In this document: piece by piece, positions 1 through 64,000 of the stretch
Layout: the number at the start of each line of letters is the position of its first letter
Position numbering within the stretch: the stretch's first letter is position 1
Notes under the pieces: model-generated
The model's input: only the letters and a program-made list of their open reading frames with translations
Databases searched by the model: none
What the model was told of the DNA's origin: nothing
Made by a program: the position numbers and the translations under genes
NCBI GenBank assembly: GCA_008690995.1
Contig: VRMN01000001.1
Span: 310,001-374,000, forward strand
DNA: 64,000 nucleotides
Direction: 5' to 3'
Source of the DNA: Porphyridium purpureum
Lineage: Eukaryota

Positions 1-960
1 GTAAGTATGCCCCGTGTCCAGGCTTTCTGTTAGCACGCCGCTTTACTGCCAATGCTGTATCGACATGCGCTGCGCGTACTACCACTGGGTGTGACCTCAA
101 TCAACACAACACGCACGCACTTGTCCACGTACCCACCCACGCACACACCTATCAAACCAACAAACCCGCTTCTCGTGTTGGCAGTGATGACAAGGAGGGG
201 CGGAGTGGACGCCCACGTCTGCCATCAATGCCCGTTTCCGATGCCCATTCCATGAGCGCCGTCACGCCCTACGTTCAGATTCTCGCCCGGCCGGCGGACT
301 GGGCTTGTGAACCGCGCACGATTGCAAGAACCTCCATCTTGGTTCCACGTCTTGTGGAACTGCAGGCATCCGCGCTGGCACAAATGTAACACAGACTCAC
401 AGATGCGTGTGCCACAAACGGTCGCGCCGCTTGCTGGATTTAGAGAAAATGCGTCTCCCTGAGAAGCAAGTCACCCGGAATTCTCGCGTAAAGGTCATCT
501 TGCTTTTGCACCTCGCGATGTTCTCAATAACGCTCGGTTGCTCCAGCGAAAGGCGTCGTCTTTGACCATGACACGACGACACGCTTGTCTGTTGCGCAAC
601 GGCATGGCGTTGGCGCACCACGTAAGCACGCATGCCTGGCGGCACCTTGAGTGGAATGCGCGAACTTTCCCCTGTCTCCCTTAGAAAAGCAGTCGGGCGG
701 GCGCCAAACGAACACCTTTGCGACTGGCTGCTGCGAAATGGTTCGCATAAATACGGAACGGGAGTCTGTGAGTCATGGCGTATACAGTCCGCTTTGCGCG
801 GACGCAAGCGGTGCGGCTTTTGGATGTCGCAACTGCCGGACAGACCTTGCTTTACAAGTTGGACGCCACGTGCCGCGCCCGCTTGGTTTGGGACTCGTTT
901 TGAGTGAAAGTAAGCACGGCTGCACTGGCAAGCACGGCGTGCAGAAGAACGGAACTGGCA

Positions 961-2172
961 ATGGAGGACGACTCGGGGCCATTCCCGCTGGATATGGTGT
1001 TGCTAAGGAGTTTGAACGCCGCCGCGCAAGACGGCGACCCAGTCGCGCTGCGGAGTCTGCTGGACAGCGAGGATGGGGTGATGTACGTGGACGAGCCGTG
1101 CTCAGAAACGGGGCTTGCTCTGCTCATGCTGGCTGCAGGCAATGGACACGTCGCTTGCATGCGCATGCTGCTGGTCGATTACGCATGTGAAGTAGACCTC
1201 GTCAATGTGAAGAACGGCTTCACGGCGTTGCACTATGCACTGCAAGGCTGCCATTTCGACGCTGCGCGCGTCTTGCTTGAATGGGGTGCATCGCCAGATC
1301 AGTTCACACACGAAGGACAAAATGGGCTCATGGTCAGTGCAGAGAACGGAGACGAGGCGTGCGTTCGCTTGTTGCTCGAGTGCGGAGCGAATTCTGATGG
1401 CGCCAACGCAGATAATGTCACGCCGCTGATGGCGGCTGTGCGAGGAGGCAGTGAGCCTTGCGTGCGCTTATTGCTAGAATACGGCGCAGACGTGCATGCT
1501 CGGGATTCTGATGAGTACACAGCGCTGATGATAGCCGTGGCATACGGCGCGATTGAGTGCATGGGCACTCTGATTCAATTTGGCGCAAACGTGGACGCAG
1601 TGTCCGACAAGGGCGAATCCTTGTTGTTGATTGCGGCTCGTTGCCTGGAGGAGGACATTGTCTGCATGCTCGTCAACCGGCGGGATACTGACACAAACGC
1701 TAAGGACTTCAAGGGACGCACGGCGTTGCATGCGCTGGCGCGCGTCGGGTTCGTGACCTCGAATGCACTAGACGACCCAGCGCAGTACCTCAACATTGCA
1801 CAATGGCTGCTCCGTGCTGGCATCGCTGTGGATAGTACAGACATACAGGATCGCACACCGCTGGAAACCGTGGTGCATGCTCCCTTATTGTACGCGGCGC
1901 ATCGGGACGTTTTCGAGTTTCTGCTTCGTCTGGGCGCAAACCCCAACAGGAACGCTAGTGACCATCGGAAACAAACGGCACTTATGACGCTGCTGGCTGG
2001 TTGCTCAGAGTCCAGCACCAGCAACAGCAGGACCACGAGCCCTGGACGGATGCATTTCGACCCTGAGCACACCTTGGTCCTATTTGCAGGACGGCTGAGC
2101 CGCCAGCATCAGACCCGACTAATCTTGGAGTACCCGTACACCTTTTCTCCTAGTAATTTGCCACATGTTTAG
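961..2172 (+). CDS. Ankyrin-repeat protein
   Basis: Many ANK consensus repeats (GFTALHYA, NVTPLMAAV, EYTALMIAV, GRTALHALA, LLxxGAxvn). First ATG in the ORF is at 961. The C-terminus looks non-homologous, so an intron or different 3' end is possible. Confidence 0.85.
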   Translation: MEDDSGPFPLDMVLLRSLNAAAQDGDPVALRSLLDSEDGVMYVDEPCSETGLALLMLAAGNGHVACMRMLLVDYACEVDLVNVKNGFTALHYALQGCHFDAARVLLEWGASPDQFTHEGQNGLMVSAENGDEACVRLLLECGANSDGANADNVTPLMAAVRGGSEPCVRLLLEYGADVHARDSDEYTALMIAVAYGAIECMGTLIQFGANVDAVSDKGESLLLIAARCLEEDIVCMLVNRRDTDTNAKDFKGRTALHALARVGFVTSNALDDPAQYLNIAQWLLRAGIAVDSTDIQDRTPLETVVHAPLLYAAHRDVFEFLLRLGANPNRNASDHRKQTALMTLLAGCSESSTSNSRTTSPGRMHFDPEHTLVLFAGRLSRQHQTRLILEYPYTFSPSNLPHV

Positions 2173-2724
2173 CCGTCGTCGTCACGGGTGGGCGGCTAGC
2201 GTTCAGTCGACGCATTGTAAGACGGAACAGAGCGGCGTGGCGCGGCCCGCGTTTGCCTTAGTTGGCGATCCGTGTGGACCAACGTGCGCGCGCGCGCGCG
2301 CGAGATACTCACAGGGCCCCAAGGTACGTTCCGTGGCTCGGAGCCGGTCAGCTTTTTTGACATTTCATTTTCCCGCTTCCAGGAAGGCGAGGCGACGATG
2401 AGCACATCGAATGATTTAAACCCAGCTCTCGGAATCTAGACATGTCGATTTTCGTTTGCAACAACTTGCTGAGCCTCGTCTGGAAGCGCACGCTCGTGTG
2501 CGGCACTCATCATCTAAGGGATCTGTAAACCTTGGAAGCTCGGGGAGAGGAGGCTAACCTGTTGATCTGCGGCAGCGCCCGATTTTTTGCGATTTAACGA
2601 TTGCGCTCATGGCGCAAGAAGCGTTGTCGACCCTTTATCCATGTATTCTTGACCTTTTGTCTTGTATTTTTTGTTTTACTGGCTAGGCGGCAACCCACCG
2701 CAGAAAGCTGCACCAACATAACCA

Positions 2725-3414
2725 CTAAATCAAATGATTGCTGAGAAGAAAGATCAAAAGTAGCACCGCCATGGCTCCGCCGCCGATGGAAGCCAGCTGC
2801 AATGATCGCAGGACGGTGTCTTCGCTCGTGACAGGTTGCTCGTCGTCAACGGGCTCGGTCAGCAGACCTTGGTAGTATCCGAGCGAACCATGCTCGTGCT
2901 TCTTGTTGCCGAACCTGAGCTGGTTCATGTTGACAAATAACAGAAAGACACGGCTCTGGTTTTCAGAGACGGCCGTGCCCACCGCGAGAGAGCCCTCTCG
3001 ATTCACAGTCTGCATCGAGACGGTGCCCATCGACTCTGGCTTCACTTCGGAGCTCGTGTATGCGAGACGCCACCCATTTTCTGGTGTGACAAGAGCATCC
3101 ATTTCCTCACGGCTATCACTGGGCGCCGCCTGGGCTTGCTCGCAAACAACCGCGCACGCCTGTGCCAGCGCCGCGGGCTCAGCCTGTCCCGCGCTTGCTC
3201 CATTTTCAAGCACCTCCCAAGCTCGCAGACGCTTTGCGTCCATGGCATATTTGGCTTCTTCGCGGGTACCTGCATCGGTACGAATCGCCTCTCCCTCCAT
3301 GCGGAGCACCCGCGGTCTCCGCAAGCTCGTGGCCACACGAACATGTCCCGAGCCGCACTGCCGCCCACGTGCGCTCGTAATCGCCCCGACTATCGGCGTG
3401 ACAAAGGCCGTCAT
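2725..3414 (-). CDS. Probable plastid-targeted protein with a C-terminal TM helix, function unknown
   Basis: MTAFVTP... start followed by an R/S/A-rich transit-peptide-like segment. A GWRLAYTS motif is weakly fibrillin/lipocalin-like. Hydrophobic C-terminus. Confidence 0.6.
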   Translation of the reverse strand: MTAFVTPIVGAITSARGRQCGSGHVRVATSLRRPRVLRMEGEAIRTDAGTREEAKYAMDAKRLRAWEVLENGASAGQAEPAALAQACAVVCEQAQAAPSDSREEMDALVTPENGWRLAYTSSEVKPESMGTVSMQTVNREGSLAVGTAVSENQSRVFLLFVNMNQLRFGNKKHEHGSLGYYQGLLTEPVDDEQPVTSEDTVLRSLQLASIGGGAMAVLLLIFLLSNHLI

Positions 3415-3540
3415 GGTGAATCCTAGCTCTGTGGATTCGAAACCTCTCTCGCACATTCCCATGGGAGCTCAACGTCCAACGAATACCTCGCTCACCTTGG
3501 CATACGTTGGAAGCAATGGACAAGGAGCTCAGGAGGAATC

Positions 3541-4317
3541 ATGAGCGACGCGTATTATCTGGAGGTCAGCGAGCTGACCAAGGTTCTTCCGGATGGCCGC
3601 ATCCTGCTGGATCATGTAAGTTTTCGCTTCCCTGAGCAGGACGCGCGCCATCAGGAGGGCGAAGGCGCGCACCCGAAGATTCTGTTCGTAACCGGTCCGT
3701 CAGGAACGGGCAAGTCGACGTTGCTGCGGTCAATTGCGGCGTTGGACGCGACTGCAAAGGGTCACCTGCGGTTGAGCAGGGACGCAGCGAGTCAGGCGTC
3801 TACCGAGACGTCGTCGTTGCTCGAAGTGTATCTCGACGAGAGAAAGACCCACGTCAATGTTGGTTCTGGCACCACCGGCTGGCGCAGTGAGGTGCTGTAC
3901 ATGCCCCAGTCGCGCATTGACGTGACAGGCTCGCCACTAGACTTATTCGAAACCGTCAAGACGTTCCGCGCGCAGGAGAATCGCGTACATGCCATGAAGG
4001 ACCCCGTAGAGATCAGCGAGCAGCTGGGACTAAATGAAGAGTTGATGCGGACACCATGGAAGAGATTGAGCGGAGGCGAGGCGCAGCGTGCCGCCTTGGC
4101 GTTGGGGTTGGCTACAGCTCCGTCGGTGCTGCTGCTGGATGAGCCCACGGCTTCGCTCGACCCGGTCGCTGCCAAATGGGTCGAACACTGCGTGCGCAGC
4201 TCGTCGGTCAAACTAGTGGTGTGGGTGTCTCACGACCCGGCGCAGCGGGAGCGCGTCGGGGGTATGGAACTGGATCTGCACAAGCTGCAGCAGCAAGGAC
4301 AACAACAGGACACATGA
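3541..4317 (+). CDS. Stand-alone ABC ATPase subunit (bacterial-type, FetA/YbbL or plant STAR1/ABCI17-like)
   Basis: Walker A GPSGTGKS, signature LSGGE, Walker B LLLDEPT, H-loop VSHD. No TM domain. Confidence 0.85.
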   Translation: MSDAYYLEVSELTKVLPDGRILLDHVSFRFPEQDARHQEGEGAHPKILFVTGPSGTGKSTLLRSIAALDATAKGHLRLSRDAASQASTETSSLLEVYLDERKTHVNVGSGTTGWRSEVLYMPQSRIDVTGSPLDLFETVKTFRAQENRVHAMKDPVEISEQLGLNEELMRTPWKRLSGGEAQRAALALGLATAPSVLLLDEPTASLDPVAAKWVEHCVRSSSVKLVVWVSHDPAQRERVGGMELDLHKLQQQGQQQDT

Positions 4318-4376
4318 TTTTAGTCTCTACCTCTACGTCTATTTTCTATTCTAAGAATTATTTCCAAGATACTTTC

Positions 4377-5411
4377 TCACGCGAGCTCGCCACAGGGAAA
4401 TCCCAGACGGGCCCTCACATCCACCTGGTACTCAAAAATATGCGCGTCAGATCCAACATACAGATGCCGCGCATCCGGCGAAAAGCCAAAGCCCGAAATG
4501 TTGGTTTCGCGGGCGCTGCCTGTGAGGCTGATCGTTTGCTGCGCGGAAAAATCGCCGCGCGTATCAACAATGTTCATGTGGCGCACGTGCTCTGAGAATG
4601 CGAGGAGGTCGAGCTCACCAAAAGGCGCCCACTTGACGCATCGGCATGCGCCCTGCTTACTGTACAATGTCGCGAGCGGTCTCCACGTCCTCACATCAAA
4701 CACCATGACGCAACCCTCTTGCGACGCAATGGCAAGCTTGTCGCTGTTCGCGCTCCAGCTGATTTTCATGCCCGAATCCGAAAAGTAGGGCAAGTTGGTC
4801 ACGAGCTTGTACTCGCCCGCCGCGGACACCGCATACACGTCCGCACTGAAGGAGTCGCCCGTGACGCACAACCACCGTCCGTCCGGCGACACGCAGGCGT
4901 TGTTGACGGGTGTGCCCGCCTGGATGGTCTCGACGAGTCGAAGGGTGTTTTCACGCAGCGCGTACACTTTGATGGTCTCATCATTGTTCGCGACGAGCAG
5001 CCGCGTTTCGCCGCCGTGCGTGGATATGTGCACCGCATTGTTCACGAGGCCGCCCACGTTTTCATTGAACAGCACGGCACCCGTACTCACGTCCGTGACT
5101 TTCAGCTCGGAGCACTGCCCGCCCGCGGCGAGAACCGTGCCGTCAATTGCCATGCACGTGGGCAAGAAGGAGTAATTCTCCACCACGGCGCTGCTTCGAT
5201 TCGGCGCTCTTGGCGTCAAGCGCCGCACCGTCGAGTCCTGTACAAAGTAAACATGGCCCGTGTTGGGGCTGACAGTGAGCAAATCCCTCAGCTGCCAATG
5301 CTGTATCGAGGAGCGCTGCGCATACAAGCGCGGCGCGTCCTCATTCACCACCACGCGGCTGCCACCCATATGCGCACCTCCGCCCGCTCTGCCCACATTA
5401 CTGCGCGTCAT
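4377..5411 (-). CDS. WD40-repeat protein (DUF2415-like family)
   Basis: N-terminal IQHWQLRDLL motif, beta-propeller repeats, LAFSEH and ISGFGFSPD motifs. The upstream part of the 631-aa ORF is low-complexity promoter sequence, so the start was moved to ATG 5411. Confidence 0.8.
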   Translation of the reverse strand: MTRSNVGRAGGGAHMGGSRVVVNEDAPRLYAQRSSIQHWQLRDLLTVSPNTGHVYFVQDSTVRRLTPRAPNRSSAVVENYSFLPTCMAIDGTVLAAGGQCSELKVTDVSTGAVLFNENVGGLVNNAVHISTHGGETRLLVANNDETIKVYALRENTLRLVETIQAGTPVNNACVSPDGRWLCVTGDSFSADVYAVSAAGEYKLVTNLPYFSDSGMKISWSANSDKLAIASQEGCVMVFDVRTWRPLATLYSKQGACRCVKWAPFGELDLLAFSEHVRHMNIVDTRGDFSAQQTISLTGSARETNISGFGFSPDARHLYVGSDAHIFEYQVDVRARLGFPCGELA

Positions 5412-5707
5412 CCCTGCCACGCCAACCGCCACCGCTCGTGCACGAAGCCACCACTGCCACGCCAACGCACACCGGACACAGTCTTCACGGAGCAGCCGTC
5501 TGTCTGCCAACCACCTCCGGCCGGCGCTCCTCACATACTCCTCCCTCTCTCCACGCACGCGCTGCCTGTCTGTCGAGTTTCCCCTCCGCACTCGCGCGAC
5601 ACACACACACACACACGCGCGCGCCTCGCCGTCCTCCACGCCGCTTCCAGATTCAAAACCACTGTACACATAGTACAGCTGGCATAAATGTAAATTACGC
5701 GCATCGC

Positions 5708-5760
5708 GTACAGTGTGTACAGTGTGTACAGTGTGTACAGTGTGTACAGTTTGTACAGTG
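5708..5760. repeat. Tandem 9-bp repeat (GTACAGTGT) x6 in the divergent WD40/GCL promoter
   Basis: Direct reading: four GTACAGTGT, one GTACAGTTT, one partial copy. Confidence 0.95.
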
Positions 5761-5909
5761 ATCGCGCGCAACGGAGCGTGCGGGTGGCGCGGGGGGAGAA
5801 AGAGCCGCGAGGGAGAAAGTGCTTGTAGGTGCGCGAGGGGTGAGGGGAGAGGGTGGGTGGGTGGGTGGGTGGGTGGGCTGGGGAGAGACAGGGCGGAGCG
5901 GGGGACGGC

Positions 5910-8183
5910 ATGGGCTTTCTGACGGAGGGCACGCCGCTGGGCTGGGAAGCCGCGGCGCAGTTCCGCGCAAAGGTGCGGCGAGACGGCGTCGAGCAGTTTC
6001 TGGCCGCGTACAAGTCCGGCTTGGGCCGCGTCGATCAGGTGCTGAGATGGGGCGACGAGGTCGAGTATATGGTGCTCAGGAGGGTGCCGGCGCCTCTGGC
6101 GCAGCAGGACGTGGTCGCAGCGAATGGGCCAGCGCGCGATGAACCAGGCGCGGTGAACGGTCTGCCGCCGATGCAGCGCGCCGGCGACGGTGCCCAGGCG
6201 CCGCGTGAGTTCGTCTTGTCGCTCCGCGCGCCAGAGCTCATCGAGATTTTGCAGCGCGACGAGCATTCGCATCCGGAAGGCGGTACCGTGGACGTGCTTT
6301 GGCGACCAGAGTACGCAAACTGGATGATCGAGGGAACGCCGGGCGTCCCGTATCGCACCACGGCTGAGGACTTGTGCGTGGTCGAACGGAACATGGCTCT
6401 GCGGCGCCTCGAGGTGCAGAACATTCTTCAGCCAGATGAAATCGTCATCTCCCTTCCGGCGTTTCCCAGGCTTGGTTGCGGGCAGTTTACGAGCCCGCCG
6501 ACCTACCCGCTCGGGCCGGTCGCCCAGAGCCTCTTTGTCTCAGACGACGTCATCAACCCGCATCCTCGCTTTGCCACTCTCACCCGGAACATCCGACTGC
6601 GGCGAGGGAGCAAAGTGGATATCCGAGTTCCACTTTTTCAGGACGAACGAACGCCAGCGGCGATTCCGGTCATTACCGAACCGATACCCCAGTGGCCGGG
6701 GCCGGAACGAAGCTCAACCGCTTCGAACGATGAGCGCGAGCAATTGCAGAACCTGCGCGAGCGGGCACAACATGCAGAAACGGACGATTTGTACCTGGAT
6801 TGTATGGCTTTTGGGATGGGAGCGTGTTGCTTGCAGGTGACGCTGCAAACGCGTGACGTCAAAGAAAGCCGGATGTTGTACGACCAGCTCGCTGTGTTGG
6901 CTCCGATTTTTATGGCCCTGAGCGCAGCCACACCGATTCAGCGCGGTATGCTGCTCGACACGGATGTCCGGTGGAACGTTATTGCGGCATCCGTGGATGA
7001 TCGTACGCCCGAAGAAAGAGATGGATTGATCGCCAAGTCACGGTACGATTCGATCAGCTGCTTCATCGGCAACTACGAAGAATCGGACGGTATTGACACT
7101 CGAGCGTACAATGATCTGGAGCTGGAAATCAACGATGAAGCGTACAAGAAGCTCCGAAGCGAAGGTGTGGATGAGTTGCTCGCCAGGCATGTGGCTCATC
7201 TGTTTATCCGCGATCCATTGGTAATCTTTGACAACCGGATTGACGTGAACAATGCTGCGGATATGGATCACTTTGAAAATATTCAGAGCACCAATTGGAA
7301 TACAGTGAGGTTCAAACCACCGGCCGTAGGTTCAGACATCGGCTGGCGCGTAGAATTCCGTTCTATGGACATTCAACTCACGGACTTTGAAAATGCTGCT
7401 CTGGCTGTGTTCACCGTGCTGACTTCACGCGTCATTCTCGCGTATCGTCTGAATCTTTACGTTCCCATGAGCAAAGTGGACGCAAATATGGCCATCGCCC
7501 ATGAACGCGACGCCCTGAGAAACCAGCGCTTCTTTTTCCGTCGAAACATTTTCCATCATGCTTCGGTACAACCGCCTCAGAGCTTTCTGTGTTCGTGTGG
7601 CTCAGAGCACGGCCCTGTGTTTGATTGGGGCCGAGAATTCAGTTGCCCGGACTGTGACCCAAGCGATCCCGAGTTCTGCGGCTTGTTGTCGATGGACGAA
7701 ATCGTGAACGGCAAGTTGGTTGAGAATGGCTTCTCGTTCCCAGGCCTGATCCCGTTGATTAAGGGATACTTGGAAGCTCTCGAAGTCAAGCCAGAGACCC
7801 GCGCGAAAATTTACGAGTATCTTGACTTTATTTCAGCGCGAGCGTCCGGCCGGCTATTAACTCTGGCGTCTTATATTCGTGAGGTGGTCACAAATCACCC
7901 CGCGTACAAGCAGGATTCTGTTGTGAGCCAGGAGATATGTACAGATCTTCTCGAGCATCTGATTGCAATTGAACGAGGTGCATGCGCAGCGCCACGATTC
8001 CTGGGTTCTTTTGGAAGAGTCGAAAGGGATCAGTCTGCACGTCCAAATGATGAATTGAAGGCGGAGGCTCGCGAGGAGCGCTCGACGGATGATGATGGTG
8101 TAGTCCTCCCAGGGCAGAGCCTTTCGCGGAGCACGCTGGAACGTTCATTCCAGCTTTTTGCCAAGAATGTTCCCCATTTATAG
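5910..8183 (+). CDS. GCLC: Glutamate-cysteine ligase catalytic subunit (animal/fungal type)
   Basis: Hallmark motifs MGFLTEGTPL, WGDEVEY, WRPEYANWMIEGTPG, INPHPRF, CMAFGMGACCLQVT, KSRYDS, HFENIQSTNW, GWRVEFR. Confidence 0.96.
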   Translation: MGFLTEGTPLGWEAAAQFRAKVRRDGVEQFLAAYKSGLGRVDQVLRWGDEVEYMVLRRVPAPLAQQDVVAANGPARDEPGAVNGLPPMQRAGDGAQAPREFVLSLRAPELIEILQRDEHSHPEGGTVDVLWRPEYANWMIEGTPGVPYRTTAEDLCVVERNMALRRLEVQNILQPDEIVISLPAFPRLGCGQFTSPPTYPLGPVAQSLFVSDDVINPHPRFATLTRNIRLRRGSKVDIRVPLFQDERTPAAIPVITEPIPQWPGPERSSTASNDEREQLQNLRERAQHAETDDLYLDCMAFGMGACCLQVTLQTRDVKESRMLYDQLAVLAPIFMALSAATPIQRGMLLDTDVRWNVIAASVDDRTPEERDGLIAKSRYDSISCFIGNYEESDGIDTRAYNDLELEINDEAYKKLRSEGVDELLARHVAHLFIRDPLVIFDNRIDVNNAADMDHFENIQSTNWNTVRFKPPAVGSDIGWRVEFRSMDIQLTDFENAALAVFTVLTSRVILAYRLNLYVPMSKVDANMAIAHERDALRNQRFFFRRNIFHHASVQPPQSFLCSCGSEHGPVFDWGREFSCPDCDPSDPEFCGLLSMDEIVNGKLVENGFSFPGLIPLIKGYLEALEVKPETRAKIYEYLDFISARASGRLLTLASYIREVVTNHPAYKQDSVVSQEICTDLLEHLIAIERGACAAPRFLGSFGRVERDQSARPNDELKAEAREERSTDDDGVVLPGQSLSRSTLERSFQLFAKNVPHL

Positions 8184-8742
8184 CAGCACGCCAAGTGTGC
8201 ATCCGGCAGAAGGGTTTCGGAGGGAGATGAAAATTTCACTCGAAACTCATGCGAGCACGGAAATGCACTCCTGCCAAAAATACACGCACTTGCCATACCA
8301 AGCGCTGAATCTTGGAATAGTTGGCTTGAACTACTGAAGCTGAACTTTTTGAGTTCGATGTCAGACGAGTTGCGCGAAAGAAGGCAGGGACGGTCGCCAA
8401 AGCAAAAGTGGATCTTGCTCCGGAATGCAGACTCAAACGGCTAGAAAGTCAGCGAAGTTAAAGTTTGAGCTGCTTGACTCGGCTTTGTCCTCCGGCAAAT
8501 GCCAACTGCCTGCGTCGAGATGGATTAAACGGGGTCCAGGATCAGACACCAAGGACGGGTACTAGCTGCAGCAGGTTCAAGAGTTGGCGTTTGTCACGAG
8601 TATAAGGATCTTTAGTGAGAGGGACTGAGTTGAATGGGTTGAAACGGATAGTCGGGCACGAAAGACGCTTGTTGCAAGTTCGTACCTAGAGTCTTTCGGA
8701 CGTATCAATACAACAATTTATTCACATACAATGCAAGGACGT

Positions 8743-11526
8743 CTAGTCACTCATTTCCGAGTCACCTTGAAGCGAATCAGATTCCTCAGGTTCCGTCACT
8801 GTAACAGTGCACGGGCTGCTGCCTTTCTCGTGAGAGTGCAGGGTAACAAAGCTAATACCTCCCTCCGAAGCAGGGTCTGCAACTATCTGAAGAGCACTGT
8901 CGTTGCGAAGCTGGCCTGAGAGCAGTGCTCGTGAGAGCTTGGTCACCAGCTCGTGCTCAATGAAGCGCTTGATGGGCCTGGCACCATAAACAGGATCGTA
9001 CGACTGCTTGAGGATCACATCTGCAGCTTCGGTCGTTGCGCTCAGTGTAATGTTGCGATCTTGCAGCCTCTTCTCGAGAAGCGAAAGCTGCAGGCTCACG
9101 ATCCGGTGCAGATTTTCCCAGCTCAGTTGATTGAAGACGACGACATCGTCCAGACGATTGAGCAATTCGGGGCGAAACTCGCTCTTGAGGTCTCGCATCA
9201 CTAGGGCTCGTTGAGTCGCTGCGACGCGTGCACGGTCCGCGACACTGTCTACTGGCAAAGATGTCAAATGGCGCGAGCCAATGTTGCTGGTCATAATTAC
9301 CAGCGTGTTGCTAAAGTCCACGGTGCGACCTTGCGAGTCAGTCAGTCGACCTTCGTCCAGCAGTTGCAAGAGGATGTTCAGTACCTGACGATGCGCCTTT
9401 TCAACTTCGTCTAAAAGCACCACGACGTATGGGCGGCGCCGCACAGCTTCAGTCAGCTGACCACCTTCATCGAATCCAATATAGCCTGGCGGCGCACCGA
9501 TGAGACGGCTCACGGAATGCGCCTCCATCAACTCGGAGCAATCAACGCGCACGATGTGCTTTTCGTCGTCAAACAGCTGTTCGGCTAGCGCCTTGGCCAA
9601 CTCCGTCTTACCTGACCCGCTTCCTCCAAGGAACAAGAAACTGCCGAGGGGCTGATTCACACGCGCCATCCCTGAACGACTGCGCAGTACGGCGTCCGCG
9701 ACAGCCTTGCAGCCTTCGTCTTGACCGACGACGCGTATTTTCAGCCGCTGCTCGAGTGCGAGGATCTTCTGCGCGTCTGTTTCCGTCAACTTCTGCACAG
9801 GAATGCCGGTCCATCGCGAAAGCACTTCGCCAATTTGATCAGGTCCGACAGTGTCGTTCAAAAGCCTGTCAGATTCCGCGTTTCTTGCCTCAGCCTGGTC
9901 TTGCTGCTTCTTTGCATCATCGCTTTCCTGCTTCTTCTGCTTGATCTTTTCAGCTAATTCCGGGATAGCGTAGTACTTCAGATCAGCAGCTAATGCGGTG
10001 TCACGATTTCTCTCTGCCTCGGCCAACTTGTTGCGCAGCGTTTCCATTCTGGACATGAGTTCCTTGAGTTCATTCACAGCTCCCAGTTCCTGTTGCATGC
10101 GCGCACGTAAAGGAGTTAGTTGCTCTTCTGTGTTCGCCAACTCAACTTGAAGAGTCTGCCTGCGCGCTTTGCTCAAGTCATCCTTTTCCTTCTCAAGTGC
10201 GGCTAACTCAATTTCAAGCGCCAGCTTCTTGTGTTCTAATTCATCAATCACGTCCGGTTGACTATCCAGCTGCACTCGCACGTTTGCGCATGCCTCGTCC
10301 ACCAAGTCTATGGCCTTGTCCGGGAGAAATCGGTTTGTAATATAACGCTTTGACAACTGCGCGGCCGCAATCAACGAAGAATCGCGAATGCGTACACCGT
10401 GATGAGTTTCGTATCTCTCCTTGAGGCCGCGCAGAATGCTGACGGTGTCCGCAACACTAGGCTCGCCGATGTAAACAGGCTGGAACCTTCGCTCAAATGC
10501 GGCATCCTTCTCGACGTGTTTGCGGTATTCTTCGAGCGTTGTTGCGCCGATGCAACGCAGTTCACCACGCGCCAACATGGGCTTCAGCAGATTTGCTGCG
10601 TCCATGCTGCCCTCGGCTTTCCCTGCGCCCATGAGTAAGTGAAGTTCGTCAATGAACAAAATGACGCTGTCCCTGGCTGAGCCAACTTCAGAGAGAACCG
10701 ACTTGAGGCGTTCCTCGAACTCTCCCCTGTGTGACGTCCCGGCTACGAGCGCGCCCACGTCGAGACCAAACACGCGTGCCTGCAGAGAAGCCGGCACATC
10801 ACCGCGCACGATACGCTGTGCCAAACCCTCTGCAATGGCTGTTTTGCCCACGCCTGGTTCACCGATCAGCACAGGATTGTTCTTCCTCCTGCGCGCGAGC
10901 ACCCTAATAACCCTGCGAATCTCATCATCCCTTCCAATCACCGGGTCCAACTTTCCGGATTCGGCCAGTTCTGTCAGGTTGACGGCATACTTGTTGAGCG
11001 CGTCGAAGCCTTGCTCTGCGTTTCTACTTGTAATCTTCTTGCCTCCCCTGAGACGCTTGACAGCATCCTCAATGGATGCCGGCGTCGCGCCGCACGGCGC
11101 GACTAGATTCGCAAAGTCGCGGTTGCGACTCGATGGAAGCATTTGGGATGGCAGTCCCCACAGCGCCAGAATCAACGTGTCCACTGACACAAAATCGTCT
11201 CCGCTCGCTTGTCTCAGCTTCTCTGTGTTGTTCAAAGCACTCATGAGATGCGCAGAAATGGAAGGCATGGACGCCGCACTCATGTTACCGTGCGTGGCGC
11301 GCGACACAGGCAACTTGCTCAACGCGTCATCGACACACTCGATGAACCGCTGCACGTCTGCGCCAGCTTGCGCCAGCACCGAGCGCAACAGGCGGTCGTT
11401 GTCATTCACCAGCACGTGAGCCACATGCACACTCTGCACCTCCGCATGTCCGCGGTCAAACGCATACTCCACACTCCCTCGCAGCACCTTGCTGCACTTG
11501 TCCGTCAACTTATCCTCCTGAAACAT
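8743..11526 (-). CDS. HSP101: Cytosolic ClpB/Hsp101 disaggregase
   Basis: Clp N-domain, [14 protein letters not shown], Walker A GEPGVGKT, coiled-coil M-domain, second AAA module ([24 protein letters not shown]). No transit peptide. Confidence 0.96.
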
Positions 11527-11665
11527 ACTTACTATCTCTAGTTGCGCTTCTTCCCTCTCCCTTTCCCGTCTCTCAGAGTCTCACTCAAACACACTAACAC
11601 CACATGTATACTTTCCGCGTCCCGCGCAGCACTGTCTCTCCGGATACCTTCGTGCACCAGTCCCG

Positions 11666-11767
11666 TTTATATATTCCGGTACGCGCGCTCAGGTGGCGCG
11701 ATCCTGACACGCTGCCCCAATTCCGAAAGTTCTGGCGCCTTTTTCTAAGAGAATTCTGGAACCTTCT
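11666..11767 (-). promoter_or_regulatory. Hsp101 promoter: TATA box and heat-shock elements
   Basis: TATATAAA on the minus strand at 11673-11666. Three-unit HSE TTCtgGAAccTTC at 11754-11766 and GAAagTTC at 11725-11732. Confidence 0.8.
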
Positions 11768-11895
11768 CGGTTTCCCGGTTCAAGGATGACAATTGCCCTT
11801 ACCGGATGACTCTTGTTTCATCATTCAGAAGCACGTCATGATTACATGAAAGGTGTACTCGCGGTACAGTTTCGTTCCTCGGTTGAACATGATTC

Positions 11896-12202
11896 TGTTA
11901 AGATGTGTGGAGCATGGCAGTTAACGGTTAGTGGTTAACTTTTAGTCGTTAAGCCGTTAAGCTGATCACTGATAAGGGACGTGACTTGAGAAGGGAAACT
12001 CTCGGCTGCGGTTGTTGGCCGGCGGTAGGAGCGTAGGAGAATGGGTCCGTTGGCTTATAAGTCGCGCGCGAAGCTCGGTGCTGAGCGCGAGCGCGGTGGG
12101 CTTCGGTAGGGAGTGCGAGTTGGAAAAGTTATACGTTTAGAACTTGATAAACTTGGTCGTTGGATTGGAGGTTGTCCATCAGCGGAGCGAGGTTTCCGAA
12201 CA
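11896..12202 (+). repeat. Copia-1 5' LTR
   Basis: Direct repeat of 23616-23922; one difference seen (A11919 vs G23639). Confidence 0.97.
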
Positions 12203-12215
12203 TAAACGTATTACC

Positions 12216-13394
12216 ATGTCAACGAGAGGCGGTGCAGCGGGAGGAGCCAGGGGAGCGGCGGCGCGAGGAGGATCGCGTGGACGCGGAAAAGGGCACCACC
12301 TGACCACCGCTCGGGAGAAGGGGGCGATGGCGGAACTGCCGTTGTTAAAGTACACGGCGCGCGGATCCACCCCCGCCTACACTGTGGTCGCTTGGTTCAA
12401 AGAGTTAGGGAACTACGTCAGGCTCCACTTTGGAGAAGTTGGACGTATCTTCGATCTGAGCGAGCATGGAATGGAATACCCAACAGCAAATCCTCCATCT
12501 GCAGAGGCATTCGCAGCGGCAGAATTGTCGGGCCTCCCTCAAGATGTCGCAGCTCTCGTCAAGGCCGAGAACGTGCGCATAGTCATGCAGAGCTACCATA
12601 AGAAAGTCCGGGAGCTCGAAGAGGCCAAACCGAAGGTGTTTGCCGTGATCGTGGGGCAGCTGAGTGAAGCGTCTGTAGACGCACTGAAGCGCATGGGCTC
12701 ATTCGATGAGCTGGCAGCTTCTGCCAACGATCCCCTGGAGCTCGCCAAGCAGGTGCTTGCAGTGCACATGACGCTCGGATCTGACAGCGCTGTTCAGAAT
12801 CAGCTGTATGCGGCGGAAATGTTCCACAAGCTGGCAATGGAACCGGGTGAGTCGCTCGTGCATTTTCGAGCCAGGTTCGACGCGACAGTGCGAGCCATGG
12901 ATGCCGTTGGCGAGCACACAGGAGACGCGAAGAGGCTGGCTGCCGACTTCGCGCGCAAGCTCGAGATTTCGGGAGCGCACAGAAACACCATAGTGCACCT
13001 GCAAAACACGGGCGCGGTACTGGACACAGTGAATGAGATTGTGCGAGCAGTTTCAAACTATAAAGTCGTTCCAGTTGGAGCGGTCCCACGGGTCGGTACA
13101 ACTTTTGTGGCAGGACGTGAAGACGACGAAAGCAACGATGAGGATGAACCTCATTCCGGCAGCAAACCCGTGAAGCGCAAGGTGGATGTGAGCCGGGTGC
13201 GCTGCTACAATTGCCAGAGGATGGGCCACTTCAAATCGGACTGCACTGAACCAAACGTGGTGGTCACTCTTCGCCAGGAAGTTGAAGAGATGAAGAAAGC
13301 CCTGAGGGCAAAGAAGAAAGAGCGCAGCACTACGATGGTGGCCGTAGACGACGATGAGGCGACAGGTGGAAGTGAGTCGGGGAGCGACATTTGA
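12216..13394 (+). CDS. gag: Copia-1 Gag
   Basis: CCHC knuckle CYNCQRMGHFKSDC. Ends at TGA 13392-13394, in frame with pol. Confidence 0.9.
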   Translation: MSTRGGAAGGARGAAARGGSRGRGKGHHLTTAREKGAMAELPLLKYTARGSTPAYTVVAWFKELGNYVRLHFGEVGRIFDLSEHGMEYPTANPPSAEAFAAAELSGLPQDVAALVKAENVRIVMQSYHKKVRELEEAKPKVFAVIVGQLSEASVDALKRMGSFDELAASANDPLELAKQVLAVHMTLGSDSAVQNQLYAAEMFHKLAMEPGESLVHFRARFDATVRAMDAVGEHTGDAKRLAADFARKLEISGAHRNTIVHLQNTGAVLDTVNEIVRAVSNYKVVPVGAVPRVGTTFVAGREDDESNDEDEPHSGSKPVKRKVDVSRVRCYNCQRMGHFKSDCTEPNVVVTLRQEVEEMKKALRAKKKERSTTMVAVDDDEATGGSESGSDI

Positions 13395-14155
13395 CGGCGC
13401 GGCGCGTTGCTGCCAAAGCAGCACCGCGCGACTGTCTGCACAGGTGAGACGTTTGCAGTAGGAGAAATCGGGATTGACAGTTGCTCCAGCGACCACGTCT
13501 TTCGCGACCGTGACCTCGTGAAAAACACGAGGCGCGCAGCGAAAACGCTATTGTTGAACGGCATCAATTCGGCAAAGCCAGTGCGCATCGCATGTATTGG
13601 GGACAGTGAGTTTGGCACTGTCTACCTTTCGCGCAAGGTCTGCGGAAACGTACTCAGCCTGGGACGGTTGCGTGCTGACGGGCATAAAGTGCTCTTTCAT
13701 GATAGGTCTAATACATTTAGACTCTATTACGATAAAAGCATCTTTACGTTCCGTCCGCGCGCAGACCACATCTACACTACCACACTCCCAATCACCATAG
13801 GCAAAACACTGCTGCTCGAAGGAACAGCTGCGGAACGAGAAAATGATTTTTCGCCGAGACAGGTGGCAAGCGCAAAAGCGGCGCGCGATTTGGCGCGCAG
13901 GATGGCATATCCGTCACTCAAAAACTTGAGAGACGCACTGAGAAATGGCGGCATAATGAATTGCGAGGTGAGCGCGCGTGACGTAGATCGCGCGGAGACA
14001 ATCTGGGGCCCCGCGGTACCGGTTCTAAAAGGACGAGCCACCGGCCACAAAAGCCCGATCGAGCAGGAGTCCTGTCAAGCACGGATGAGTCGCGAAATAT
14101 CACTGCGCACAGACTTAATGTTTGTAGACGGCTATGTGTTCGTTGTGAGCGTGTG
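13395..14155 (+). pseudogene. pol: Copia-1 Pol, 5' part (protease and integrase N-terminus)
   Basis: Protease motif IDSCSSDH and integrase TDLMFV. Cut by the gypsy insertion; removing the insertion and one TSD copy restores the frame as ...VVSVC-KPMQYI..., matching LISVVKPMHFI in Copia-2. Confidence 0.9.
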
Positions 14156-14447
14156 TGTCACAAACGGAGCTTCTTTTCTTTACTTCTTCTTCTCTCCTCC
14201 TCTACCTACTCTCTTCTTCCTAGCCTTTTTTCTTCGTTCGGCTGCCGCTCGCTCTGTTTTATACCCGCCTTCCGGCGCCGCAACGGCTTGCCCGGCGGGT
14301 TCAGCCCTCGGAATAACCCAATCCCGCGGCCCTCAACATAACTCAGCTGTACCACACGGTACACCCACAGCTGTACTTTCAGTACACTTAGGGACTGTAC
14401 CTCTGCGTACTCGCTGTACTGAGACCTGCATCAGGTCGCTCGCGACA
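14156..14447 (-). repeat. Gypsy 3' LTR
   Basis: Direct repeat of 20090-20381. Confidence 0.96.
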
Positions 14448-14953
14448 TCCCACACTTCCCGCTTATCCACAGCGACCATTGCGATAGCGTGTTCTAAGCC
14501 CACGCGCCGCATGCATAGCAGCCGTTCCCGTGCCGCTCAACAGGTTCAAGCACAATGAGCTGAGATCGAGCGGACGAAGTACAGTGTAAGCTGACAGGGT
14601 ACAGTGCCAGCAACAGGGCCAAAAAAATAAGGTGGCCGGTGCCGCTCACAAGTGACGCCCACTGACAAGACCCCGTACAGGCTGCCATCCCCCTCCCCCG
14701 CTAACCTTAAAGGAAAGGTGCGCTGTTACGGCTCTGCCCAATGTCACCCCGGGGAATTACCCTAGCCACGGATCCCCAGCATTTCACAGGGGCAGTTTTC
14801 TCTAATCAGGGAGTGTCTAAGATCCTCTTCAATTCTCGTTTGCCAAACTGCCGAAATTTAGAGTATATACACCCCCAAATATGGACTCAGGTACAGTATT
14901 ACTGTACTTCACTGTACACAGACTGTACTTCATTTTGTTCTTTATCATTCGTT

Positions 14954-15110
14954 CTACCGTCTTGCTGCGGGCACGGCTCCTTCTTTACCGTCCAGCCATG
15001 GACACAGCTCCTTCTTTAATGTCCAGCAACGGACACAGCTCCTTCTTTATAGTCCAGCAACGGACCCAGCTCCTTCTTTACCGTCCAGCCACGGACACTC
15101 CATCTTTATT
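14954..15110. repeat. 31-bp tandem repeat (~4.5 copies) in the gypsy 3' UTR
   Basis: Unit GGACACAGCTCCTTCTTTAnnGTCCAGCAAC starting at 14969, 15000, 15031, 15062, with a partial copy at 15093. Confidence 0.92.
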
Positions 15111-15155
15111 CGAACATTTTTTTTGAGAGCAGCGACGGCCGATAGCCACCCAGCG

Positions 15156-18100
15156 TCAAACACCTTCTGCCATGTCTCGGTACGCGGCTACCAGCATGGG
15201 CGGGAGCGTCTTCTCAGCCTCCCATGTGTCGCCTCGCTTCCCCATACCCCGCCATCTCACCTTGTACTCGCGGCCTCCACCCGCAGCCCGATCTTCCACA
15301 ATTGCCTCCACCACCCAACTTGCATCTCCTCCAGCGAACACGTTCGTGCCGGCCATGTCTACCACGTCCGGGTCTGCCTTGTGCAAGCGGTTCACATGCA
15401 CGAGCTGGCCATGGAGCTCTGCGTCATCTCGGCCGTTTGCGCTGACCACGACTGCGTGAACCCCGTTCCGCTTTGTGATGCGGAAAGGTCCGAGCCACGG
15501 CTTTGTCAGCTTGCGACCCTGCCTCGTACTTGGGCACCACACGTATACGATGTCGCCCTCGGCAAACGTTTCCTTGTTCCGATGAATGTTTCTGTCATAG
15601 TACCTTGCAAACCTCTCGGCGTTCTCCGACATCTTATTCCCGGCGAGCCGATAGGCGCGCGCCAGCTGTGCGGAGATATCTTGCGGTTGCTGGCCCCCTT
15701 CAACCGCTCGCGGTCCGGCCATGCTTGCCCAGTCCTTGGCTGGCGACCCAAACATCATTTCGTACGGCGAGAAGCCGGTGGCTGCGTGGCGCGACGTGTT
15801 GTACGCGTAGGTTACAACGGACAGCCACCTATCCCAGTCGCGCGAGCTTGCACTGACGTACGCCGACAGCATCTTGCACAGGGTCGCATTGAAGCGCTCC
15901 ACCCTTCCGTTCGTCTGCGGGTGGTAGGCTGTCGTCATGAGCCTCCGGATTCCGAGTCTGGCGCAAAGCGACGTGATCACCTCACCGACAAAGTTTGAGC
16001 CCCGGTCGGACAAGATGGACTCCGGCGGGCCAAAGACAGTCAACCACGTCTGCAGGAAACTCCGCGCCACGGTCTCTGCCTTCTCGTCCGGGAGCGCCAC
16101 GGCAACCGCCCATCGCGTCCAAGCATCCATCATGACGAGCACCTTGATATTTCCCGTTCGCGTCTCCGGACTGATGGTGAGGATGTCCATGCCTACAATT
16201 TCAAAGCGTCTGGACGCCGAGTACTGCACCATCGCCGCGTTCCGGCGGGGTGGTGGTGCCTTGCGCGCTATGCACTCGTGGCAGCACCGAACGAACTTCC
16301 GAACGTCTTCTGTCCACCCGGGCCACCACCACTGCGCGTCGGCTATCCTCGCCGCCGTCCTCGCCGTCCCCATGTGAGCTGACAGCGGGGCTCCGTGATA
16401 GACGTTGAGAACTGCCGACACAAGCGCGTCAGGGACCACCCGCCTGGGCATGTCTTTCAGCAACGCAAACACAATCCCGTCTTCGTCCACGATATACTCA
16501 GGGAAGGAGTACTTTGGCGCGGGTCCTGATAGGTTCTTGAGCTCCGCGCAGATTTGCTCGTCCTCTGCGTACGCTGCTCTGAGCTCGTCGTCCGTGGGCA
16601 CAGCGTATAGCGCCCCACTGTCTTGCGTGTCCCGTACCTCCCGGACCTCTTCTTCCGTGCCAGTGTCCAGAGGAGTACGCGATAGCGCATCGGCCACGAT
16701 ATTCGCTGCGCCTGGCTTGTGCTTCACGTCAAACTCGAAATCTTGCACGCGCATGATCCACCTTGCCGTCCGACCCCGTGGCTCTTTCTGGCGAAGCAGC
16801 CACAGCAGCGCCGAGTGATCCGTCACGAGAATGAACTTCTTGCCGAACAGATAGTGCCTGAACTTTTCCATGGATAGTATGGCACCCAAGCACTCTTGCT
16901 CCGTGACGCTGTAGTTCAGCTCTGCGCCTCGGAATGCCCTTGAGTAAAAGGCCACCGGGCGCCGCTGGTCCCCTTGAAGCAAGACCGCGCCAATGCCCAC
17001 CTGGCTCGCGTCGACTTCAAGAACCATCTCGGCGGCCGGATTGAATGCAACCAGGACTGCGCTACCGTCGTCCATCGGATCACCTAGCGCATGGCGTAGG
17101 TCTATGAACGCGGCGCGCTGGTCGTCCCCGAATCTGCTCGCCCACTCTGCGCCACCGGCCGTCTTCCGGTGGAAGCCACCTTTCTTGTCCGTCAATCCGA
17201 GCCCAGTCAGCGCTCGCCTCAGCGGGAGGGCACGCTCCTCGAAGTTCGGTATGAAGTTACGAAACCAGCCGACCAGTCCCAGGAACCGCTGCAGGTCCTT
17301 CGCTTCTTCTGGCTCTGGCCACTCCAGGATTGCCCGCGTCTTATCTACCCCAGGCCGCAAACCTTGCGGGCCAATGCGATGGCCCAGAAACTGTACTTCT
17401 GCCAGAGCAATCTTGCACTTGCGGGCCGACAGTGTAAGTCCCGACGCCGCGAACCTTCGCAAGATCTGACGAAGTCCTTCCACATGTTCCTCGAAGGTCT
17501 CATGTCCCACTGTCAGATCGTCAATGTAGATCTGCGCGTGTGCATGGCGCATAGGGCCCAAAATCCGGTTGTTGAGTCGCTGAAACGTTGGCGGGCTATT
17601 GCAGCAGCCCTGCGGCAGACGCGTGTATTCAAATAGCCCCTCACGTGTGATCATGGCAGTCAAATGCATGCTTTCTGGCGCAAGGGGCACCTGGAAAAAC
17701 CCGTCCTTGAGATCGAGAGCGCTCTTCCATCGGCGCCTCGAAAGCCAGTCGAGCATCTCCCCAACGTCTGGGATTGGGTACCTGTCCTTGATTGTGATTG
17801 CATTGAGCGGGCGAAAGTCGGTAGTCATCCGATACGATCCATCTGGTTTCCGGATCAGTACGTTGGCTGCTGCACACTCCGACGTGCTCGGCTGCAGCAC
17901 TCCCTTAGCGACAAGGGCTTCGACCAGGCTGCGCTCAGCCTCGTTCTCGGCCTCTGAGCGCCTGCGCACTTTGGCCACCAGAGGGCGCTGGCCCGGTTCG
18001 ACAGTGATGGTGTGTTCCACCAGGTCCGTTAATCCCATGGACGGCCTGAACAGCACCCACGCCTCAGCTAGGACGTCGCCGACTCGTTTGCGCTGCTCGG

Positions 18101-18764
18101 GCTCGAGATGCCCAAGCTCGATGGCCGCGGCGTTGCGCAGGGCTTCCTCTTTCTCGGCCGCGTGCTTCTGCTCCAGCTGGGCGATTCGACGATCAATCTC
18201 GCCCGGTTCTTCAAGATGACCGATGTGTTCTGGGCCCGGCAGACCACTCACTTGCTCGAACGGTAGAGAACCTCCACGCTTGAAGAACACAGCTTGACCT
18301 GGCAGCACGGCCGCGACTTCTCGAACCTGGAAGTCCCAGCCGATTAAGAGATCTGTCTTGAGGTGTTCCGCCACTCGGACCGTCTCGCACGGAAAAACGA
18401 AAGACCCGAGATGCAGATCCAGAAACCCAACGCTGACTCTGCCCAAGGAGGCGCCGTCCGGCCCTCGCGCTCCCCAACTTGACGGCTGCGTTTTCAAGCC
18501 GAGCCGGTCAGCCACGCTCGGGCTCACCCATGTTGAGTTTGCGCCCGTGTCCAGAACTGCCAGTGCGACCACTGCCTGGCCACATGCGGTGAGCTTCACC
18601 CGCAACGTCGGACTGTTGTCCGCACGCACGGCCAGCTCCGCGTCGCCGTCTTGTTCCTTGGCGTACGCCGCGCCTTGCAACTCTGCCTCACCTGAGGCAT
18701 CGCCCGGCTCCCACCATTCCATGCAGGGGGCAGCTACTGCTTGCTGCCCCACTGCCCGTTTTTT
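15156..18764 (-). CDS. pol: Gypsy Pol (PR, RT, RNase H, integrase, chromodomain), entered by -1 frameshift
   Basis: LDTGA protease, RT YIDD, RNase H VDAS...E...TDH, integrase H-H-C-C and SDRGSNF, GPF motif, chromodomain WVVEAIV...EYKVRWRG...DTWE. Confidence 0.95.
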   Translation of the reverse strand, partial: KKRAVGQQAVAAPCMEWWEPGDASGEAELQGAAYAKEQDGDAELAVRADNSPTLRVKLTACGQAVVALAVLDTGANSTWVSPSVADRLGLKTQPSSWGARGPDGASLGRVSVGFLDLHLGSFVFPCETVRVAEHLKTDLLIGWDFQVREVAAVLPGQAVFFKRGGSLPFEQVSGLPGPEHIGHLEEPGEIDRRIAQLEQKHAAEKEEALRNAAAIELGHLEPEQRKRVGDVLAEAWVLFRPSMGLTDLVEHTITVEPGQRPLVAKVRRRSEAENEAERSLVEALVAKGVLQPSTSECAAANVLIRKPDGSYRMTTDFRPLNAITIKDRYPIPDVGEMLDWLSRRRWKSALDLKDGFFQVPLAPESMHLTAMITREGLFEYTRLPQGCCNSPPTFQRLNNRILGPMRHAHAQIYIDDLTVGHETFEEHVEGLRQILRRFAASGLTLSARKCKIALAEVQFLGHRIGPQGLRPGVDKTRAILEWPEPEEAKDLQRFLGLVGWFRNFIPNFEERALPLRRALTGLGLTDKKGGFHRKTAGGAEWASRFGDDQRAAFIDLRHALGDPMDDGSAVLVAFNPAAEMVLEVDASQVGIGAVLLQGDQRRPVAFYSRAFRGAELNYSVTEQECLGAILSMEKFRHYLFGKKFILVTDHSALLWLLRQKEPRGRTARWIMRVQDFEFDVKHKPGAANIVADALSRTPLDTGTEEEVREVRDTQDSGALYAVPTDDELRAAYAEDEQICAELKNLSGPAPKYSFPEYIVDEDGIVFALLKDMPRRVVPDALVSAVLNVYHGAPLSAHMGTARTAARIADAQWWWPGWTEDVRKFVRCCHECIARKAPPPRRNAAMVQYSASRRFEIVGMDILTISPETRTGNIKVLVMMDAWTRWAVAVALPDEKAETVARSFLQTWLTVFGPPESILSDRGSNFVGEVITSLCARLGIRRLMTTAYHPQTNGRVERFNATLCKMLSAYVSASSRDWDRWLSVVTYAYNTSRHAATGFSPYEMMFGSPAKDWASMAGPRAVEGGQQPQDISAQLARAYRLAGNKMSENAERFARYYDRNIHRNKETFAEGDIVYVWCPSTRQGRKLTKPWLGPFRITKRNGVHAVVVSANGRDDAELHGQLVHVNRLHKADPDVVDMAGTNVFAGGDASWVVEAIVEDRAAGGGREYKVRWRGMGKRGDTWEAEKTLPPMLVAAYRDMAEGV
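18727..18764 (-). promoter_or_regulatory. -1 programmed ribosomal frameshift signal
   Basis: A AAA AAC in the gag frame, 7-nt spacer, 8-bp stem GGGGCAGC/GCTGCCCC. Pol is in the -1 frame. Confidence 0.88.
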
Positions 18765-20032
18765 GGTCCGTGGCTCAAGCCACCGTCCGGATACGGCGCA
18801 CGTGGTGCTCCACCTTGGCCCGCGGGGCGATGCACTCCCCCATCGGCCCGTGGCCATCCATTGCGGCAATCCCTCTTCAAGTGTCCAAGTTCGCCGCACT
18901 GCCAGCACTGCGGCTGTCCGGGCAAAGCAGTCGGAAGGGCTTGGCGCTTGGCCTGTGGCCCGAAGCTCTCGACCTGGTACACATCCTCTGCGTACAGGCC
19001 GTAGTCACGACCGCGCTTCTGGATCGTCGTGCCCGGGACCTCGCCTATGCGGCCCACTCTCTCGCGGCCAAGCGGGCGTTGCTGGCCAAACGGAGGAAGC
19101 GGGCGACTCGGTAGACCCTTCAAACCATCTTCACCGACGTGGTCCACCAGAGCTGAGCGCAGCTTGGTGAACGAGACGCTCACGCCGATCATGCGGACCG
19201 TGTTCTTCAAGAACGCGGAGTCCATGGCTTCGATCAACACGTCCTTCTTGTCCTCGTCGTCCATCTTGAGCCCGTCAGCCTTGGTCTCCAGGTCGTTCAG
19301 AAAGACACTCAAGCTGGCTTTCCCCGGTTGGAACTTCATGCGGCGGAGCTCGGCTTTCAAAGCCTGGCGGTGCTCGACATTGAAAAACATGGACTCCAGT
19401 GCCTTCCACACACGGTTCGCTGCGCCGGGCCCTGCCGCATCGACATCTTTGATCACGGCTTGGTACCTTGACACCGCGGGCCCACCAAAGCAAGCGCTGA
19501 TGTGCTCCGCGACATTGTCCCTTGCGAGGCCAAGTGTGTCCGCGTGCGACTCCCAGCAGGTCCGCGACGCGAAGAAATGAGCGTCACCTGGGGCCTTGAT
19601 AAGAACTTGAGCACTGCGGACCGCCTCGCGAAAGGTTGCTGCGAGCTTCAACTGCTCCTCCCAGAACGACCGATCCATGGTACGGCCCGAGGTCTGCGCC
19701 GAGTTGCGGCTGTGCGCCTGGGCCTCCAGTTCAGCAACGCGAGCGCGAAGGGCCATCACTTCGGCTCCGCCCGGTGCAGCTAGGTCTCCAACCGGGACAA
19801 CGGACTCTGCGTCGGCTGCGGCTTCCAGGTGACCTGGCGTCCCCTGCTCATTGTCGACAGCTTCACCCTGGTGCTCCACGACAGGCCCGTCTTCTGGCGC
19901 TGGGCCCCCGGCACGAGCGGCCCCTGCTTCGATGATCGCGGATCCGCTGCGTGGCTCCCCAAGTCCTGCCACAACTGCTGCCTCGCGAGGCCCACCTGCC
20001 TCTCCAACTCCTGCCCCACGCCCACGCGCCAT
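18734..20032 (-). CDS. gag: Gypsy Gag
   Basis: CCHC knuckle CWQCGELGHLKRDC; position directly after the 5' LTR. Confidence 0.88.
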   Translation of the reverse strand: MARGRGAGVGEAGGPREAAVVAGLGEPRSGSAIIEAGAARAGGPAPEDGPVVEHQGEAVDNEQGTPGHLEAAADAESVVPVGDLAAPGGAEVMALRARVAELEAQAHSRNSAQTSGRTMDRSFWEEQLKLAATFREAVRSAQVLIKAPGDAHFFASRTCWESHADTLGLARDNVAEHISACFGGPAVSRYQAVIKDVDAAGPGAANRVWKALESMFFNVEHRQALKAELRRMKFQPGKASLSVFLNDLETKADGLKMDDEDKKDVLIEAMDSAFLKNTVRMIGVSVSFTKLRSALVDHVGEDGLKGLPSRPLPPFGQQRPLGRERVGRIGEVPGTTIQKRGRDYGLYAEDVYQVESFGPQAKRQALPTALPGQPQCWQCGELGHLKRDCRNGWPRADGGVHRPAGQGGAPRAPYPDGGLSHGPKNGQWGSKQ

Positions 20033-20089
20033 CCTATCCCACTCCCAACCCCACACTTCCTCGCTCCCACACGACCAATTTGCAAATTA

Positions 20090-20381
20090 TGTCACAAACG
20101 GAGCTTCTTTTCTTTCCTTCTTCTTCTCTCCTCCTCTACCTACTCTCTTCTTCCTAGCCTTTTTTCTTCGTTCGGCTGCCGCTCGCTCTGTTTTATACCC
20201 GCCTTCCGGCGCCGCAACGGCTTGCCCGGCGGGTTCAGCCCTCGGAATAACCCAATCCCGCGGCCCTCAACATAACTCAGCTGTACCACACGGTACACCC
20301 ACAGCTGTACTTTCAGTACACTTAGGGACTGTACCTCTGCGTACTCGCTGTACTGAGACCTGCATCAGGTCGCTCGCGACA
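20090..20381 (-). repeat. Gypsy 5' LTR
   Basis: Direct repeat of 14156-14447; TATAAAA on the minus strand followed by a purine-rich R/U5. Confidence 0.96.
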
Positions 20382-20385
20382 TGTG

Positions 20386-23300
20386 TAAGCCCATGCAATA
20401 TATATTGCTGGATCGTGTCACGAGCAAGAGCGCTCATCATCTGCAAGAGGCGTTGCATAAGCAGTTCGCTAGCTTGAAAAGCTTCGGTGCAAAAGTTGTC
20501 GAGATCCGCAGCGACCCAGAGAGCGGAATTGTGGCCGCAGTTGACTGGATGAAAAGCAATGGTGTGATCCCAGACATACTGGCCGCAGGCGAGGCTGTCC
20601 AGCCCGCAGAAAGGGCCATCAGAATGGTGAAAGAGCGAATGCGGTGCGTCCTGAGCGGCTTACCATTCCGAATGCCGAAGAGCCTAACCGGGTTCCTGGC
20701 TGAGTATGTAGTGCAGCGCATAAACATGATGAAAAGCTCCGTTGCGCCAGAGTACGATGGGCGATCGCCATATGAGGATCTGACAGGGCGCCTGGTTGAC
20801 GCGAAGAAGGAGCTAGCACTCGGATTTGGAGACTATTGCCAGTCGCACAGCAAGAGCGTCGACAGCACAATGGCCGAACGAACGACAGGATGCATCGCGC
20901 TGCGTCCGACCTTAAACCTGGCCGGATCATGGCTGTTCTACAACCTCAATACAAAGAACATCATCACGCGACAGAAGTGGAACCAGTTACCGCATCCAGA
21001 CTTCGTTATATCCAGGATGAACGAAATTGCTGAGCAACAGAGTGCGAGTGGTGTCGTCATAGATATTGAGGACCAGCCGCATGACGACGAAGAAGAGGAC
21101 GTGGAGGGCTTGCTAATCGATGAGCAAGATCGGCCGGAGCTGAACGCAGCGGCACAGGAAGATGTCGACCTTGTTGTGGTGGAAGCGGATGAGGACGGCG
21201 ACGCCTCGGTGGAAACGGCAGAAGAGAACGCGCGCCAAGCACAAGGCGATCCAGTCCTGGAAGAGCTGTGCACAGCAGAGGTAGCCAGTAATGCAGCGCA
21301 GGAGGCACTCGGAACTGAGACGCGCATTCCAACCGAACAAAGCCCCGCGGAGAGTTATAGTAGTCCGCAACAAGACGTTAGAGCTCTGCGATCGCAGCTC
21401 ACTGTTAGAATGCAAGCGCCGCTGGGTACCGCAAAGACGCGCTCGCCGACGAGCACGCAAGGACCTGGACAGCAACATTTTATTCCATCTGCCTCACAGA
21501 TTGTGCCTCGCGCCACAGCACCCGAAGCAAGTCCAGCGATTCGGCAAGAATACCAAGGCAGCACGCTTGCACCGAGCGCTTTGAACGACCAGCGGCTTTC
21601 AGACATGAGCACGTCAGGTGGTCGGAACGGTTGCGAGCCAGAGGTCATTGTTGATCCGCTGACAAGAACAAGCACAGCGACATACATCGACGAGCACATG
21701 GTGAAGCTGGCGGGAAAGAGGGCGCGAGCCAACGGCTCTGTGAGAGCAGAAGACATCGCCGAGAAAGTGGCCAAGCTGCAACGCAGGATTGACGAAATTG
21801 ATCAGCGTGAAAAGGAAATAGTGGAAATACAGAAAAGGACAGAGAAGAATGATCGGAGCAAAACCGGAAAGCGGAAGCAGAGCAGTGAGGACTGGGCGGA
21901 TGACGAAGAGTCTCACAAAGCGGACGCCAAAAAAGGACGAGCCTTTGTGCTGTCTGCGAATAAGAAGGGTCTTACAGCAAACATGAGTCTGATGTCGGCT
22001 TTCCGAAAGCATGGCTTGAAAGCGGTCCGTGCGGTCGTCAAGGAGGTTGCGCAACTGGATAGTAAGTATGGCTTTGGGGTTATCACTCCCGTGAGTGTGC
22101 AGAGCCTGTCAGAGGCTGAGAGGAAGCAGATCCTACCCACTCACATATTTCTCAGAGAGAAGCTTGACGCAGATGGATCGATCCAGAAAATCAAAGCCAG
22201 AGTTGTAGCGGGAGGCAATCACCAGGATCCAGCAGTGTACCCGAAGAAGTCGTCACCGACTGTTGCCACAGATAGTCTGTTATTGCTCGCAGCAATAGCA
22301 GCCAACGCAAAGTACGCTGTGGGTAAGGCTGACTTTCCCGGTGCGTTCTTGAATGCACTAATGCCTCCTGATGGTCCAAAGGTACACGTGAGGTTGGACA
22401 GGTACCTGACGAGGGTGTTATGTGGCCTAGACGACAAGTATCTTCGTTACGTGCGCTCCGATGGCGGCTTGGTGTGCGTTTTGAAAAAGGCGCTGTACGG
22501 AACAATCATGGCCGCGCGCCAGTGGTTCCTGACGGTAAAAAAGATGTTGCAAGAACTGCGCTTTTCGCAGAATCGATTCGACGAGTGCGTATTCAGACGC
22601 GGCAATGTATCGCTCGCAATACACGTTGACGACATAATCGTGTTCGCTCCGTCCGCGCGCGAGGTGAAAATTGTGTTGGATGAAATCGAGCGCAGGTACC
22701 CAGGACTGCAGAGAGAGCAGGGGGATACCGTCGAGTACCTGGGTATGCGCTTTGCATTTGACAGAAGTACAGCCACTGTGCTGGTTAGCATGAATGGATA
22801 CATCGGCACCATGCTGAGCGAGTTTGGTGCAAGTGGACGGGCGCGCACGCCGGCAGGTACTGACCTGTACGAAGTGGGATCGACCGAAAGGCTCACAAGA
22901 GATAAGAAAGACGATTTCCACACGTGGACAGCGAAGCTGTTGTACGTAGCCAAACGCGTGAGGCCAGACATCCTTACGGCCGTCGGGTATCTGACGACGA
23001 GGGTGCACGAGCCGAACATTCGCGATTGGCAAAAGCTGGAGCGTGTCATGAAGTATTTGGCAGCCACCCAAGAAATGGGTCTGCGACTTGGAGCGAGCAC
23101 GGAGAAAACAGTGGTCTGCGGTGCGGACGCGTCGTACGGTGCATGCGACGACTATAGGTCGGTCACGGGGACTTCGGTCACGTTGGGTACCGGGGCTGTG
23201 TACGCCAGGAGCAGCAAGCAGAAGCTTGTGACAAAAAGTTCGACAGAAGCCGAACTTGTCGCTGCCAGCGACAGTCTCGGGCAGGTGCTTTGGACGGCGC

Positions 23301-23644
23301 GGTTCCTTCGCGATCAAGGCTTCGAGCTCAAAGAGAGTGTGTTGCTTCAAGATAACAACTCTGCCATAGCGCTGATGAAACACGGCAAGCCAACCTCCAT
23401 GAGGACAAAGCACATCGGAATCCGGTATTTCGTCGTGCACGACGCAGCGGATAGAGGCGACATACGCGTCGTGTATTGCCCAACCGAAGATCTGACCGCA
23501 GATCTGTTAACGAAACCTCTCCAGGGCAAGGTCTTTGAAAAGCACCGTGCGAACTTGCTCGGCTCCGCGAGCACGAAACACGTTGCTTATGACAACACGC
23601 GCCAAGGAGGGAGTGTGTTAAGATGTGTGGAGCATGGCGGTTAA
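20386..23644 (+). pseudogene. pol: Copia-1 Pol, 3' part (integrase core, RT, RNase H)
   Basis: SDPES...AERAIR integrase core, KARVVAGG, LKKALYG, HVDD, SSTEAE, TKHI, ADLLTKPL. Stop codon lies inside the 3' LTR. Confidence 0.92.
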
Positions 23645-23922
23645 CGGTTAGTGGTTAACTTTTAGTCGTTAAGCCGTTAAGCTGATCACTGATAAGGGAC
23701 GTGACTTGAGAAGGGAAACTCTCGGCTGCGGTTGTTGGCCGGCGGTAGGAGCGTAGGAGAATGGGTCCGTTGGCTTATAAGTCGCGCGCGAAGCTCGGTG
23801 CTGAGCGCGAGCGCGGTGGGCTTCGGTAGGGAGTGCGAGTTGGAAAAGTTATACGTTTAGAACTTGATAAACTTGGTCGTTGGATTGGAGGTTGTCCATC
23901 AGCGGAGCGAGGTTTCCGAACA
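23616..23922 (+). repeat. Copia-1 3' LTR
   Basis: Direct repeat of 11896-12202, followed by TSD GATTC. Confidence 0.97.
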
Positions 23923-24046
23923 GATTCATGGGGTTAAAGAACCACACACACATCGGATGACATGTTGCAGGACAGCCTGAGATGGGCCGCGGACCCGGGA
24001 GACGGTGCGCGGGCCGTCGTAGCGAAGCGGAAGCGCGTGTAAGTCA

Positions 24047-24128
24047 GCGAGTGGGTGCGGCGAGTGGGCGCGGTGAGGGGCCGCGGTGAGGGGGCGTGGT
24101 AAGGGGGCGCGGTGAGAGGGCGCGGAGG
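24047..24128. repeat. Degenerate 13-bp G-rich tandem repeat (GGTGAGGGGGCGC-like, ~6 copies)
   Basis: Direct reading. Confidence 0.75.
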
Positions 24129-25279
24129 TGAATTCTAGTTAAGCTTTTTTCCCTGAGGGGTTTTTTTCAGCTCTAGAGCTCGCCTATAAAAGGTCGTAAA
24201 ATTAAGCTGGGATCGATAGTGACGGAAAATAAAAAGGGTATGGATCTTGGGAAGAAAAGCGGAGTTTGGAAGGTTTCTGGAAGGATTCATCCGCTCGGGC
24301 AGAGATAGCTGCCGAGTGTAAGGCTACGGGGAGTGGGGGTACAGTGGATGGGAGTGATACGGACAGGTACGTTTGCGTGAGAGTGGGACTACTTACGAAG
24401 CGTTGTTTTTTGGTGTCCTTTTTGCGGGGCCGCAACAGACACATGGTCCCAAAAGTGACATGACGCCGAGAACAACCATACACTAGTTCCACGAGCGACG
24501 CAGCACCAAGAACACAGCCGCGTAGAAGCAACGGAAGCCCAAGACGTGGAAAGGCCCTACATATAGAATCTCCACTACAGCATTTAGTGTCGGCACGGAC
24601 GGCACCGATCTTGAGAAGTGCACGGCGTCTTATCGGACAAGGCCGCAGTCTGCCTTTAGTGTTCCAGGAGAAGCGAAATCTTTTATGCACGATCTGCTGC
24701 TGGCTCTACCATTTAGGCTCAGAAAATAGCTCCAATCTGTCCAAGGACCATGCCCTGGCACTCGGCACCGAAAAATAAGAAAGGAAAAGGTTCATTGTTT
24801 TGTTGTGTGCTACCCCCGCAGTCACTACATCGCTCAAATCAAGACATGCGCCCGCCTGGCACGGATCCAACTCAAACATTCTAAACTCAAACCATTCTCA
24901 GACTTTAACTTCCTAAATATTTCGCAAAGCTCCTGTGCATCGGAGGAGATTATATACCGCCCCAAAATCCTGCGTCTAACTTTTCACAGTGGTTTAGGGA
25001 GAGGGTTCTGGGGTAAGGGTAACGTGGGTGTCAAGAGAAGTGCGCACATTTAGAATAGAACCCCACATACGCTTCCGAATTCTGCTGCAAATTCGATGTT
25101 TTTAGTACATACGGCAAATGTTGCCCGACGTAAATCCAGTGCACAACGCGCACGAAAAGGGTAGGGCCGGGGAAGAAGATTGGCGACGGCCCGAGACTGA
25201 TCGGGGACAGAGGCGCAAATTCTGATCAATGTGTGTGCACATGTACAACACAACCGCTCGGCTACCACAAGACGCCACT

Positions 25280-25462
25280 TGTCACAAACGGAGCTTCCTT
25301 CTTCACTTTCTCTATTCTCCTCTACCTCTTCTCTTCTCCTTCCTAGCATTTTTTTCTTATTGTTCAGCTGGTGCTGGAACTATGTTATACCCGCCTTTCG
25401 GCGCCGCAACGGCTTACCCGGAGGATTCAGCCCTCGGAAAAACCCAATCCGGCGACCATCAA
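25280..25462 (-). mobile_element. Truncated, diverged LTR of the same gypsy family, with an adjacent tRNA-type PBS
   Basis: Starts TGTCACAAACGGAGCTTC like 14156 and 20090 and stays alignable to about 25462. On the minus strand it is followed by AG then TGGCGTCTTGTGG. Confidence 0.85.
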
Positions 25463-25644
25463 GATAAAGTGCGTCTCAAACAATTAGCACACTGCAAAAT
25501 TTGTCCATTTTCATAGTAAATTATGAAATTTTACCATGAAGACGTGTTTCGGAGGGGGAAACAGGATGCTCAAATAAATAGCACATCAGTATTTTGGCGC
25601 GCCCGGCGGCGGCCAGTCGACAAGAAGGCGATCTCGGGCGGGAA

Positions 25645-26659
25645 ATGAAGCGCGCGGGTGCGTTGACCGAGGCGGAGAAGCGTGCCATCTGGGGATGGCG
25701 CGCGGAGGGGCTGAAATCGTCCGATATAGCCACGCGCGCGGATCGGTCCAGAAATGCCGTAAAACGCTTTCTGGACCAGCCCGACGCGACCCCAGGCTAC
25801 GTCGGCAATCAGAATGCCCGTAAATTCACAGGACCCGCTCAAACGCGTGTTTTTAATAAACTTAGAGCGGCTCCTAGGAGCCCTCTAAAGGCTCTCACAA
25901 TGCAGGTCAATACCGGCAGGTCCCAAAGGAAGCCGGTAAGCCGTGAGACAGTGAGGCGCAATATGGCCGATGATCTGTCCTTTCGGCGTGCCATCGTCAG
26001 GCAGCCTCTTTCCCGTGAGAATCGGCTGCGTCGCGTGGCCATTTGCCATGCAAAATCTGAACAAAATTGAAGAGCATAGAAAAGTCATCTTTACGGACGA
26101 AAAGAAGTTCAATTTAGATGGCCCTGATGGGTATTCTGGTCAGTGGGTCCGGACAGGAGAGTTCTCGGATCGAGTCCGCCGTCATACGGGCGGCGGAAGT
26201 GTGATGTTTTGGATGGCAATTTCTTCCGCTGGGAAGATGGCGCTCCTGAAGACCCCAGCAAGGATCACTTCAGGAAACTATGTGGCCATGCTGGAGTCCT
26301 CTCGAGTGGCGACCATCTTCAGTGAAACCCATCCAGAAGGATGGACATTCATGCAGGACAATGCCCCTGCTCATGCGGCGCGGAATACAAAGTCCTTCTT
26401 CGCGCGCGAAGGATGGCATGTAATGGATTGGCCAGCGTACTCGCCAGACCTGAACCCGGTGGAGAACTTTTGGAGCAGTATGTCGCGCCAAATTTACGCC
26501 GGAAACGGGCAGTATGAGTCTCTCTCGGAGCTGGAGGCTGATATCATGGAAGTGTGGGCGTCGATCACGAACGCAGAGGTTCGGAGCCTTGTGACGGGGT
26601 GGAATGCACGTCTACACCGGTGCGTGAACAAGGAGGGCGCGAAATTTCAGAACTTATAG
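25645..26659 (+). pseudogene. Tc1-like DD34E transposase A, frameshifted near 26040
   Basis: N-terminal HTH region, then FTDEKKFNLDG, MQDNAPAH, WPAYSPDLNPVE (34 residues between D and E). The two halves are in different frames. TIRs not convincingly found. Confidence 0.9.
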
Positions 26660-26730
26660 TCTTTAGAGCTCCGTACAGTCTCTCTTTGTCAAGTGTGCTA
26701 TCAGTCTGTGTCTTTTATTTTGAGGATTTG

Positions 26731-27257
26731 CAGTATATAAGGCACATTTTTACCTATATAAGGCGAAATGTACCGCTATACGGCGAACATGTACCGATGT
26801 AAGGCGAAGAATATTATATTCGTACATGGTCGCCGTATATCAATACCTTGTTTCCGTACAGTATGTCCATGTACCGATATAAGGCGAGTCTCACATATAT
26901 ACGGCTTATAGTACACATATACTTCTTTATGGACATATACAATACGACGACTTGCAAGATGTAAACCACTACGTATCTATTTAAGGCAGCACGTACAATG
27001 TACTCATACAATGTACATGTGTAACTCCTTATACAAACATATAATGCATGCTACATAATGAACCCATGTATTGTACATATATACACTTCGGCGTACGTAT
27101 GTAGGATAGTACGCTACAAGATTTACGTCGCGATGAACACATAAAAGGTGGTGCAGATAGAATGTACTGATATAATGTACACAGATATACCATCATGTAC
27201 GTATAAAATACGCGACCCATAATGCACCCGTGCAATGTACGTATATAAACTGCGGTG
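26731..27257. repeat. AT-rich degenerate repeat tract (TATAAGGCGAA.ATGTACCG-like units, direct and inverted)
   Basis: Sharp drop in GC content; recurring TATAAGGC and ATGTAC words; one inverted unit near 26823-26840. Confidence 0.6.
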
Positions 27258-27259
27258 TA

Positions 27260-28804
27260 CAGTCCTGGCCAAGATGTTTGCAAAACCTGCATTTTGGTCC
27301 AAAAAATTGGATCTTATAGTAAAACAGCCCGTTCTAATAGAACATTTATTTTTAACTCTTTTTTTAACATTGTCAACATCGAGCATGACGGTGAACCAAG
27401 GCGCGGCGCGCGCGTTTTTGTTTTCCCCAGACCATCAGAAGGTGCTCAAAGGATCTTCGCTCGCTGATCCATCTCCTCGTGCGCAAGTGGAGAGTCTCCA
27501 GATCGAAATTGAGCGCGCAACGGCCGGACAATGGCGCCGTGGCTATCGGAACACGAAAAGGGGCAGATCGACGCCCTTGCGGGCCAGGAACTGTCGGTGC
27601 GAGCCATTGCGAAGGCTCTGAAGCCTCGCCCAGATCGCTCGCGACCGTCCTATGCAACTGTGAGCCATTATCTGGCGTCAAGGGGGCGCCGAATTGTCCG
27701 CAAGAAGCCAGGTCCGAAACGGCTTTTGAGGCGCAAATCGGAACGCCGCATCATTCGCGCCGTATCTGTTGATGCACTGACGTCCGGACAGGTGGTTCAC
27801 GAGCTGCACTTGCAGTGCTCGGCCAGGACAGTGCGTCGGACGCTTCAAGCAGCAGGCTTTCCTCGCTACAGGCGAGTCTCGCGGAAACCTTCGCTGTCGT
27901 CTGACAACATCAGGAAGCGTTTGGCGTTTGCCACCGCATGCATTGCGAAACCAATGGCTTTCTGACATCAAGTGGTCTTTTCAGACGAGAAGATTTGGAG
28001 CTGCGATGGCCCATTCGGCTCCTCGCAGCGATGGGTCGACTGTCGCGTCAAGTCAAGTTCGTACGCCAGGCGCCAGCACTCTGGAGGTGGCAAGGTTCAC
28101 ATGTGGGCCGGTATGTCCCTGCGCGGCCTAACAATGGCCGTCTTCGTCGAGTGTGGCTTGAATGCCGTGAAGTATCAACAAGTCTTGCTGGAAGCCTTGC
28201 TTCCGTTCGGCCTGGAAATGTATGACTTCAATTTCACTTTCCAGCAAGACAATGCCCCGGCACATACGGCCAACTCGACCAAGGCGTGGCTCGACGCACT
28301 CGGCGTCACTGTGCTGCCGTGGCCTGCAAGGTCTCCGGACCTTAACCCAATTGAAAACATTTGGGGTGTCTTGTCGCGCGTGGTTTACCGAAAAGGCCGC
28401 CAGTTCGCACGCGTCGCAGAACTTAAGGCTGCCGTCCTTGCGGCGTGGGCGACCGAGGCCCAAAAGTACGTAGTTCCACTGTTGGAGTCCATGCCTCGCC
28501 GTCTTCAAGCTGTACTAGACGCGCGCGGCCACCACACCAAGTACTAAAGTCTCACCCTTCTTGATCTTCGTGTTTCTTTCTTACGTTCCAAAATTTGCGC
28601 CCCTCGTCAATAACCCCTTTTTGCTGTCTCCATTACCCATGCGCTCTTTCCTTGCCTTTTCCTCCCGGTTGGACGCTCCCCCGTGTTTCTTGGGACGCGC
28701 GATCGATTGGCGTGCTCAAAACATACCCTTGTCTATAAAGATTCTTCACTTTTACACGAATTTCACTTTTTATGAGGGTGTTGCAAACATCTTGGCCAGG
28801 ACTG
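27260..28804 (+). mobile_element. Complete Tc1-like DNA transposon B (1545 bp)
   Basis: Perfect 24-bp TIRs CAGTCCTGGCCAAGATGTTTGCAA; TA target duplication at 27258-27259 and 28805-28806. Confidence 0.96.
27531..28547 (+). pseudogene. Tc1-like DD34E transposase B with one in-frame TGA (27963-27965)
   Basis: FSDEK, QQDNAPAH, WPARSPDLNPIE. Both ORF halves are in the same frame, and the stop sits where Trp is usual. Confidence 0.9.
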
Positions 28805-29014
28805 TATTCGGTTTTTATGCAACCCGTACCGCAACCCATAGTAAAACATAGTAAAACATAGTAAATAGCTAGAGCCGTTAAACCGGTAGCCCTTCTAGCA
28901 TGAAACCGTTAAGCCGGTAGGACAAACGAAACGTTCAAGACGTGAAGCAGCGCACAAGTTCGGGCTGGCGGAGTTTACGGAGCGCGGGAAGCGGGACGAA
29001 GAAAGTTCCTTACG

Positions 29015-30859
29015 ATGCCGAATGAGGACACTCTGAAGCGTTACCGTGCAATTGTGTGCGAGTTTTTGGGAATGGTACGAGGCGAGGCTGTCGATGTCTG
29101 GACGCCGGAAATGATTCAAGGGATCAAACCGGAGCACGTGGTTGACTTTTTTAAAACAAAAGTTTACGGCTCCTGTGCGCCAACGGCAAGTCAGCGGCCA
29201 GGAGGGCGCACGAGCAGCTTGGTATTATACAGAAAGGCGATTTCGCACTGTAAGCCATCACGAAATACGGAGTGGACGTATATTATCGAGACTCCCGCGG
29301 GCGGTGACGTTGTCACTAGGTACTTTGGGAATCCCACTAGGTGCCCAACTGTCAACGATTACATCAAGAAACTGCGTAGACTTGAAATCCGCAAATTGGG
29401 CAAGGAATCAAGTGCGAGAAGACCAATGTCGCGGGCTGAGTACAAGCGAATGATTGAAATTCTCGAGAGAGAGAAAGAGTTTAAGTACTCGGCCATTTGC
29501 AGGCTACAGTTCCATTTGATTGCGCGGCGGGATGATACTTGTCGGGCCTTCAAGTGCAATCTTCTTCAACATGAGCGGTTCAAGTTTGCGCTCACCATGA
29601 AGCTCGCGTGGTCGAAAAACGTTCTAGAAGAGCGAGACTGCCCTCGCCAAATTCTTCTAGCGTCTGAGCAGCATTGTGTGTTTGTAGCACTTGCGCTCTT
29701 TCTGGAGACAAACACAGACAACACGAATGAGTGGCTCTTTGACAGCAGTCCAAAGCTGCTGAAAGACAGGCTCATGAGCCACCTCCAAACCAAAGTTTTC
29801 AGTGGTCTTGTCAAAGTGGGGACGCATTCGGTGCGGAAATTTGCGCTTACACATGCGCGAGAAAACGGGTGCTCCCGGGACGATGCAAAGAGTCGTGGCA
29901 GATGGAAAGTGTCAAGAGACATTTTGAATACATACGAAGATGTGAGTTTGCCGTACCCGGACGCGCGCGTTGCCAGCGCATTGTCGCTTGGTGGTGCAAT
30001 ACGATATCATGTGGATGAGAGCAAAGTGACAGACGACTGAATAATTGCGCACGTGGTGCCAATGACAGCACGTGAATACCCTCGCGGAGTTGCGGTGGAG
30101 TTAGGGAAAGCATTGTTATGGCACTGCTTCGCTACGGACGCAGACTTCGGCGGCGTGTCGATTCGTATCAAGCGCGCGTATGCTGCGAGCAGCGCAAGCT
30201 GCCAACGCCCTGTCAAGCGCATGAAAGCGTGCATTAGTGGACACGAGGGTGTCGTCAATATCGACGATATACCAGAAGACGACGCACCAACAGCTGGCTC
30301 CGCGCGAGACGGCACGAGAAGCCATGACGTGCACGTTCTCGCCTCCGTCAATCGGTTGGAGGGAAGTATAGAGCACAAGATTGTAGGGCTTCAATCGGAG
30401 ATGAGAGCTCAAGCCGCAAAGCTGGAAAGCTCCATGGAGCACCTCAAACAGACTGCAACGCGAGCCTTGCGAATGCCAGTCCGTCGCAGCGTGCACATTA
30501 AATCTGTCGGGACCCCTGGTATACTTGACGGCCAAACGTCACGCGTGGACCCTGAGAGGCCAGCCGCTCTTGCCAAGAATCCCAGGACTATTCACGACTT
30601 ATGGAATGAGTACATGTTCGGATTGGTCGGCAACAAACCAGCGAAGGATTTTACCGCACCCGAAAGAGGGCGCGTCAAATTTAAATACTGAAGGAGAAAC
30701 GTAGTCTGGCAAGAATTCGAAAGACTTGTAAGACAAGGTCATGATTCAACAAGTGCGTGTGACAAAGTTTATGAAGCCTACGGCCGGGCAGCTTCGGTGA
30801 CCGAAATTATCGACAAAATGAAAGCTGCTCGCAAAACCGGAGGACATCATGCGCTGTAG
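29015..30859 (+). mobile_element. Crypton-type tyrosine-recombinase transposon ORF with a GCR1_C-like C-terminus and two in-frame TGA stops
   Basis: YR catalytic residues: LIARRDD (R), GTHSVRK (HxxR), RGRW, TYED (Y); also GNPTR. C-terminal PRTIHDLWNEYMFG...KPAKDFT...KY*RRNVVW. One frame with stops at 30038-30040 and 30689-30691, final TAG at 30857-30859. No RT nearby. Confidence 0.82.
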
Positions 30860-31989
30860 AAAACCAAAGAAGTGACTTGACGATGCTTCGCATAACTCCA
30901 GTGGCTCACGTTGTGCGCATGTGTCGACAAAGTGCTGCTCGGTCTGTCCACAAGGAAGCAATCTGTCAGCGATGATAAGACTGGACGCCGACTTCACAGA
31001 GGAACCCACTTTGCGGTGCGCACACAAAAATCCGTACGCGTATCGTTGACGACCAGCGGCAACTCACTCCGATCAACGGCACGTGACGAAGTGCAACATT
31101 CCACCCGGGCGCTTTGCTGTGACGGCGGCGCCCGCTCGTCTTTCCTCCCATCGACAACTTTTTTCAATTCATGTACAAATTCTATTTCTATTTCCAACAG
31201 TTTGACACGCTTGTGTTCGATGCCAAGTCCTGCGCCGATTTCGTGCACCCTGGAGCACGCCATTCGCGTTCGCAAGGGACGCCGGCACATAGTCGAGAAT
31301 ATTGCATATCAAGGTCATGGCGCCGCGGCTATACGCAATATTTTTACTCGGCTCAAGGAATTCGGAGATCTGGCGCTATTGCTCCGTCGCCACTTCCATA
31401 CTTCGTCTGCTTACCAGCACCATCTGCCGCACCACTGCCGTCTCGCACAAAAGGCGCATATCGCATGGTCCGCTTCTCCTCCATTCATCACCGCTGCTCC
31501 TGTTTCCGCCTTGACTCTGGAAATTATCACCGAGCAATAATTTTCCACATACAGTTCCTCAGAGCCTGTGCCATAGTCAGCCGACCTTCCGCTGAATTGA
31601 GCTCTATGGCGTAGCTCATTGAGTTTTCCTTTAGCGTGAATGAGTTCATGTTAGGTCGCATTTCCCGAAGTGCGCAACCGCACAGCCTGCGCTTACAACG
31701 GACCCGCGAATTAATCAAGATTCTCGAACTCAACCGCGTCCGGCTCCGTCTGCAGCGACTCAAAAAAAGGAGACTGCACACTTTGCGACAGCTGGCTTCG
31801 AAGCCAGCATGCCTAAGCACCGGATCTGCATAGCTGCAACCGCCCCTCTGTGTGGCGGCTGCATTATTGAAGCCCACATTTTCCATTGTAGCCGTCTCGT
31901 GATCAACTCCAGAAAGCACGCTGCGCGCATTCTCAATCTCACTCCGCATGGAAGTGACCCACTCCCCGAACGCTTTTAGGCGGCTGCGC

Positions 31990-32581
31990 AAAAAGAAGTT
32001 CAACCTGGACGGACCAGATGGTTTCCACAAGACGCGGCTTGAGCGTTCGGCGGACGTTCAAGACATTTGGACGCGACATTCTGGCACCAGTGGATGCATG
32101 GTTTGGGGTGCAATTTCTGCAAGAGGAAAGATTCTCCTTGATTTTATTGAGGGGACATTTACGGCTGCCAAGTATGTTTCCATGCTTCGAGCGGACAATG
32201 TGCTGGACCGCTGCCGTCAGATAGTCGGCCCGAACATGACTCTTCAGCAGGATAACGCGCCAGTGCACACAAGTCGCCTGGTTAAGAATTTCATGAATGA
32301 CGAGAATGTGGAGCTTCTACTGGCCAGCGTACTCGCCGGACTTCAATATCATCGTGAATCTGTGGGGGATACTAGCGCGCAAGGTTCACGAGGGTGCAAG
32401 GCAGTATCAGACAGTGCTGGAGCTCAAGAATGCCATTTTATTGGCTTGGGAGACTTTGGAGCAGCCTGTACTGGCCAATTCTTACGCGTCTCTGCTGAAA
32501 CGCGTATTCAATTGTGCGTATATTCGAGGCGTATACATGCAAGGAAATCGAGACCAATTCCGATTATCTTTGGCTGAGTAA
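31990..32581 (+). pseudogene. 5'-truncated Tc1-like transposase fragment C
   Basis: KKFNLDGPDG, MVWGAIS, QQDNAPVH, then a frameshift into WPAYSPDFN. Confidence 0.85.
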
Positions 32582-32991
32582 TGGCCAGAAGTGCGCCATG
32601 TCCCTTGTCCGTTCTGACCTCCTTCACTTTCCTTTTTCACTGGACCCTCAATCCTTTTTAAAGTAAAGCAGATCGTTTTACGAGTAAAACTTGAAAAAAG
32701 GTACTGCGCCCTTTCCGATTTGGTCGCACTTTAAGAGAGCTGTACCCTTGCCTGGCACGATGCTTGTGCCACGCGCAAAGTCAAAAGCTCAACTCAAAGT
32801 TCATTGCAAAAAGAAGCGTTTTCACAGAAAACCATCTTTTGGAAAATCCTGTTTTGACGGGATTTTCGCTTTTGAAAAAGTAGAAAGCGCGTGTTTTGGC
32901 AGGCCTCCATGGAGCCATGAGAGGTTCTATCACGTGTGCAAGCGCACCAGCGCATCTACTCATTTCGGGCATAACATCGTGACCTGGTCCG

Positions 32992-33900
32992 ATGGCCGCA
33001 AGCGGAAGAAATACGGCACCAGGGCTCTCCGGTTTCGAGAAAGGGTAGATTGACACTCTGCGCCGGCGAAACGTGGCACCCCTAGCCACTGGAATAAGTC
33101 TTTATCCGCACACAGACAAGACTCGACCATCGTACAAGGCTGTAACCTGATTTCTGAAGAACAGATGCAAAAAAGAGATTTCAAGAAGCTCGGACCAGCA
33201 CCAAAAATTTCCCTGAAACTGGTGCGTCGACTGATTTGGCACAATGATTACGATTAATTTAATGTCTGCACAGGCAGCGACAGAGCTGCAGCTTGCGTGC
33301 AGTGCCAGGATGGTTCGTCGTATGCTACAGAAGTCACCTCAAGTTCGTATCATCGCGCGAAGGCGAAAGTTCTTCATTTTGGAAGAGAGCCGAGCCAAGC
33401 GCCTTGCGTTTGCGCGAGCACTAGTCCACAAGCTGCTCTCACTTTGAAAGAATGTCTTTTTCTCGGACGAAAAGGTCGTTCGGCTCGACGGGCTGCACGT
33501 GTACAAAAAGACTTACTTGCGCACGCGAGGCCCCGAGCCCACGCCAACCACGCGTCGACATAGCGGCAGAGGATCAGCGATGTTTCGGAGCACCATGTCG
33601 TGGCAAGGACTTAGTTCGTTGCATAGTGTTCAAGATTCACTACCTGTTGAGCCATATCGGCAGGTCATGCTGAATGTCATAATGCCTTGTGCAATTGAGC
33701 CGCCTTGGCGCCTTGACCAGTCGGACTGTTCATTCGTAATTCACCAAGGCCATGCACATGGCCAGGCAGTGCGGAGCACGCGCGAGCTGTTTGATACGGA
33801 CGGAATAGCACTACTTGACTGGCCAGCGCGGTAGCCGGACATAAACCCAATTGAAAACCCGTAGGCGATCGTGTCTCACCGCGGGCATTGGCAAGCACAC
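32992..33900 (+). pseudogene. Degenerate Tc1-like transposase D (relative of B)
   Basis: LSGFEKG*ID vs LSEHEKGQID in B; LACSARMVRR, FFSDEK, WPAR*PDINPIEN. Several stops and frameshifts. Confidence 0.8.
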
Positions 33901-34502
33901 CGGGTTTTTCGCGTAGATGACATGTTCCCGGTTGTCTAAGCCCGCAGGTGAGAGGAAGCGCCAAATTGTGATGAGACCCTTACTGACTGCATGCCATGTC
34001 ATCTGCAAGCTTGCATCGACGCCGATAGCCGTCAAACGAAGTACTAGCTTCCTTGCTACTCTTAAATTTCTTCGCATCAAATTACTTATCCTCACCACCC
34101 TGTTTATTGTTTTCCTTTTTCATCGACCATTCTCACAACCGTCTTGTTGCTCAACAATACCGTTGTGCGCCCCGACCTCTTTTTCGTGCCGCGGATGCTA
34201 TTCGTGCGATCAAACAAGGCGAGAACCTGGTCAAAAAGTTTGAGTTTTTCACCACTACCCTGGATCTTTTCATTTAGGACAACGAACTTGGACTGGACTG
34301 GACTTGCTAGACTGAACTTGTGCGAGACGCAGTTGCTCAAAAAGTAAGCAGCACCACGTGGAAAAGCGCAGTCGCGTGAATTGGTGGTCCATTGCTTATG
34401 CTACATTGTGACTGGGGGTATATTGTATCCCGATAATTTCTGGTTATACACATACTGTGAGGGTTTACTCTGCGTCTCAGTAAAGATGACATCGTTATGG
34501 TT

Positions 34503-37163
34503 TTAGTGATAGATCAAGCCGTGTCGCTTTCGGTTCTTGCGGCTGGAGCGATTGGAGGAGGAGGAGGAGGCGTTTCGGTTGAGCATGTCAGGAGGATACC
34601 CGTAACTGGGCAATGAGCCAGAGTTAAATGCTCTGAGGAGATGCTGGTCGTCGTCGTCGTTGTCATCCCAGGATGCCATGTACAGCGGCCCGGGAACGGA
34701 CGATAGCGACGCTGCCGCACGCGGCGTTGCCGGCGATGGGATTGAGATCGGGTCAGACTGGGCATGCAATGCAGGCGAAGCATGCGCGCTTTTCTTCATG
34801 CCCACGCCCGCCGAGCTGAGCCGCACCAAAGCAGCTGACATGCCGTCACTACTTCGTTTGGGCATGCGCGTGAAGTCGCACCCAATCGTTTTGACGTGCG
34901 TGTTTTCCCACAGATCCACAACGCACGCCTCACTCACTCGGCGGCACCCCCGGAGGTTTAGAAATTCGAGCATCGGGAGCCCGTACCCAAGCGTCCGTAT
35001 CCCCGTATCAGTCAATTCGCAGCAGTTATGTAGGCTTAGCCGCTTCAGGCGCTTCAGCGCGACAAGGCACGCCGCGTCGCAGAGGTTTCGGCAGCCCGAG
35101 AGGTTCAGGTTCTCCAACAAGAGCAAACAGTTCGCAATTGAACGTGCTCCCGATATGGAAATGCCCGCGAGGCCCTTCACATTTAGCAGCTTGAGGCAGC
35201 GGAGTTGGCAGACGAGGGCAACGCCAGCGTCACCCACCGAGGTGAACGCAAGCGAAAGCGCCTTGAGCCGTTTCAGCTGGCACACGGTGCGCATCCCGCT
35301 ATTTGAAACGCCCGCGCATCGCTCGAGGCTCAGTGTCTCCAACGAGTCGGACAGAAGACCCAGCGGAAGCAGCGAGTCATTCAGCAAGGTGGCGCAGTCA
35401 TTGAGCTGCAGCTCGCGCAGTTGGGCGCAATGCTCAGCAATGGCCCGAATGCACATCGCGTCGACCAAGCCACAGCCAGAGATATCCAAAACCTTGAGCT
35501 TCGGGCACACACGTACAATACGTGCTATGCCGCTACCCGTGACGTTTGTGCCCCGGAGATAGAGCTTCTCCAATTTTGCAAAAATGCATGAGGCACGGGA
35601 TTGTGTTGTCTCCTGGTTTGCGCTGCCATCAGCTGGAATGCCGTCCGCATTCGCCCATTCTTCAAAACTGCCGTCGTTCACATTCCGTGCGTCACAAATA
35701 TCTAGTTCAACTAACGAGTTGCGGAGCGAGTCACTATTGAAAATGACCCTGAGCACATCTTCATTGACGGCCGACAGCGTGCGCAATCGAATGGCTTCTA
35801 GTCGCTTTGCGTACCCGAGCGCATCACACAGCGCCTGCGTCCTGAGCTGCCCGCATCGAGTCAGATGAATGCGCAGGATGCCATGTCCCACTCGACTAAA
35901 AAGGTGTACGAGTGCGTCATCTGAAATGCGCGTGTCTGTGAGGCATAGGAATTCGAGATTTTCAAGGTTTGCCAAGTGTCTGAATCCATCGTCATCAATA
36001 CGATGGCATCCGTTTAAATCGAGCGTGCGAAGCGACTGGATGCTCCCAATATGCTGCAGAGCAATACTGTTGAGTTTGACACAGCCGCGCAAACTCAGCT
36101 CACTCAGTGTGCCATTGAGACGGGCCAGAGGTTTCATTGACTCTCCAGACAATCGCGCGCACCCAGAAAGGTCCAGCTTTCTCAAAGCACGCATAGTCGC
36201 GATACACTCAAGTCCCGCACCGGAAAGGCGGTCACATCTTACCAGACTGAGCGAGACCAAGCCCGTTACTTTCTGGGCGATGAATGCGAGCGAAACATTT
36301 GTGACCGTGCACTCGTCTAAAACAAGCTTCTCAAGACGATTAAAGACGGCAATCCGCTCGAGTTGCGCACTGGAAAGCGAGTGGAGCCCTGAGAGATTCA
36401 GCTCGCGCAGAGAAGCACGCAAGCACGTTTCTCCGCAGCGGAAAATGGACACACACATCGGGCAACTCAAGAGATGATGGTCCAGTGGAGCCACGGCCTC
36501 CGAGCTCACCGAGCTACCCTGCGCGACATACACGCTGCACGCCTCTGTATCCAAGGCCGAAAGCAATGGATCCCCGAAACATAGGAGATCGAATCCTTCA
36601 TTTGATATGCCCAGGCATCCAGACAGGTCGAGACTGTGCACTTGCATGGTCGCCAGCACGCCCATCCACGGGTCGGTGACTCGCTCGCTCATTGCACTCA
36701 GTTCCAGAGTCTGCACCTCCATGCCGGCAAAGACAAATAGCAGGGCTGCATTTAGCGCACGCATTTCCAACAGTGCTGTCAGAATGCGCGGTGCTACATC
36801 GACCGGAAGACTATGTAAAGGAATGGGTACGGGTCGATGTGCACCTACTTTGTCCGCGTGCGCTTGGTGGTTCCTATGGTAATGGTCAGTCGTGGCAGTA
36901 GGGCCATACATGTTGAAATCATCCAGGAGGCTCTCCAAAATGGCGCGCTCACATATGGTTGCCAGACTGTCCACTCGGCGATTGATATGTTCTTCGTGTC
37001 CACTAACTGACTCAAGACACTGCGAACCTACCTCTCCCATAACACCAATTGTCGTATCGCCCAAGCCACTCGCCCAGGACGACGTCGACGCATCATTCCG
37101 ATGCCGAGCAAACGCCCACGTGTCAAACTTTCTGGACGCCTCTGAAGCCACGCCACGCGGCAT
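34503..37163 (-). CDS. Leucine-rich-repeat protein (cysteine-containing LRR, FBXL-like)
   Basis: Many LxxLxLxGCxxixDxG repeats. Start codon uncertain. Confidence 0.88.
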   Translation of the reverse strand: MPRGVASEASRKFDTWAFARHRNDASTSSWASGLGDTTIGVMGEVGSQCLESVSGHEEHINRRVDSLATICERAILESLLDDFNMYGPTATTDHYHRNHQAHADKVGAHRPVPIPLHSLPVDVAPRILTALLEMRALNAALLFVFAGMEVQTLELSAMSERVTDPWMGVLATMQVHSLDLSGCLGISNEGFDLLCFGDPLLSALDTEACSVYVAQGSSVSSEAVAPLDHHLLSCPMCVSIFRCGETCLRASLRELNLSGLHSLSSAQLERIAVFNRLEKLVLDECTVTNVSLAFIAQKVTGLVSLSLVRCDRLSGAGLECIATMRALRKLDLSGCARLSGESMKPLARLNGTLSELSLRGCVKLNSIALQHIGSIQSLRTLDLNGCHRIDDDGFRHLANLENLEFLCLTDTRISDDALVHLFSRVGHGILRIHLTRCGQLRTQALCDALGYAKRLEAIRLRTLSAVNEDVLRVIFNSDSLRNSLVELDICDARNVNDGSFEEWANADGIPADGSANQETTQSRASCIFAKLEKLYLRGTNVTGSGIARIVRVCPKLKVLDISGCGLVDAMCIRAIAEHCAQLRELQLNDCATLLNDSLLPLGLLSDSLETLSLERCAGVSNSGMRTVCQLKRLKALSLAFTSVGDAGVALVCQLRCLKLLNVKGLAGISISGARSIANCLLLLENLNLSGCRNLCDAACLVALKRLKRLSLHNCCELTDTGIRTLGYGLPMLEFLNLRGCRRVSEACVVDLWENTHVKTIGCDFTRMPKRSSDGMSAALVRLSSAGVGMKKSAHASPALHAQSDPISIPSPATPRAAASLSSVPGPLYMASWDDNDDDDQHLLRAFNSGSLPSYGYPPDMLNRNASSSSSNRSSRKNRKRHGLIYH

Positions 37164-37868
37164 GGCGGCCACAATGGCACGGAGACGCACGCGCAATTGC
37201 CAAACAATGTAGATGGAAATGAAAAAGGAAATGCGCTAGCTTTCGTTCCGACGGCCGTGCCACCACGGCAGCAGCCAAGGCTCGGTGTGAGCCCCGCAAG
37301 CGTAGTACCACCTTCTACCTCCACCGCACTCGCTCCCCCGAGGTGATTCAGTACGCAGCGCAAAACAGCCCGAGTCGGCGCGCCACGTTCACGTTCATCC
37401 AGTCCACCATCTTTGATCGCGGTCGGCACGTGCGCGTGTTTGGCACCTTGTCGGGTTGTCGTGTCGCTCACAACGCCCGCATCTTCCGAAATTCGCCGCC
37501 AAAAAGAGAGACTCGGCGCGACTGTACTCTGAGTACAGCTGGTTCTATTCAAATAGGCCAGGTTTATTATGAATTTGCAGTGTTCTATCTAATTGGGTGC
37601 ATTTCGTGATTTTGGATCGGTTATGGATGCAACAGTACCTAATTACTGTACTTTGGCGCGGAGTTGGGTGAAACGGCGAGCGTCGAGTTGGGGATGCGTG
37701 CGTGTGTTCGTGTGCGCCTTTGCGTGCGTCGTACGTTGTGCGTCGTGCGGCAGACTCACGCACGCGCACACACAGGTACACACAGGAACTCACATCGACT
37801 CACTCGCAAACGCACACACTCGCTGTCGCGCGGACACACACACACACACACAACGAAATCAAGCACGA

Positions 37869-39320
37869 ATGGCGCCGGTGCAAACGTGTGTTCAGCTGCT
37901 TCGGAATTACTTCGCGCGCGCAGCACCCAGTGAAAACGGCGCCGAGCTGGGCTGCTTGCCGCGCTGTGTGATCGTATCGCGTGCACTGGATGAGTCTCTT
38001 GCGTCAGAGGGTCCCACCGTGCGCGAGCTGATTGAGCGGTTGGTGGTACAAGGAGTGTCGCTGGCGTTGTGTCTCACATGGCAAGGTGGCGAATTGAACA
38101 AACTCCGAAGCGTCTCATTCAGGCAAATCGTCGAGTGCTCTGCAGTGCATGGAGCTGAGGCATTGGAACGCATGCCGGCGGCCGACTTGGCCGTGCCTGT
38201 GCCGGTGTTGCGTGGCGAATCGGATTCCGTCGAGTTTTTGGCTGAACTGTTGCGATTTGATGCGAACAAGCAGATACAGCAGCAGCGGCAGCGCCATATT
38301 GTGGTGAGCGTGAGCAGTCTGGACGGCGATGATTACGTCGCAGCGGACGCCTTAGTGTTTGCACATAAAGCGCTCGAGCTTTTCTCCGCAGTCGAAGAGG
38401 TCATTTCGCGTGAGTCACTGCGGAGACAGACAGGCGCGGCGAATGACTCGGCAACCAAGAATCCTTGGAGTTTTCGAAAGGCTGTGCCCTCAGGTACAGC
38501 CCTTCGGAAGGTAAGAAGCGAGCCGCTCGCGCAGGTCGTTAAGAACGCAGTTTTTGCGTACGCTCGGGAGGATGCGTCTGTCGCGAGTGCCATGCAGTCC
38601 ATGTTGGAAGCGGCATCCGGTGCCGTCATTGTCGTGGATCATGCTTTGCAGGCTGTCGTGGGCATCGCGACGCTCAGCGATATCGTTCTGAAGTGCTTGG
38701 GGAAAAATCGCGATCCGCGAAGTACCTTGGCCATAGATATTGCGACGGCTCCGGTTGTTTCGCTTGAAGCTGACCTGCCCTTAGACCTTGCTATCACTCG
38801 CATGCTCGAGCTTCAGGTCCGCCACATGCCAATCACAGATTCCGCCCAGAGTGAAATTTTGGGCGTGCTGGACCTGAATGATGCTGTTGTTCATTTGCTG
38901 CGCAACGCCGAATCTGCGTTCCAGGCGCTATGTTCCGGTCAAGCCGTGTCCATATTCAAGCTTTCCGAAAAGTTAGGAGCTGAGAGCCGCGACGCTTTCT
39001 CGCCAAGCGTGGCCGCGCCAGAGACCGGGTTTGCGAGCCCGTGCTCCACCGTCTTGAAAATCGAGATTCGACCCTCAAGTTTGGTGAACGGGCACGCACG
39101 AACCCAATTTGCACGCATCAAGGTCGAGGCATCGCAAATGATTTCAATTAAGTGGCTGCGTACTCAACTTGATAAACGCGGGATTGGTTTACATGCAGAT
39201 TATGAAATTCAGTACATTGACGAAGATGATGACTGTGTGTGTCTGTCAGTGGATGAGGACTTGGAATTAATACTTTCCCAGTCCAACGGCGCTACCGTTT
39301 TGAAACTGTTTGTCGGATAA
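37869..39320 (+). CDS. CBS-pair and PB1 domain protein
   Basis: CBS motifs (VVGIATLSDIV, VRHMPI...ILGVLD) and a C-terminal PB1 OPCA motif IQYIDEDDDCVCLSVDEDL. Confidence 0.8.
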   Translation: MAPVQTCVQLLRNYFARAAPSENGAELGCLPRCVIVSRALDESLASEGPTVRELIERLVVQGVSLALCLTWQGGELNKLRSVSFRQIVECSAVHGAEALERMPAADLAVPVPVLRGESDSVEFLAELLRFDANKQIQQQRQRHIVVSVSSLDGDDYVAADALVFAHKALELFSAVEEVISRESLRRQTGAANDSATKNPWSFRKAVPSGTALRKVRSEPLAQVVKNAVFAYAREDASVASAMQSMLEAASGAVIVVDHALQAVVGIATLSDIVLKCLGKNRDPRSTLAIDIATAPVVSLEADLPLDLAITRMLELQVRHMPITDSAQSEILGVLDLNDAVVHLLRNAESAFQALCSGQAVSIFKLSEKLGAESRDAFSPSVAAPETGFASPCSTVLKIEIRPSSLVNGHARTQFARIKVEASQMISIKWLRTQLDKRGIGLHADYEIQYIDEDDDCVCLSVDEDLELILSQSNGATVLKLFVG

Positions 39321-39454
39321 CACAAAGCAAAGTGAAACCCGAAAATGCGCACAAAGTCGCTTTGCAAGTGTGCATTGCCTATCCTTCGCCACCAAAGGCA
39401 TTGCACACGCGGTGCGTCAAAAATGTCGCATTCGACTGTGATGTGTCGATATGG

Positions 39455-41122
39455 TCAGGAATGCTCTTCAACATACTGTCGATCGTATCTCTCTGGGAGC
39501 ATGAAAGCTAGGCTGCCACATATCATGTACAGCACCGCAATGACAACAAACGACCACCAAGGCCGAGCGTGCGCGACCGATGCGCTGAACAATAATCCAC
39601 ACACAAGAGGCCCCGCACAGCGGCCGATTTGTGCAAAGAGCTGAGCAACTCCCTGGGTCAAGCCCTGCACGTCAGTCGGAACAGAGTTACTCAGAATCCC
39701 ACCGAGCACGGGCAAGCCGAGCATAAAACCGATTGAATTTGGCAGCAAAATAGCCATCAGAGTGGCCCACCATCGCGGATTCCCTACAGAAAGCCGCGTC
39801 AACGGAACGTGTCCGAATGCAATTGTGAAGGATCCCAACACGAGCAGAAAGCAGCCTAGCGAGTACACTTTTCTTGCACCCAGGCGCATGGAAAGGTGAG
39901 AAAAGCTCGCAAGCTGGAAAACAAGCCCAAGCAGGCCAAACACGGCAAATGCAAAGCTTGTCAGGCTTGCCCCGAATCCGTAGCCCCCGTGTTCAGCTGC
40001 CAGTGACCATATCAGGACCATAATCAGCAAGTTGGCACCATTTGCAAACGAGTGAAGGGCATTGATGCAAATCAGTCCGACTAGCGGCCATCCTCCGACT
40101 GCTCGCAAGTGACTGCAACGCGAGAGGATTGAAGAGGGTGAAGATCTTCTCGGTTGTTCCGCCGAGTTTTTCACATGCTTGCTGTTTAGGTGCTGAACAG
40201 CGCTCATCTCTTGACCGTCTGTCTCTTTTCTGCACGCTTCGTCGTTTCGGCTCGTCTGAGGCGATGTCTCGGGCAAAAAGACGAGCGCTACGATAAAGCT
40301 TGCGCACTGTAGCAGACTCACAAAAATGCATGGCATGAGATAGTTGTTTGTGCCGAGACTTCCTGGAAGAAACGCGAGCGTGATACCAACTGTCGCCCCG
40401 GCAACGGATGCACTCAGTAGCCTGGACACCCCCCACGTGGCTCCTAGATATCCAAACGCGGATGCCCGGTCATTTGGGCTTGTATTTCGGGTGACATCAG
40501 CCAGGAATGCGCGCGCGACGCTGAAATTTGAGTTGAGCAATCCTGTGATGCCGCGACACAGGGTGGCCTGCCAAAGTTTGGTGCAAAATGCAAACGTAAG
40601 CGTGGTGACAAAAGATGTCAACAATCCAAACAGCAGCACTGGTTTGCGGCCGTATAAATCACTCCAGTGACCAACGTACGGGCTGGCAAAGCCATTTGCA
40701 AACGAGTACGCGGACGAAATGAGCCCCGCGGCAGAGCCGACATTCCGAGGCGAAATACCGAGCGCCTTTTCGCAAAACTCGGGCAGGAACGGAGCAATAA
40801 CCATTAAGACTGCGGCATCGCTTCCGCACACAAAGTACAATGAGTACAGCTTTGACCAGGGCAGTGGCTCAAACAAGGCCGGATCTTGTCGTATCAAAAT
40901 GTCCAACTGCCCACTGCTCTCCTCCGCCACCTCTTCCTGCTGCTGAAGCTCAGACTCATTCTCCGCTAACCTACTACCATGAAAACCCCCATTCAATTTG
41001 GCAGCAGACACGTGAGCGCGTGCCTCACCAGCTTGGGCCGGCGGCGAGCCATCGCTCTCTTTGTCTGGAACTCCGAACGGCAATGGTTCATATCCCGGTG
41101 GCGGCGGTAAAATGCCCGCCAT
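39455..41122 (-). CDS. MFS transporter (ZIF/ZIFL- or tetracycline-exporter-like)
   Basis: MFS motif A GHWSDLYGRKPVL; about 12 hydrophobic segments with a central loop. Confidence 0.88.
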   Translation of the reverse strand: MAGILPPPPGYEPLPFGVPDKESDGSPPAQAGEARAHVSAAKLNGGFHGSRLAENESELQQQEEVAEESSGQLDILIRQDPALFEPLPWSKLYSLYFVCGSDAAVLMVIAPFLPEFCEKALGISPRNVGSAAGLISSAYSFANGFASPYVGHWSDLYGRKPVLLFGLLTSFVTTLTFAFCTKLWQATLCRGITGLLNSNFSVARAFLADVTRNTSPNDRASAFGYLGATWGVSRLLSASVAGATVGITLAFLPGSLGTNNYLMPCIFVSLLQCASFIVALVFLPETSPQTSRNDEACRKETDGQEMSAVQHLNSKHVKNSAEQPRRSSPSSILSRCSHLRAVGGWPLVGLICINALHSFANGANLLIMVLIWSLAAEHGGYGFGASLTSFAFAVFGLLGLVFQLASFSHLSMRLGARKVYSLGCFLLVLGSFTIAFGHVPLTRLSVGNPRWWATLMAILLPNSIGFMLGLPVLGGILSNSVPTDVQGLTQGVAQLFAQIGRCAGPLVCGLLFSASVAHARPWWSFVVIAVLYMICGSLAFMLPERYDRQYVEEHS

Positions 41123-41475
41123 CGACTCGCGTACTCGACGAAATGCGTTCAAGCGCTGCTTGTCGTGTTACTGAGCGCACATCTGTCTCTCCGTGGCGCC
41201 GCTAATTCCCCGCTCGGCATCATCAGCGCTCCAACTCGACGCCGCCAAGCCCTCTGTCACGCACGCATTGTTGTTGCCGACGCATGGCGGCTTCCACCCT
41301 CTGGTTAAACGGTTAATGACTCAAACATGTATAAACCGGTTTGATAAACCGGTTCATGCAGTTTAAAAAAAAACGAATTTAAAAAAACCATTAGCTGAAC
41401 CGATTAAACCGGTATGTTTCGCCAAGCGGTTAGTGTGCGACGCCGCGGGGTTGAAGGTGAGGTGAACAGGCGGCG

Positions 41476-42597
41476 ATGGACTGGGAAGAGTTCCCGTTGT
41501 TTGCTCCCGATGGAGCGGCCGTGGAAGAGTTGGATCTATCAGCGTCCGCGCAGCGCTCGACAGCGTACAGCGCCCTGTCGCACCTGCTGCACGATGATGA
41601 GACACCAGAGGAGCGCGCCGAGTTGTTGCGCGACCAGGGCAATCGATGCTTCAAGTACGGCGACTATCGGACCGCATTGGAGCTCTACTCGCGCGCCGTC
41701 GAGTGCAAGTGCACAGATGATCAGGTAGCGAGTATGAACTTGTCGAACCGCGCGTTCGCACACCTCAAGCTGGGCAACTTTGGACGCGCGATTGAGGATT
41801 GCGAGCGTGCGCGCGCGCTTGACAGCTCCAACTACAAGGCGGCGTTCAGACAGGCATGTGCTGAATTGGAACTCGGCAGGCTTGAGCACGCAACGGAGCA
41901 TGCGCGCATAGCGCTGGAATGGCTGAAGGTGAACCGGCCAGAGTTGGAGAAAGAAATCTCGAGCACGGAACATTTTATCGCGTCTGTGGGTCTGCAACAG
42001 CAAAAGTTGGACAGAATGCGACAAGTCGCAGAGGATAGTAAATCACAGACTTTGCGCGCAGAAGAGGAGCTTCAAAAAATGCTGGAGAGCCGCAGCACTG
42101 TGGTTGGCCATTATCTGTTCGCGCAGCAAAAACAGTGCGAACCAAACGGCCCGCGGGTCGTCGTTGACGACAGCGGCGCCGAACCCAAGCGGTCCCTGTC
42201 GTGGCCCGTGATGATTGTGTATCCTGAAGAGTTTGGTGACGAGGAGTTACGCTGCGATATCATAGCGGACTTTCACGAAGACTCGACACTACTGGATGGC
42301 GTGATGGCCATTTCTGAGAATAATTCAGAATTGGTCCAAAATATCGAATTGATTTATCGAAAAAGGTGGACGCGCTTGAAGGATGGTGCAGCAGCGACCC
42401 CGGCACATGTGGAACGATTCGGTGAGCCCGAACGAGATCCATATTTTGTCGGCAGCCTGCTTGGACCCGACGATGTGGGCGCGTGGGTGTCGCTTCCATT
42501 GAAGACGCGCTTAAGAGTCGCGCTGGGACGCGAAGATTATATCACACCGGGCTTCCCGGTCTTTCATATGGTACCAAAAGGATACCGGCCCAAGTGA
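41476..42597 (+). CDS. TPR co-chaperone, TTC4/Cns1-like
   Basis: PLF N-terminus, TPRs (GNRCFK...YSRA, SNRAFAHLKLGNFGRA), and LSWPVMIVYPE...DIIADF resembling the TTC4 C-terminal domain. Confidence 0.8.
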   Translation: MDWEEFPLFAPDGAAVEELDLSASAQRSTAYSALSHLLHDDETPEERAELLRDQGNRCFKYGDYRTALELYSRAVECKCTDDQVASMNLSNRAFAHLKLGNFGRAIEDCERARALDSSNYKAAFRQACAELELGRLEHATEHARIALEWLKVNRPELEKEISSTEHFIASVGLQQQKLDRMRQVAEDSKSQTLRAEEELQKMLESRSTVVGHYLFAQQKQCEPNGPRVVVDDSGAEPKRSLSWPVMIVYPEEFGDEELRCDIIADFHEDSTLLDGVMAISENNSELVQNIELIYRKRWTRLKDGAAATPAHVERFGEPERDPYFVGSLLGPDDVGAWVSLPLKTRLRVALGREDYITPGFPVFHMVPKGYRPK

Positions 42598-42635
42598 AAC
42601 CGGATGCTGCAGTGAAGACCGGCAAAGAAGACTGC

Positions 42636-44645
42636 TTAGAACAGCCCCTTGGATCTAAACTCCCATTTCCCGTGAGCTGAAAGTTGAAGGAGCTTGGAAT
42701 GGTACTGTTCCAGGTTTGGTCGGTTGCTTACGCTCACGATTGTTGCTCCAGACTCCACCATGAGTTTGTACATGATCTGTTCATTCCTGCCATCCAAAGC
42801 GCTCGTGCTTTCATCCAGGATTACAAACTTTGGCCGATTCAGCAGAATTCTCGCGAAAGCAAGCCTTTGCTGCTCTCCGAGGCTCAAAATTGACGACAAA
42901 TCCGTCGAATTCTGTGCGGTAAGCCGGCCTAATCGCTTATCAATTCCTGACAGATTCACCCTCTCTAGCGCCTCACGAACTTGCTCATCCGTAAATTTGT
43001 CTTCAGGCAGTGGATAACACGCGTTCTCTTTGATCAGGCCCAGCGTGAGGTATGGCTTCTGCGAAAGAAACATGCAGTCGTTCAGCTGAGCGCGCTGCAC
43101 ACTCCCTGATCCATGATTCCACAGGCCTGCAATCACACGCATCAACGAAGATTTCCCAATGCCAGATTCTCCACTGACAAGCAAGCGTTCGCCCTTTTCC
43201 AGCGACAGGCTAAGGTCGCGCACTAACTCCTTCTTCACAGACCCGGGCGGCTCGATTGTGAGGCTGAAAATCTGTAGCGCCGGCTCGCTTTCTGCCCGTG
43301 CATCTGATACTTCGGTAAGCTCAATCAACGTCCCAGTCTCCTTCTCGTGCTCGCCCTGCTGATGAAGCTGATCAATTGCGACTCGGAAGTCGTGCAAGCG
43401 ATTCACACCGGCTGAAAACGTGGACAACGATGAGAATTTTTCAACAATGAGGCCCAGATCCGACAGTACATGGAAAAATGAAAAGTAGGTCTGGCTGATG
43501 TAGCCTAACGGCATCGCGCCCTTGAAGTAGATTGGCGCGATGACTAAACTCGGCACCACATTGATCCAATACTTGAAGCTGGACGAGAAGAAGCCAAGGT
43601 TGCGTTGAAACGAAATCAGAAGCAGATTGTTCTTGAACGCCTTTCCAAAATGCGACAGAATATTTGCTTGCTCAACAGCGTCTCCGTGGTAAAACGCAAC
43701 GGACTCGGCATTTTCGCGCACGCGCACCAGGCCGTACCGGAAGTCGGCCTCTTTCTGCAGCTGCTTGGCATTTATGTCGACCAGTCTGCGACCAAAGTAC
43801 ACGATCACGGCAGTTCCGACGGCGCTGTAGACCAGCAGCGTCGCGAAAAGGGGAGGGTAGATGCGGAACAGAATAATAGAGAACAGCACGAAATCGAAAA
43901 AGGCAACCGAAACAGTGCAAATAAGCTCAACTGCTTGCGAGGTGACTGCGCGCACGTCTTCCGTGATGCGCTGATCTGGATTGTCAATGCCGTATCCATT
44001 TTCCGTCGGTGCGCTGTTGACCTTGTAGTATGCGAGGCCGCTCATGTAAGACTTGAGAATGGAGCGCGTGAGAAAGTCTCGCCACAGCAGCGATAGCTTT
44101 GCGCGCATGTAATCATAAAGTGTGATTACAACCGGGCCCACGACAATGGCGACCACGTAGAATTTGAGAAACTTGGCGAACTTGGTCGTGTCCTTCGCAC
44201 TAAGCGCGGACCAGAACGCGCGCTGAAGAAACGAGATCCCGACTGCGTACACGGTATTAAGAAACGCAAACACAACCGTGAGTATCGTCCAAGTCCATGC
44301 TGTTTTCGCGGACGGGCCGGTCCAAAACTCGCGTCCCAGAACTTTGATCTCTCTCACGAGCCGCGCCAGCATCTGAGTCGCGCGCGTCTTGTCTTGTGCC
44401 GAGTCACGCTCCAAATTTTCTCCATCCCGTTCGCGCGAAGCTAACGATGCCGACGAGGACGCAGAAATTGTCGCAGGCCGACTTCCCTGGCGTCCGGTGT
44501 TGCCCCGCCATAGCACGGCACGATCTCGAACGCGAATGTCGGTTCTTTTTTGGCGCACCGTCTGACTGCGCGGGTGCGAGAGAGCCGACACATTATTCCA
44601 TGACGGCGCGCATGTCCAAAAGGCAAAGGCGCTGGGCGCATCCAT
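42636..44645 (-). CDS. ABCD-family half transporter, probably plastid-targeted
   Basis: IDNPDQRITED, EADFR...RENAESVAFY, GESGIGKS, LSLGEQQR, ILDESTS. N-terminal transit-peptide-like region. Confidence 0.92.
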   Translation of the reverse strand: MDAPSAFAFWTCAPSWNNVSALSHPRSQTVRQKRTDIRVRDRAVLWRGNTGRQGSRPATISASSSASLASRERDGENLERDSAQDKTRATQMLARLVREIKVLGREFWTGPSAKTAWTWTILTVVFAFLNTVYAVGISFLQRAFWSALSAKDTTKFAKFLKFYVVAIVVGPVVITLYDYMRAKLSLLWRDFLTRSILKSYMSGLAYYKVNSAPTENGYGIDNPDQRITEDVRAVTSQAVELICTVSVAFFDFVLFSIILFRIYPPLFATLLVYSAVGTAVIVYFGRRLVDINAKQLQKEADFRYGLVRVRENAESVAFYHGDAVEQANILSHFGKAFKNNLLLISFQRNLGFFSSSFKYWINVVPSLVIAPIYFKGAMPLGYISQTYFSFFHVLSDLGLIVEKFSSLSTFSAGVNRLHDFRVAIDQLHQQGEHEKETGTLIELTEVSDARAESEPALQIFSLTIEPPGSVKKELVRDLSLSLEKGERLLVSGESGIGKSSLMRVIAGLWNHGSGSVQRAQLNDCMFLSQKPYLTLGLIKENACYPLPEDKFTDEQVREALERVNLSGIDKRLGRLTAQNSTDLSSILSLGEQQRLAFARILLNRPKFVILDESTSALDGRNEQIMYKLMVESGATIVSVSNRPNLEQYHSKLLQLSAHGKWEFRSKGLF

Positions 44646-45112
44646 GTCACGACCGGCAGGCGAGCTGCGTCGCCTCCGAGCTTTTTTGTCCGAGGTCGTT
44701 GCTGCGTCTGCGTTCAAGCACTGCTCAGCGATTCGCGCCCCCTGACACTCGCAAAATCATAAAGAAGCGCTGTTTTACTATAAACCATTGCGACCCTAGT
44801 ACAAGTGTGCGAAGCTCAGCTTTAACCGAGTGCAACTCGGTTGAAGCCAATAAACCAATAAATCGAGACGCCGATAAACCGATACGCCGTTAATCCGATA
44901 AGGGATTGACCTGCAGGCATGGACAGCAAGGAGTGGCGTGGACAAAGACCGGGCTTGGTGGATGTCGTCGTCTGTCGATCTGTTGGACGGTGAGCCGTGG
45001 ATAGGATGTAGCGCGGGCTGTAGTGCCGCCGCAAACGCAAGCGGTTGTCCGTGTTCGGAGTACGGCGTGCGTTCATCTGTACGTAGAGCTGGATGCTCGC
45101 TCACGTTGGGTC

Positions 45113-46003
45113 ATGGCATTCCTGAACTTTGACCCAGATGTGGTGCTGGCGCAGTTGGATGAGGCGTTGGTGCACGCGACGCGAAAGAGCGGCAGTCGTG
45201 CGGCCACAGTGAGAGACCTTGTGCACGCTTTGCGCGACGATCATGTGCTTGTGGCCGTGAAATCGATGCGCGGCAGTCTGTCTGCAGAGTATGGTGGATG
45301 GGACTCGTTCGGTCACCTATTGCTGGCGACGAGACAAAATCACTTCAGTCTGTACGCCGATCCGGACAACGAAAATCGCCTTTTTCTTCAATCGCAAGAG
45401 CAGGACTTGAAAGGTATGCAGAAGGACTTTGAGTCGCACAGGTTGAGAATCAAAGTGCTTCGCTGCTCCGCGGCTCAGGTACAGCGTCTGAACGACTGCG
45501 TGGAGCGAGCTGCTCATCGCATCCGAGATGCCGTGAACCTGAATCCCATCGGAGGCATTGGTGCGGAAATCGGCCATGCGATGACTTGCGCCGTGGACGC
45601 TGCCGCCAGTGCGGGACATGTCTTTAGCAACGCCGTGGCGTACAGTCTATGTTTATTTGCGAGCGGAATGCTGTTGTCCGGAGCTGTGATCATGCGAACC
45701 TCTTGTTTCATGAGAAATATGGCCGTGTCCTGTTCAGGCTTTCTTGCTACTAGCTCCATGTTCGGGCTCCGTAACCATGTCAGGCAGCCTGCACTCGAGT
45801 ACGAGCAACCAAGTCGCAAGCATACCAACTGCGTGATCATTATCGCAGAAGTCTGTCTGGAGGCGGACTTTGCCTCGATCACAGGGCTCTCACCCGCGCA
45901 ATGCTACGAGCAATTTGGGAGCGGGTTTTTGGATGCCCATGCCCTACGGAACAGCTCGAAACGGTCTCTCGAGACTGCCATGCGTCAAAATTCATACTCG
46001 TAA
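45113..46003 (+). CDS. Hypothetical protein
   Basis: Open 296-codon ORF downstream of a promoter-like tract; no family recognised. Confidence 0.5.
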   Translation: MAFLNFDPDVVLAQLDEALVHATRKSGSRAATVRDLVHALRDDHVLVAVKSMRGSLSAEYGGWDSFGHLLLATRQNHFSLYADPDNENRLFLQSQEQDLKGMQKDFESHRLRIKVLRCSAAQVQRLNDCVERAAHRIRDAVNLNPIGGIGAEIGHAMTCAVDAAASAGHVFSNAVAYSLCLFASGMLLSGAVIMRTSCFMRNMAVSCSGFLATSSMFGLRNHVRQPALEYEQPSRKHTNCVIIIAEVCLEADFASITGLSPAQCYEQFGSGFLDAHALRNSSKRSLETAMRQNSYS

Positions 46004-46173
46004 AATATTTATTCGCCCGGTCAGGCTGAGTTAAACGACGCGTTATCCTGACAGTCGTGAAGTTATCCTACATTTCCATGTGCACTTGTCTCGGCGTCCA
46101 CAACGGCGACCGCCTCCACGAGTTTCACAAAGGTTCGAAAATCCCAATGTTACATGCTCGTCCTCTGTTGTCT

Positions 46174-47931
46174 CTAGTCCGGCGGCGAACCGCCCGTCGC
46201 CCGATGCGGTACAAATCTCTTTGCGCTCTCCATGGTGCCAAAAAATAGATTGGTCGGCTGGTAAGTTACACGCCCTTGAGGAGAAAGTAGATGCCCTTTG
46301 GACGCGTCCTGCATGGCGTCTCTGTCTGACACAGAGACAGCCCTAGATTCTGTATGTAGTTCCTCCTTCGTGGGCGGGACCGGAGGAGGAGGAAGCCGCG
46401 GCGCGACCTGCCGACCCTCTTCCAAGAGTTCCACTTCGCGATGAGACGTAGATGCATCATTCGCGAGTGACGAAGGCGAGCTATCAAACCTTTGAGGAAT
46501 GCCTACCAGCGATCTGGTCAGAGCGCTGAATGACGACATTCTTGACATCTTGCCGTTGCTTGCGCGCGGAGAAACTGGATAGGGGGATTCCCTGAGGCTT
46601 GTATTGCGCGGTAATCTTGGTGACATCAACTTTGGGTGCTGCTTTGCTCCTGTGTGGAGGTCTGGGACCCGACCAAACCAGCCGCGTAGCGCATCATTCG
46701 TACGAGGCCCCCACACGTACTGCGCCAGAAAGCGAGCATGGGTCGGCAGTTTTAACATAACGAGGCACGTGAAGCCAAGCCAACTTTGCAAGTACAGCGA
46801 CCATGATTGCTCCGCCACCACAGACTGGGCAAGAACGGGTACCGAAACACTCACATAGTATTGCAAACCCAACCAGCCGCACACAACCAAGTCAAGAAGC
46901 GCAGAGACGGAGAACCGCATGATCACCTCAATCATCATCAAAAGCATGAACATACCATAAGATAATACGCTAAAAAGCTGCGACAGAAAAAAGATCGAGT
47001 CCGAATGGGACTGCAGCGAGTGCAGCACATCGCCACCCCCGGATAGAACGCGCAATATAAACAACCCGCTCCAGAATCCGGTCAGCAGACAGTCAAAGAC
47101 GAAGATCAGCCTGCTCAGCTGCCACGAGCTTCGCAAGTACCAGAACACGGCTATGACAAGTGAGCAGAACAGGGCCAGAATGCTGTACATGCACATGGCG
47201 ACAAGTGCCTGCACGAACGGGCTCATCGAGTGCCGTAGCTCGGCGCCCTTGCTATGCAGATCACGAACCTCGTGCGCGGCACGCTCGGACACGCGACTGA
47301 ATATCGAGCTGCGCAGCAGGTTTCTCGGCGCCCACGGCTCGATCAGCATCTCCAAAATCACGTTTGAGAAGCCTGGATGGCTCATCTCATCGCGCAACAC
47401 CTGGTTGCTGTCGCGCACTGTGTTCACCAGGCTCTGGAGGATGTTGACCTCTGCGCGCAACTCCTTGAGGGTTACGTTCGTATAAATCACGTCGTGCCTG
47501 AGTCTCCTCAGCATCTCGGTGTTTGCGCCACACGCTTCGTCGCCGGACCGAGCCGCTGTGTGGAGCTCCTGGCGTTCCTCCGCGACGGAAGTGCTCTTCT
47601 CCTCGACCTTTGAGCGCTCCACCTGGACATCGTACAGCCTTGTGAGCAGCGCGGACTTTTCAGCCTGCACGTGCGTCGACACTATATCGAGCGCGACGCT
47701 GATTTGGCGCACGACATCGTGCGAAGCGAGCGCAAACGAGCCGTTCCGGATTTCCTCGTTGTAATTGGCGAGCAACTGCCTCGCGCTCGCGACATCATCT
47801 CGCTCGTCGTGAGCCTGCTGCGCTGGGTCTCGCTGCTGCTGGTGCTGCTGCTGCTGCAAGCTCGCTGCCTCGACCAGCAGCAAGAGGAGCACGAGCACCG
47901 AAACCAGCGGCGCGCGGCTGGCCGCCCTCAT
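46174..47931 (-). CDS. Membrane protein: signal peptide, coiled coil, several TM helices, low-complexity tail
   Basis: MRAAS...VLLLLLVEAA signal peptide, heptad-rich segment, about 5-6 hydrophobic stretches. Confidence 0.7.
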   Translation of the reverse strand: MRAASRAPLVSVLVLLLLLVEAASLQQQQHQQQRDPAQQAHDERDDVASARQLLANYNEEIRNGSFALASHDVVRQISVALDIVSTHVQAEKSALLTRLYDVQVERSKVEEKSTSVAEERQELHTAARSGDEACGANTEMLRRLRHDVIYTNVTLKELRAEVNILQSLVNTVRDSNQVLRDEMSHPGFSNVILEMLIEPWAPRNLLRSSIFSRVSERAAHEVRDLHSKGAELRHSMSPFVQALVAMCMYSILALFCSLVIAVFWYLRSSWQLSRLIFVFDCLLTGFWSGLFILRVLSGGGDVLHSLQSHSDSIFFLSQLFSVLSYGMFMLLMMIEVIMRFSVSALLDLVVCGWLGLQYYVSVSVPVLAQSVVAEQSWSLYLQSWLGFTCLVMLKLPTHARFLAQYVWGPRTNDALRGWFGRVPDLHTGAKQHPKLMSPRLPRNTSLRESPYPVSPRASNGKMSRMSSFSALTRSLVGIPQRFDSSPSSLANDASTSHREVELLEEGRQVAPRLPPPPVPPTKEELHTESRAVSVSDRDAMQDASKGHLLSPQGRVTYQPTNLFFGTMESAKRFVPHRATGGSPPD

Positions 47932-48629
47932 CCAGCCGTGGCTACGCGGCCACGCTCCACCGCGCCGCCCGCTCAATCGCTGCTCCACCAGTTGAACCGC
48001 CACATACCCACACGCACACCACCGCCGCCCACCCACACACCACTCCCACCCCACCACATCCACTCCGTCTCCCACCTCTCCCACCTCTCCCACCTCTCCC
48101 ATCCTGTCCTTCCTCCCCTCATCCCCCCTCACACCCCCCGACAAAAATTTACAAAATCCCACAAACCCTACCCACCCGCAGAACTCAACTGTACCCTTGC
48201 TCCAAGTACAGTGACCGCCGTACCTATCACTGAACTCCTCACTGTACCCTCCCCCTATTCCCGATCCGCCGCCGCGCAACCGGTTTCTTGCTCTGTGGGT
48301 ACCCGCGTGGAGCTGCTGTTGTTATCGGTTTTTTTAACGAGCACCGCACGATTAATTAATCAACCACGAGCTCGTTTTCTTGTATGTGTTTGAGGGCGCG
48401 TGGCGTCGGGGCGCGGGCGGTCTCTTCAGCGTGTCGATTGGGGATTTTGTTCATTTTTGGTTTTGTTTGCGGTGAGGCCCGGCGCGCGGGCGCGTGAGGG
48501 TTGAGATTTGGGATGAGCTGAAATTGGATGGGGCGTGGAGAGAAGGTGGCTTGGCGTTGGGTGTGGTTGTGGTGAGAGTTGGGGGGGTTTACGGTGCAGG
48601 TGGTGACGAGAGGAGCGCGCGGCGGAAGG

Positions 48630-49148
48630 ATGGAGGGCAGCAGTGCGTTTGTGAGCGCCGGTGCGGGCGTGGGCGGGAAGTTGGCGCTGCGCCACAGCGG
48701 CGGCTTGGCGGCGTCGCGGCAGAGTGGCGCGCTGAGAACGGCGCCGGTGTCGCGCCGCGTCGCCGCGCCGCTGTGCATGAAGGTGTATACCATTGCAATC
48801 AAGGTCGACGGGAAGAAGGATTACAAGGTGCAGTGCGACGACGAGACTACGCTGCTGGAGGCCATGGAGGAAGCTGACATCCCGGGCATCGACTCGTCGT
48901 GCCGCGCGGGCGTGTGCATGACGTGCTCCGCAAAGGTCCTGTCAGGCAAGTACGAGCTGGGCGCCGCCGCGCTCGCAGAAGAGGCAGAGAGTGAGGGCTT
49001 TGTCCTGACATGCTCGGCAACGCCGCTGAGCGACATGGTCATCGAGGTTAACCAGTTCAATAATGACGCGTACGAAATGCAGTACGGGCAGTACGAAGAT
49101 GTGTCCAAGAAGGAGGACACGAGCGTGTTTGGCCGCTTTTTCAAGTAG
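48630..49148 (+). CDS. Plastid-targeted [2Fe-2S] ferredoxin with C-terminal extension (FdC2/Fed2-like)
   Basis: CRAGVCMTC...C cluster ligands, transit peptide, AYEMQYG tail. Confidence 0.88.
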   Translation: MEGSSAFVSAGAGVGGKLALRHSGGLAASRQSGALRTAPVSRRVAAPLCMKVYTIAIKVDGKKDYKVQCDDETTLLEAMEEADIPGIDSSCRAGVCMTCSAKVLSGKYELGAAALAEEAESEGFVLTCSATPLSDMVIEVNQFNNDAYEMQYGQYEDVSKKEDTSVFGRFFK

Positions 49149-49848
49149 ATCGCAGAAGCGCGAGCGTATCCGGTTCCCTGCCGAGCAATGCCGAGGTCTC
49201 CGATGCAGACCCTGTGTCTGTGCTGGACGCCCTTTCTTTCTCAGCGTGAGGGACGTGGTCCGAATCGTCAATAAATACATGTGTGCCATTAGTGTCTGAA
49301 TATGCGGAGCGATCGCTGCGGCGATATTGGTCAAGTATACATACGCGCCGTAACGCCGTGAACGATTGAACCCCCTGGCGAAAGGCAGGGATCGCACCCA
49401 ACTGGGCGGGGCGCGAACAGTATCGGAGCGGAGAACGTGGCGGACCTCAGCGGCCACGCCGGCATCCTGTCCGGAAAATGAGCGTGGTCACATGCGCCCG
49501 CCCACCGCATTTCTCCCGCACGGAACTGATGACCTGGATGCGGACCGCATTGGCGCTGCGCGTGTTCTGCAAAATCGGCAGTCTGCGACGCGTCCAAAAC
49601 GCCGGCACATGAAATTTGCCGCGCCTGCGGTGATTCGAGCCTGCCACCCCAGTGCCCGTCCCAGTCATCCACACCCCACCGTCCCGCACCAAACCACATC
49701 ACGCCATGCGCCGAGCGTGTCATGCACCGCCGCTGAATTCAAGACGCGGTCGGAACGAGCTCATCCGTTACCTGCGCACGCATTGACGCATCGCACCCAA
49801 AAAGTACAGCATGAGCATGGCCAAGTACAGCTATGTACAGTTATTTAC

Positions 49849-50203
49849 TGTTGATGTACGTGCAAATGGTTAATGGTTGAATGGTTATCCGGGTCAACGA
49901 CTTGGACTGTTTGGACTGTTTAATGTGTTCGGTCGGGTGCGAGCCTGCGTGCTAGCACGAGCCATGGGCACGTATGTTTGCGACGTTTCTAGAAGTCCAC
50001 ACTGACGTTTCCTTGTCGCTTTGCATCTCCGCGCCGCCGCCACAGTGCAGCTACAGGGGTATAAAATGCTGCAGGGCCAAGGAGTAGGGTGGAAATTTTG
50101 AGTGTAGCGTTTGGGTAGGCGAATATGTTTTTGACGCGAGTGGTATTACAAAGTAAACCGTTTCTTGACTTTGCAGGGTTTACGCCGGGGGCGTACTTCA
50201 ACA
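49849..50203 (+). repeat. Copia-2 5' LTR
   Basis: Direct repeat of 55180-55534; TATAAAA at 50060-50066. Confidence 0.97.
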
Positions 50204-50329
50204 CAAAAACATTCAACGCTTCCTCCGCTTCGTCAAGAGTACGAGCGGAAGTAGGATCTCCGGTCAAGGGTACGGGGGGACAAGGCCGACGGCGCTGACA
50301 GGAAGTTCGAGCGGCGTGCGGCAGACAAA

Positions 50330-51361
50330 ATGGCCAAGAAGATTGGCGAAAAGGGAGTAACGGAGGGACTCCCGCTACTGAGGTATGATGCGACCGAGAT
50401 GCGGCCGGCCGAGGAAGTCACGGAATGGCTCCGTGCGCTTGGAGGCTACACAGCTGTTGAATTTGGGTTGCTCGGAGCGATTTTCGACCTCAATAATGCG
50501 AGGTACCCAGAGGGCCCGGCCCTACCGGACGCAGAGGAGCCCGACAACTGGAGAGACAAGGAAATCGCCAAATCACAGTTGAGCACCGCGCTCAAATGGA
50601 GCGCGGATATGGAGCTCGCGAGGTCCAGAATCTATGCGATTATGCGCGGACAGCTGTCTACGTCTTCCGTTGCGGCTCTTTCTGCTCGCCCGCAGTTTGA
50701 GATGCTTGAAAGATCTCGCAACGATCCTCTCCAGCTGAAAAATCTAATCGTCGTGGTGCACCTGACACCGAATGGCGCATCCGTGGATCGTTGCCGTACA
50801 TTTGCACGTGAGCGGTTTCAAGCTATAGAAATTGGAGCAGATTCTCTGGATGATTTCAAAACCAGGTTTGCGGCCGCAGCGATGGTTCTCGCCCTTGTAG
50901 GCGAGGAGATGAGTGCAGCGCGTCAGGCGGAAGAGTTCTTCCATAAGTTGGAGCGGTCGCGCTTCGCAGAGGCAATTCGCCAAGCCCACAATGCCGAGCG
51001 ACAATTTGCAAGCGTTCAGGACGTGGTTTTGTACGTCTCCGCGTACAAGTATGCGCCTGGTTATGTGTCCGTTTCAGTTGCGCAATCCAATGAAGCCCAG
51101 TTAGCCATCGAGGCGGCCACTGTAAGTGGTGAAGCGATAGCTGCGGTTGCAAAAGCTGATGTAGGCGGTTCCAAGGGGAAGTGTCATTTTTGTGGTATCC
51201 CGGGACACCTGGAGAAGAACTGCTGGAAGAAGAAGAGGGCACTGGAAAGGAACCAGACCAGGGACGCTCACACACGAACCATGGAAGAAAAACTTGGCGA
51301 GTGCCAGCGTCAACTTCAGGAACTTAAGCTGGAGCTCAAGAAAGAGCGCACGGTCGAGTGA
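50330..51361 (+). CDS. gag: Copia-2 Gag
   Basis: CCHC knuckle CHFCGIPGHLEKNC; homologous to Copia-1 Gag (LPLLRY, GQLS, NDPL). Ends at TGA in frame with pol. Confidence 0.9.
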   Translation: MAKKIGEKGVTEGLPLLRYDATEMRPAEEVTEWLRALGGYTAVEFGLLGAIFDLNNARYPEGPALPDAEEPDNWRDKEIAKSQLSTALKWSADMELARSRIYAIMRGQLSTSSVAALSARPQFEMLERSRNDPLQLKNLIVVVHLTPNGASVDRCRTFARERFQAIEIGADSLDDFKTRFAAAAMVLALVGEEMSAARQAEEFFHKLERSRFAEAIRQAHNAERQFASVQDVVLYVSAYKYAPGYVSVSVAQSNEAQLAIEAATVSGEAIAAVAKADVGGSKGKCHFCGIPGHLEKNCWKKKRALERNQTRDAHTRTMEEKLGECQRQLQELKLELKKERTVE

Positions 51362-54300
51362 GGAAGCGGCCCGTTGCGACACGTGTATGTCCACCGGGCG
51401 ACAAACAGGGAAGCGGCCACAGTGGGCCTTGATACAATGGCTTCGGAGCATATCTTTTCGAGTGGTGAGGCGGTTACGAACGTGCGCAAGACGGACCGGA
51501 AGGTCGTGCTGCACGGAATTGACGCCGGATCAAGTGGAATATTTATTGACGAGATTGCCGACACCAAATTTGGCGAAGTGTACTACTCGCAGAAAGTGGC
51601 CGGGAACATCTTGTCATTCGCCAAGCTGAGGAACGAAGACAAGGGCACCAAGTATGACATGGCCGGGGACGTGTTTGTTGTTCTGGATGTTGACAACAAG
51701 GAAGTGCGTTTCAGACAGGACCAGGGGCTGTATGTGGCGGATATCTGTTGCGTAAGTGGTAAGATAAACGCATACGCAGCTCCTTGCAATGGCCTGACGC
51801 ACGATCTTGACAACATTCCCGCACACAAATGCTTCTCCACTGACAGCCGCCACAACTCCATGGAGCGTTCAGCTTTACCGTTACCTAGTGGCGGCAAACC
51901 TTCGCCCTTCACAAAGCAAGAGATAGCCCGGGCAGAACAAGCGCGCGACTTACAACGTCGCTTGGGATTCCCTTCGTTCGACGTGCTGAAAAAAGTGCTT
52001 AGGCGCGGGGATGTTGAAAATTGTAATTTGGCCGCGCGGGATGCAGAGAGAGCCGAACAATTGTTTGGCCCAAGCGAAGCCGCGATCAAAGGAAAGGCAA
52101 CTGGACACAAGCCTACGGAAGTTGGCTACGTCCCGATAAGAAATGAGGAGGTCTACCAAGAGATGCATTCGGATATCCACTTTCTCTGCGGACAAGCCTT
52201 CTTGATTTCTGTCGTGAAACCAATGCACTTCATTCTGACAACAGCGATCAGAGCAAAGACGTCATGGGAGCTGCGCCGGGCACTGCAAGAACAAATTGCC
52301 AGTTTGCGAGGTCACAACGTGGTGATCAGGGTCATCAAGTCGGACCCGGAATCGGGGATTGTTGCTATCGTTGATGACATGAAAAGGTCCGGCATATTAC
52401 CAAATGTCACGGGAGCGAAAGAGGCCGTACCAGCAGTGGAGCGTGCCAATCGAACGCTGAAGGACATAGCGAGGGCTGTCATCCATGGCCTACCCTTTGC
52501 ATTGCCGACCAGCTTGGTTCCAGCGCTAATGAAGTATGTAACTCACCGGGCCAACATCGTACCAAGCAGCACAGGTTGGCGAGATGACGAGACTCCGTGG
52601 ACCAGAATGACCGGGCGAAAAGTTAGCAGCACAGCCGATGTGAGTCTCGGTTTTGGCGATTACGTTCTCATCATGAATGCCAAGGTGGACAACACGATGA
52701 CACCACGCGCCACCGGCTGTATAGCTCTATACCCGGTAGGCAATGTTGAAGGAACGTGGGCTTTTCTAAACCTCGCGTCGCAGAAAGAGTTGCGCAGACA
52801 ACGGTGGAGGAAAACTGTCATTACACAAGAGGTTGTTGCCGCTGTTAACGCCATGCGTGGCACTGCGCGCCTTGAACTCGCGACAGAAGATCATGAGCAT
52901 GAGGCAGAAAAACATGACACCGCCGGACGGGAGGCAGGCAAGCCAGCTGGGGCAGCAGCGACTCGAACAGCTAGTGGGTTGACCTTGTCAGCCGGAGCGT
53001 TTAGCGAGACACGTGCAGCGCGTTCTGCGAATGAACATGAAGAAACTCTGGAGAATTCGCGCACGTCAGCAGTAGTAGAATCATCACAACCGAACCGTAA
53101 TCCAGGAGCGGGAGAAAACGCAGAGGAAAATCCGGGAGTGCGGGTCGAAGCAATCGAGAAAAGAATTGAGGAATTATCTCGAAAAGAGGCCATTCTGCAG
53201 GAACAGATCCACGCGCTTGACAAACGTGCTGCTGCCTACCAGGTCAGCGACGATCACGACGTCTTAGGCGAAGGTCAGGCTGTTCAAGTCGGCGTGGTCG
53301 AAGGGGCACCTGCAGAGTGGGATCTCGCAGATTGCACAATGACAACGAAAAACGTACTGGACGGACATGGTGAACAGGCTGGACCGGCTTCTGTCGGCGG
53401 ACTTAGCACCAAAAGAACGGCAGCGGATCAAGGCGGAAGTGACGGGTGCAATACATACGCAGGGGAAGCAAAAAGGCGTAGAATTAGGCTAGCTCTAATT
53501 ACAGAGTTTGTCCAAGCGCACTGTTTGAAAGCGCCGACCGTCTCATGGTTGAGAGCAGTCCAGGAGTATGGCGAGCCTGCACTTGAATCGGTCATGAGCG
53601 AGCTCGTGCAGTTGGGGTCCAATGGTCACGACGTGTTTGAGCCTGTGACAAGGAGACTCAGTGAAGACGAGTTGCGCAATGTTTTGCCCGTGCATTTGTT
53701 TGTGACGGAGAAACGTGATCCACAAACCGGAGAGCTTGTGCGCTTGAAAGCTCGACTGGTTGCTGGGGGTGATCGACAGGATCCGGAGTTGTACCCAAAT
53801 ACGTCGTCCCCAACAGTCGCTACTGAGTCGTTGTTTGCGCTTGCTGCCATGTCAGCAACACAAGGGAGAAAGGTTGCCAGTGTAGATTTTCCAGGTGCGT
53901 ATTTGAATGCAGTGATGCCAAGCGGTGATCCACCCGTTTTCGTTCGGTTCGCAAAGGCGCTGGCGAAGTGTATGACGACCGCTGATCCGACACTCCAGAG
54001 CCATTTGTCTGCTTCAGGTACATTAGTCTGTCGCTTGAAGAAAGCATTATATGGTTGCCGGACGAGCGCAAAGTTATGGTATGACCATCTATGTCGAAGC
54101 CTCGCGGCGTTGGGATACCAAAGAAGCATGGTAGACTATTGCGTGTTCAGAAGCGATGAAGACGACACCTGGTTAGCTTTACACGTGGACGACATGAAGA
54201 TTATGGCTGTAAACGACGCCGCGATCGTCAAACTGGTAAAGGGACTCGAGCCGGAGTACGGAGTGCTCACGATGCGCAGCGGCAGTGGGATTGAATATTT

Positions 54301-55204
54301 ACAAATGGTTTTTGACTATAACCAACCTGGTCAAGTTACCGTCAGGATGCCCGCATACGCGGACAAGATCATTGAGCAGGCCGAGCCATTTGTGCTGGGT
54401 AAGGTCGGTGGCAAAACCCCCGCATTGGACGACCTGTTTCAGGTTCAAGACTCGCCATTGCTGGCTGCTTCCTCCGCGAGAGCCTTCCACACGACAGCCT
54501 GTCAACTTCTTTATCTCAGCAAGAGGGCGAGACCAGATCTGCTGGTCGCGGCATCATTCTTGACGGGTCGAGTACAAGCCCCAACCGAACAAGACAGAGA
54601 AAAGCTGCGCAGGGTTGTGCAGTACTTGCAAGGAACGCGCGAGCTGGGGCTCACACTTGGGTGCGTCGGAGCGCCGCGCGTGCACTGTTTCATTGACGCG
54701 TCCTTTGGTGTGCACAGCGACATGAAGAGCCACTCTGGCTGCATGGTCAGCCTGGGCCGCGGAACGGTGTACGGGAAGAGCAGCCGTCAGAGTCTCGCGT
54801 CCAAGAGCTCAACAGAGGCAGAGCTAGTCGCCATCAGTGACTGCATAGGTCAAGCTCTCTGGATCGAGAGGTTGCTGCGAGGGCTCGGTGTGGAGTGCCT
54901 CAGCACCCTGTTGTACCAAGATAACGAGGCCACCATGAAATTAGTTCGTAACGGGCGTCCCAACTCGTCGCGGACCCGACACATTGCTCTGAGGCACTTC
55001 TTCGTCAGCGACAGAGTTGCATGCGGCGAGATAGAGATGACGTACTGCCCCACGGAGCAGATGGTGGCGGACGCTCACACCAAGCCCCTGCAAGGAAAAG
55101 CTTTCCGCTCACTTCGTGAACGCATGTTGGGCGTTGAGGTTGCGAATCTAGCGCAGGCTAACACGGACCGACGGGAGTGTGTTGATGTACGTGCAAATGG
55201 TTAA
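51362..55204 (+). CDS. pol: Copia-2 Pol (PR-IN-RT-RH), presumably translated by readthrough
   Basis: LDTMASEH, SDIHF, SDPES, VERANR, KARLVAGG, LKKALYG, HVDD, SSTEAE, TRHI. No ATG precedes the protease Asp; stop lies inside the 3' LTR. Confidence 0.93.
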   Translation, partial: GSGPLRHVYVHRATNREAATVGLDTMASEHIFSSGEAVTNVRKTDRKVVLHGIDAGSSGIFIDEIADTKFGEVYYSQKVAGNILSFAKLRNEDKGTKYDMAGDVFVVLDVDNKEVRFRQDQGLYVADICCVSGKINAYAAPCNGLTHDLDNIPAHKCFSTDSRHNSMERSALPLPSGGKPSPFTKQEIARAEQARDLQRRLGFPSFDVLKKVLRRGDVENCNLAARDAERAEQLFGPSEAAIKGKATGHKPTEVGYVPIRNEEVYQEMHSDIHFLCGQAFLISVVKPMHFILTTAIRAKTSWELRRALQEQIASLRGHNVVIRVIKSDPESGIVAIVDDMKRSGILPNVTGAKEAVPAVERANRTLKDIARAVIHGLPFALPTSLVPALMKYVTHRANIVPSSTGWRDDETPWTRMTGRKVSSTADVSLGFGDYVLIMNAKVDNTMTPRATGCIALYPVGNVEGTWAFLNLASQKELRRQRWRKTVITQEVVAAVNAMRGTARLELATEDHEHEAEKHDTAGREAGKPAGAAATRTASGLTLSAGAFSETRAARSANEHEETLENSRTSAVVESSQPNRNPGAGENAEENPGVRVEAIEKRIEELSRKEAILQEQIHALDKRAAAYQVSDDHDVLGEGQAVQVGVVEGAPAEWDLADCTMTTKNVLDGHGEQAGPASVGGLSTKRTAADQGGSDGCNTYAGEAKRRRIRLALITEFVQAHCLKAPTVSWLRAVQEYGEPALESVMSELVQLGSNGHDVFEPVTRRLSEDELRNVLPVHLFVTEKRDPQTGELVRLKARLVAGGDRQDPELYPNTSSPTVATESLFALAAMSATQGRKVASVDFPGAYLNAVMPSGDPPVFVRFAKALAKCMTTADPTLQSHLSASGTLVCRLKKALYGCRTSAKLWYDHLCRSLAALGYQRSMVDYCVFRSDEDDTWLALHVDDMKIMAVNDAAIVKLVKGLEPEYGVLTMRSGSGIEYLQMVFDYNQPGQVTVRMPAYADKIIEQAEPFVLGKVGGKTPALDDLFQVQDSPLLAASSARAFHTTACQLLYLSKRARPDLLVAASFLTGRVQAPTEQDREKLRRVVQYLQGTRELGLTLGCVGAPRVHCFIDASFGVHSDMKSHSGCMVSLGRGTVYGKSSRQSLASKSSTEAELVAISDCIGQALWIERLLRGLGVECLSTLLYQDNEATMKLVRNGRPNSSRTRHIALRHFFVSDRVACGEIEMTYCPTEQMVADAHTKPLQGKAFRSLRERMLGVEVANLAQANTDRRECVDVRANG

Positions 55205-55534
55205 TGGTTGAATGGTTATCCGGGTCAACGACTTGGACTGTTTGGACTGTTTAATGTGTTCGGTCGGGTGCGAGCCTGCGTGCTAGCACGAGCCATGGGC
55301 ACGTATGTTTGCGACGTTTCTAGAAGTCCACACTGACGTTTCCTTGTCGCTTTGCATCTCCGCGCCGCCGCCACAGTGCAGCTACAGGGGTATAAAATGC
55401 TGCAGGGCCAAGGAGTAGGGTGGAAATTTTGAGTGTAGCGTTTGGGTAGGCGAATATGTTTTTGACGCGAGTGGTATTACAAAGTAAACCGTTTCTTGAC
55501 TTTGCAGGGTTTACGCCGGGGGCGTACTTCAACA
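55180..55534 (+). repeat. Copia-2 3' LTR
   Basis: Direct repeat of 49849-50203. Confidence 0.97.
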
Positions 55535-55892
55535 TTTACAGCTGTGTACAGCGTTGTGCAGAGTATAGTGTACCTCCACTGTCGGCAACTTTTCTGTCGA
55601 AGCATGTGCAGACAGTGCAGGAACGCAGCAAACGTGTACGAGTGCGTGAGTGTTTTTGGGAGAAAGGGGAGTGTCAGATTCGTGTCCCGATCGGACGGTC
55701 TGTGAGGGGAAGAAGCGATGCACGTAGTGGTGGTGGTTGTGGTGTGTGTATATAATACACACGGGTGTTTAGGAACTGGGGTGGAGTGGGAGTGAAGAGG
55801 GGGGCGGGGAGAGAGGCAGAGAGAGGAGGAGGAAGGGAGAGGAAAGCAGGTGGTCAAGTGCAGAGCGTGCAGAGCGAGCAGGGGTCGGAGTC

Positions 55893-56837
55893 ATGGCGTC
55901 GAACGAGCCAGAGTACGCAAACTTCCGCGCAAAGCTGAAGCCCTCGGTCAACTCGGCGATCCTGCAAAACCCAAACAGCTACACCACCGCCGCGCTCAAC
56001 GCAAAGGATGGCAAGCCGGCGATCACCGAGACGGTACAGAAGCCGGTGAAGAAGGCAGACGCGCCCGCCGCGGCGCCGGCTGCAGCACCAGTAAAGGCGC
56101 CAGTAAAGGCGCCCGGCGGCCCGCCGCCGCCGCCAGGTCCGCCGCCGCCACCGCCACCGGCGGCAAGCGGCGGCGACGGAGGTGAGGATGTCACCGCCAA
56201 GCTCTTTGCTGAGATCAATGGCGCTGGAGGCGACATTCGCGCCGGACTCAAGAAGGCAACCAAGGGCCCGGTCAACTCTGAGGCGCCGGCACCAGTGCCA
56301 AAGGCGAGAGCGGCGCCCGCAAAAGCGGCTGCCGCACCGGCTGAGAAGCCAGCCAAGTGCGAGTTCAGTGGCAAGACGTGGAACATTGAGTACCAGTGCG
56401 ATAACCATGATATCTCGATCGAGGTGACGAGCATGAAGCACACAGTATACATTTACAAGTGCGAGAAGGCAACCGTCCAGATCAAGGGCAAGTGCAATTC
56501 GATCTCCATCGACAGCTGCAAGAAGGTGAACGTCGTGTTCGAGACGGCGCTGTCGCAGATTGAGATTATGAACTCGCAGGAGATCCAGGCACAGGCCACG
56601 GGCAAGTCGCCGTCAGTGAACATGGACAACGTGAACACGGTCACTTACTACCTCAACGCCGAGTCAGTCGAGGACGCCCACATTATTACGGCCAAGTGCG
56701 CCGCCGTGAACATCATCCGCCCCAAGCCAGACGATCCGGATGACATCCTGGAGCACCCGATCCCAGAGCAGTTCTTGACGACGTATAATAAGGAGAAGGG
56801 CAATTGGGAGACGGTTGAAGTATCCCATGATGATTAG
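55893..56837 (+). CDS. CAP: Cyclase-associated protein (CAP/Srv2): poly-Pro, WH2 and CARP beta-helix
   Basis: PPPPPGPPPPP, LFAEIN...GLKK, W.IEYQ, VYIYKC, IKGKCNSISIDSCKK, EHPIPEQF. Confidence 0.9.
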   Translation: MASNEPEYANFRAKLKPSVNSAILQNPNSYTTAALNAKDGKPAITETVQKPVKKADAPAAAPAAAPVKAPVKAPGGPPPPPGPPPPPPPAASGGDGGEDVTAKLFAEINGAGGDIRAGLKKATKGPVNSEAPAPVPKARAAPAKAAAAPAEKPAKCEFSGKTWNIEYQCDNHDISIEVTSMKHTVYIYKCEKATVQIKGKCNSISIDSCKKVNVVFETALSQIEIMNSQEIQAQATGKSPSVNMDNVNTVTYYLNAESVEDAHIITAKCAAVNIIRPKPDDPDDILEHPIPEQFLTTYNKEKGNWETVEVSHDD

Positions 56838-57405
56838 AGGTCGGCCGTGCGTGCCCTTGGCGGCTTTTGGCATGTCCTTCTTCTTCCTTGATTTCTTGGC
56901 GCCGTTTTTCATTTGATTGTCTCGCTGAGATTCGAAAAAGAGGGCGCAGGGTAGTGTGGTTACAGTAACATGGTTCGTCCTTGACCAAGGCCGGCCTCTT
57001 GGACAGACTTAATTCACTAGAAAGAAAGAAAAAAAACAAACAAAAAAAAAAAAAAACAACCGGGAGTCTACAAGCTTGCACGAACAAATTCACGAGTCTG
57101 AACGCGCATGAATGGACAGCTTTTCATGATTTGGTGTTTTTCATCGCGAAAAGATCACACGCACTGGCGTGAAGCCTGACAGAGCTCCAATTGGACTCCA
57201 GTGCAGGCGAGACGTTCAATGCTCGCGCCCTCCTCGCCACACCTCTCCACTTCGTCAGCGGTTCAGTCTAGAGGTACACTTCTGTAGAATGTGCGCGTGC
57301 GCTCAGTCGCCAAGCTCGCGGTCGTCCGTTCACCAGCCGCAACGCGCAACGTCGAGACTTGGTGGATACGGGCGGTGGCATGTTTGTCTCGCGCATGTCG
57401 GGTGC

Positions 57406-59187
57406 ATGTGTGCGTTCACGGCTCCGCACCTCTTCTACTCGCCGTGCCCATCCGCATCCACCGTGCGGCGCGCCTGTCGCGCGGCTCTCGTCTCTCGACG
57501 TGTGGTGCCCGTCAAGGTGTCACGGACGCGGAAGCATATGATGCTATCGTCCCCTCCACACAGTGCAGCAGAACACGAGCCTTTACCTCTGGCCGTACGA
57601 ATGCCCTCCGAAGACAAGTTTCGACGTGTATTCCATGTGTTCGCACTGAGCGTGCATGCGAAACAAGTCCACGCTGTGCGCACGCTGGCGGCCAAGATGG
57701 TGCTGCGCGTCCCGAAAATTGTCAGCGTTCGGGATGATTCTACTCTTCTTCCAAGTGAGGAGAGTGGAGAACAGTCACCAAGAAAGCTTATTCTGACGCG
57801 CTTTCTCGCCGACCCATCATCGACACATGGATCTGAACAGAATGGATCGGTTTCATTGTCAATTGCAGGCCAAAAGCGGTTACTGGAAGAGCTGAACGAC
57901 GGAAAGCAGGAAGACGCATTCGCGTGCCCAAAGACGCCTTCATTACCGGCACCTCTTGTAAATTTACCGGAATTCATTGGGAATATGACGGACCAAGATG
58001 ACTCCGGGAGCAATTACTGTGAAGGGCGGCTCCGGCAGGAGCTCGCGGCCCTTTCTGCGTCATCGCCGCTTCCAGAGTCGCTCGTGATCAAGGTTGTGCA
58101 GGTGGTCGTAGGATTTGAGCACTGGAGCGCTGACACGATTCTCGCTGCCCTGATGGGGGCCAACGTAACGGTGCCAACTTCGTTTGAACAAGTCGGACAT
58201 CTGATCCACCTCAACCTTTTGGACGAACAGCTGCCGTACAAATATTTGATTGGAGATGTCTTACTGAAGAAGCTCGCTCCACGTGTGCGCACTGTGATGA
58301 ACAAGGCGGCTTCCACATCTGGGCAGTTCAGAACCTTTGACATGGAGCTGCTTGCTGGGGAGGACAACACTGTTTGCGAGGTCAGAGAAAACAACTGCAT
58401 ATTTGAGTTTGACTTTCGTCGCGTGTACTGGAACTCACGACTCGAAGCGGAACATGGTCGTATTGTGTCTCTCATGGGCGAGTCCAGCGTGCTTGCAGAC
58501 GCGTTTGCTGGAGTGGGACCGTTTGTCATTCCAGTGGCCCAGAAGCTCGCGGGACAGGCTTCATCGTCCAAGAAGGTGAAGAAGAAAGGCGATGACAGCG
58601 CCGCCGCTCAAATCGACCCAAGTATGCAGGCGTCAACACTTTTCAAAGTGTACGGCAACGACTTGAACCCTGAGAGTTCTCGGTACATGCAGCTGAATGC
58701 GAAGCGGAACAAAGTGCAAGAGCATGTCCGCGTATCCAATCTATGCGCCCGGGACTTTTTGCGCGGTCTGGTTTCTGACCGCGTTCCGTTCACGCACGTC
58801 ACCATGAATTTTCCGGCAGGCGCCCCCGAGTTCTTGGACGTCTTTCGTGGGCTATACGCGGTTGATCAAAACGCGTTGCCTGCTCAGCGGCTACCGCTTC
58901 CTACCGTGCACTGTTATTGCTTTGCGCGCGAAGATATGTGGGATATCCAACCTCTTGCTCGTGTGGCACGCGTCCTGTACGGAAAATCGATCTTATCCGA
59001 TCCTCTACTCAGTGGCGACGACGATGATCTAATCCTGGACGAAACCGGCTTCCGCACTGGCGCCAATGTGCGCCAGGTCCGCTCAGTGGCTCCAAATAAG
59101 CTGCACGTATGTGTGACGTTTAAGCTGCCTGAAAAGGTTGCATACGCGGACGGGTTTTCTGAAAATAATCCTGCGAACTTTAACTAA
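57406..59187 (+). CDS. TRM5: tRNA (guanine37-N1)-methyltransferase Trm5, possibly organelle-targeted
   Basis: FEQVGHLIHLNL, VYWNSRLEAEH, DAFAGVGPF, NDLNP, MNFP, VHCYCF, VRSVAPNK. Start uncertain (57289, 57406 or 57538). Confidence 0.9.
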   Translation: MCAFTAPHLFYSPCPSASTVRRACRAALVSRRVVPVKVSRTRKHMMLSSPPHSAAEHEPLPLAVRMPSEDKFRRVFHVFALSVHAKQVHAVRTLAAKMVLRVPKIVSVRDDSTLLPSEESGEQSPRKLILTRFLADPSSTHGSEQNGSVSLSIAGQKRLLEELNDGKQEDAFACPKTPSLPAPLVNLPEFIGNMTDQDDSGSNYCEGRLRQELAALSASSPLPESLVIKVVQVVVGFEHWSADTILAALMGANVTVPTSFEQVGHLIHLNLLDEQLPYKYLIGDVLLKKLAPRVRTVMNKAASTSGQFRTFDMELLAGEDNTVCEVRENNCIFEFDFRRVYWNSRLEAEHGRIVSLMGESSVLADAFAGVGPFVIPVAQKLAGQASSSKKVKKKGDDSAAAQIDPSMQASTLFKVYGNDLNPESSRYMQLNAKRNKVQEHVRVSNLCARDFLRGLVSDRVPFTHVTMNFPAGAPEFLDVFRGLYAVDQNALPAQRLPLPTVHCYCFAREDMWDIQPLARVARVLYGKSILSDPLLSGDDDDLILDETGFRTGANVRQVRSVAPNKLHVCVTFKLPEKVAYADGFSENNPANFN

Positions 59188-59215
59188 ATAAATACGACGC
59201 TGGCTTCAAAGCGAA

Positions 59216-59794
59216 TCAAAGATTGCGGAAATAAGAACTTCCATGGCTCTCATCAACAAGGACGCTCTCGAGCCCCACATGTTTCAGTACATCTCTTCCA
59301 AGCCGGACGAATGCCTTGGCGCGCTCGGGTTGGAAAGTGGATTGTTCAAATGATGAGAAATCATGGTCGTACGATCTGACAAACACGCCAACGTCACTGG
59401 GCTGAGACTCGTCTGGGTGTACAAGAATTGCAATCCCTGCGGCCATGCCGGTCCCTTTTGATGCAGACGCAGACGTACTGGTGCCCCCAGCACTGCCGGA
59501 TGGTTTAGACGCAGGCTTGCTGGGCACATGCTGTGCGGCAGACGCCGCTGTTTGCTGTGCCTGTCCCGAGCTTCCGACCCAGCGCTGATGCAGCAGACGA
59601 GGCCACCGGAACATGAACTGCGCCCAGAGCCGAATGCGCCTTTGCAAGTTCGGCCGCCTCCCAGCCACCGCGCGGTTCACGCGCATCAACTTCCGGTACA
59701 GCCGCGGGAAGCCATACGTGCGCGCAATCACAAATACCGACACCTTTTTCGCCAGCGACAGGGCAATCAACTTGAGAATGATCTCCGCGGCCAT
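59216..59794 (-). CDS. Hypothetical protein
   Basis: Compact ORF convergent with TRM5; basic amphipathic N-terminus (AKK...ARTYGFPRLYRK). Confidence 0.6.
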   Translation of the reverse strand: MAAEIILKLIALSLAKKVSVFVIARTYGFPRLYRKLMRVNRAVAGRRPNLQRRIRLWAQFMFRWPRLLHQRWVGSSGQAQQTAASAAQHVPSKPASKPSGSAGGTSTSASASKGTGMAAGIAILVHPDESQPSDVGVFVRSYDHDFSSFEQSTFQPERAKAFVRLGRDVLKHVGLESVLVDESHGSSYFRNL

Positions 59795-60261
59795 TTCCTT
59801 CCTGCGGGCTGCTTCGTTGCCACCGCACGGCGCTGTCTGGCCAGCTGTCCCACTCGCAAGCCCGCGCCGTCACAGACGAATCGACATGGATTCCCGTCGG
59901 TTCTCTCCATTTCTGACGTCCCCATCCACCTGACCAGCCGCACATTTTGCGCCCTGTCTGCCAGCCATGCGCAACTGAACGTTCTAGTACAGCTCGGTAC
60001 AGCTAGGTTCTGTGAAAACCTGGCGAAGTACAGTGAGGTTCAGTGGTGTTCTGTGAGGTTCAGAGAGGTTCAGTAGAGTTCTGTGCGGTTCTGTAGAGTC
60101 GCGTGGCGGAACATGTGCGTGTTAAGAGGGGGATGTTAGACACTGCCTCGGCACGTCGCGCAAGCCAACACGAGTACGCGTACACACACCCGCACGCACG
60201 TACGCTCACGCACCGCACGGCCCAGCGCAGCGCAGCGCATGCGAACTGAAGTCGGGCCGTC

Positions 60262-61632
60262 ATGGTCGGAGTGTCGTCGCTGAGCTTTGGCTGGCCGTCC
60301 GCAGAGGCGTGGTACTGGCACGGCGTGCTGATGAACGTGGTCGGCACGGTGCTGTACACCGTCGGCTGTCATGTGTACTCATGGCGAAGGCGCGCCGCCA
60401 TCAGGAGCGCGCAGGAAGCGCGCGGCATTCAAGGAGTAGGCGCTGAGGATGGGGTTTCCGGGCGGTCTCCAGAGACAAAAGGGACACTCGAGGTGATTTG
60501 CAGTCTGTGGCCGATAAGCTGGATACTCATCGCGCTCGGCCTCTCGGCGTGCTTCTTTTCATTCAGAAGCACTCCGGCGTCCGTTCTATGTGCCTTTTCG
60601 ACCATACAATTCATGACTTTTCTGGTGTTTCGCAGTGCCGTGCACAAGCGACACCCTTCGCGTCGCTCACTGTTTGGGTACGTCTTGATCACCCTGGCAA
60701 TGTGCATCGTACTGTCTGCTGGTCCCACCCACGTACAGAACTACCACGCGTCCGAGCTCGCCGCGCTGGTCGGCAGCAGTGCTTTTGTATCATACATGCT
60801 TTGTGCATCAAGTCTGACTGTTTTTCTGTGGCAGTGGTACGCGAGTATCAAACAAAGAGCGGTTCGCGAACACGAAGCTTCGCGATTTGAGTTTCATATG
60901 GTGTCTGCTGGCACGACGCGGAAGCTTATGGTTCTCTATTCTGTTCGTGCTGCAATATGGGGTTCTCCGGCGGTCATCTTTGCAAAGGGCCTGTCATTGC
61001 TATTGTTTCAGGAGCTGGACCCTGGATACACAGCTGCTGAGAATAGTGGGAATCCGTGGAAGTCTCCTGTTACATACCTCTTTATTGTCGGACTCGTCAC
61101 TTGCGCGTTGCACTGGGCACGGCGCGTGGCAAGAGCGTTGCGAAATTTTGAGGCGTTTATGATCGTGCCTCTGTTGACTGCGTCATTTCTCTTGTTTTCC
61201 GCCATCTCAAGTGGGATTTACTTTCAAGAATTCCATGCACTCTTCGAAGCGGAGCGTGCTGCGACCATATCCGGTGCTCTGTCAGTGAGTCTTTTTTCGT
61301 TTGGTTTCATCCTTCTGGTTGTCGGTGCTTATTTGATATGCCCGCGCAGGCCGTCGCATCATCCATTCGCGTCGGTGACTGTGACGATGTTGGACGCGTT
61401 CACGTCATTGACGGAGCAAGCCAAAGAGAACATTCATTCTTCATCTTTTGCCTCTACGACTGACGAGCCAGCTTTAGAAATGATCCATCTCGACCGGAAA
61501 GAGTCGGTCCCTGGTGACCATTCTGCCAGAAACGTGGTCCGCCCTTCCATGAAGCATGGCAGTCACGAAATGACCGAGTCTCTTGCTCTGAGCCATGCAA
61601 GTTCTGGTGACTCGGATGACGAGATGTTGTAA
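60262..61632 (+). CDS. NIPA/DMT-like multi-pass membrane protein (putative Mg2+ transporter)
   Basis: About 9 TM segments; PASVL, VIFAKG, ALRNFEAFMIVPL and SGIYFQEF resemble NIPA family motifs. Confidence 0.7.
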   Translation: MVGVSSLSFGWPSAEAWYWHGVLMNVVGTVLYTVGCHVYSWRRRAAIRSAQEARGIQGVGAEDGVSGRSPETKGTLEVICSLWPISWILIALGLSACFFSFRSTPASVLCAFSTIQFMTFLVFRSAVHKRHPSRRSLFGYVLITLAMCIVLSAGPTHVQNYHASELAALVGSSAFVSYMLCASSLTVFLWQWYASIKQRAVREHEASRFEFHMVSAGTTRKLMVLYSVRAAIWGSPAVIFAKGLSLLLFQELDPGYTAAENSGNPWKSPVTYLFIVGLVTCALHWARRVARALRNFEAFMIVPLLTASFLLFSAISSGIYFQEFHALFEAERAATISGALSVSLFSFGFILLVVGAYLICPRRPSHHPFASVTVTMLDAFTSLTEQAKENIHSSSFASTTDEPALEMIHLDRKESVPGDHSARNVVRPSMKHGSHEMTESLALSHASSGDSDDEML

Positions 61633-61893
61633 GCGACTGGAAACGAGACGGTGGTGCCGCGCGATCACGTGGCTCCAGCCCAACGAGAAAGCTCATAGTG
61701 GTAGAGAAAACATAGGGTGCCGTCTGGTCGCACTCCGACTCCATCGGCGCTGTGTACATATAGTAAATGTGCTGCAGAACCAGTTCATCCCATCTACCTC
61801 GGGGCCAGACGTGGGGTAACAGCACGTCACTGATGAGTGGGGCATTCGTCACCTCGCTGGTTTCCCGCGGAAGTAACGTCGCCTGTGTTTGAG

Positions 61894-62463
61894 ATGAGCC
61901 GCGACGTTCAGCGTCGGACGTGGGACAAGGCCGCGTTCGCTCGTCGCGCGGCCGAGAAACGACACAGCGCGTCCGATGTCGCGGATGAACGACAGCACGG
62001 CAAACGGGTCAAGCTCGATGCAGCTGCTGAAGGAAAGACAGGACCTGTGCGGAACCGCGGAGACGTGCTGAAAATGCAGCACCGCGTGGGGCAGACTGTG
62101 CTGGTGAGCAGTAACCAGGACGCCAATGCGGGGTTCCACTGTGATCTTTGCGACGTGCTCTTCAAGGACTCGAACTCGTACATGCGCCATGTCAATGGCA
62201 AGAAGCACCAGAACATACTTGGCAGATCCTCTCGCGTTCAGCGTAGTTCAGTGGTAGATGTGCAGGAAGCGATTAAGCGAGCGGCCGGACCTTTGGGTGA
62301 TCATCTCGAGCACGGTGTTCAGCAGCAGCCTTCAGAACCTGGCGCGAATTCCAAATCGGAAGAGGCGGCAGTAGATGATGTGGACGTCGAAGGTAGCCAG
62401 ATCGAAGGCGCTTACGCAGAACTTGGTTTACCTGTATCATTTACATCTGGACGAAAAGGGTGA
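61894..62463 (+). CDS. Matrin-type zinc finger spliceosomal protein (ZMAT2/Snu23-like)
   Basis: RRTWD N-terminus and GFHCDLCDVLFKDSNSYMRHVNGKKHQ. Confidence 0.88.
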   Translation: MSRDVQRRTWDKAAFARRAAEKRHSASDVADERQHGKRVKLDAAAEGKTGPVRNRGDVLKMQHRVGQTVLVSSNQDANAGFHCDLCDVLFKDSNSYMRHVNGKKHQNILGRSSRVQRSSVVDVQEAIKRAAGPLGDHLEHGVQQQPSEPGANSKSEEAAVDDVDVEGSQIEGAYAELGLPVSFTSGRKG

Positions 62464-62499
62464 TACTCGAATGATGAAATGATCAGTACAGTGTTCGCT

Positions 62500-63996
62500 T
62501 CAACACATACTCTTAATCACCGTCATGTTAGGCCCCACTTTGGGTCGGACCGCGCGAATCATGCCAAGGCCCTTATCCGGATCAATGCCTTCATACCTTG
62601 CAAGGTAGAGAATCGCGACCGCAGGAGCGCGGCCCATTCCGGCAGTGCAGTGGATGTATACGGTGTGTCCCTCGTCAACAAGTTGTTTGACCTGTGCGGC
62701 TGCTTGCTCCAAGTTGCTGCGGAGCGAGTCTGCATGAAAATCGAGGATGGGCACACGCACGCAAGGCATCGCAAGGTCTGCGTAGCACTTTTCAATCGTT
62801 GGCCAGTCAATTTGCCGCTGTGCAAAGTCGTGATCGGTCTGTACATTCAAGACAGCTGAGCTACCCGAAGCTCGAATCTGCTCAATGTCCTGCGCGCTTT
62901 GCGGATACGGTCCGAGGACGATCTTATTTGTAATCCGATCAATGTCCATTTCTGACACAAAATTTGCGTCGAAGATCTCAAAGAGTCCGTTTTCGACCGG
63001 TGACCCTTTCGGCAAGTCCACCGAGCGGTTTGGCTCGCGCTCCCAAATAGCCGTATTCTTCGCCACATCGAGTTGTGCATAGCGGTACACTGGATTGCTG
63101 CGGTCAGCAACGTTTGTTACCGGGAATGTGAGCTCCCAGCATCGCTCCAAACCTCCAGTCTTTGTGCGACGCAATGGGCCAGTGCCCATGGGAACGGGCT
63201 TGCTCCAGTCTCCCATTTCTGGAAACGAGCCAATGACACCCAAGACGAGCGGGTCCGGAAGAGGATGGAAAATGACCAAGCGCATCATGAAGCCTTCCCA
63301 GCAGCTGTACAGCTCGCACTCGGCAGAATCTCCTTTCATCACAGTCTCTGATACCGCAGTGTACTTTTCGAGGAGCGGACGGATTCTGCACGAACGATTG
63401 GGGCCGGCCTCATACAGCGCGTCTTGTATCCGCTCGCCGCTCGAAGGCACAATTAAGAACTTTGCCTGAAACGAAGAGTCCAGAACGGAGCGGCATGGCA
63501 AGTACACAGTCCCAATCCACTTGTTTGGCGCACTGCAGTGCAGGCGAAAAGCGCGCTCTGGTTTCCAGGCGCCGAGCTCGTGCAGCTCTCCGCACACAGC
63601 CAGCGTCTGATTGAAAGAAAGGTCTTTGTACATCTTGAACCTGAGACCGATGGGTTGATCCATGAGCACGGTCTGTTCAGTTTGGCTGATCTCTGCTGGA
63701 TCTGGAAGCACCAAGTTTCCAGCCAGAGGCCACCACACGACGTCGGGGACGGTCGCTGAAGCTGGGACTTGGACTGTAGCCTCTCTAGGTTTGAGCACGT
63801 ACTTGTAATGCACATCCACCTCATCCAAAGCGGGCAAATCCCATTCAAACAGTCCATCTGGCGACTCGCGCGTGGCCGGCAACGCGCGCTGCGGGTCCCA
63901 TCCACCCAATCGTTCTGCACTCCCGCACACATACATCTGGCACGCGGCCTGCTCGTGCGCAGCCGGTACGCGACACATCAACGTAATGATCCCCAT
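62500..63996 (-). CDS. Laforin-like glucan phosphatase: three CBM20-like modules and a dual-specificity phosphatase domain
   Basis: DSP signature HCTAGMGRA and LNVQT; three G..LGxW...W...YKY/WE..PNR modules. ATG at 63996 is only 4 nt from the window edge. Confidence 0.88.
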   Translation of the reverse strand: MGIITLMCRVPAAHEQAACQMYVCGSAERLGGWDPQRALPATRESPDGLFEWDLPALDEVDVHYKYVLKPREATVQVPASATVPDVVWWPLAGNLVLPDPAEISQTEQTVLMDQPIGLRFKMYKDLSFNQTLAVCGELHELGAWKPERAFRLHCSAPNKWIGTVYLPCRSVLDSSFQAKFLIVPSSGERIQDALYEAGPNRSCRIRPLLEKYTAVSETVMKGDSAECELYSCWEGFMMRLVIFHPLPDPLVLGVIGSFPEMGDWSKPVPMGTGPLRRTKTGGLERCWELTFPVTNVADRSNPVYRYAQLDVAKNTAIWEREPNRSVDLPKGSPVENGLFEIFDANFVSEMDIDRITNKIVLGPYPQSAQDIEQIRASGSSAVLNVQTDHDFAQRQIDWPTIEKCYADLAMPCVRVPILDFHADSLRSNLEQAAAQVKQLVDEGHTVYIHCTAGMGRAPAVAILYLARYEGIDPDKGLGMIRAVRPKVGPNMTVIKSMC

Positions 63997-64000
63997 GTTT

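What the first reader, a model, noticed from the sequence alone, without database searches (positions are those of the whole stretch)
12131..12211. Copia-1 has no tRNA PBS: 9-nt self-complementarity to its own LTR suggests Tf1-like self-priming in a Ty1/copia element
Seen: the bases directly after the 5' LTR (TAAACGTAT, 12203-12211) do not start with TGG. They are the exact reverse complement of ATACGTTTA at 12131-12139 inside the LTR, which starts 72 nt from the LTR end and downstream of a TTATAA. The 3' end of that 9-mer would pair with the base abutting the LTR's terminal CA, exactly where minus-strand synthesis must start. Established: S. pombe Tf1 and related Ty3/gypsy elements prime from the 5' end of their own transcript after RNase H cleavage, whereas Ty1/copia elements use whole or half tRNAs. 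Inference: this is a self-priming copia lineage. I am not aware of a description of one, but a literature check is needed.
Basis: partly seen in the sequence, partly recalled or inferred. Interest (0 to 1): 0.92.

Follow-up and report, generated by a model that had tools for sequence, protein, structure and literature searches.

The report
Self-priming copia retrotransposons in red alga
Two jumping genes in this red-algal DNA, and most testable relatives from aquatic environments, carry a primer site that matches their own terminal repeat instead of starting like a tRNA site, so they likely start copying themselves with a piece of their own RNA, an idea already proposed for a plant group of the same superfamily.

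Summary
Observation confirmed: TAAACGTAT (12203-12211) abuts the TSD-defined LTR end and is the exact reverse complement of 12131-12139 (0.06% of LTR shuffles). A second copia in the window (about 42% RT-RH identity) has the same layout with other letters. Among 21 metagenome relatives chosen without regard to pairing, 17 show a 10-22 nt exact match to their own LTR and 3 more do on closer inspection; one does not. In 19 of 26 relatives the match starts at an initiator-like YCA. The host is a Porphyridium-type red alga. Self-priming is the best explanation (0.8). Self-priming copia is already in print (plant TAR lineage: Houba, Osr-1). RNA reads place about two thirds of LTR-driven 5' ends upstream of A12131, mostly 12113-12130 (chiefly one other LTR copy), so the primer may be a 5' fragment longer than the 9 paired bases, unlike Tf1. 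This scan reported the same clade-wide pairing before, mainly in diatom genomes. New here: the red-algal branch, the 9-bp duplex, transcript data, and an intact young copy (Copia-2) for testing.

The parts
11891..11895 (.). Left target-site duplication GATTC (right copy 23923-23927)
11896..12202 (+). Copia-1 5' LTR, 307 nt, TGTT...AACA; one difference from the 3' LTR
12056..12060 (+). TATA-like TATAA, 75 nt upstream of the 9-mer
12098..12138 (+). Zone where sense RNA reads of this LTR family begin (piles at 12098, 12115, 12119; steepest rise 12113-12130); reads mostly from another LTR copy
12131..12139 (+). Predicted paired 3' end of the self-primer, ATACGTTTA (second copy 23851-23859 in the 3' LTR)
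   Evidence: helix pair probability 0.95-0.98 in 12 of 12 folding contexts
12203..12211 (+). Primer-binding site TAAACGTAT, directly after the LTR, complementary to 12131-12139
12216..13394 (+). gag, 392 aa with CCHC zinc knuckle, ends in TGA in frame with pol
13395..14155 (+). pol, 5' part (protease and start of integrase, by similarity to Porphyridium Copia proteins)
14156..20381 (-). Nested chromodomain Ty3/gypsy element that interrupts Copia-1 pol; 292-nt LTRs, 4-bp TGTG duplication
20386..23644 (+). pol, 3' part (rest of integrase, RT of RVT_2 type, RNase H); stop lies inside the 3' LTR
23601..23615 (+). Polypurine tract ending GGGAGTG; a similar GGRG(T/C)G end occurs in most relatives
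23616..23922 (+). Copia-1 3' LTR
49849..50203 (+). Copia-2 5' LTR, 355 nt, identical to its 3' LTR (55180-55534), TSD TTTAC
50125..50133 (+). Copia-2 predicted primer end ATGTTTTTG, 79 nt from the LTR end, 65 nt after TATAAA (50060)
50204..50212 (+). Copia-2 primer-binding site CAAAAACAT, complementary to 50125-50133
50330..55204 (+). Copia-2 gag (to TGA at 51359-51361) and in-frame pol (1280 aa, uninterrupted); 99.8-100% identical to a protein named Copia protein [Porphyridium purpureum]

Best explanation
Copia-1 is a young red-algal Ty1/copia retrotransposon, here interrupted by a nested gypsy element, whose primer site is complementary to a 9-base segment of its own LTR, and it likely primes minus-strand DNA synthesis with a fragment cut from the 5' end of its own RNA rather than with a host tRNA. 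Shown: the pairing abuts the LTR end, covaries between families, and lies in the first few tens of bases of LTR-driven RNA. Inferred by analogy with Tf1: the RNA folds back so that 12131-12139 pairs with 12203-12211. The element's RNase H would cut between A12139 and G12140, and the new 3' OH would be extended into 5'-TG..., giving a 63-nt strong-stop DNA (12202 to 12140). Plus-strand copying of the attached primer would renew the primer site, which would explain why each family's site tracks its own LTR. In most aquatic relatives the paired block starts at an initiator-like YCA, as if it were the first 10-22 bases of the RNA. In this red-algal family most RNA starts about 5-30 bases further upstream, so the primer is predicted to be roughly 15-40 nt long with only its last 9 bases perfectly paired, or a minor start at A12131 supplies it.
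For: (1) Exact 9-nt complement at offset 0 from a TSD-defined end; 0.06% of shuffles. (2) Copia-2 (41.7% RT-RH identity) has other letters in the same layout; 0.96% of shuffles; cross-pairing between the two gives 5 and 3 nt. (3) Of 76 related loci, 21 had an LTR followed by gag or PR-IN, judged by HMM or CCHC without looking at pairing. 17 of 21 have an exact 10-22 nt match (shuffle p at most 0.007). L037 and L059 match 13 of 14, and L004 matches at least 12 nt at an LTR ending ATCA that my ACA rule missed (found afterwards). (4) Across 28 positives, own-LTR match averages 13.6 nt against 4.3 nt for cross pairs; 6 of 756 cross pairs reach 9 nt; 0 of 28 sites start with TGG. (5) 19 of 26 relative blocks start at YCA against a 6% background. 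(6) In L040 the LTR end is fixed by an LTR pair; a 16-nt match follows the 5' copy and 5 nt the 3' copy. (7) The core helix has pair probability 0.95-0.98 in 12 of 12 contexts for Copia-1. (8) Sense RNA reads start within 12098-12138, so the 9-mer is near the RNA 5' end and not in U3. (9) The Tf1 mechanism is described in a review, PMC7175516 (passage).
Against: No cleavage, primer or cDNA was observed. About two thirds of LTR-initiated read depth lies upstream of A12131 (X23 0.67, X24 0.68), unlike Tf1, where the primer is bases 1-11. These reads come mainly from one other LTR copy reading into flanking DNA (221 of 265 reads in X24); only 1-5 reads cross the primer site. The core duplex is weak (-7.2 kcal/mol), and the extra leader pairing is no better than shuffles (P 0.20-0.23 for Copia-1, 0.07-0.25 for Copia-2). 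The overall fold is not unusual (z -1.0). For Copia-2 the helix probability ranges from 0.00 to 0.99 and is low when the RNA is started at the 9-mer. Nine bases is below the 10-bp cut-off used by Neumann et al.. L049 has a clear LTR end and no match better than 11 of 14. Host tRNAs could not be screened, because no genome is held.
Confidence: 0.8

Rival explanations
1. The pairing is a structural stem for RNA packaging, dimerisation or control of the nearby gag start codon (ATG at 12216), and priming is done by something else, such as an imperfectly matched tRNA piece or a host small RNA.
For: Most RNA starts upstream of the 9-mer. The predicted extension of the helix covers the gag AUG region. 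A non-priming-model hairpin at the primer site was described for fungal GalEa copia (PMC5445492, passages).
Against: A structural stem has no reason to begin exactly at the first base after the LTR in 17 of 21 families, nor to start at YCA in 19 of 26. No primer-site sequence is shared across families.
Confidence: 0.08
2. Self-priming from the other end: the RNA terminates in the 3' LTR at the second copy of the 9-mer (23851-23859), and this 3' end pairs with the primer site without any cut.
For: The 9-mer is present in both LTRs. In this family it is not at the main 5' end. No cleavage step would be needed.
Against: The initiator-like YCA sits at the 5' edge of the block in 19 of 26 relatives. 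A poly(A) tail would leave the 3' end unpaired. No pile of RNA 3' ends at that place was listed, though depth from 3' LTRs is low.
Confidence: 0.06
3. A host tRNA half or fragment primes each element and the LTR match is incidental.
For: Half-tRNA priming without TGG is known in Osser, Bryco and Bianca copia. Host tRNAs were not available to screen.
Against: Two elements in one host have different sites, each matching only its own LTR (p 0.0006 and 0.0096). The 28 positives start with nine different triplets, whereas tRNA-primed lineages keep one dominant site type.
Confidence: 0.04
4. Chance complementarity in an A+T-rich 9-mer.
For: The match is only 9 nt and low in G+C; the Copia-2 match alone occurs in about 1% of shuffles.
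Against: 0.06% for Copia-1, repeated in Copia-2 and in 17 of 21 relatives.
Confidence: 0.02

Closest known systems
Tf1/Tf2 of Schizosaccharomyces pombe and the Tf1/sushi group (Ty3/gypsy), including plant Tcn1
   Same: No tRNA site; sequence right after the 5' LTR pairs with a segment of the LTR near the RNA 5' end. In Tf1 the first 11 bases pair and RNase H cuts between bases 11 and 12 (PMC7175516, passage).
   Different: Other superfamily (RVT_2, integrase before RT). The duplex is 9 bp, not 11. Most RNA of this LTR family begins upstream of the paired segment. Nothing is shown experimentally here.
TAR lineage of plant Ty1/copia (Houba, Osr-1)
   Same: Ty1/copia with self-priming predicted from LTR complementarity (89% of 203 elements), 5-bp TSD (PMC6317226).
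   Different: Green-plant lineage with a single gag-pol ORF in 79%; here gag and pol are split by an in-frame TGA. No protein named from a plant is among the best 120 hits. No TAR reference was available for a tree.
Diatom Ty1/copia (CoDi-type; Maumus et al. 2009, PMC2806351)
   Same: Proteins named from Fragilaria, Nitzschia and Chaetoceros are 34-35% identical to Copia-1 RT-RH and sit among self-pairing loci in the tree. Earlier notes of this scan report the same pairing in diatoms.
   Different: The window's elements form a separate branch (SH-aLRT 98, quick tree) with Porphyridium proteins. Blocks are 9 nt at 72-79 nt from the LTR end, against 9-22 nt at about 100-200 nt (one at 440). The main text of Maumus 2009 holds none of the terms self-prim, Tf1, primer binding, tRNA or priming.
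GalEa clade Ty1/copia (crustaceans, fungi, also reported from Porphyridium and Porphyra)
   Same: Ty1/copia reported in red algae; fungal members lack a tRNA site.
   Different: Metazoan GalEa keep TGGTAGCAGAGC. Fungal ones have a hairpin downstream of the LTR with no LTR complement. Neither is seen here.
Tca2 of Candida albicans
   Same: Ty1/copia with gag and pol separated by a stop codon (PMC7175516).
   Different: Priming is by an internal tRNA segment (recalled, not from a call).

Membership tests
Ty1/copia LTR retrotransposon | TG...CA LTR pair with 5-bp TSD and PPT | tested here: met
Ty1/copia LTR retrotransposon | RVT_2-type RT, order gag-PR-IN-RT-RH | tested here: met
   RVT_2 at E 1e-19 and zf-CCHC. 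Pfam found no PR or IN; these are placed by colinear similarity to proteins named Copia protein.
Self-primed LTR elements (Tf1-type mechanism) | No tRNA-type site (no TGG) after the 5' LTR | tested here: met
   0 of 28 positives start with TGG
Self-primed LTR elements (Tf1-type mechanism) | Site complementary to own LTR, abutting the LTR end | tested here: met
   9 nt at offset 0 in both window elements
Self-primed LTR elements (Tf1-type mechanism) | Complementarity kept while the sequence changes across families | tested here: met
   17 of 21 by rule, 20 of 21 after inspection; own 13.6 nt against cross 4.3 nt
Self-primed LTR elements (Tf1-type mechanism) | The paired segment is the first bases of the RNA | tested here: inconclusive
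   About two thirds of read depth starts upstream of 12131 and 15-17% within 12131-12138. The reads come mostly from another LTR copy and are ordinary RNA-seq, not cap mapping. YCA at the block start in 19 of 26 relatives.
Self-primed LTR elements (Tf1-type mechanism) | At least 10 complementary bases (cut-off of Neumann et al. 2019) | tested here: not met
   9 nt in both window elements; 10-22 nt in the 17 blind-set relatives
Self-primed LTR elements (Tf1-type mechanism) | RNase H cut releases the primer, which is found on minus-strand DNA | not testable with these tools
   needs particles or in vitro RT
Tf1/sushi group | Ty3/gypsy chromovirus (RVT_1, integrase after RT, chromodomain) | tested here: not met
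   only the nested element has these domains
TAR lineage (plant Ty1/copia) | Clusters with Houba and Osr-1 in RT-RH-INT trees | not testable with these tools
   No reference sequence obtainable (the paper's FASTA is too large to read); no plant-named protein in the best 120 of 1074 hits
TAR lineage (plant Ty1/copia) | Prevailing single gag-pol ORF | tested here: not met
   In-frame TGA in both window elements; TAR single ORF 79%
CoDi (diatom copia) lineages | Clusters with named CoDi elements | tested here: inconclusive
   Diatom-named proteins 34-35% identical and in the same tree; no named CoDi reference and no outgroup
GalEa clade | Site TGGTAGCAGAGC, or palindromic hairpin site in fungi | tested here: not met

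The most novel reading that the evidence does not exclude
A large, old clade of Ty1/copia elements spanning red algae, diatoms and other aquatic eukaryotes primes itself independently of plant TAR and of Tf1. Its red-algal branch uses a different geometry: the primer is cut from inside the RNA leader, a 15-40 nt 5' fragment held by only 9 perfect base pairs. Copia-2, intact with identical LTRs, would give the first experimental proof of self-priming by a copia-type RT/RNase H.
Probability: 0.4. Interest if true: 0.72.

Novelty: new variant of a known kind. Interest (0 to 1): 0.52.

Why it matters
Self-priming has been shown experimentally in Ty3/gypsy Tf1; for Ty1/copia the papers I read give only sequence-based predictions (plant TAR). 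A second, widespread copia clade with the signature suggests that tRNA-free priming arose or persisted several times, which bears on whether self-priming or tRNA priming is ancestral (raised in PMC3601003, passage). LTR annotation pipelines that require a tRNA site would under-call these elements in algae (inference). Copia-2 has open gag and pol frames and identical LTRs in a cultured microalga, so the question is directly testable.

Tried and rejected
No genome is held for the window, so other copies and host tRNAs could not be searched; the window has no tRNA gene. Viral contigs gave no relatives: 53 pattern hits, none confirmed. I recalled a self-priming statement for the diatom element Blackbeard; term searches of Maumus 2009 main text found none (supplements not read), so I dropped it. 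Lin and Levin 1997 and Atwood-Moore 2006 are not held; I saw only their titles in a reference list. My first LTR-start rule cut two bases too early and was replaced. An extended leader duplex was tested and is not better than shuffles. Of 76 loci, 33 had a long ORF downstream of the LTR start and were scored: 21 in the blind set and 12 others, of which 9 were positive; L042, L056 and L058 were negative and look like LTRs followed by host DNA (not proven). 19 loci with gag only upstream were not scored by shuffles (5 had matches of 10-21 nt). 24 lacked a PPT call or gag context. Loci were not deduplicated before counting; within the blind set the only pair at 70% or more RT-RH identity is L015/L029 (71%, which left out L059). 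The tree is a quick IQ-TREE run without bootstrap or outgroup, and 4 frameshifted loci were dropped. The A12133G LTR variant would keep a G-U pair, but too few reads cross the primer site to test compensation.

Full report
Observation. The element has LTRs at 11896-12202 and 23616-23922 (307 nt, TGTT...AACA, one difference) between GATTC duplications. Right after the 5' LTR stands TAAACGTAT (12203-12211). Its exact reverse complement is at 12131-12139, 72 nt from the LTR end. With the LTR end fixed by the duplication, 0.06% of 5000 shuffled LTRs give such a match.

Anatomy. gag runs from 12216 to a TGA at 13392-13394 and carries a zinc knuckle; pol follows in the same frame. A chromodomain Ty3/gypsy element of 6226 nt is inserted in pol on the minus strand (14156-20381, TGTG duplication), so this copy is interrupted. 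The RT is of RVT_2 type. The best hit to its RT-RH is named Copia protein [Porphyridium purpureum] (64%). A second copia in the window is 99.8% identical to another protein of that name, so the host is Porphyridium or very close to it. No genome is held.

An internal replicate. Copia-2 (LTRs 49849-50203 and 55180-55534, identical, TSD TTTAC) is 41.7% identical to Copia-1 in RT-RH. After its LTR stands CAAAAACAT, the reverse complement of ATGTTTTTG at 50125-50133, 79 nt from the end. This occurs in 0.96% of shuffles, and each site matches the other element's LTR over only 5 and 3 nt.

Relatives. An alignment of 43 RT-RH relatives fetched 76 metagenome loci. In 21 of them an LTR start is followed by gag or PR-IN, judged by HMM or CCHC without looking at pairing. 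By a fixed rule (best exact match after any ACA, against 300 shuffles each), 17 of 21 have 10-22 nt complementary to their own LTR, p at most 0.007. L037 and L059 match 13 of 14. L004 matches at least 12 nt at an LTR ending ATCA, found afterwards. L049 has no good match. Of 12 further loci with less certain context, 9 are positive. Over all 28 positives (window elements included), own-LTR matches average 13.6 nt and cross matches 4.3 nt; none starts with TGG. LTR ends in these loci rest mostly on the terminal inverted repeat; in L040 an LTR pair fixes the end independently and the match follows only the 5' copy. In 19 of 26 relatives the block begins at YCA (background 6%), which resembles a transcription initiator (motif recalled). 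The window's elements have TTA and ATA there. A quick tree without outgroup puts both window elements with Porphyridium proteins on one branch (SH-aLRT 98). Self-pairing loci occur throughout the tree, including next to proteins named from Fragilaria, Nitzschia and Chaetoceros.

Transcripts. Three stranded RNA runs with the same species label as the best DNA holder were laid on the 5' region, and two of them at 4-nt resolution. Sense depth is low in U3 (9-26 at 12062) and rises to 125-234 by 12170. Piles of 5'-side ends are listed at 12098, 12115 and 12119, none at 12131. After removing the U3 baseline, 67-68% of the plateau is reached by 12127-12130 and 15-17% is gained within 12131-12138. 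Read ends lie at or downstream of true starts, so most RNA begins upstream of the 9-mer. Limits: the reads come mainly from one other LTR copy that reads into flanking DNA, only 1-5 reads cross the primer site, the three runs are from one study, and this is not cap mapping.

Folding. The 9-bp helix forms with probability 0.95-0.98 in all 12 start/end combinations for Copia-1. For Copia-2 it is 0.93-0.99 when the RNA starts at 50092 (32 nt after TATAAA) and 0.00-0.58 when it starts at the 9-mer, which fits a longer leader. Further leader pairing appears in the predicted structures but is not better than shuffles, and whole-region z-scores are -1.0 to -1.7.

Mechanism. Shown: position, covariation, closeness to the RNA 5' end. 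Inferred from Tf1 (review PMC7175516, passage): fold-back, an RNase H cut after A12139, extension from the new 3' OH into the terminal TG, and a 63-nt strong-stop DNA that needs the RNA to end beyond 23859 in the 3' LTR. Copying of the attached primer during plus-strand synthesis would keep site and LTR matched (my inference). I give self-priming by a 5' fragment 0.8. The rivals are a structural stem with another primer (0.08), priming by the RNA 3' end (0.06), a tRNA fragment (0.04) and chance (0.02).

Literature. Neumann et al. 2019 (PMC6317226; passages and Additional file 5 read; files 1 and 3 too large to read) predict self-priming for the plant TAR lineage, 89% of 203 elements, and cite an earlier proposal for Houba and Osr-1. 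A self-priming Ty1/copia is therefore not new. Eight searches of the held library listed no paper whose title or shown abstract describes it for red-algal or diatom copia. Term searches in Maumus 2009 (PMC2806351), Donnart 2017 (PMC5445492), PMC3587641, PMC3601003 and PMC5006619 showed none in the passages returned. Subscription journals and these papers' supplements were not seen. This scan has noted the pairing before: 31 findings in at least 6 genomes, 7 of the 8 shown on diatom-type copia and one on a Perkinsus element; none came up for this genome or for Porphyridium. I had seen the covariation before that look-up.

Verdict. The feature is real and the element very probably primes itself. 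It works like Tf1 but is not a Tf1/sushi member, and membership of TAR or CoDi could not be established. It is a new variant of a known kind: a red-algal branch of a wide aquatic clade, with a short duplex, transcript starts upstream of it, and an intact testable neighbour. Interest 0.52.

Noticed in passing
window 13392-13440 and 51359-51420; L004, L016, L068, L069, L073: gag and pol are separated by an in-frame TGA in both window elements and in at least five loci (L075 has TAG). Copia-1, L069 and L073 have TGA CGG, and Copia-1 has a predicted stem-loop just downstream: a candidate stop-codon read-through signal. The public protein P0085 joins gag to pol by skipping 13 codons after the stop, probably an artificial intron.
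   Followed up: partly
window 14156-20381 (-), bases after its 5' LTR at about 20060-20089: The nested chromodomain gypsy has neither TGG at the LTR edge nor an LTR complement (3 nt). It has a 12-nt palindrome AATTTGCAAATT one base after the LTR, with TGG 12 nt from the LTR end. Its priming is unexplained; the palindrome recalls the fungal GalEa site.
   Followed up: partly
window 12111-12202, runs X22-X24: One LTR copy of this family elsewhere in the genome (AA at 12183-12184) acts as a strong promoter reading into flanking DNA and gives most LTR reads. An antisense RNA ending near 12159 comes from another copy.
   Followed up: no
window 13146-14150: DNA and RNA depth step up at 13146 with a shared loose end, suggesting a related or deleted derivative that shares only the end of gag and the start of pol.
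   Followed up: no
window 14959-15113: 31-nt tandem repeats in the 3' non-coding part of the nested gypsy.
   Followed up: no
window 25280-25467: A degenerate partial copy (82%) of the gypsy LTR.
   Followed up: no
L027:6030-6265 and L030: The LTR-start region of L027 folds back as a long inverted repeat at the contig end, and its LTR begins TGTGTG. By eye a 14-nt complement occurs before gag in L027; not counted.
   Followed up: no
window 904-11580: Host genes with long uninterrupted frames flank the element: ankyrin-repeat-like, WD40-like, glutamate-cysteine ligase-like and ClpB/Hsp101-like, named by eye from translations.
   Followed up: no

Follow-up and report, generated by a model that had tools for sequence, protein, structure and literature searches.

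A UGA stop codon followed by a conserved predicted hairpin at the gag-pol junction of two copia elements of Porphyridium purpureum, a candidate for programmed readthrough

One copia retrotransposon in the DNA analysed here raises the question of how its Pol protein is made when the gag frame closes with a TGA and pol continues in the same frame directly behind it. The window, by which we mean the whole stretch of 64,000 nt, is the forward strand of P. purpureum contig VRMN01000001.1 from position 310,001 to 374,000. The element in question (element 1, plus strand) lies between a 5′ LTR at 11896-12202 (TG...CA, 307 nt) and a 3′ LTR at 23616-23922, within an intact target-site duplication (TSD) of GATTC (11891-11895 and 23923-23927). 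Its gag ORF (12216-13394, ATG at 12216, 392 aa) contains a zinc knuckle near 13200-13250 (PF00098, E 9e-7). The first part of pol (13395-14155) encodes the protease and the start of the integrase in the gag frame, and the second part (20386-23644) encodes the integrase core (PF07727, E 1e-19), RT and RNase H in a frame that, by coordinate count, is continuous with the first. Between them sits a nested chromodomain gypsy element on the minus strand (14156-20381, TSD TGTG), and as this breaks pol at 14155, the copy in the window is now unable to make full Pol. Loose ends of a contig and of RNA reads at 14156 indicate that uninterrupted copies exist.

The window holds a further copia element (element 2, 49849-55534, plus strand), which is intact, with identical 355-nt LTRs and the TSD TTTAC. 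Both elements belong to Ty1/copia by their TG...CA LTRs and TSDs, the order gag-PR-IN-RT-RH and a copia-type RT. The LTRs differ at 1 of 307 positions in element 1 and at 0 of 355 in element 2, the TSDs are intact in both, and on these marks both elements are young. The motifs HVDD and ARxVAGG presumably resemble those of CoDi, the diatom copia elements. The paper describing the P. purpureum assembly reports a recent expansion of LTR elements, with 545 LTR/Copia pieces (PMC6811547).

The original prediction held that gag of element 1 ends at TGA-CGG, that pol carries on in that frame and lacks an ATG ahead of the protease motif, and that a hairpin begins 7 nt past the stop. The sequence and its translation bear this out. 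The stop occupies 13392-13394, the Asp of the protease motif IGIDSC is codon 28 past it, no ATG occurs in any frame between the two, and the first in-frame ATG of pol is codon 170. The 7-nt spacer CGGCGCG (13395-13401) leads into the predicted hairpin at 13402-13429 (GCGCG-T-TGCTGC-CAAA-GCAGCA-C-CGCGC), which consists of five G-C pairs, a U.C mismatch, six pairs and a CAAA loop, and is followed by GAC (13430-13432), common to element 2. It folds as described, at -20.6 kcal/mol, with pair probabilities of 0.98-1.0 when the stop and spacer are kept single-stranded. A longer stem, in which UGACGG would pair with CUGUC, was dropped as unconserved, being absent from element 2. Within the window, no Rfam recoding or SECIS model matched at its gathering score.

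In element 2, gag (50330-51361) and pol (51362-55204), both on the plus strand, are likewise in frame through a TGA. The cassette at this junction (51359-51402) is made up of the TGA, the spacer GGAAGCG, a hairpin at 51369-51399 (GCCCG-T-TG-C-GACA(CGTGTA)TGTC-CA-C-CGGGC) and GAC, and again there is no in-frame ATG between the stop and the protease Asp. The two spacers agree in length and in their last three bases. When the stop and spacer are left out of the fold, both elements give the same hairpin at +8, and the pattern common to them can be written UGA N4 GCG GCSCG U UG C...CA C CGSGC GAC. The basal stems differ by one compensatory pair, changed on both sides from G-C to C-G; the upper stems are unlike each other and differ in length by 3 nt, one codon, so that the frame is kept. 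At the protein level the gag sequences are 31% identical and the integrase and RT/RH sequences 39-40%. In codon alignments gag, PR and RT reach 44-50% identity, whereas 21 of 23 bases are common to both elements around the basal stem, counted by eye over a segment picked post hoc. With one in-frame stop between gag and protease and a protease devoid of its own start codon, both elements fit the layout of MuLV, Tca2 and Tj1. Over the part searched, the pol of element 2 is 100% identical to an NCBI P. purpureum protein.

The hairpin of element 1 ranks first in stability among the 5,097 32-nt windows of gag-pol, for a window size picked after element 1 had been seen, and it stays within the top 0.2% for window sizes 28-50. 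Compared with dinucleotide shuffles it is modest (z -1.45 to -1.77), and 3 of 3,000 synonymous-codon shuffles matched it (p = 0.001); the corresponding value for element 2 is p = 0.003. Helix starts of this kind (5 pairs, dG <= -15) occur at 7 of 5,088 coding positions in element 1 and at 3 of 4,799 in element 2. The predicted hairpin of element 2 is the weaker one (-15.9; plain shuffles place it at z about 0 to +1.5), and its pair probability is 0.99 at 80 nt and 0.01 in a 150-nt window, where another fold wins.

The stop is kept in both elements as DNA and in the contigs and reads of element 1; other Porphyridium families are known as gene models. Mapping of reads and contigs covered element 1 in 4 of 24 runs, with a listing threshold of 3 reads. 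The DNA contigs X5 (12582-13542) and X1 (13146-14156) have no other letter at the stop among the variants listed, and RNA crosses it about 70 deep in X23 and about 8 deep in X22, nearly all in sense orientation. Copies with a sense codon in its place, which the original prediction had named as evidence against itself, appear nowhere among the variants listed for these two contigs and two RNA sets. Likewise, no joint or deletion over the stop is among those listed for the approximately 78 RNA reads and contigs X1 and X5. For family 2, three clustered proteins (four accessions) omit the same junction, and as all of them omit it, this suggests that the stop is present in all. At 13146 we observed that 46 X23 reads, 4 X22 reads and one X1 contig join a foreign sequence ending in TGACA, which was not found within the window. 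It resembles the end of another LTR and seems to promote transcription across the stop as far as about 13640, and much or most of the X23 RNA over the stop comes from this rearranged copy.

We find three alternatives to readthrough that need to be weighed, and the strongest of them is low-level splicing of a short in-frame intron spanning the stop, in which case the hairpin would restrain splicing. Donors (GTGAGT or GTGAGG) and ACAG/G acceptors surround both stops in frame, allowing a 72-nt GT-AG intron in element 1 (13372-13443, GTGAGT...CACAG/G, with a 78-nt version from 13366) and a 51-nt one in element 2 (51358-51408), both on the plus strand. When codons are set to TGA throughout, an in-frame GTRAG...CAG/G interval covers only 108 of 1,608 in element 1 and 53 of 1,541 in element 2, which puts the joint chance of both intervals at about 0.067 x 0.034. 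Moreover, the NCBI models of family 2 (P0001, P0006, P0007) use exactly the 51-nt intron. These models are, however, BRAKER2/AUGUSTUS predictions according to the supplement of the assembly paper (PMC6811547), and other Porphyridium models (P0004, P0011, P0163) omit different, larger pieces. The donor and acceptor positions are non-homologous between the families, whereas the stop-to-stem distance is homologous, and an intron would have no need to keep the frame. Spliced full-length RNA would also be expected to leave intronless DNA copies, and none is among those listed. The original prediction had looked to RNA to exclude splicing, and here it succeeded in part: with no joint listed in the reads over element 1, the chance of seeing at most 2 spliced reads is 0.013 if 10% of the RNA were spliced, but 0.25 if 5% were, a level that is still compatible with the data. 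On balance we regard splicing as unlikely.

Pol could instead be made without fusion to Gag, through reinitiation, through non-AUG initiation or from a separate pol RNA that starts at an internal promoter, for which Tca2 offers a partial precedent. A UUG is codon 5 after the stop in both families, within the stem. In four other Porphyridium models an in-frame Met lies 9-21 residues ahead of the protease Asp, the depth of X23 RNA goes up at 13146, and minor promoter activity is described for the Tca2 junction (PMC2194720). The step in depth is, however, accounted for by the reads joined to foreign sequence, the absence of an in-frame ATG before the Asp in elements 1 and 2 argues against a start there, and free Pol would need another way into the particle, a point raised in the Tca2 work (PMC2194720). 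Judging from the placement of Met codons, separate initiation is possible for the four families with a nearby Met and not for elements 1 and 2, and we consider it distinctly improbable as the source of Pol. It could also be argued that a mutation to the stop disabled these elements, that the hairpin is a product of chance, and that the elements are mobilized in trans. The copy of element 1 is already broken by the nested insertion, and broken loci are as frequent as continuous ones among evaluable relatives (24 of 50 each). Against this, the same stop and stem recur in two families whose frames otherwise stay open for 1,280 and about 1,340 codons, the listed contig and read variants have no other letter at the stop, and the hairpins stand out from synonymous shuffles in both elements. 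We hold this explanation to be very improbable, and largely refuted already.

We favor programmed readthrough of the UGA, stimulated by the hairpin, as the best reading of both junctions, and from the sequence we would give it a probability of roughly 0.72. Readthrough fits because the frame is conserved, the distance from stop to stem is fixed and the protease has no start codon. This central proposal of the original prediction gains from the recurrence of stop, spacer and stem in another family; it is weakened in that splicing is excluded only in part and that CGG is not conserved. The leaky context UGA-CGG, to which the prediction had also appealed, is present in element 1 and is not conserved, as element 2 has UGA-GGA, so that the +4 base is C in the one and G in the other. 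We suggest that the TGA is the inherited gag end in this Porphyridium copia lineage, at which most ribosomes would terminate and release Gag. With the UGA in the A site, the stem would be placed at the mRNA entry channel and could slow termination, and in a few percent of cases a near-cognate tRNA would insert a residue. One RNA would in this way supply a high ratio of Gag to Gag-Pol.

The gag-stop-pol layout as such is already known from Tca2, Tj1 and MuLV. The closest likeness is to Tca2 (pCal) of Candida albicans, a Ty1/copia element with gag-UGA-pol, which shares the copia domain order, the single in-frame UGA and a short spacer followed by structure (PMC2194720). The account of Tca2 gives a purine-rich spacer of 8 nt and proposes a pseudoknot, in contrast to the 7 nt and simple hairpin kept in two families here, and it reports that a yeast reporter showed no readthrough at its junction, which is similar to these (PMC2194720). 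The host of Tca2 also belongs to a different kingdom from Porphyridium. MuLV is described as obtaining Gag-Pol from a single RNA that is structured immediately 3′ of the stop (PMC3159437; PMC2194720), and the spacer of element 2, GGAAGCG, is similarly purine-rich with G at +4. MuLV differs in having UAG, an 8-nt spacer and a compact pseudoknot, and its readthrough has been measured at about 5%, whereas ours is predicted. Neither junction is a Type III (gammaretrovirus) signal, as both have UGA and a 7-nt spacer, element 1 has a 4-nt loop, and no pseudoknot is evident by eye. Type II signals (alphavirus, tobravirus, furovirus) carry a conserved CGG or CUA after UGA; element 1 has CGG and element 2 has GGA. 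The UGA-CGG of element 1 and the 7-nt spacer before the stem of the furovirus CP are points of likeness, while Type II stems mostly span about 100-150 nt compared with 28-31 nt here (PMC3159437). Published spacers before the stem of readthrough stimulators are given in the same source as 7-9 nt (PMC3159437). The fission-yeast elements Tj1, Tcry1 and Tosmo1-3 have a conserved in-frame TGA between gag and pol as well, but they are Ty3/gypsy elements whose conserved signal is the sequence GAA-TGA-CT, and the available part of that report makes no mention of a hairpin (bioRxiv 2022.12.06.519325). Diatom copia elements are described with gag and pol separated by a single stop or frameshift or by none (PMC2806351). 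Our search by title and abstract opening, with subscription papers and Repbase outside its reach, returned no report of gag-stop-pol readthrough in red algae.

The stop appears to be derived, as distant relatives mostly have a single continuous ORF. We compiled 80 related loci (78 from metagenomes, 2 on prokaryote-genome contigs), 30 of which were too short; the 50 evaluable ones comprise 24 with a continuous gag-pol frame (with four pairs that each look like one element found twice), 2 with one in-frame TGA before the protease and 24 that are broken. The two metagenome copia loci with a TGA have other surroundings: a weak stem after a 5-nt spacer in L032:4210, and TGA-CTA with a long weak stem in L076:1086. 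Among 142 non-Porphyridium representative proteins, the source of four of which was checked, the stretch ahead of the protease has at least 250 residues in 83, at most 70 in 27 and an intermediate length in 22, and 10 are without protease. A FastTree of PR-IN (170 rows, rooted at the midpoint, after removal of near-duplicates and short segments) places the Porphyridium copia families in one clade (0.999), with elements 1 and 2 on opposite sides of its deepest split. We infer that the cassette was gained once, probably at the base of this clade and from a single-ORF ancestor. The other Porphyridium families, about five in number and represented by gene models only, start near the protease or omit the junction, with gag C-termini of the models compared by eye. 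A neighbouring clade of 14 proteins, all of which start 17-86 residues before the protease, might be split too. As DNA, Porphyridium families were found neither in the metagenome contigs (78 loci, 23-37% identity) nor in viral contigs, and the prokaryote genomes gave 2 stray single-ORF contigs. The latter (L079, L080) represent one eukaryotic copia element with a single ORF that turned up in two bacterial MAGs, probably through binning contamination. A search with the gag of element 1 had no match, and one with the gag of element 2 returned one degenerate model.

Both elements have a further peculiarity just behind their 5′ LTRs. In element 1, 12203-12211 is the exact reverse complement of LTR positions 12131-12139, 71 nt before the LTR end (chance 0.002), and in element 2, 50204-50212 is that of 50125-50133, 78 nt before the LTR end (chance 0.01). 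By eye, neither element has a primer site of the tRNA-Met type. These LTR-complementary 9-mers suggest self-priming similar to that of Tf1 and TAR, and self-priming is described for the TAR copia elements (PMC6317226). The 5′ ends of element 1 RNA lie near 12115-12119, which comes close without being exact.

How the stop is bypassed in copia elements with gag-UGA-pol has been open since the failed Tca2 reporter, and the two natural variants of the cassette, with their compensatory change, define exact mutants for testing. If readthrough is true, red algae are added to the organisms with recoding, the mechanism was acquired within a clade of mostly single-ORF elements, and the intron in the public Porphyridium 'Copia protein' models is fictitious. 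If the RNA is spliced instead, this would be a hairpin-regulated mini-intron, which is also worth knowing. Rather more tentatively, and with the odds somewhat against us, we speculate that a whole red-algal copia clade turned its single-ORF ancestor into a readthrough-regulated form by inventing a compact hairpin of 30 nt whose U.C mismatch is conserved. This hairpin would work without UGA-C, would have persisted as the proteins drifted apart to 30-40% identity and would be paired with self-primed reverse transcription, making it a minimal, portable structural stimulator.

Other features of the window deserve mention. At 18764-18700 (minus strand), the nested gypsy element has overlapping gag and pol frames with a correctly phased A AAA AAC and a strong downstream stem of -30.5 kcal/mol, a candidate -1 frameshift site. 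An ORF of 364 codons at 28946-30040 has no Pfam match, and we take its motifs to resemble those of a tyrosine-recombinase (Crypton-like) transposon protein. At 25352-25467, part of the gypsy LTR recurs in an 82% copy that is probably a solo LTR or an older one, and a 31-nt tandem repeat at 14959-15113 lies between the gypsy pol end and its 3′ LTR.

Follow-up and report, generated by a model that had tools for sequence, protein, structure and literature searches.

To our knowledge, the only experimental demonstration of an element that primes reverse transcription with its own RNA concerns Tf1, which is a gypsy element, and in copia elements such priming has only been predicted, for a single plant lineage. 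Tf1-type self-priming reportedly involves supporting U5-IR-like RNA stems. The copia elements Osser, Bryco, Bianca and FunCo1 are half-tRNA-primed, and their site is complementary to an internal stretch of a tRNA. In Tf1, the RNA's first 11 bases pair with a site that follows the LTR, and the RNase H cut falls between bases 11 and 12 (excerpts of PMC7175516 and PMC4600332). For the plant Ty1/copia TAR lineage (Houba, Osr-1), self-priming was predicted from a match of at least 10 bp between the post-LTR site and the LTR (excerpt of PMC6317226). Fungal GalEa elements have no tRNA site. They carry a Conserved Hairpin Site with its partner downstream, no LTR complement was found for them, and they are not Tf1-like, according to an excerpt of PMC5445492. 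GalEa-like elements have also been reported from Porphyridium cruentum, and the metazoan GalEa primer site is TGGTAGCAGAGC (excerpt of PMC3587641). With respect to the CoDi groups of diatoms, the word 'tRNA' does not occur in the main text of PMC2806351 and no primer site is described in excerpts of it, although its supplement may list primer sites, and the excerpted text of PMC2774666 contains neither 'PBS' nor 'self-prim'. No report of self-priming in this lineage was found in the literature on copia elements, algae, diatoms or Porphyridium that lies outside of subscription journals, Repbase and GyDB.

Anatomy of Copia-2 and its closest described relatives

The stretch of Porphyridium purpureum DNA analyzed here, termed the window, is 64,000 nt in length and contains an intact Ty1/copia retrotransposon, Copia-2 (49849-55534), all features of which are given on the plus strand. 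The 5′ LTR (49849-50203, TGTTG...CAACA) and the 3′ LTR (55180-55534) are both 355 bp and are 100% identical, and the target-site duplication TTTAC is present on the outer side of each (49844-49848 on the left and 55535-55539 on the right). Paired TG...CA LTRs with a target-site duplication are characteristic of Ty1/copia elements. Because the LTRs are paired and identical and are bordered by TTTAC on both outer sides, the end of the Copia-2 LTR is known independently of the sequence match described below. The gag open reading frame of 343 aa (50330-51361) displays a CCHC knuckle by eye and ends with a TGA in frame with pol. The pol frame (51362-55204) has 1280 codons without a stop and encodes protease, integrase, RT and RNase H, i.e., the copia order with a copia-type RT. 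The RT corresponds to Pfam RVT_2 at residues 780-1008 (E 6e-18). Catalytic-type motifs of protease, integrase and RNase H were placed by eye, and the Pfam search of pol did not detect the integrase at E<=0.001. The polypurine tract GGGAGTG (55173-55179) fits the RRGRG[TC]G|TGT[TC] pattern found in relatives. The RT-RNase H aa sequence is 100% identical to 'Copia protein [Porphyridium purpureum]', the cluster of which comprises four annotated, near-identical accessions. With its open frames, its LTR pair free of differences and these four accessions in the species, Copia-2 is suited to a direct test.

Directly after the 5′ LTR, with no spacer, the primer-binding-site position is occupied by CAAAAACAT (50204-50212), which is not a TGG-type site. 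Its exact reverse complement is ATGTTTTTG (50125-50133), a predicted self-primer inside the LTR that starts at T|A, 79 nt from the LTR end, and is followed by AC. The original prediction of these two positions was reproduced, as was the location of the match downstream of TATAAAA; this TATA-like sequence, whose role is putative, is found at 50060-50066, 65 nt upstream of the match, and is not conserved among relatives.

A second copia element of the window, Copia-1, serves as a comparison. Its 5′ LTR is at 11896-12202 and its 3′ LTR at 23616-23922, with a GATTC target duplication. The site directly after the LTR, TAAACGTAT (12203-12211), is the reverse complement of a predicted self-primer, ATACGTTTA (12131-12139), which starts 72 nt from the LTR end; all are on the plus strand. 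The RT-RNase H sequences of the two elements are 43% identical, and their nine-mers differ in 4 of 9 letters, with every change matched on the partner strand. As was noted previously, both matches begin with T|AT, end at a T-T mismatch and have no spacer. The LTRs were also said to be dissimilar, and a self-blastn of the window (E<=1e-5) reveals no match between the two LTR families. However, the chance of such a match had been put at about 0.1% per LTR. Computed with each LTR's own dinucleotide make-up, a match at any position of the LTR has a probability of 0.8% for Copia-2 and 0.14% for Copia-1. The match of one element by itself is thus weak evidence.

Copia-2 resembles Tf1 and Tf2 of Schizosaccharomyces pombe, and the Tf1/sushi elements of Ty3/gypsy including Tj1, as these are described in excerpted accounts, in that the site behind its LTR is complementary to sequence within the LTR. 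It differs from Tf1/sushi in that it displays the copia domain order and an RVT_2 RT, and not the organization of gypsy elements. In addition, the duplex is 9 nt in Copia-2 and 9-19 nt in its lineage, as opposed to 11 nt in Tf1, and cleavage in Copia-2 is predicted by analogy. Copia-2 would thus work like Tf1 without being a Tf1/sushi element. With TAR, as excerpted, it shares a copia organization and self-priming predicted from a post-LTR/LTR match. However, TAR is described there as a land-plant lineage, and the 9 nt of Copia-2 are below the 10-bp cut-off of PMC6317226. There are no plant proteins among the top 120 matches of either RT search. The TG/CA ends and the size of Copia-2 are similar to those of diatom Ty1/copia elements (CoDi groups, Maumus 2009), and in a tree that has no CoDi references Copia-2 is grouped in one lineage with unnamed diatom copia proteins. 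Unlike GalEa as described in the excerpts, Copia-2 has no TGG site, its complement is upstream and inside the LTR, and neither TGGTAGCAGAGC nor the hairpin arrangement is present. The 64,000-nt window contains no tRNA gene.

Self-complementarity in relatives of Copia-2

An alignment of 39 RT-RNase H proteins was used as query, and 110 loci were fetched, of which 30 are from genome contigs and 80 are the best among 522 from metagenomes. No relatives of Copia-2 were found in the viral contigs searched. Loci L081-L110 are eukaryote-type copia elements in contigs filed as bacterial metagenome-assembled genomes, likely a binning contamination. Loci were considered testable when they display an LTR start defined by the polypurine tract and a downstream open reading frame; 39 of the 110 have both, and the 71 that are without one of these were left out. 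The LTR end was inferred from ACA in most relatives and is fixed independently only in Copia-1, Copia-2 and L066. As null, 200 dinucleotide shuffles per element were scanned by the same ACA rule. The rule was at first AACA and was widened to ACA after L090 was seen, and the null was given the same wider rule.

A perfect LTR match of 9-19 nt directly after the ACA end is found in 32 of the 39 testable relatives, with 0.36 expected from the shuffles. The stricter AACA end gives 27 of 39, and since L090 and L091 represent the same element, the count can also be expressed as 31 of 38. Where gag is confirmed downstream, 28 of 30 loci are positive; the two exceptions, L039 and L040, show duplexes of 11 and 18 nt that start with TCA but have a non-ACA boundary. 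The other five of the seven negatives under the ACA rule have no gag match and appear by eye to be 3′ LTRs with flanking sequence, decayed copies or cut-off contigs. Control scans of the 39 for other orientations gave one direct, no reversed and one complement-only match. A site matches the LTR of another element in only 6 of 1056 pairs, 4 of these between close relatives. Of the 71 loci left out, 21 have only a partial 5′ region. Three of these scored at least 9, and L066 and L078 also reach at least 9 once their second LTR copy or the correct start codon is taken; many of the others are without the upstream part of the LTR. L001 shows only a 7-nt A-run as a match, and the 8-nt match after CA at the distant locus L108 is too weak to count.

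These counts bear on the possibility that the matches arise by chance, or from AT-rich sequence or an assembly artefact. The 0.8% of Copia-2 alone, which is owed to a T-run, is compatible with chance, as is the AT-rich composition of the matches (77 G+C of 428 bases). Most relatives are also collapsed metagenome contigs with an LTR end inferred from ACA. Against this are the 32 of 39 that contrast with 0.36 in shuffles that preserve dinucleotides, the 0-1 matches in each of the three orientation controls, and the LTR ends that are independently fixed in Copia-1, Copia-2 and, to within one base, L066. It is the excess in the family, and not the two elements of the window, that removes chance as an explanation, and we regard this explanation as extremely improbable. 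The enrichment over shuffled controls that was proposed as a check is present, and it supports the self-priming reading of the original prediction, in which priming itself is presumed.

The distribution of the trait was mapped, also as proposed, on an RT-RNase H tree of 54 sequences made with FastTree and rooted on the distant L108; no tRNA-primed copia is included. Positives are found across the whole tree, in every one of its branches. The three Porphyridium families cluster together (0.99) as a branch of their own, and named RT proteins of Nitzschia and Fragilaria nest among positives. The RT identity of 39 positives has a median of 43% and a minimum of 31%, and they form 32 groups at 70%. 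The trait is real and lineage-wide, in a lineage that spans a red alga and diatoms, and is probably functional.

Duplex structure, proposed priming and alternatives

Within the LTR, the match begins 68-216 nt upstream of the LTR end. Its start lies on, or one base after, a YA in 29 of 31 relatives (7.8 expected), and in 22 of 31 this is a TCA (1.1 expected); we take YA and TCA at this position to be a Pol II initiator. The A of YA is unpaired in 18 of 29 elements. All 396 pairs that follow YA in these 29 elements are Watson-Crick; the scan counts only Watson-Crick pairs, and wobble pairs are lacking among the 396 since an internal wobble would end the run short of YA. Pairing extends into the LTR end by 0 or 1 base, and never by 2, in all 33 elements, i.e., the 31 relatives with Copia-1 and Copia-2. 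Thirty-two distinct 9-mers are present among the 33, and none of the 33 sites starts with the TGG of tRNA-primed copia elements. In a comparison of the sites with one another, they are not conserved in the way expected of half-tRNA-primed elements. Duplex lengths across the lineage are 9-19 nt, and the 9 bp of Copia-2 belong to the shortest class. A TATA box had been described as part of the layout, but this is no family trait: TATAWA within 100 nt upstream is found in only 6 of 33, and the spacing from TATA to the start was consequently rejected as support.

From the sequence comparisons, we consider it probable that Copia-2 primes reverse transcription with its own LTR RNA and not with a tRNA, a Tf1-like self-priming in a copia lineage of red alga and diatoms. 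Starting from the observed element anatomy, the 9-bp complementarity and the same geometry through the lineage, we infer the following steps. The copied transcripts would start at or beside the YA where the match begins (A50125 in Copia-2), and the RNA would fold back so that its 5′ end pairs with the site that follows U5. Cleavage immediately behind the last paired base (G50133), for which the element's own RT/RNase H is the probable enzyme, as in Tf1, would free a 3′-OH positioned at the terminal CA of the LTR, which may then prime minus-strand DNA. In every cycle, the primer site would be rewritten from the primer during plus-strand synthesis. With such copying the pair would remain Watson-Crick while its sequence drifts, the match would stop at the initiator, and both sides would be kept matched without two-step selection. 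In Tf1, about half of the cDNAs retain a full-length copy of the primer site at the 3′ end (excerpt of PMC11042837).

We also think it likely that tRNA priming has been given up altogether in a wide Ty1/copia lineage found in a red alga, in diatoms and in further aquatic eukaryotes. In this lineage the capped 5′ end would prime, with a copia RT/RNase H, and the site would be rewritten each cycle and its 9-19 nt would be free to vary. Its self-priming system would be distinct from that of Tf1/sushi, and probably from that of plant TAR, and the Porphyridium elements would represent a minimal 9-bp form. If true, this is a second, deep lineage of self-priming copia elements, which implies either that self-priming arose repeatedly in both superfamilies or that it is old. 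It would also bear on the proposal that hairpin priming is older than tRNA priming (excerpt of PMC3601003), and it raises the question of whether copia RNase H cuts RNA:RNA. Such elements will escape finders that depend on a tRNA site or on at least 10 matching bp.

To assess the fold-back, RNA was folded over the segment that begins at the predicted +1 and ends 60 nt beyond the site. The predicted helix reaches a mean probability of at least 0.85 in 27 of 31 relatives; it is 0.96 for Copia-1 and 0.00 for Copia-2. The Copia-2 helix (-6.5 kcal/mol) is in competition with other folds. At 37 C its probability varies from 0.00 to 0.95 with the 3′ length folded, and it costs 0.9-5 kcal/mol over the free fold. 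The fold-back helix predicted for Copia-2 is therefore marginal. Stems are also predicted inside the loop in the folded structures, which are single-sequence folds without covariation.

The marginal helix of Copia-2 would fit a self-derived primer that acts in trans, supplied either by the 5′ end of a second packaged genome or by short capped transcripts of the LTR promoter, with no RNase H cut of a fold-back. Such priming is compatible with all sequence data, and a primer length of 9-19 nt, compared with the fixed 11 of Tf1, is also in its favor. However, the intramolecular helix is predicted in the great majority of relatives (27 of 31, as above). In addition, C occupies the second position behind the match in 22 of 31 relatives, and in Copia-2 as well, and G never occurs there, a bias that resembles a cut-site or helix-stop signal, and the Tf1 precedent is one of cleavage (excerpt of PMC7175516). 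Priming in trans is thus considered improbable, and cleavage of a fold-back helix is the preferred reading.

Transcription starts were assessed with three raw RNA runs of one study (X20, X21 and X22 on Copia-1), the libraries of which are not cap-selected. Copia-2 RNA amounts to 14, 83 and 30 reads, of which many belong to an unrelated transcript at 50549-50583, and RNA depth over the Copia-2 LTR is about 4 or less. On the Copia-1-type LTR, the depth of minus-first-mate reads in X20/X21/X22 is 18/19/18 at 12106, 58/57/81 at 12124, 104/68/142 at 12131, 110/73/148 at 12133 and 154/96/205 at 12170, such that the depth already present at 12124 matches 58 of 154, 57 of 96 and 81 of 205 reads at 12170. 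In X20 and X22, depth climbs most steeply between 12125 and 12131, ending at the predicted +1. Pile-ups of 5′ ends are listed at 12036, 12098, 12115 and 12119, and none at 12131. These reads show a promoter in the expected part of the Copia-1-type LTR, with spread-out starts, many of them upstream of the predicted +1. A start at the primer is neither confirmed nor excluded by them, and a single start, as originally predicted for A50125 of Copia-2, is not supported.

Upstream starts of this kind would be consistent with a helix that has a structural role only (packaging, translation control or R-U5 closing), while priming at the site or close to it is done by a tRNA fragment or another host RNA. 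Copia-2 could also form a longer, imperfect helix if its RNA began 10-30 nt earlier (p=0.04). This upstream extension is not found in Copia-1 (p=0.49) and is seen in 1 of 31 relatives at p<=0.05, and it was rejected as a family trait. A host primer should moreover conserve its site, yet nearly every element has a 9-mer of its own (32 distinct among 33). A structural helix also has no reason to abut the CA end, to start at TCA or to be free of wobble over the 396 pairs of 29 elements. A purely structural role is quite improbable, and self-priming remains the preferred explanation.

Additional transcripts and elements in the window

The majority of the LTR reads stem from a variant LTR of Copia-1 type that lies at another locus and from which a sense transcript extends into non-element sequence (77-199 reads per run, window 12098-12202). 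This is likely a case of an LTR promoter used at a host locus. Reads and a contig also join foreign sequence to Copia-1 gag at 13146, and depth is raised over the end of gag and the start of pol; we read this join as a chimeric or truncated Copia-1 copy that is expressed. The Copia-2 LTR end (50203) is joined to two other flanks in runs X21 and X1, which represent further insertion sites of the family.

An in-frame TGA separates gag and pol in Copia-2 (51359-51361), Copia-1 (13392-13394) and the relative L063 (2045-2047), which suggests read-through. Read-through of the gag stop has reportedly been proposed for Tca2 and Tj1. A public gene model spans the gag-pol TGA by leaving out the stop and 16 codons; RNA reads over the Copia-1 gag stop (depth about 70, X21) show no joint.

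Nested in the Copia-1 integrase is an intact-looking chromodomain Ty3/gypsy element on the minus strand (14156-20382). Its post-LTR site has a perfect 12-nt palindrome, AATTTGCAAATT (20088-20077), and no match of at least 6 nt to this site is found in its own LTR. A tandem 31-nt repeat is present in the 3′ untranslated region of the gypsy element (14959-15113), and a partial, diverged copy of its LTR (about 82%) is at 25280-25467. Three DDE_3 (Tc1/mariner-like) transposase frames with a common repeat are found at 25955-32577.
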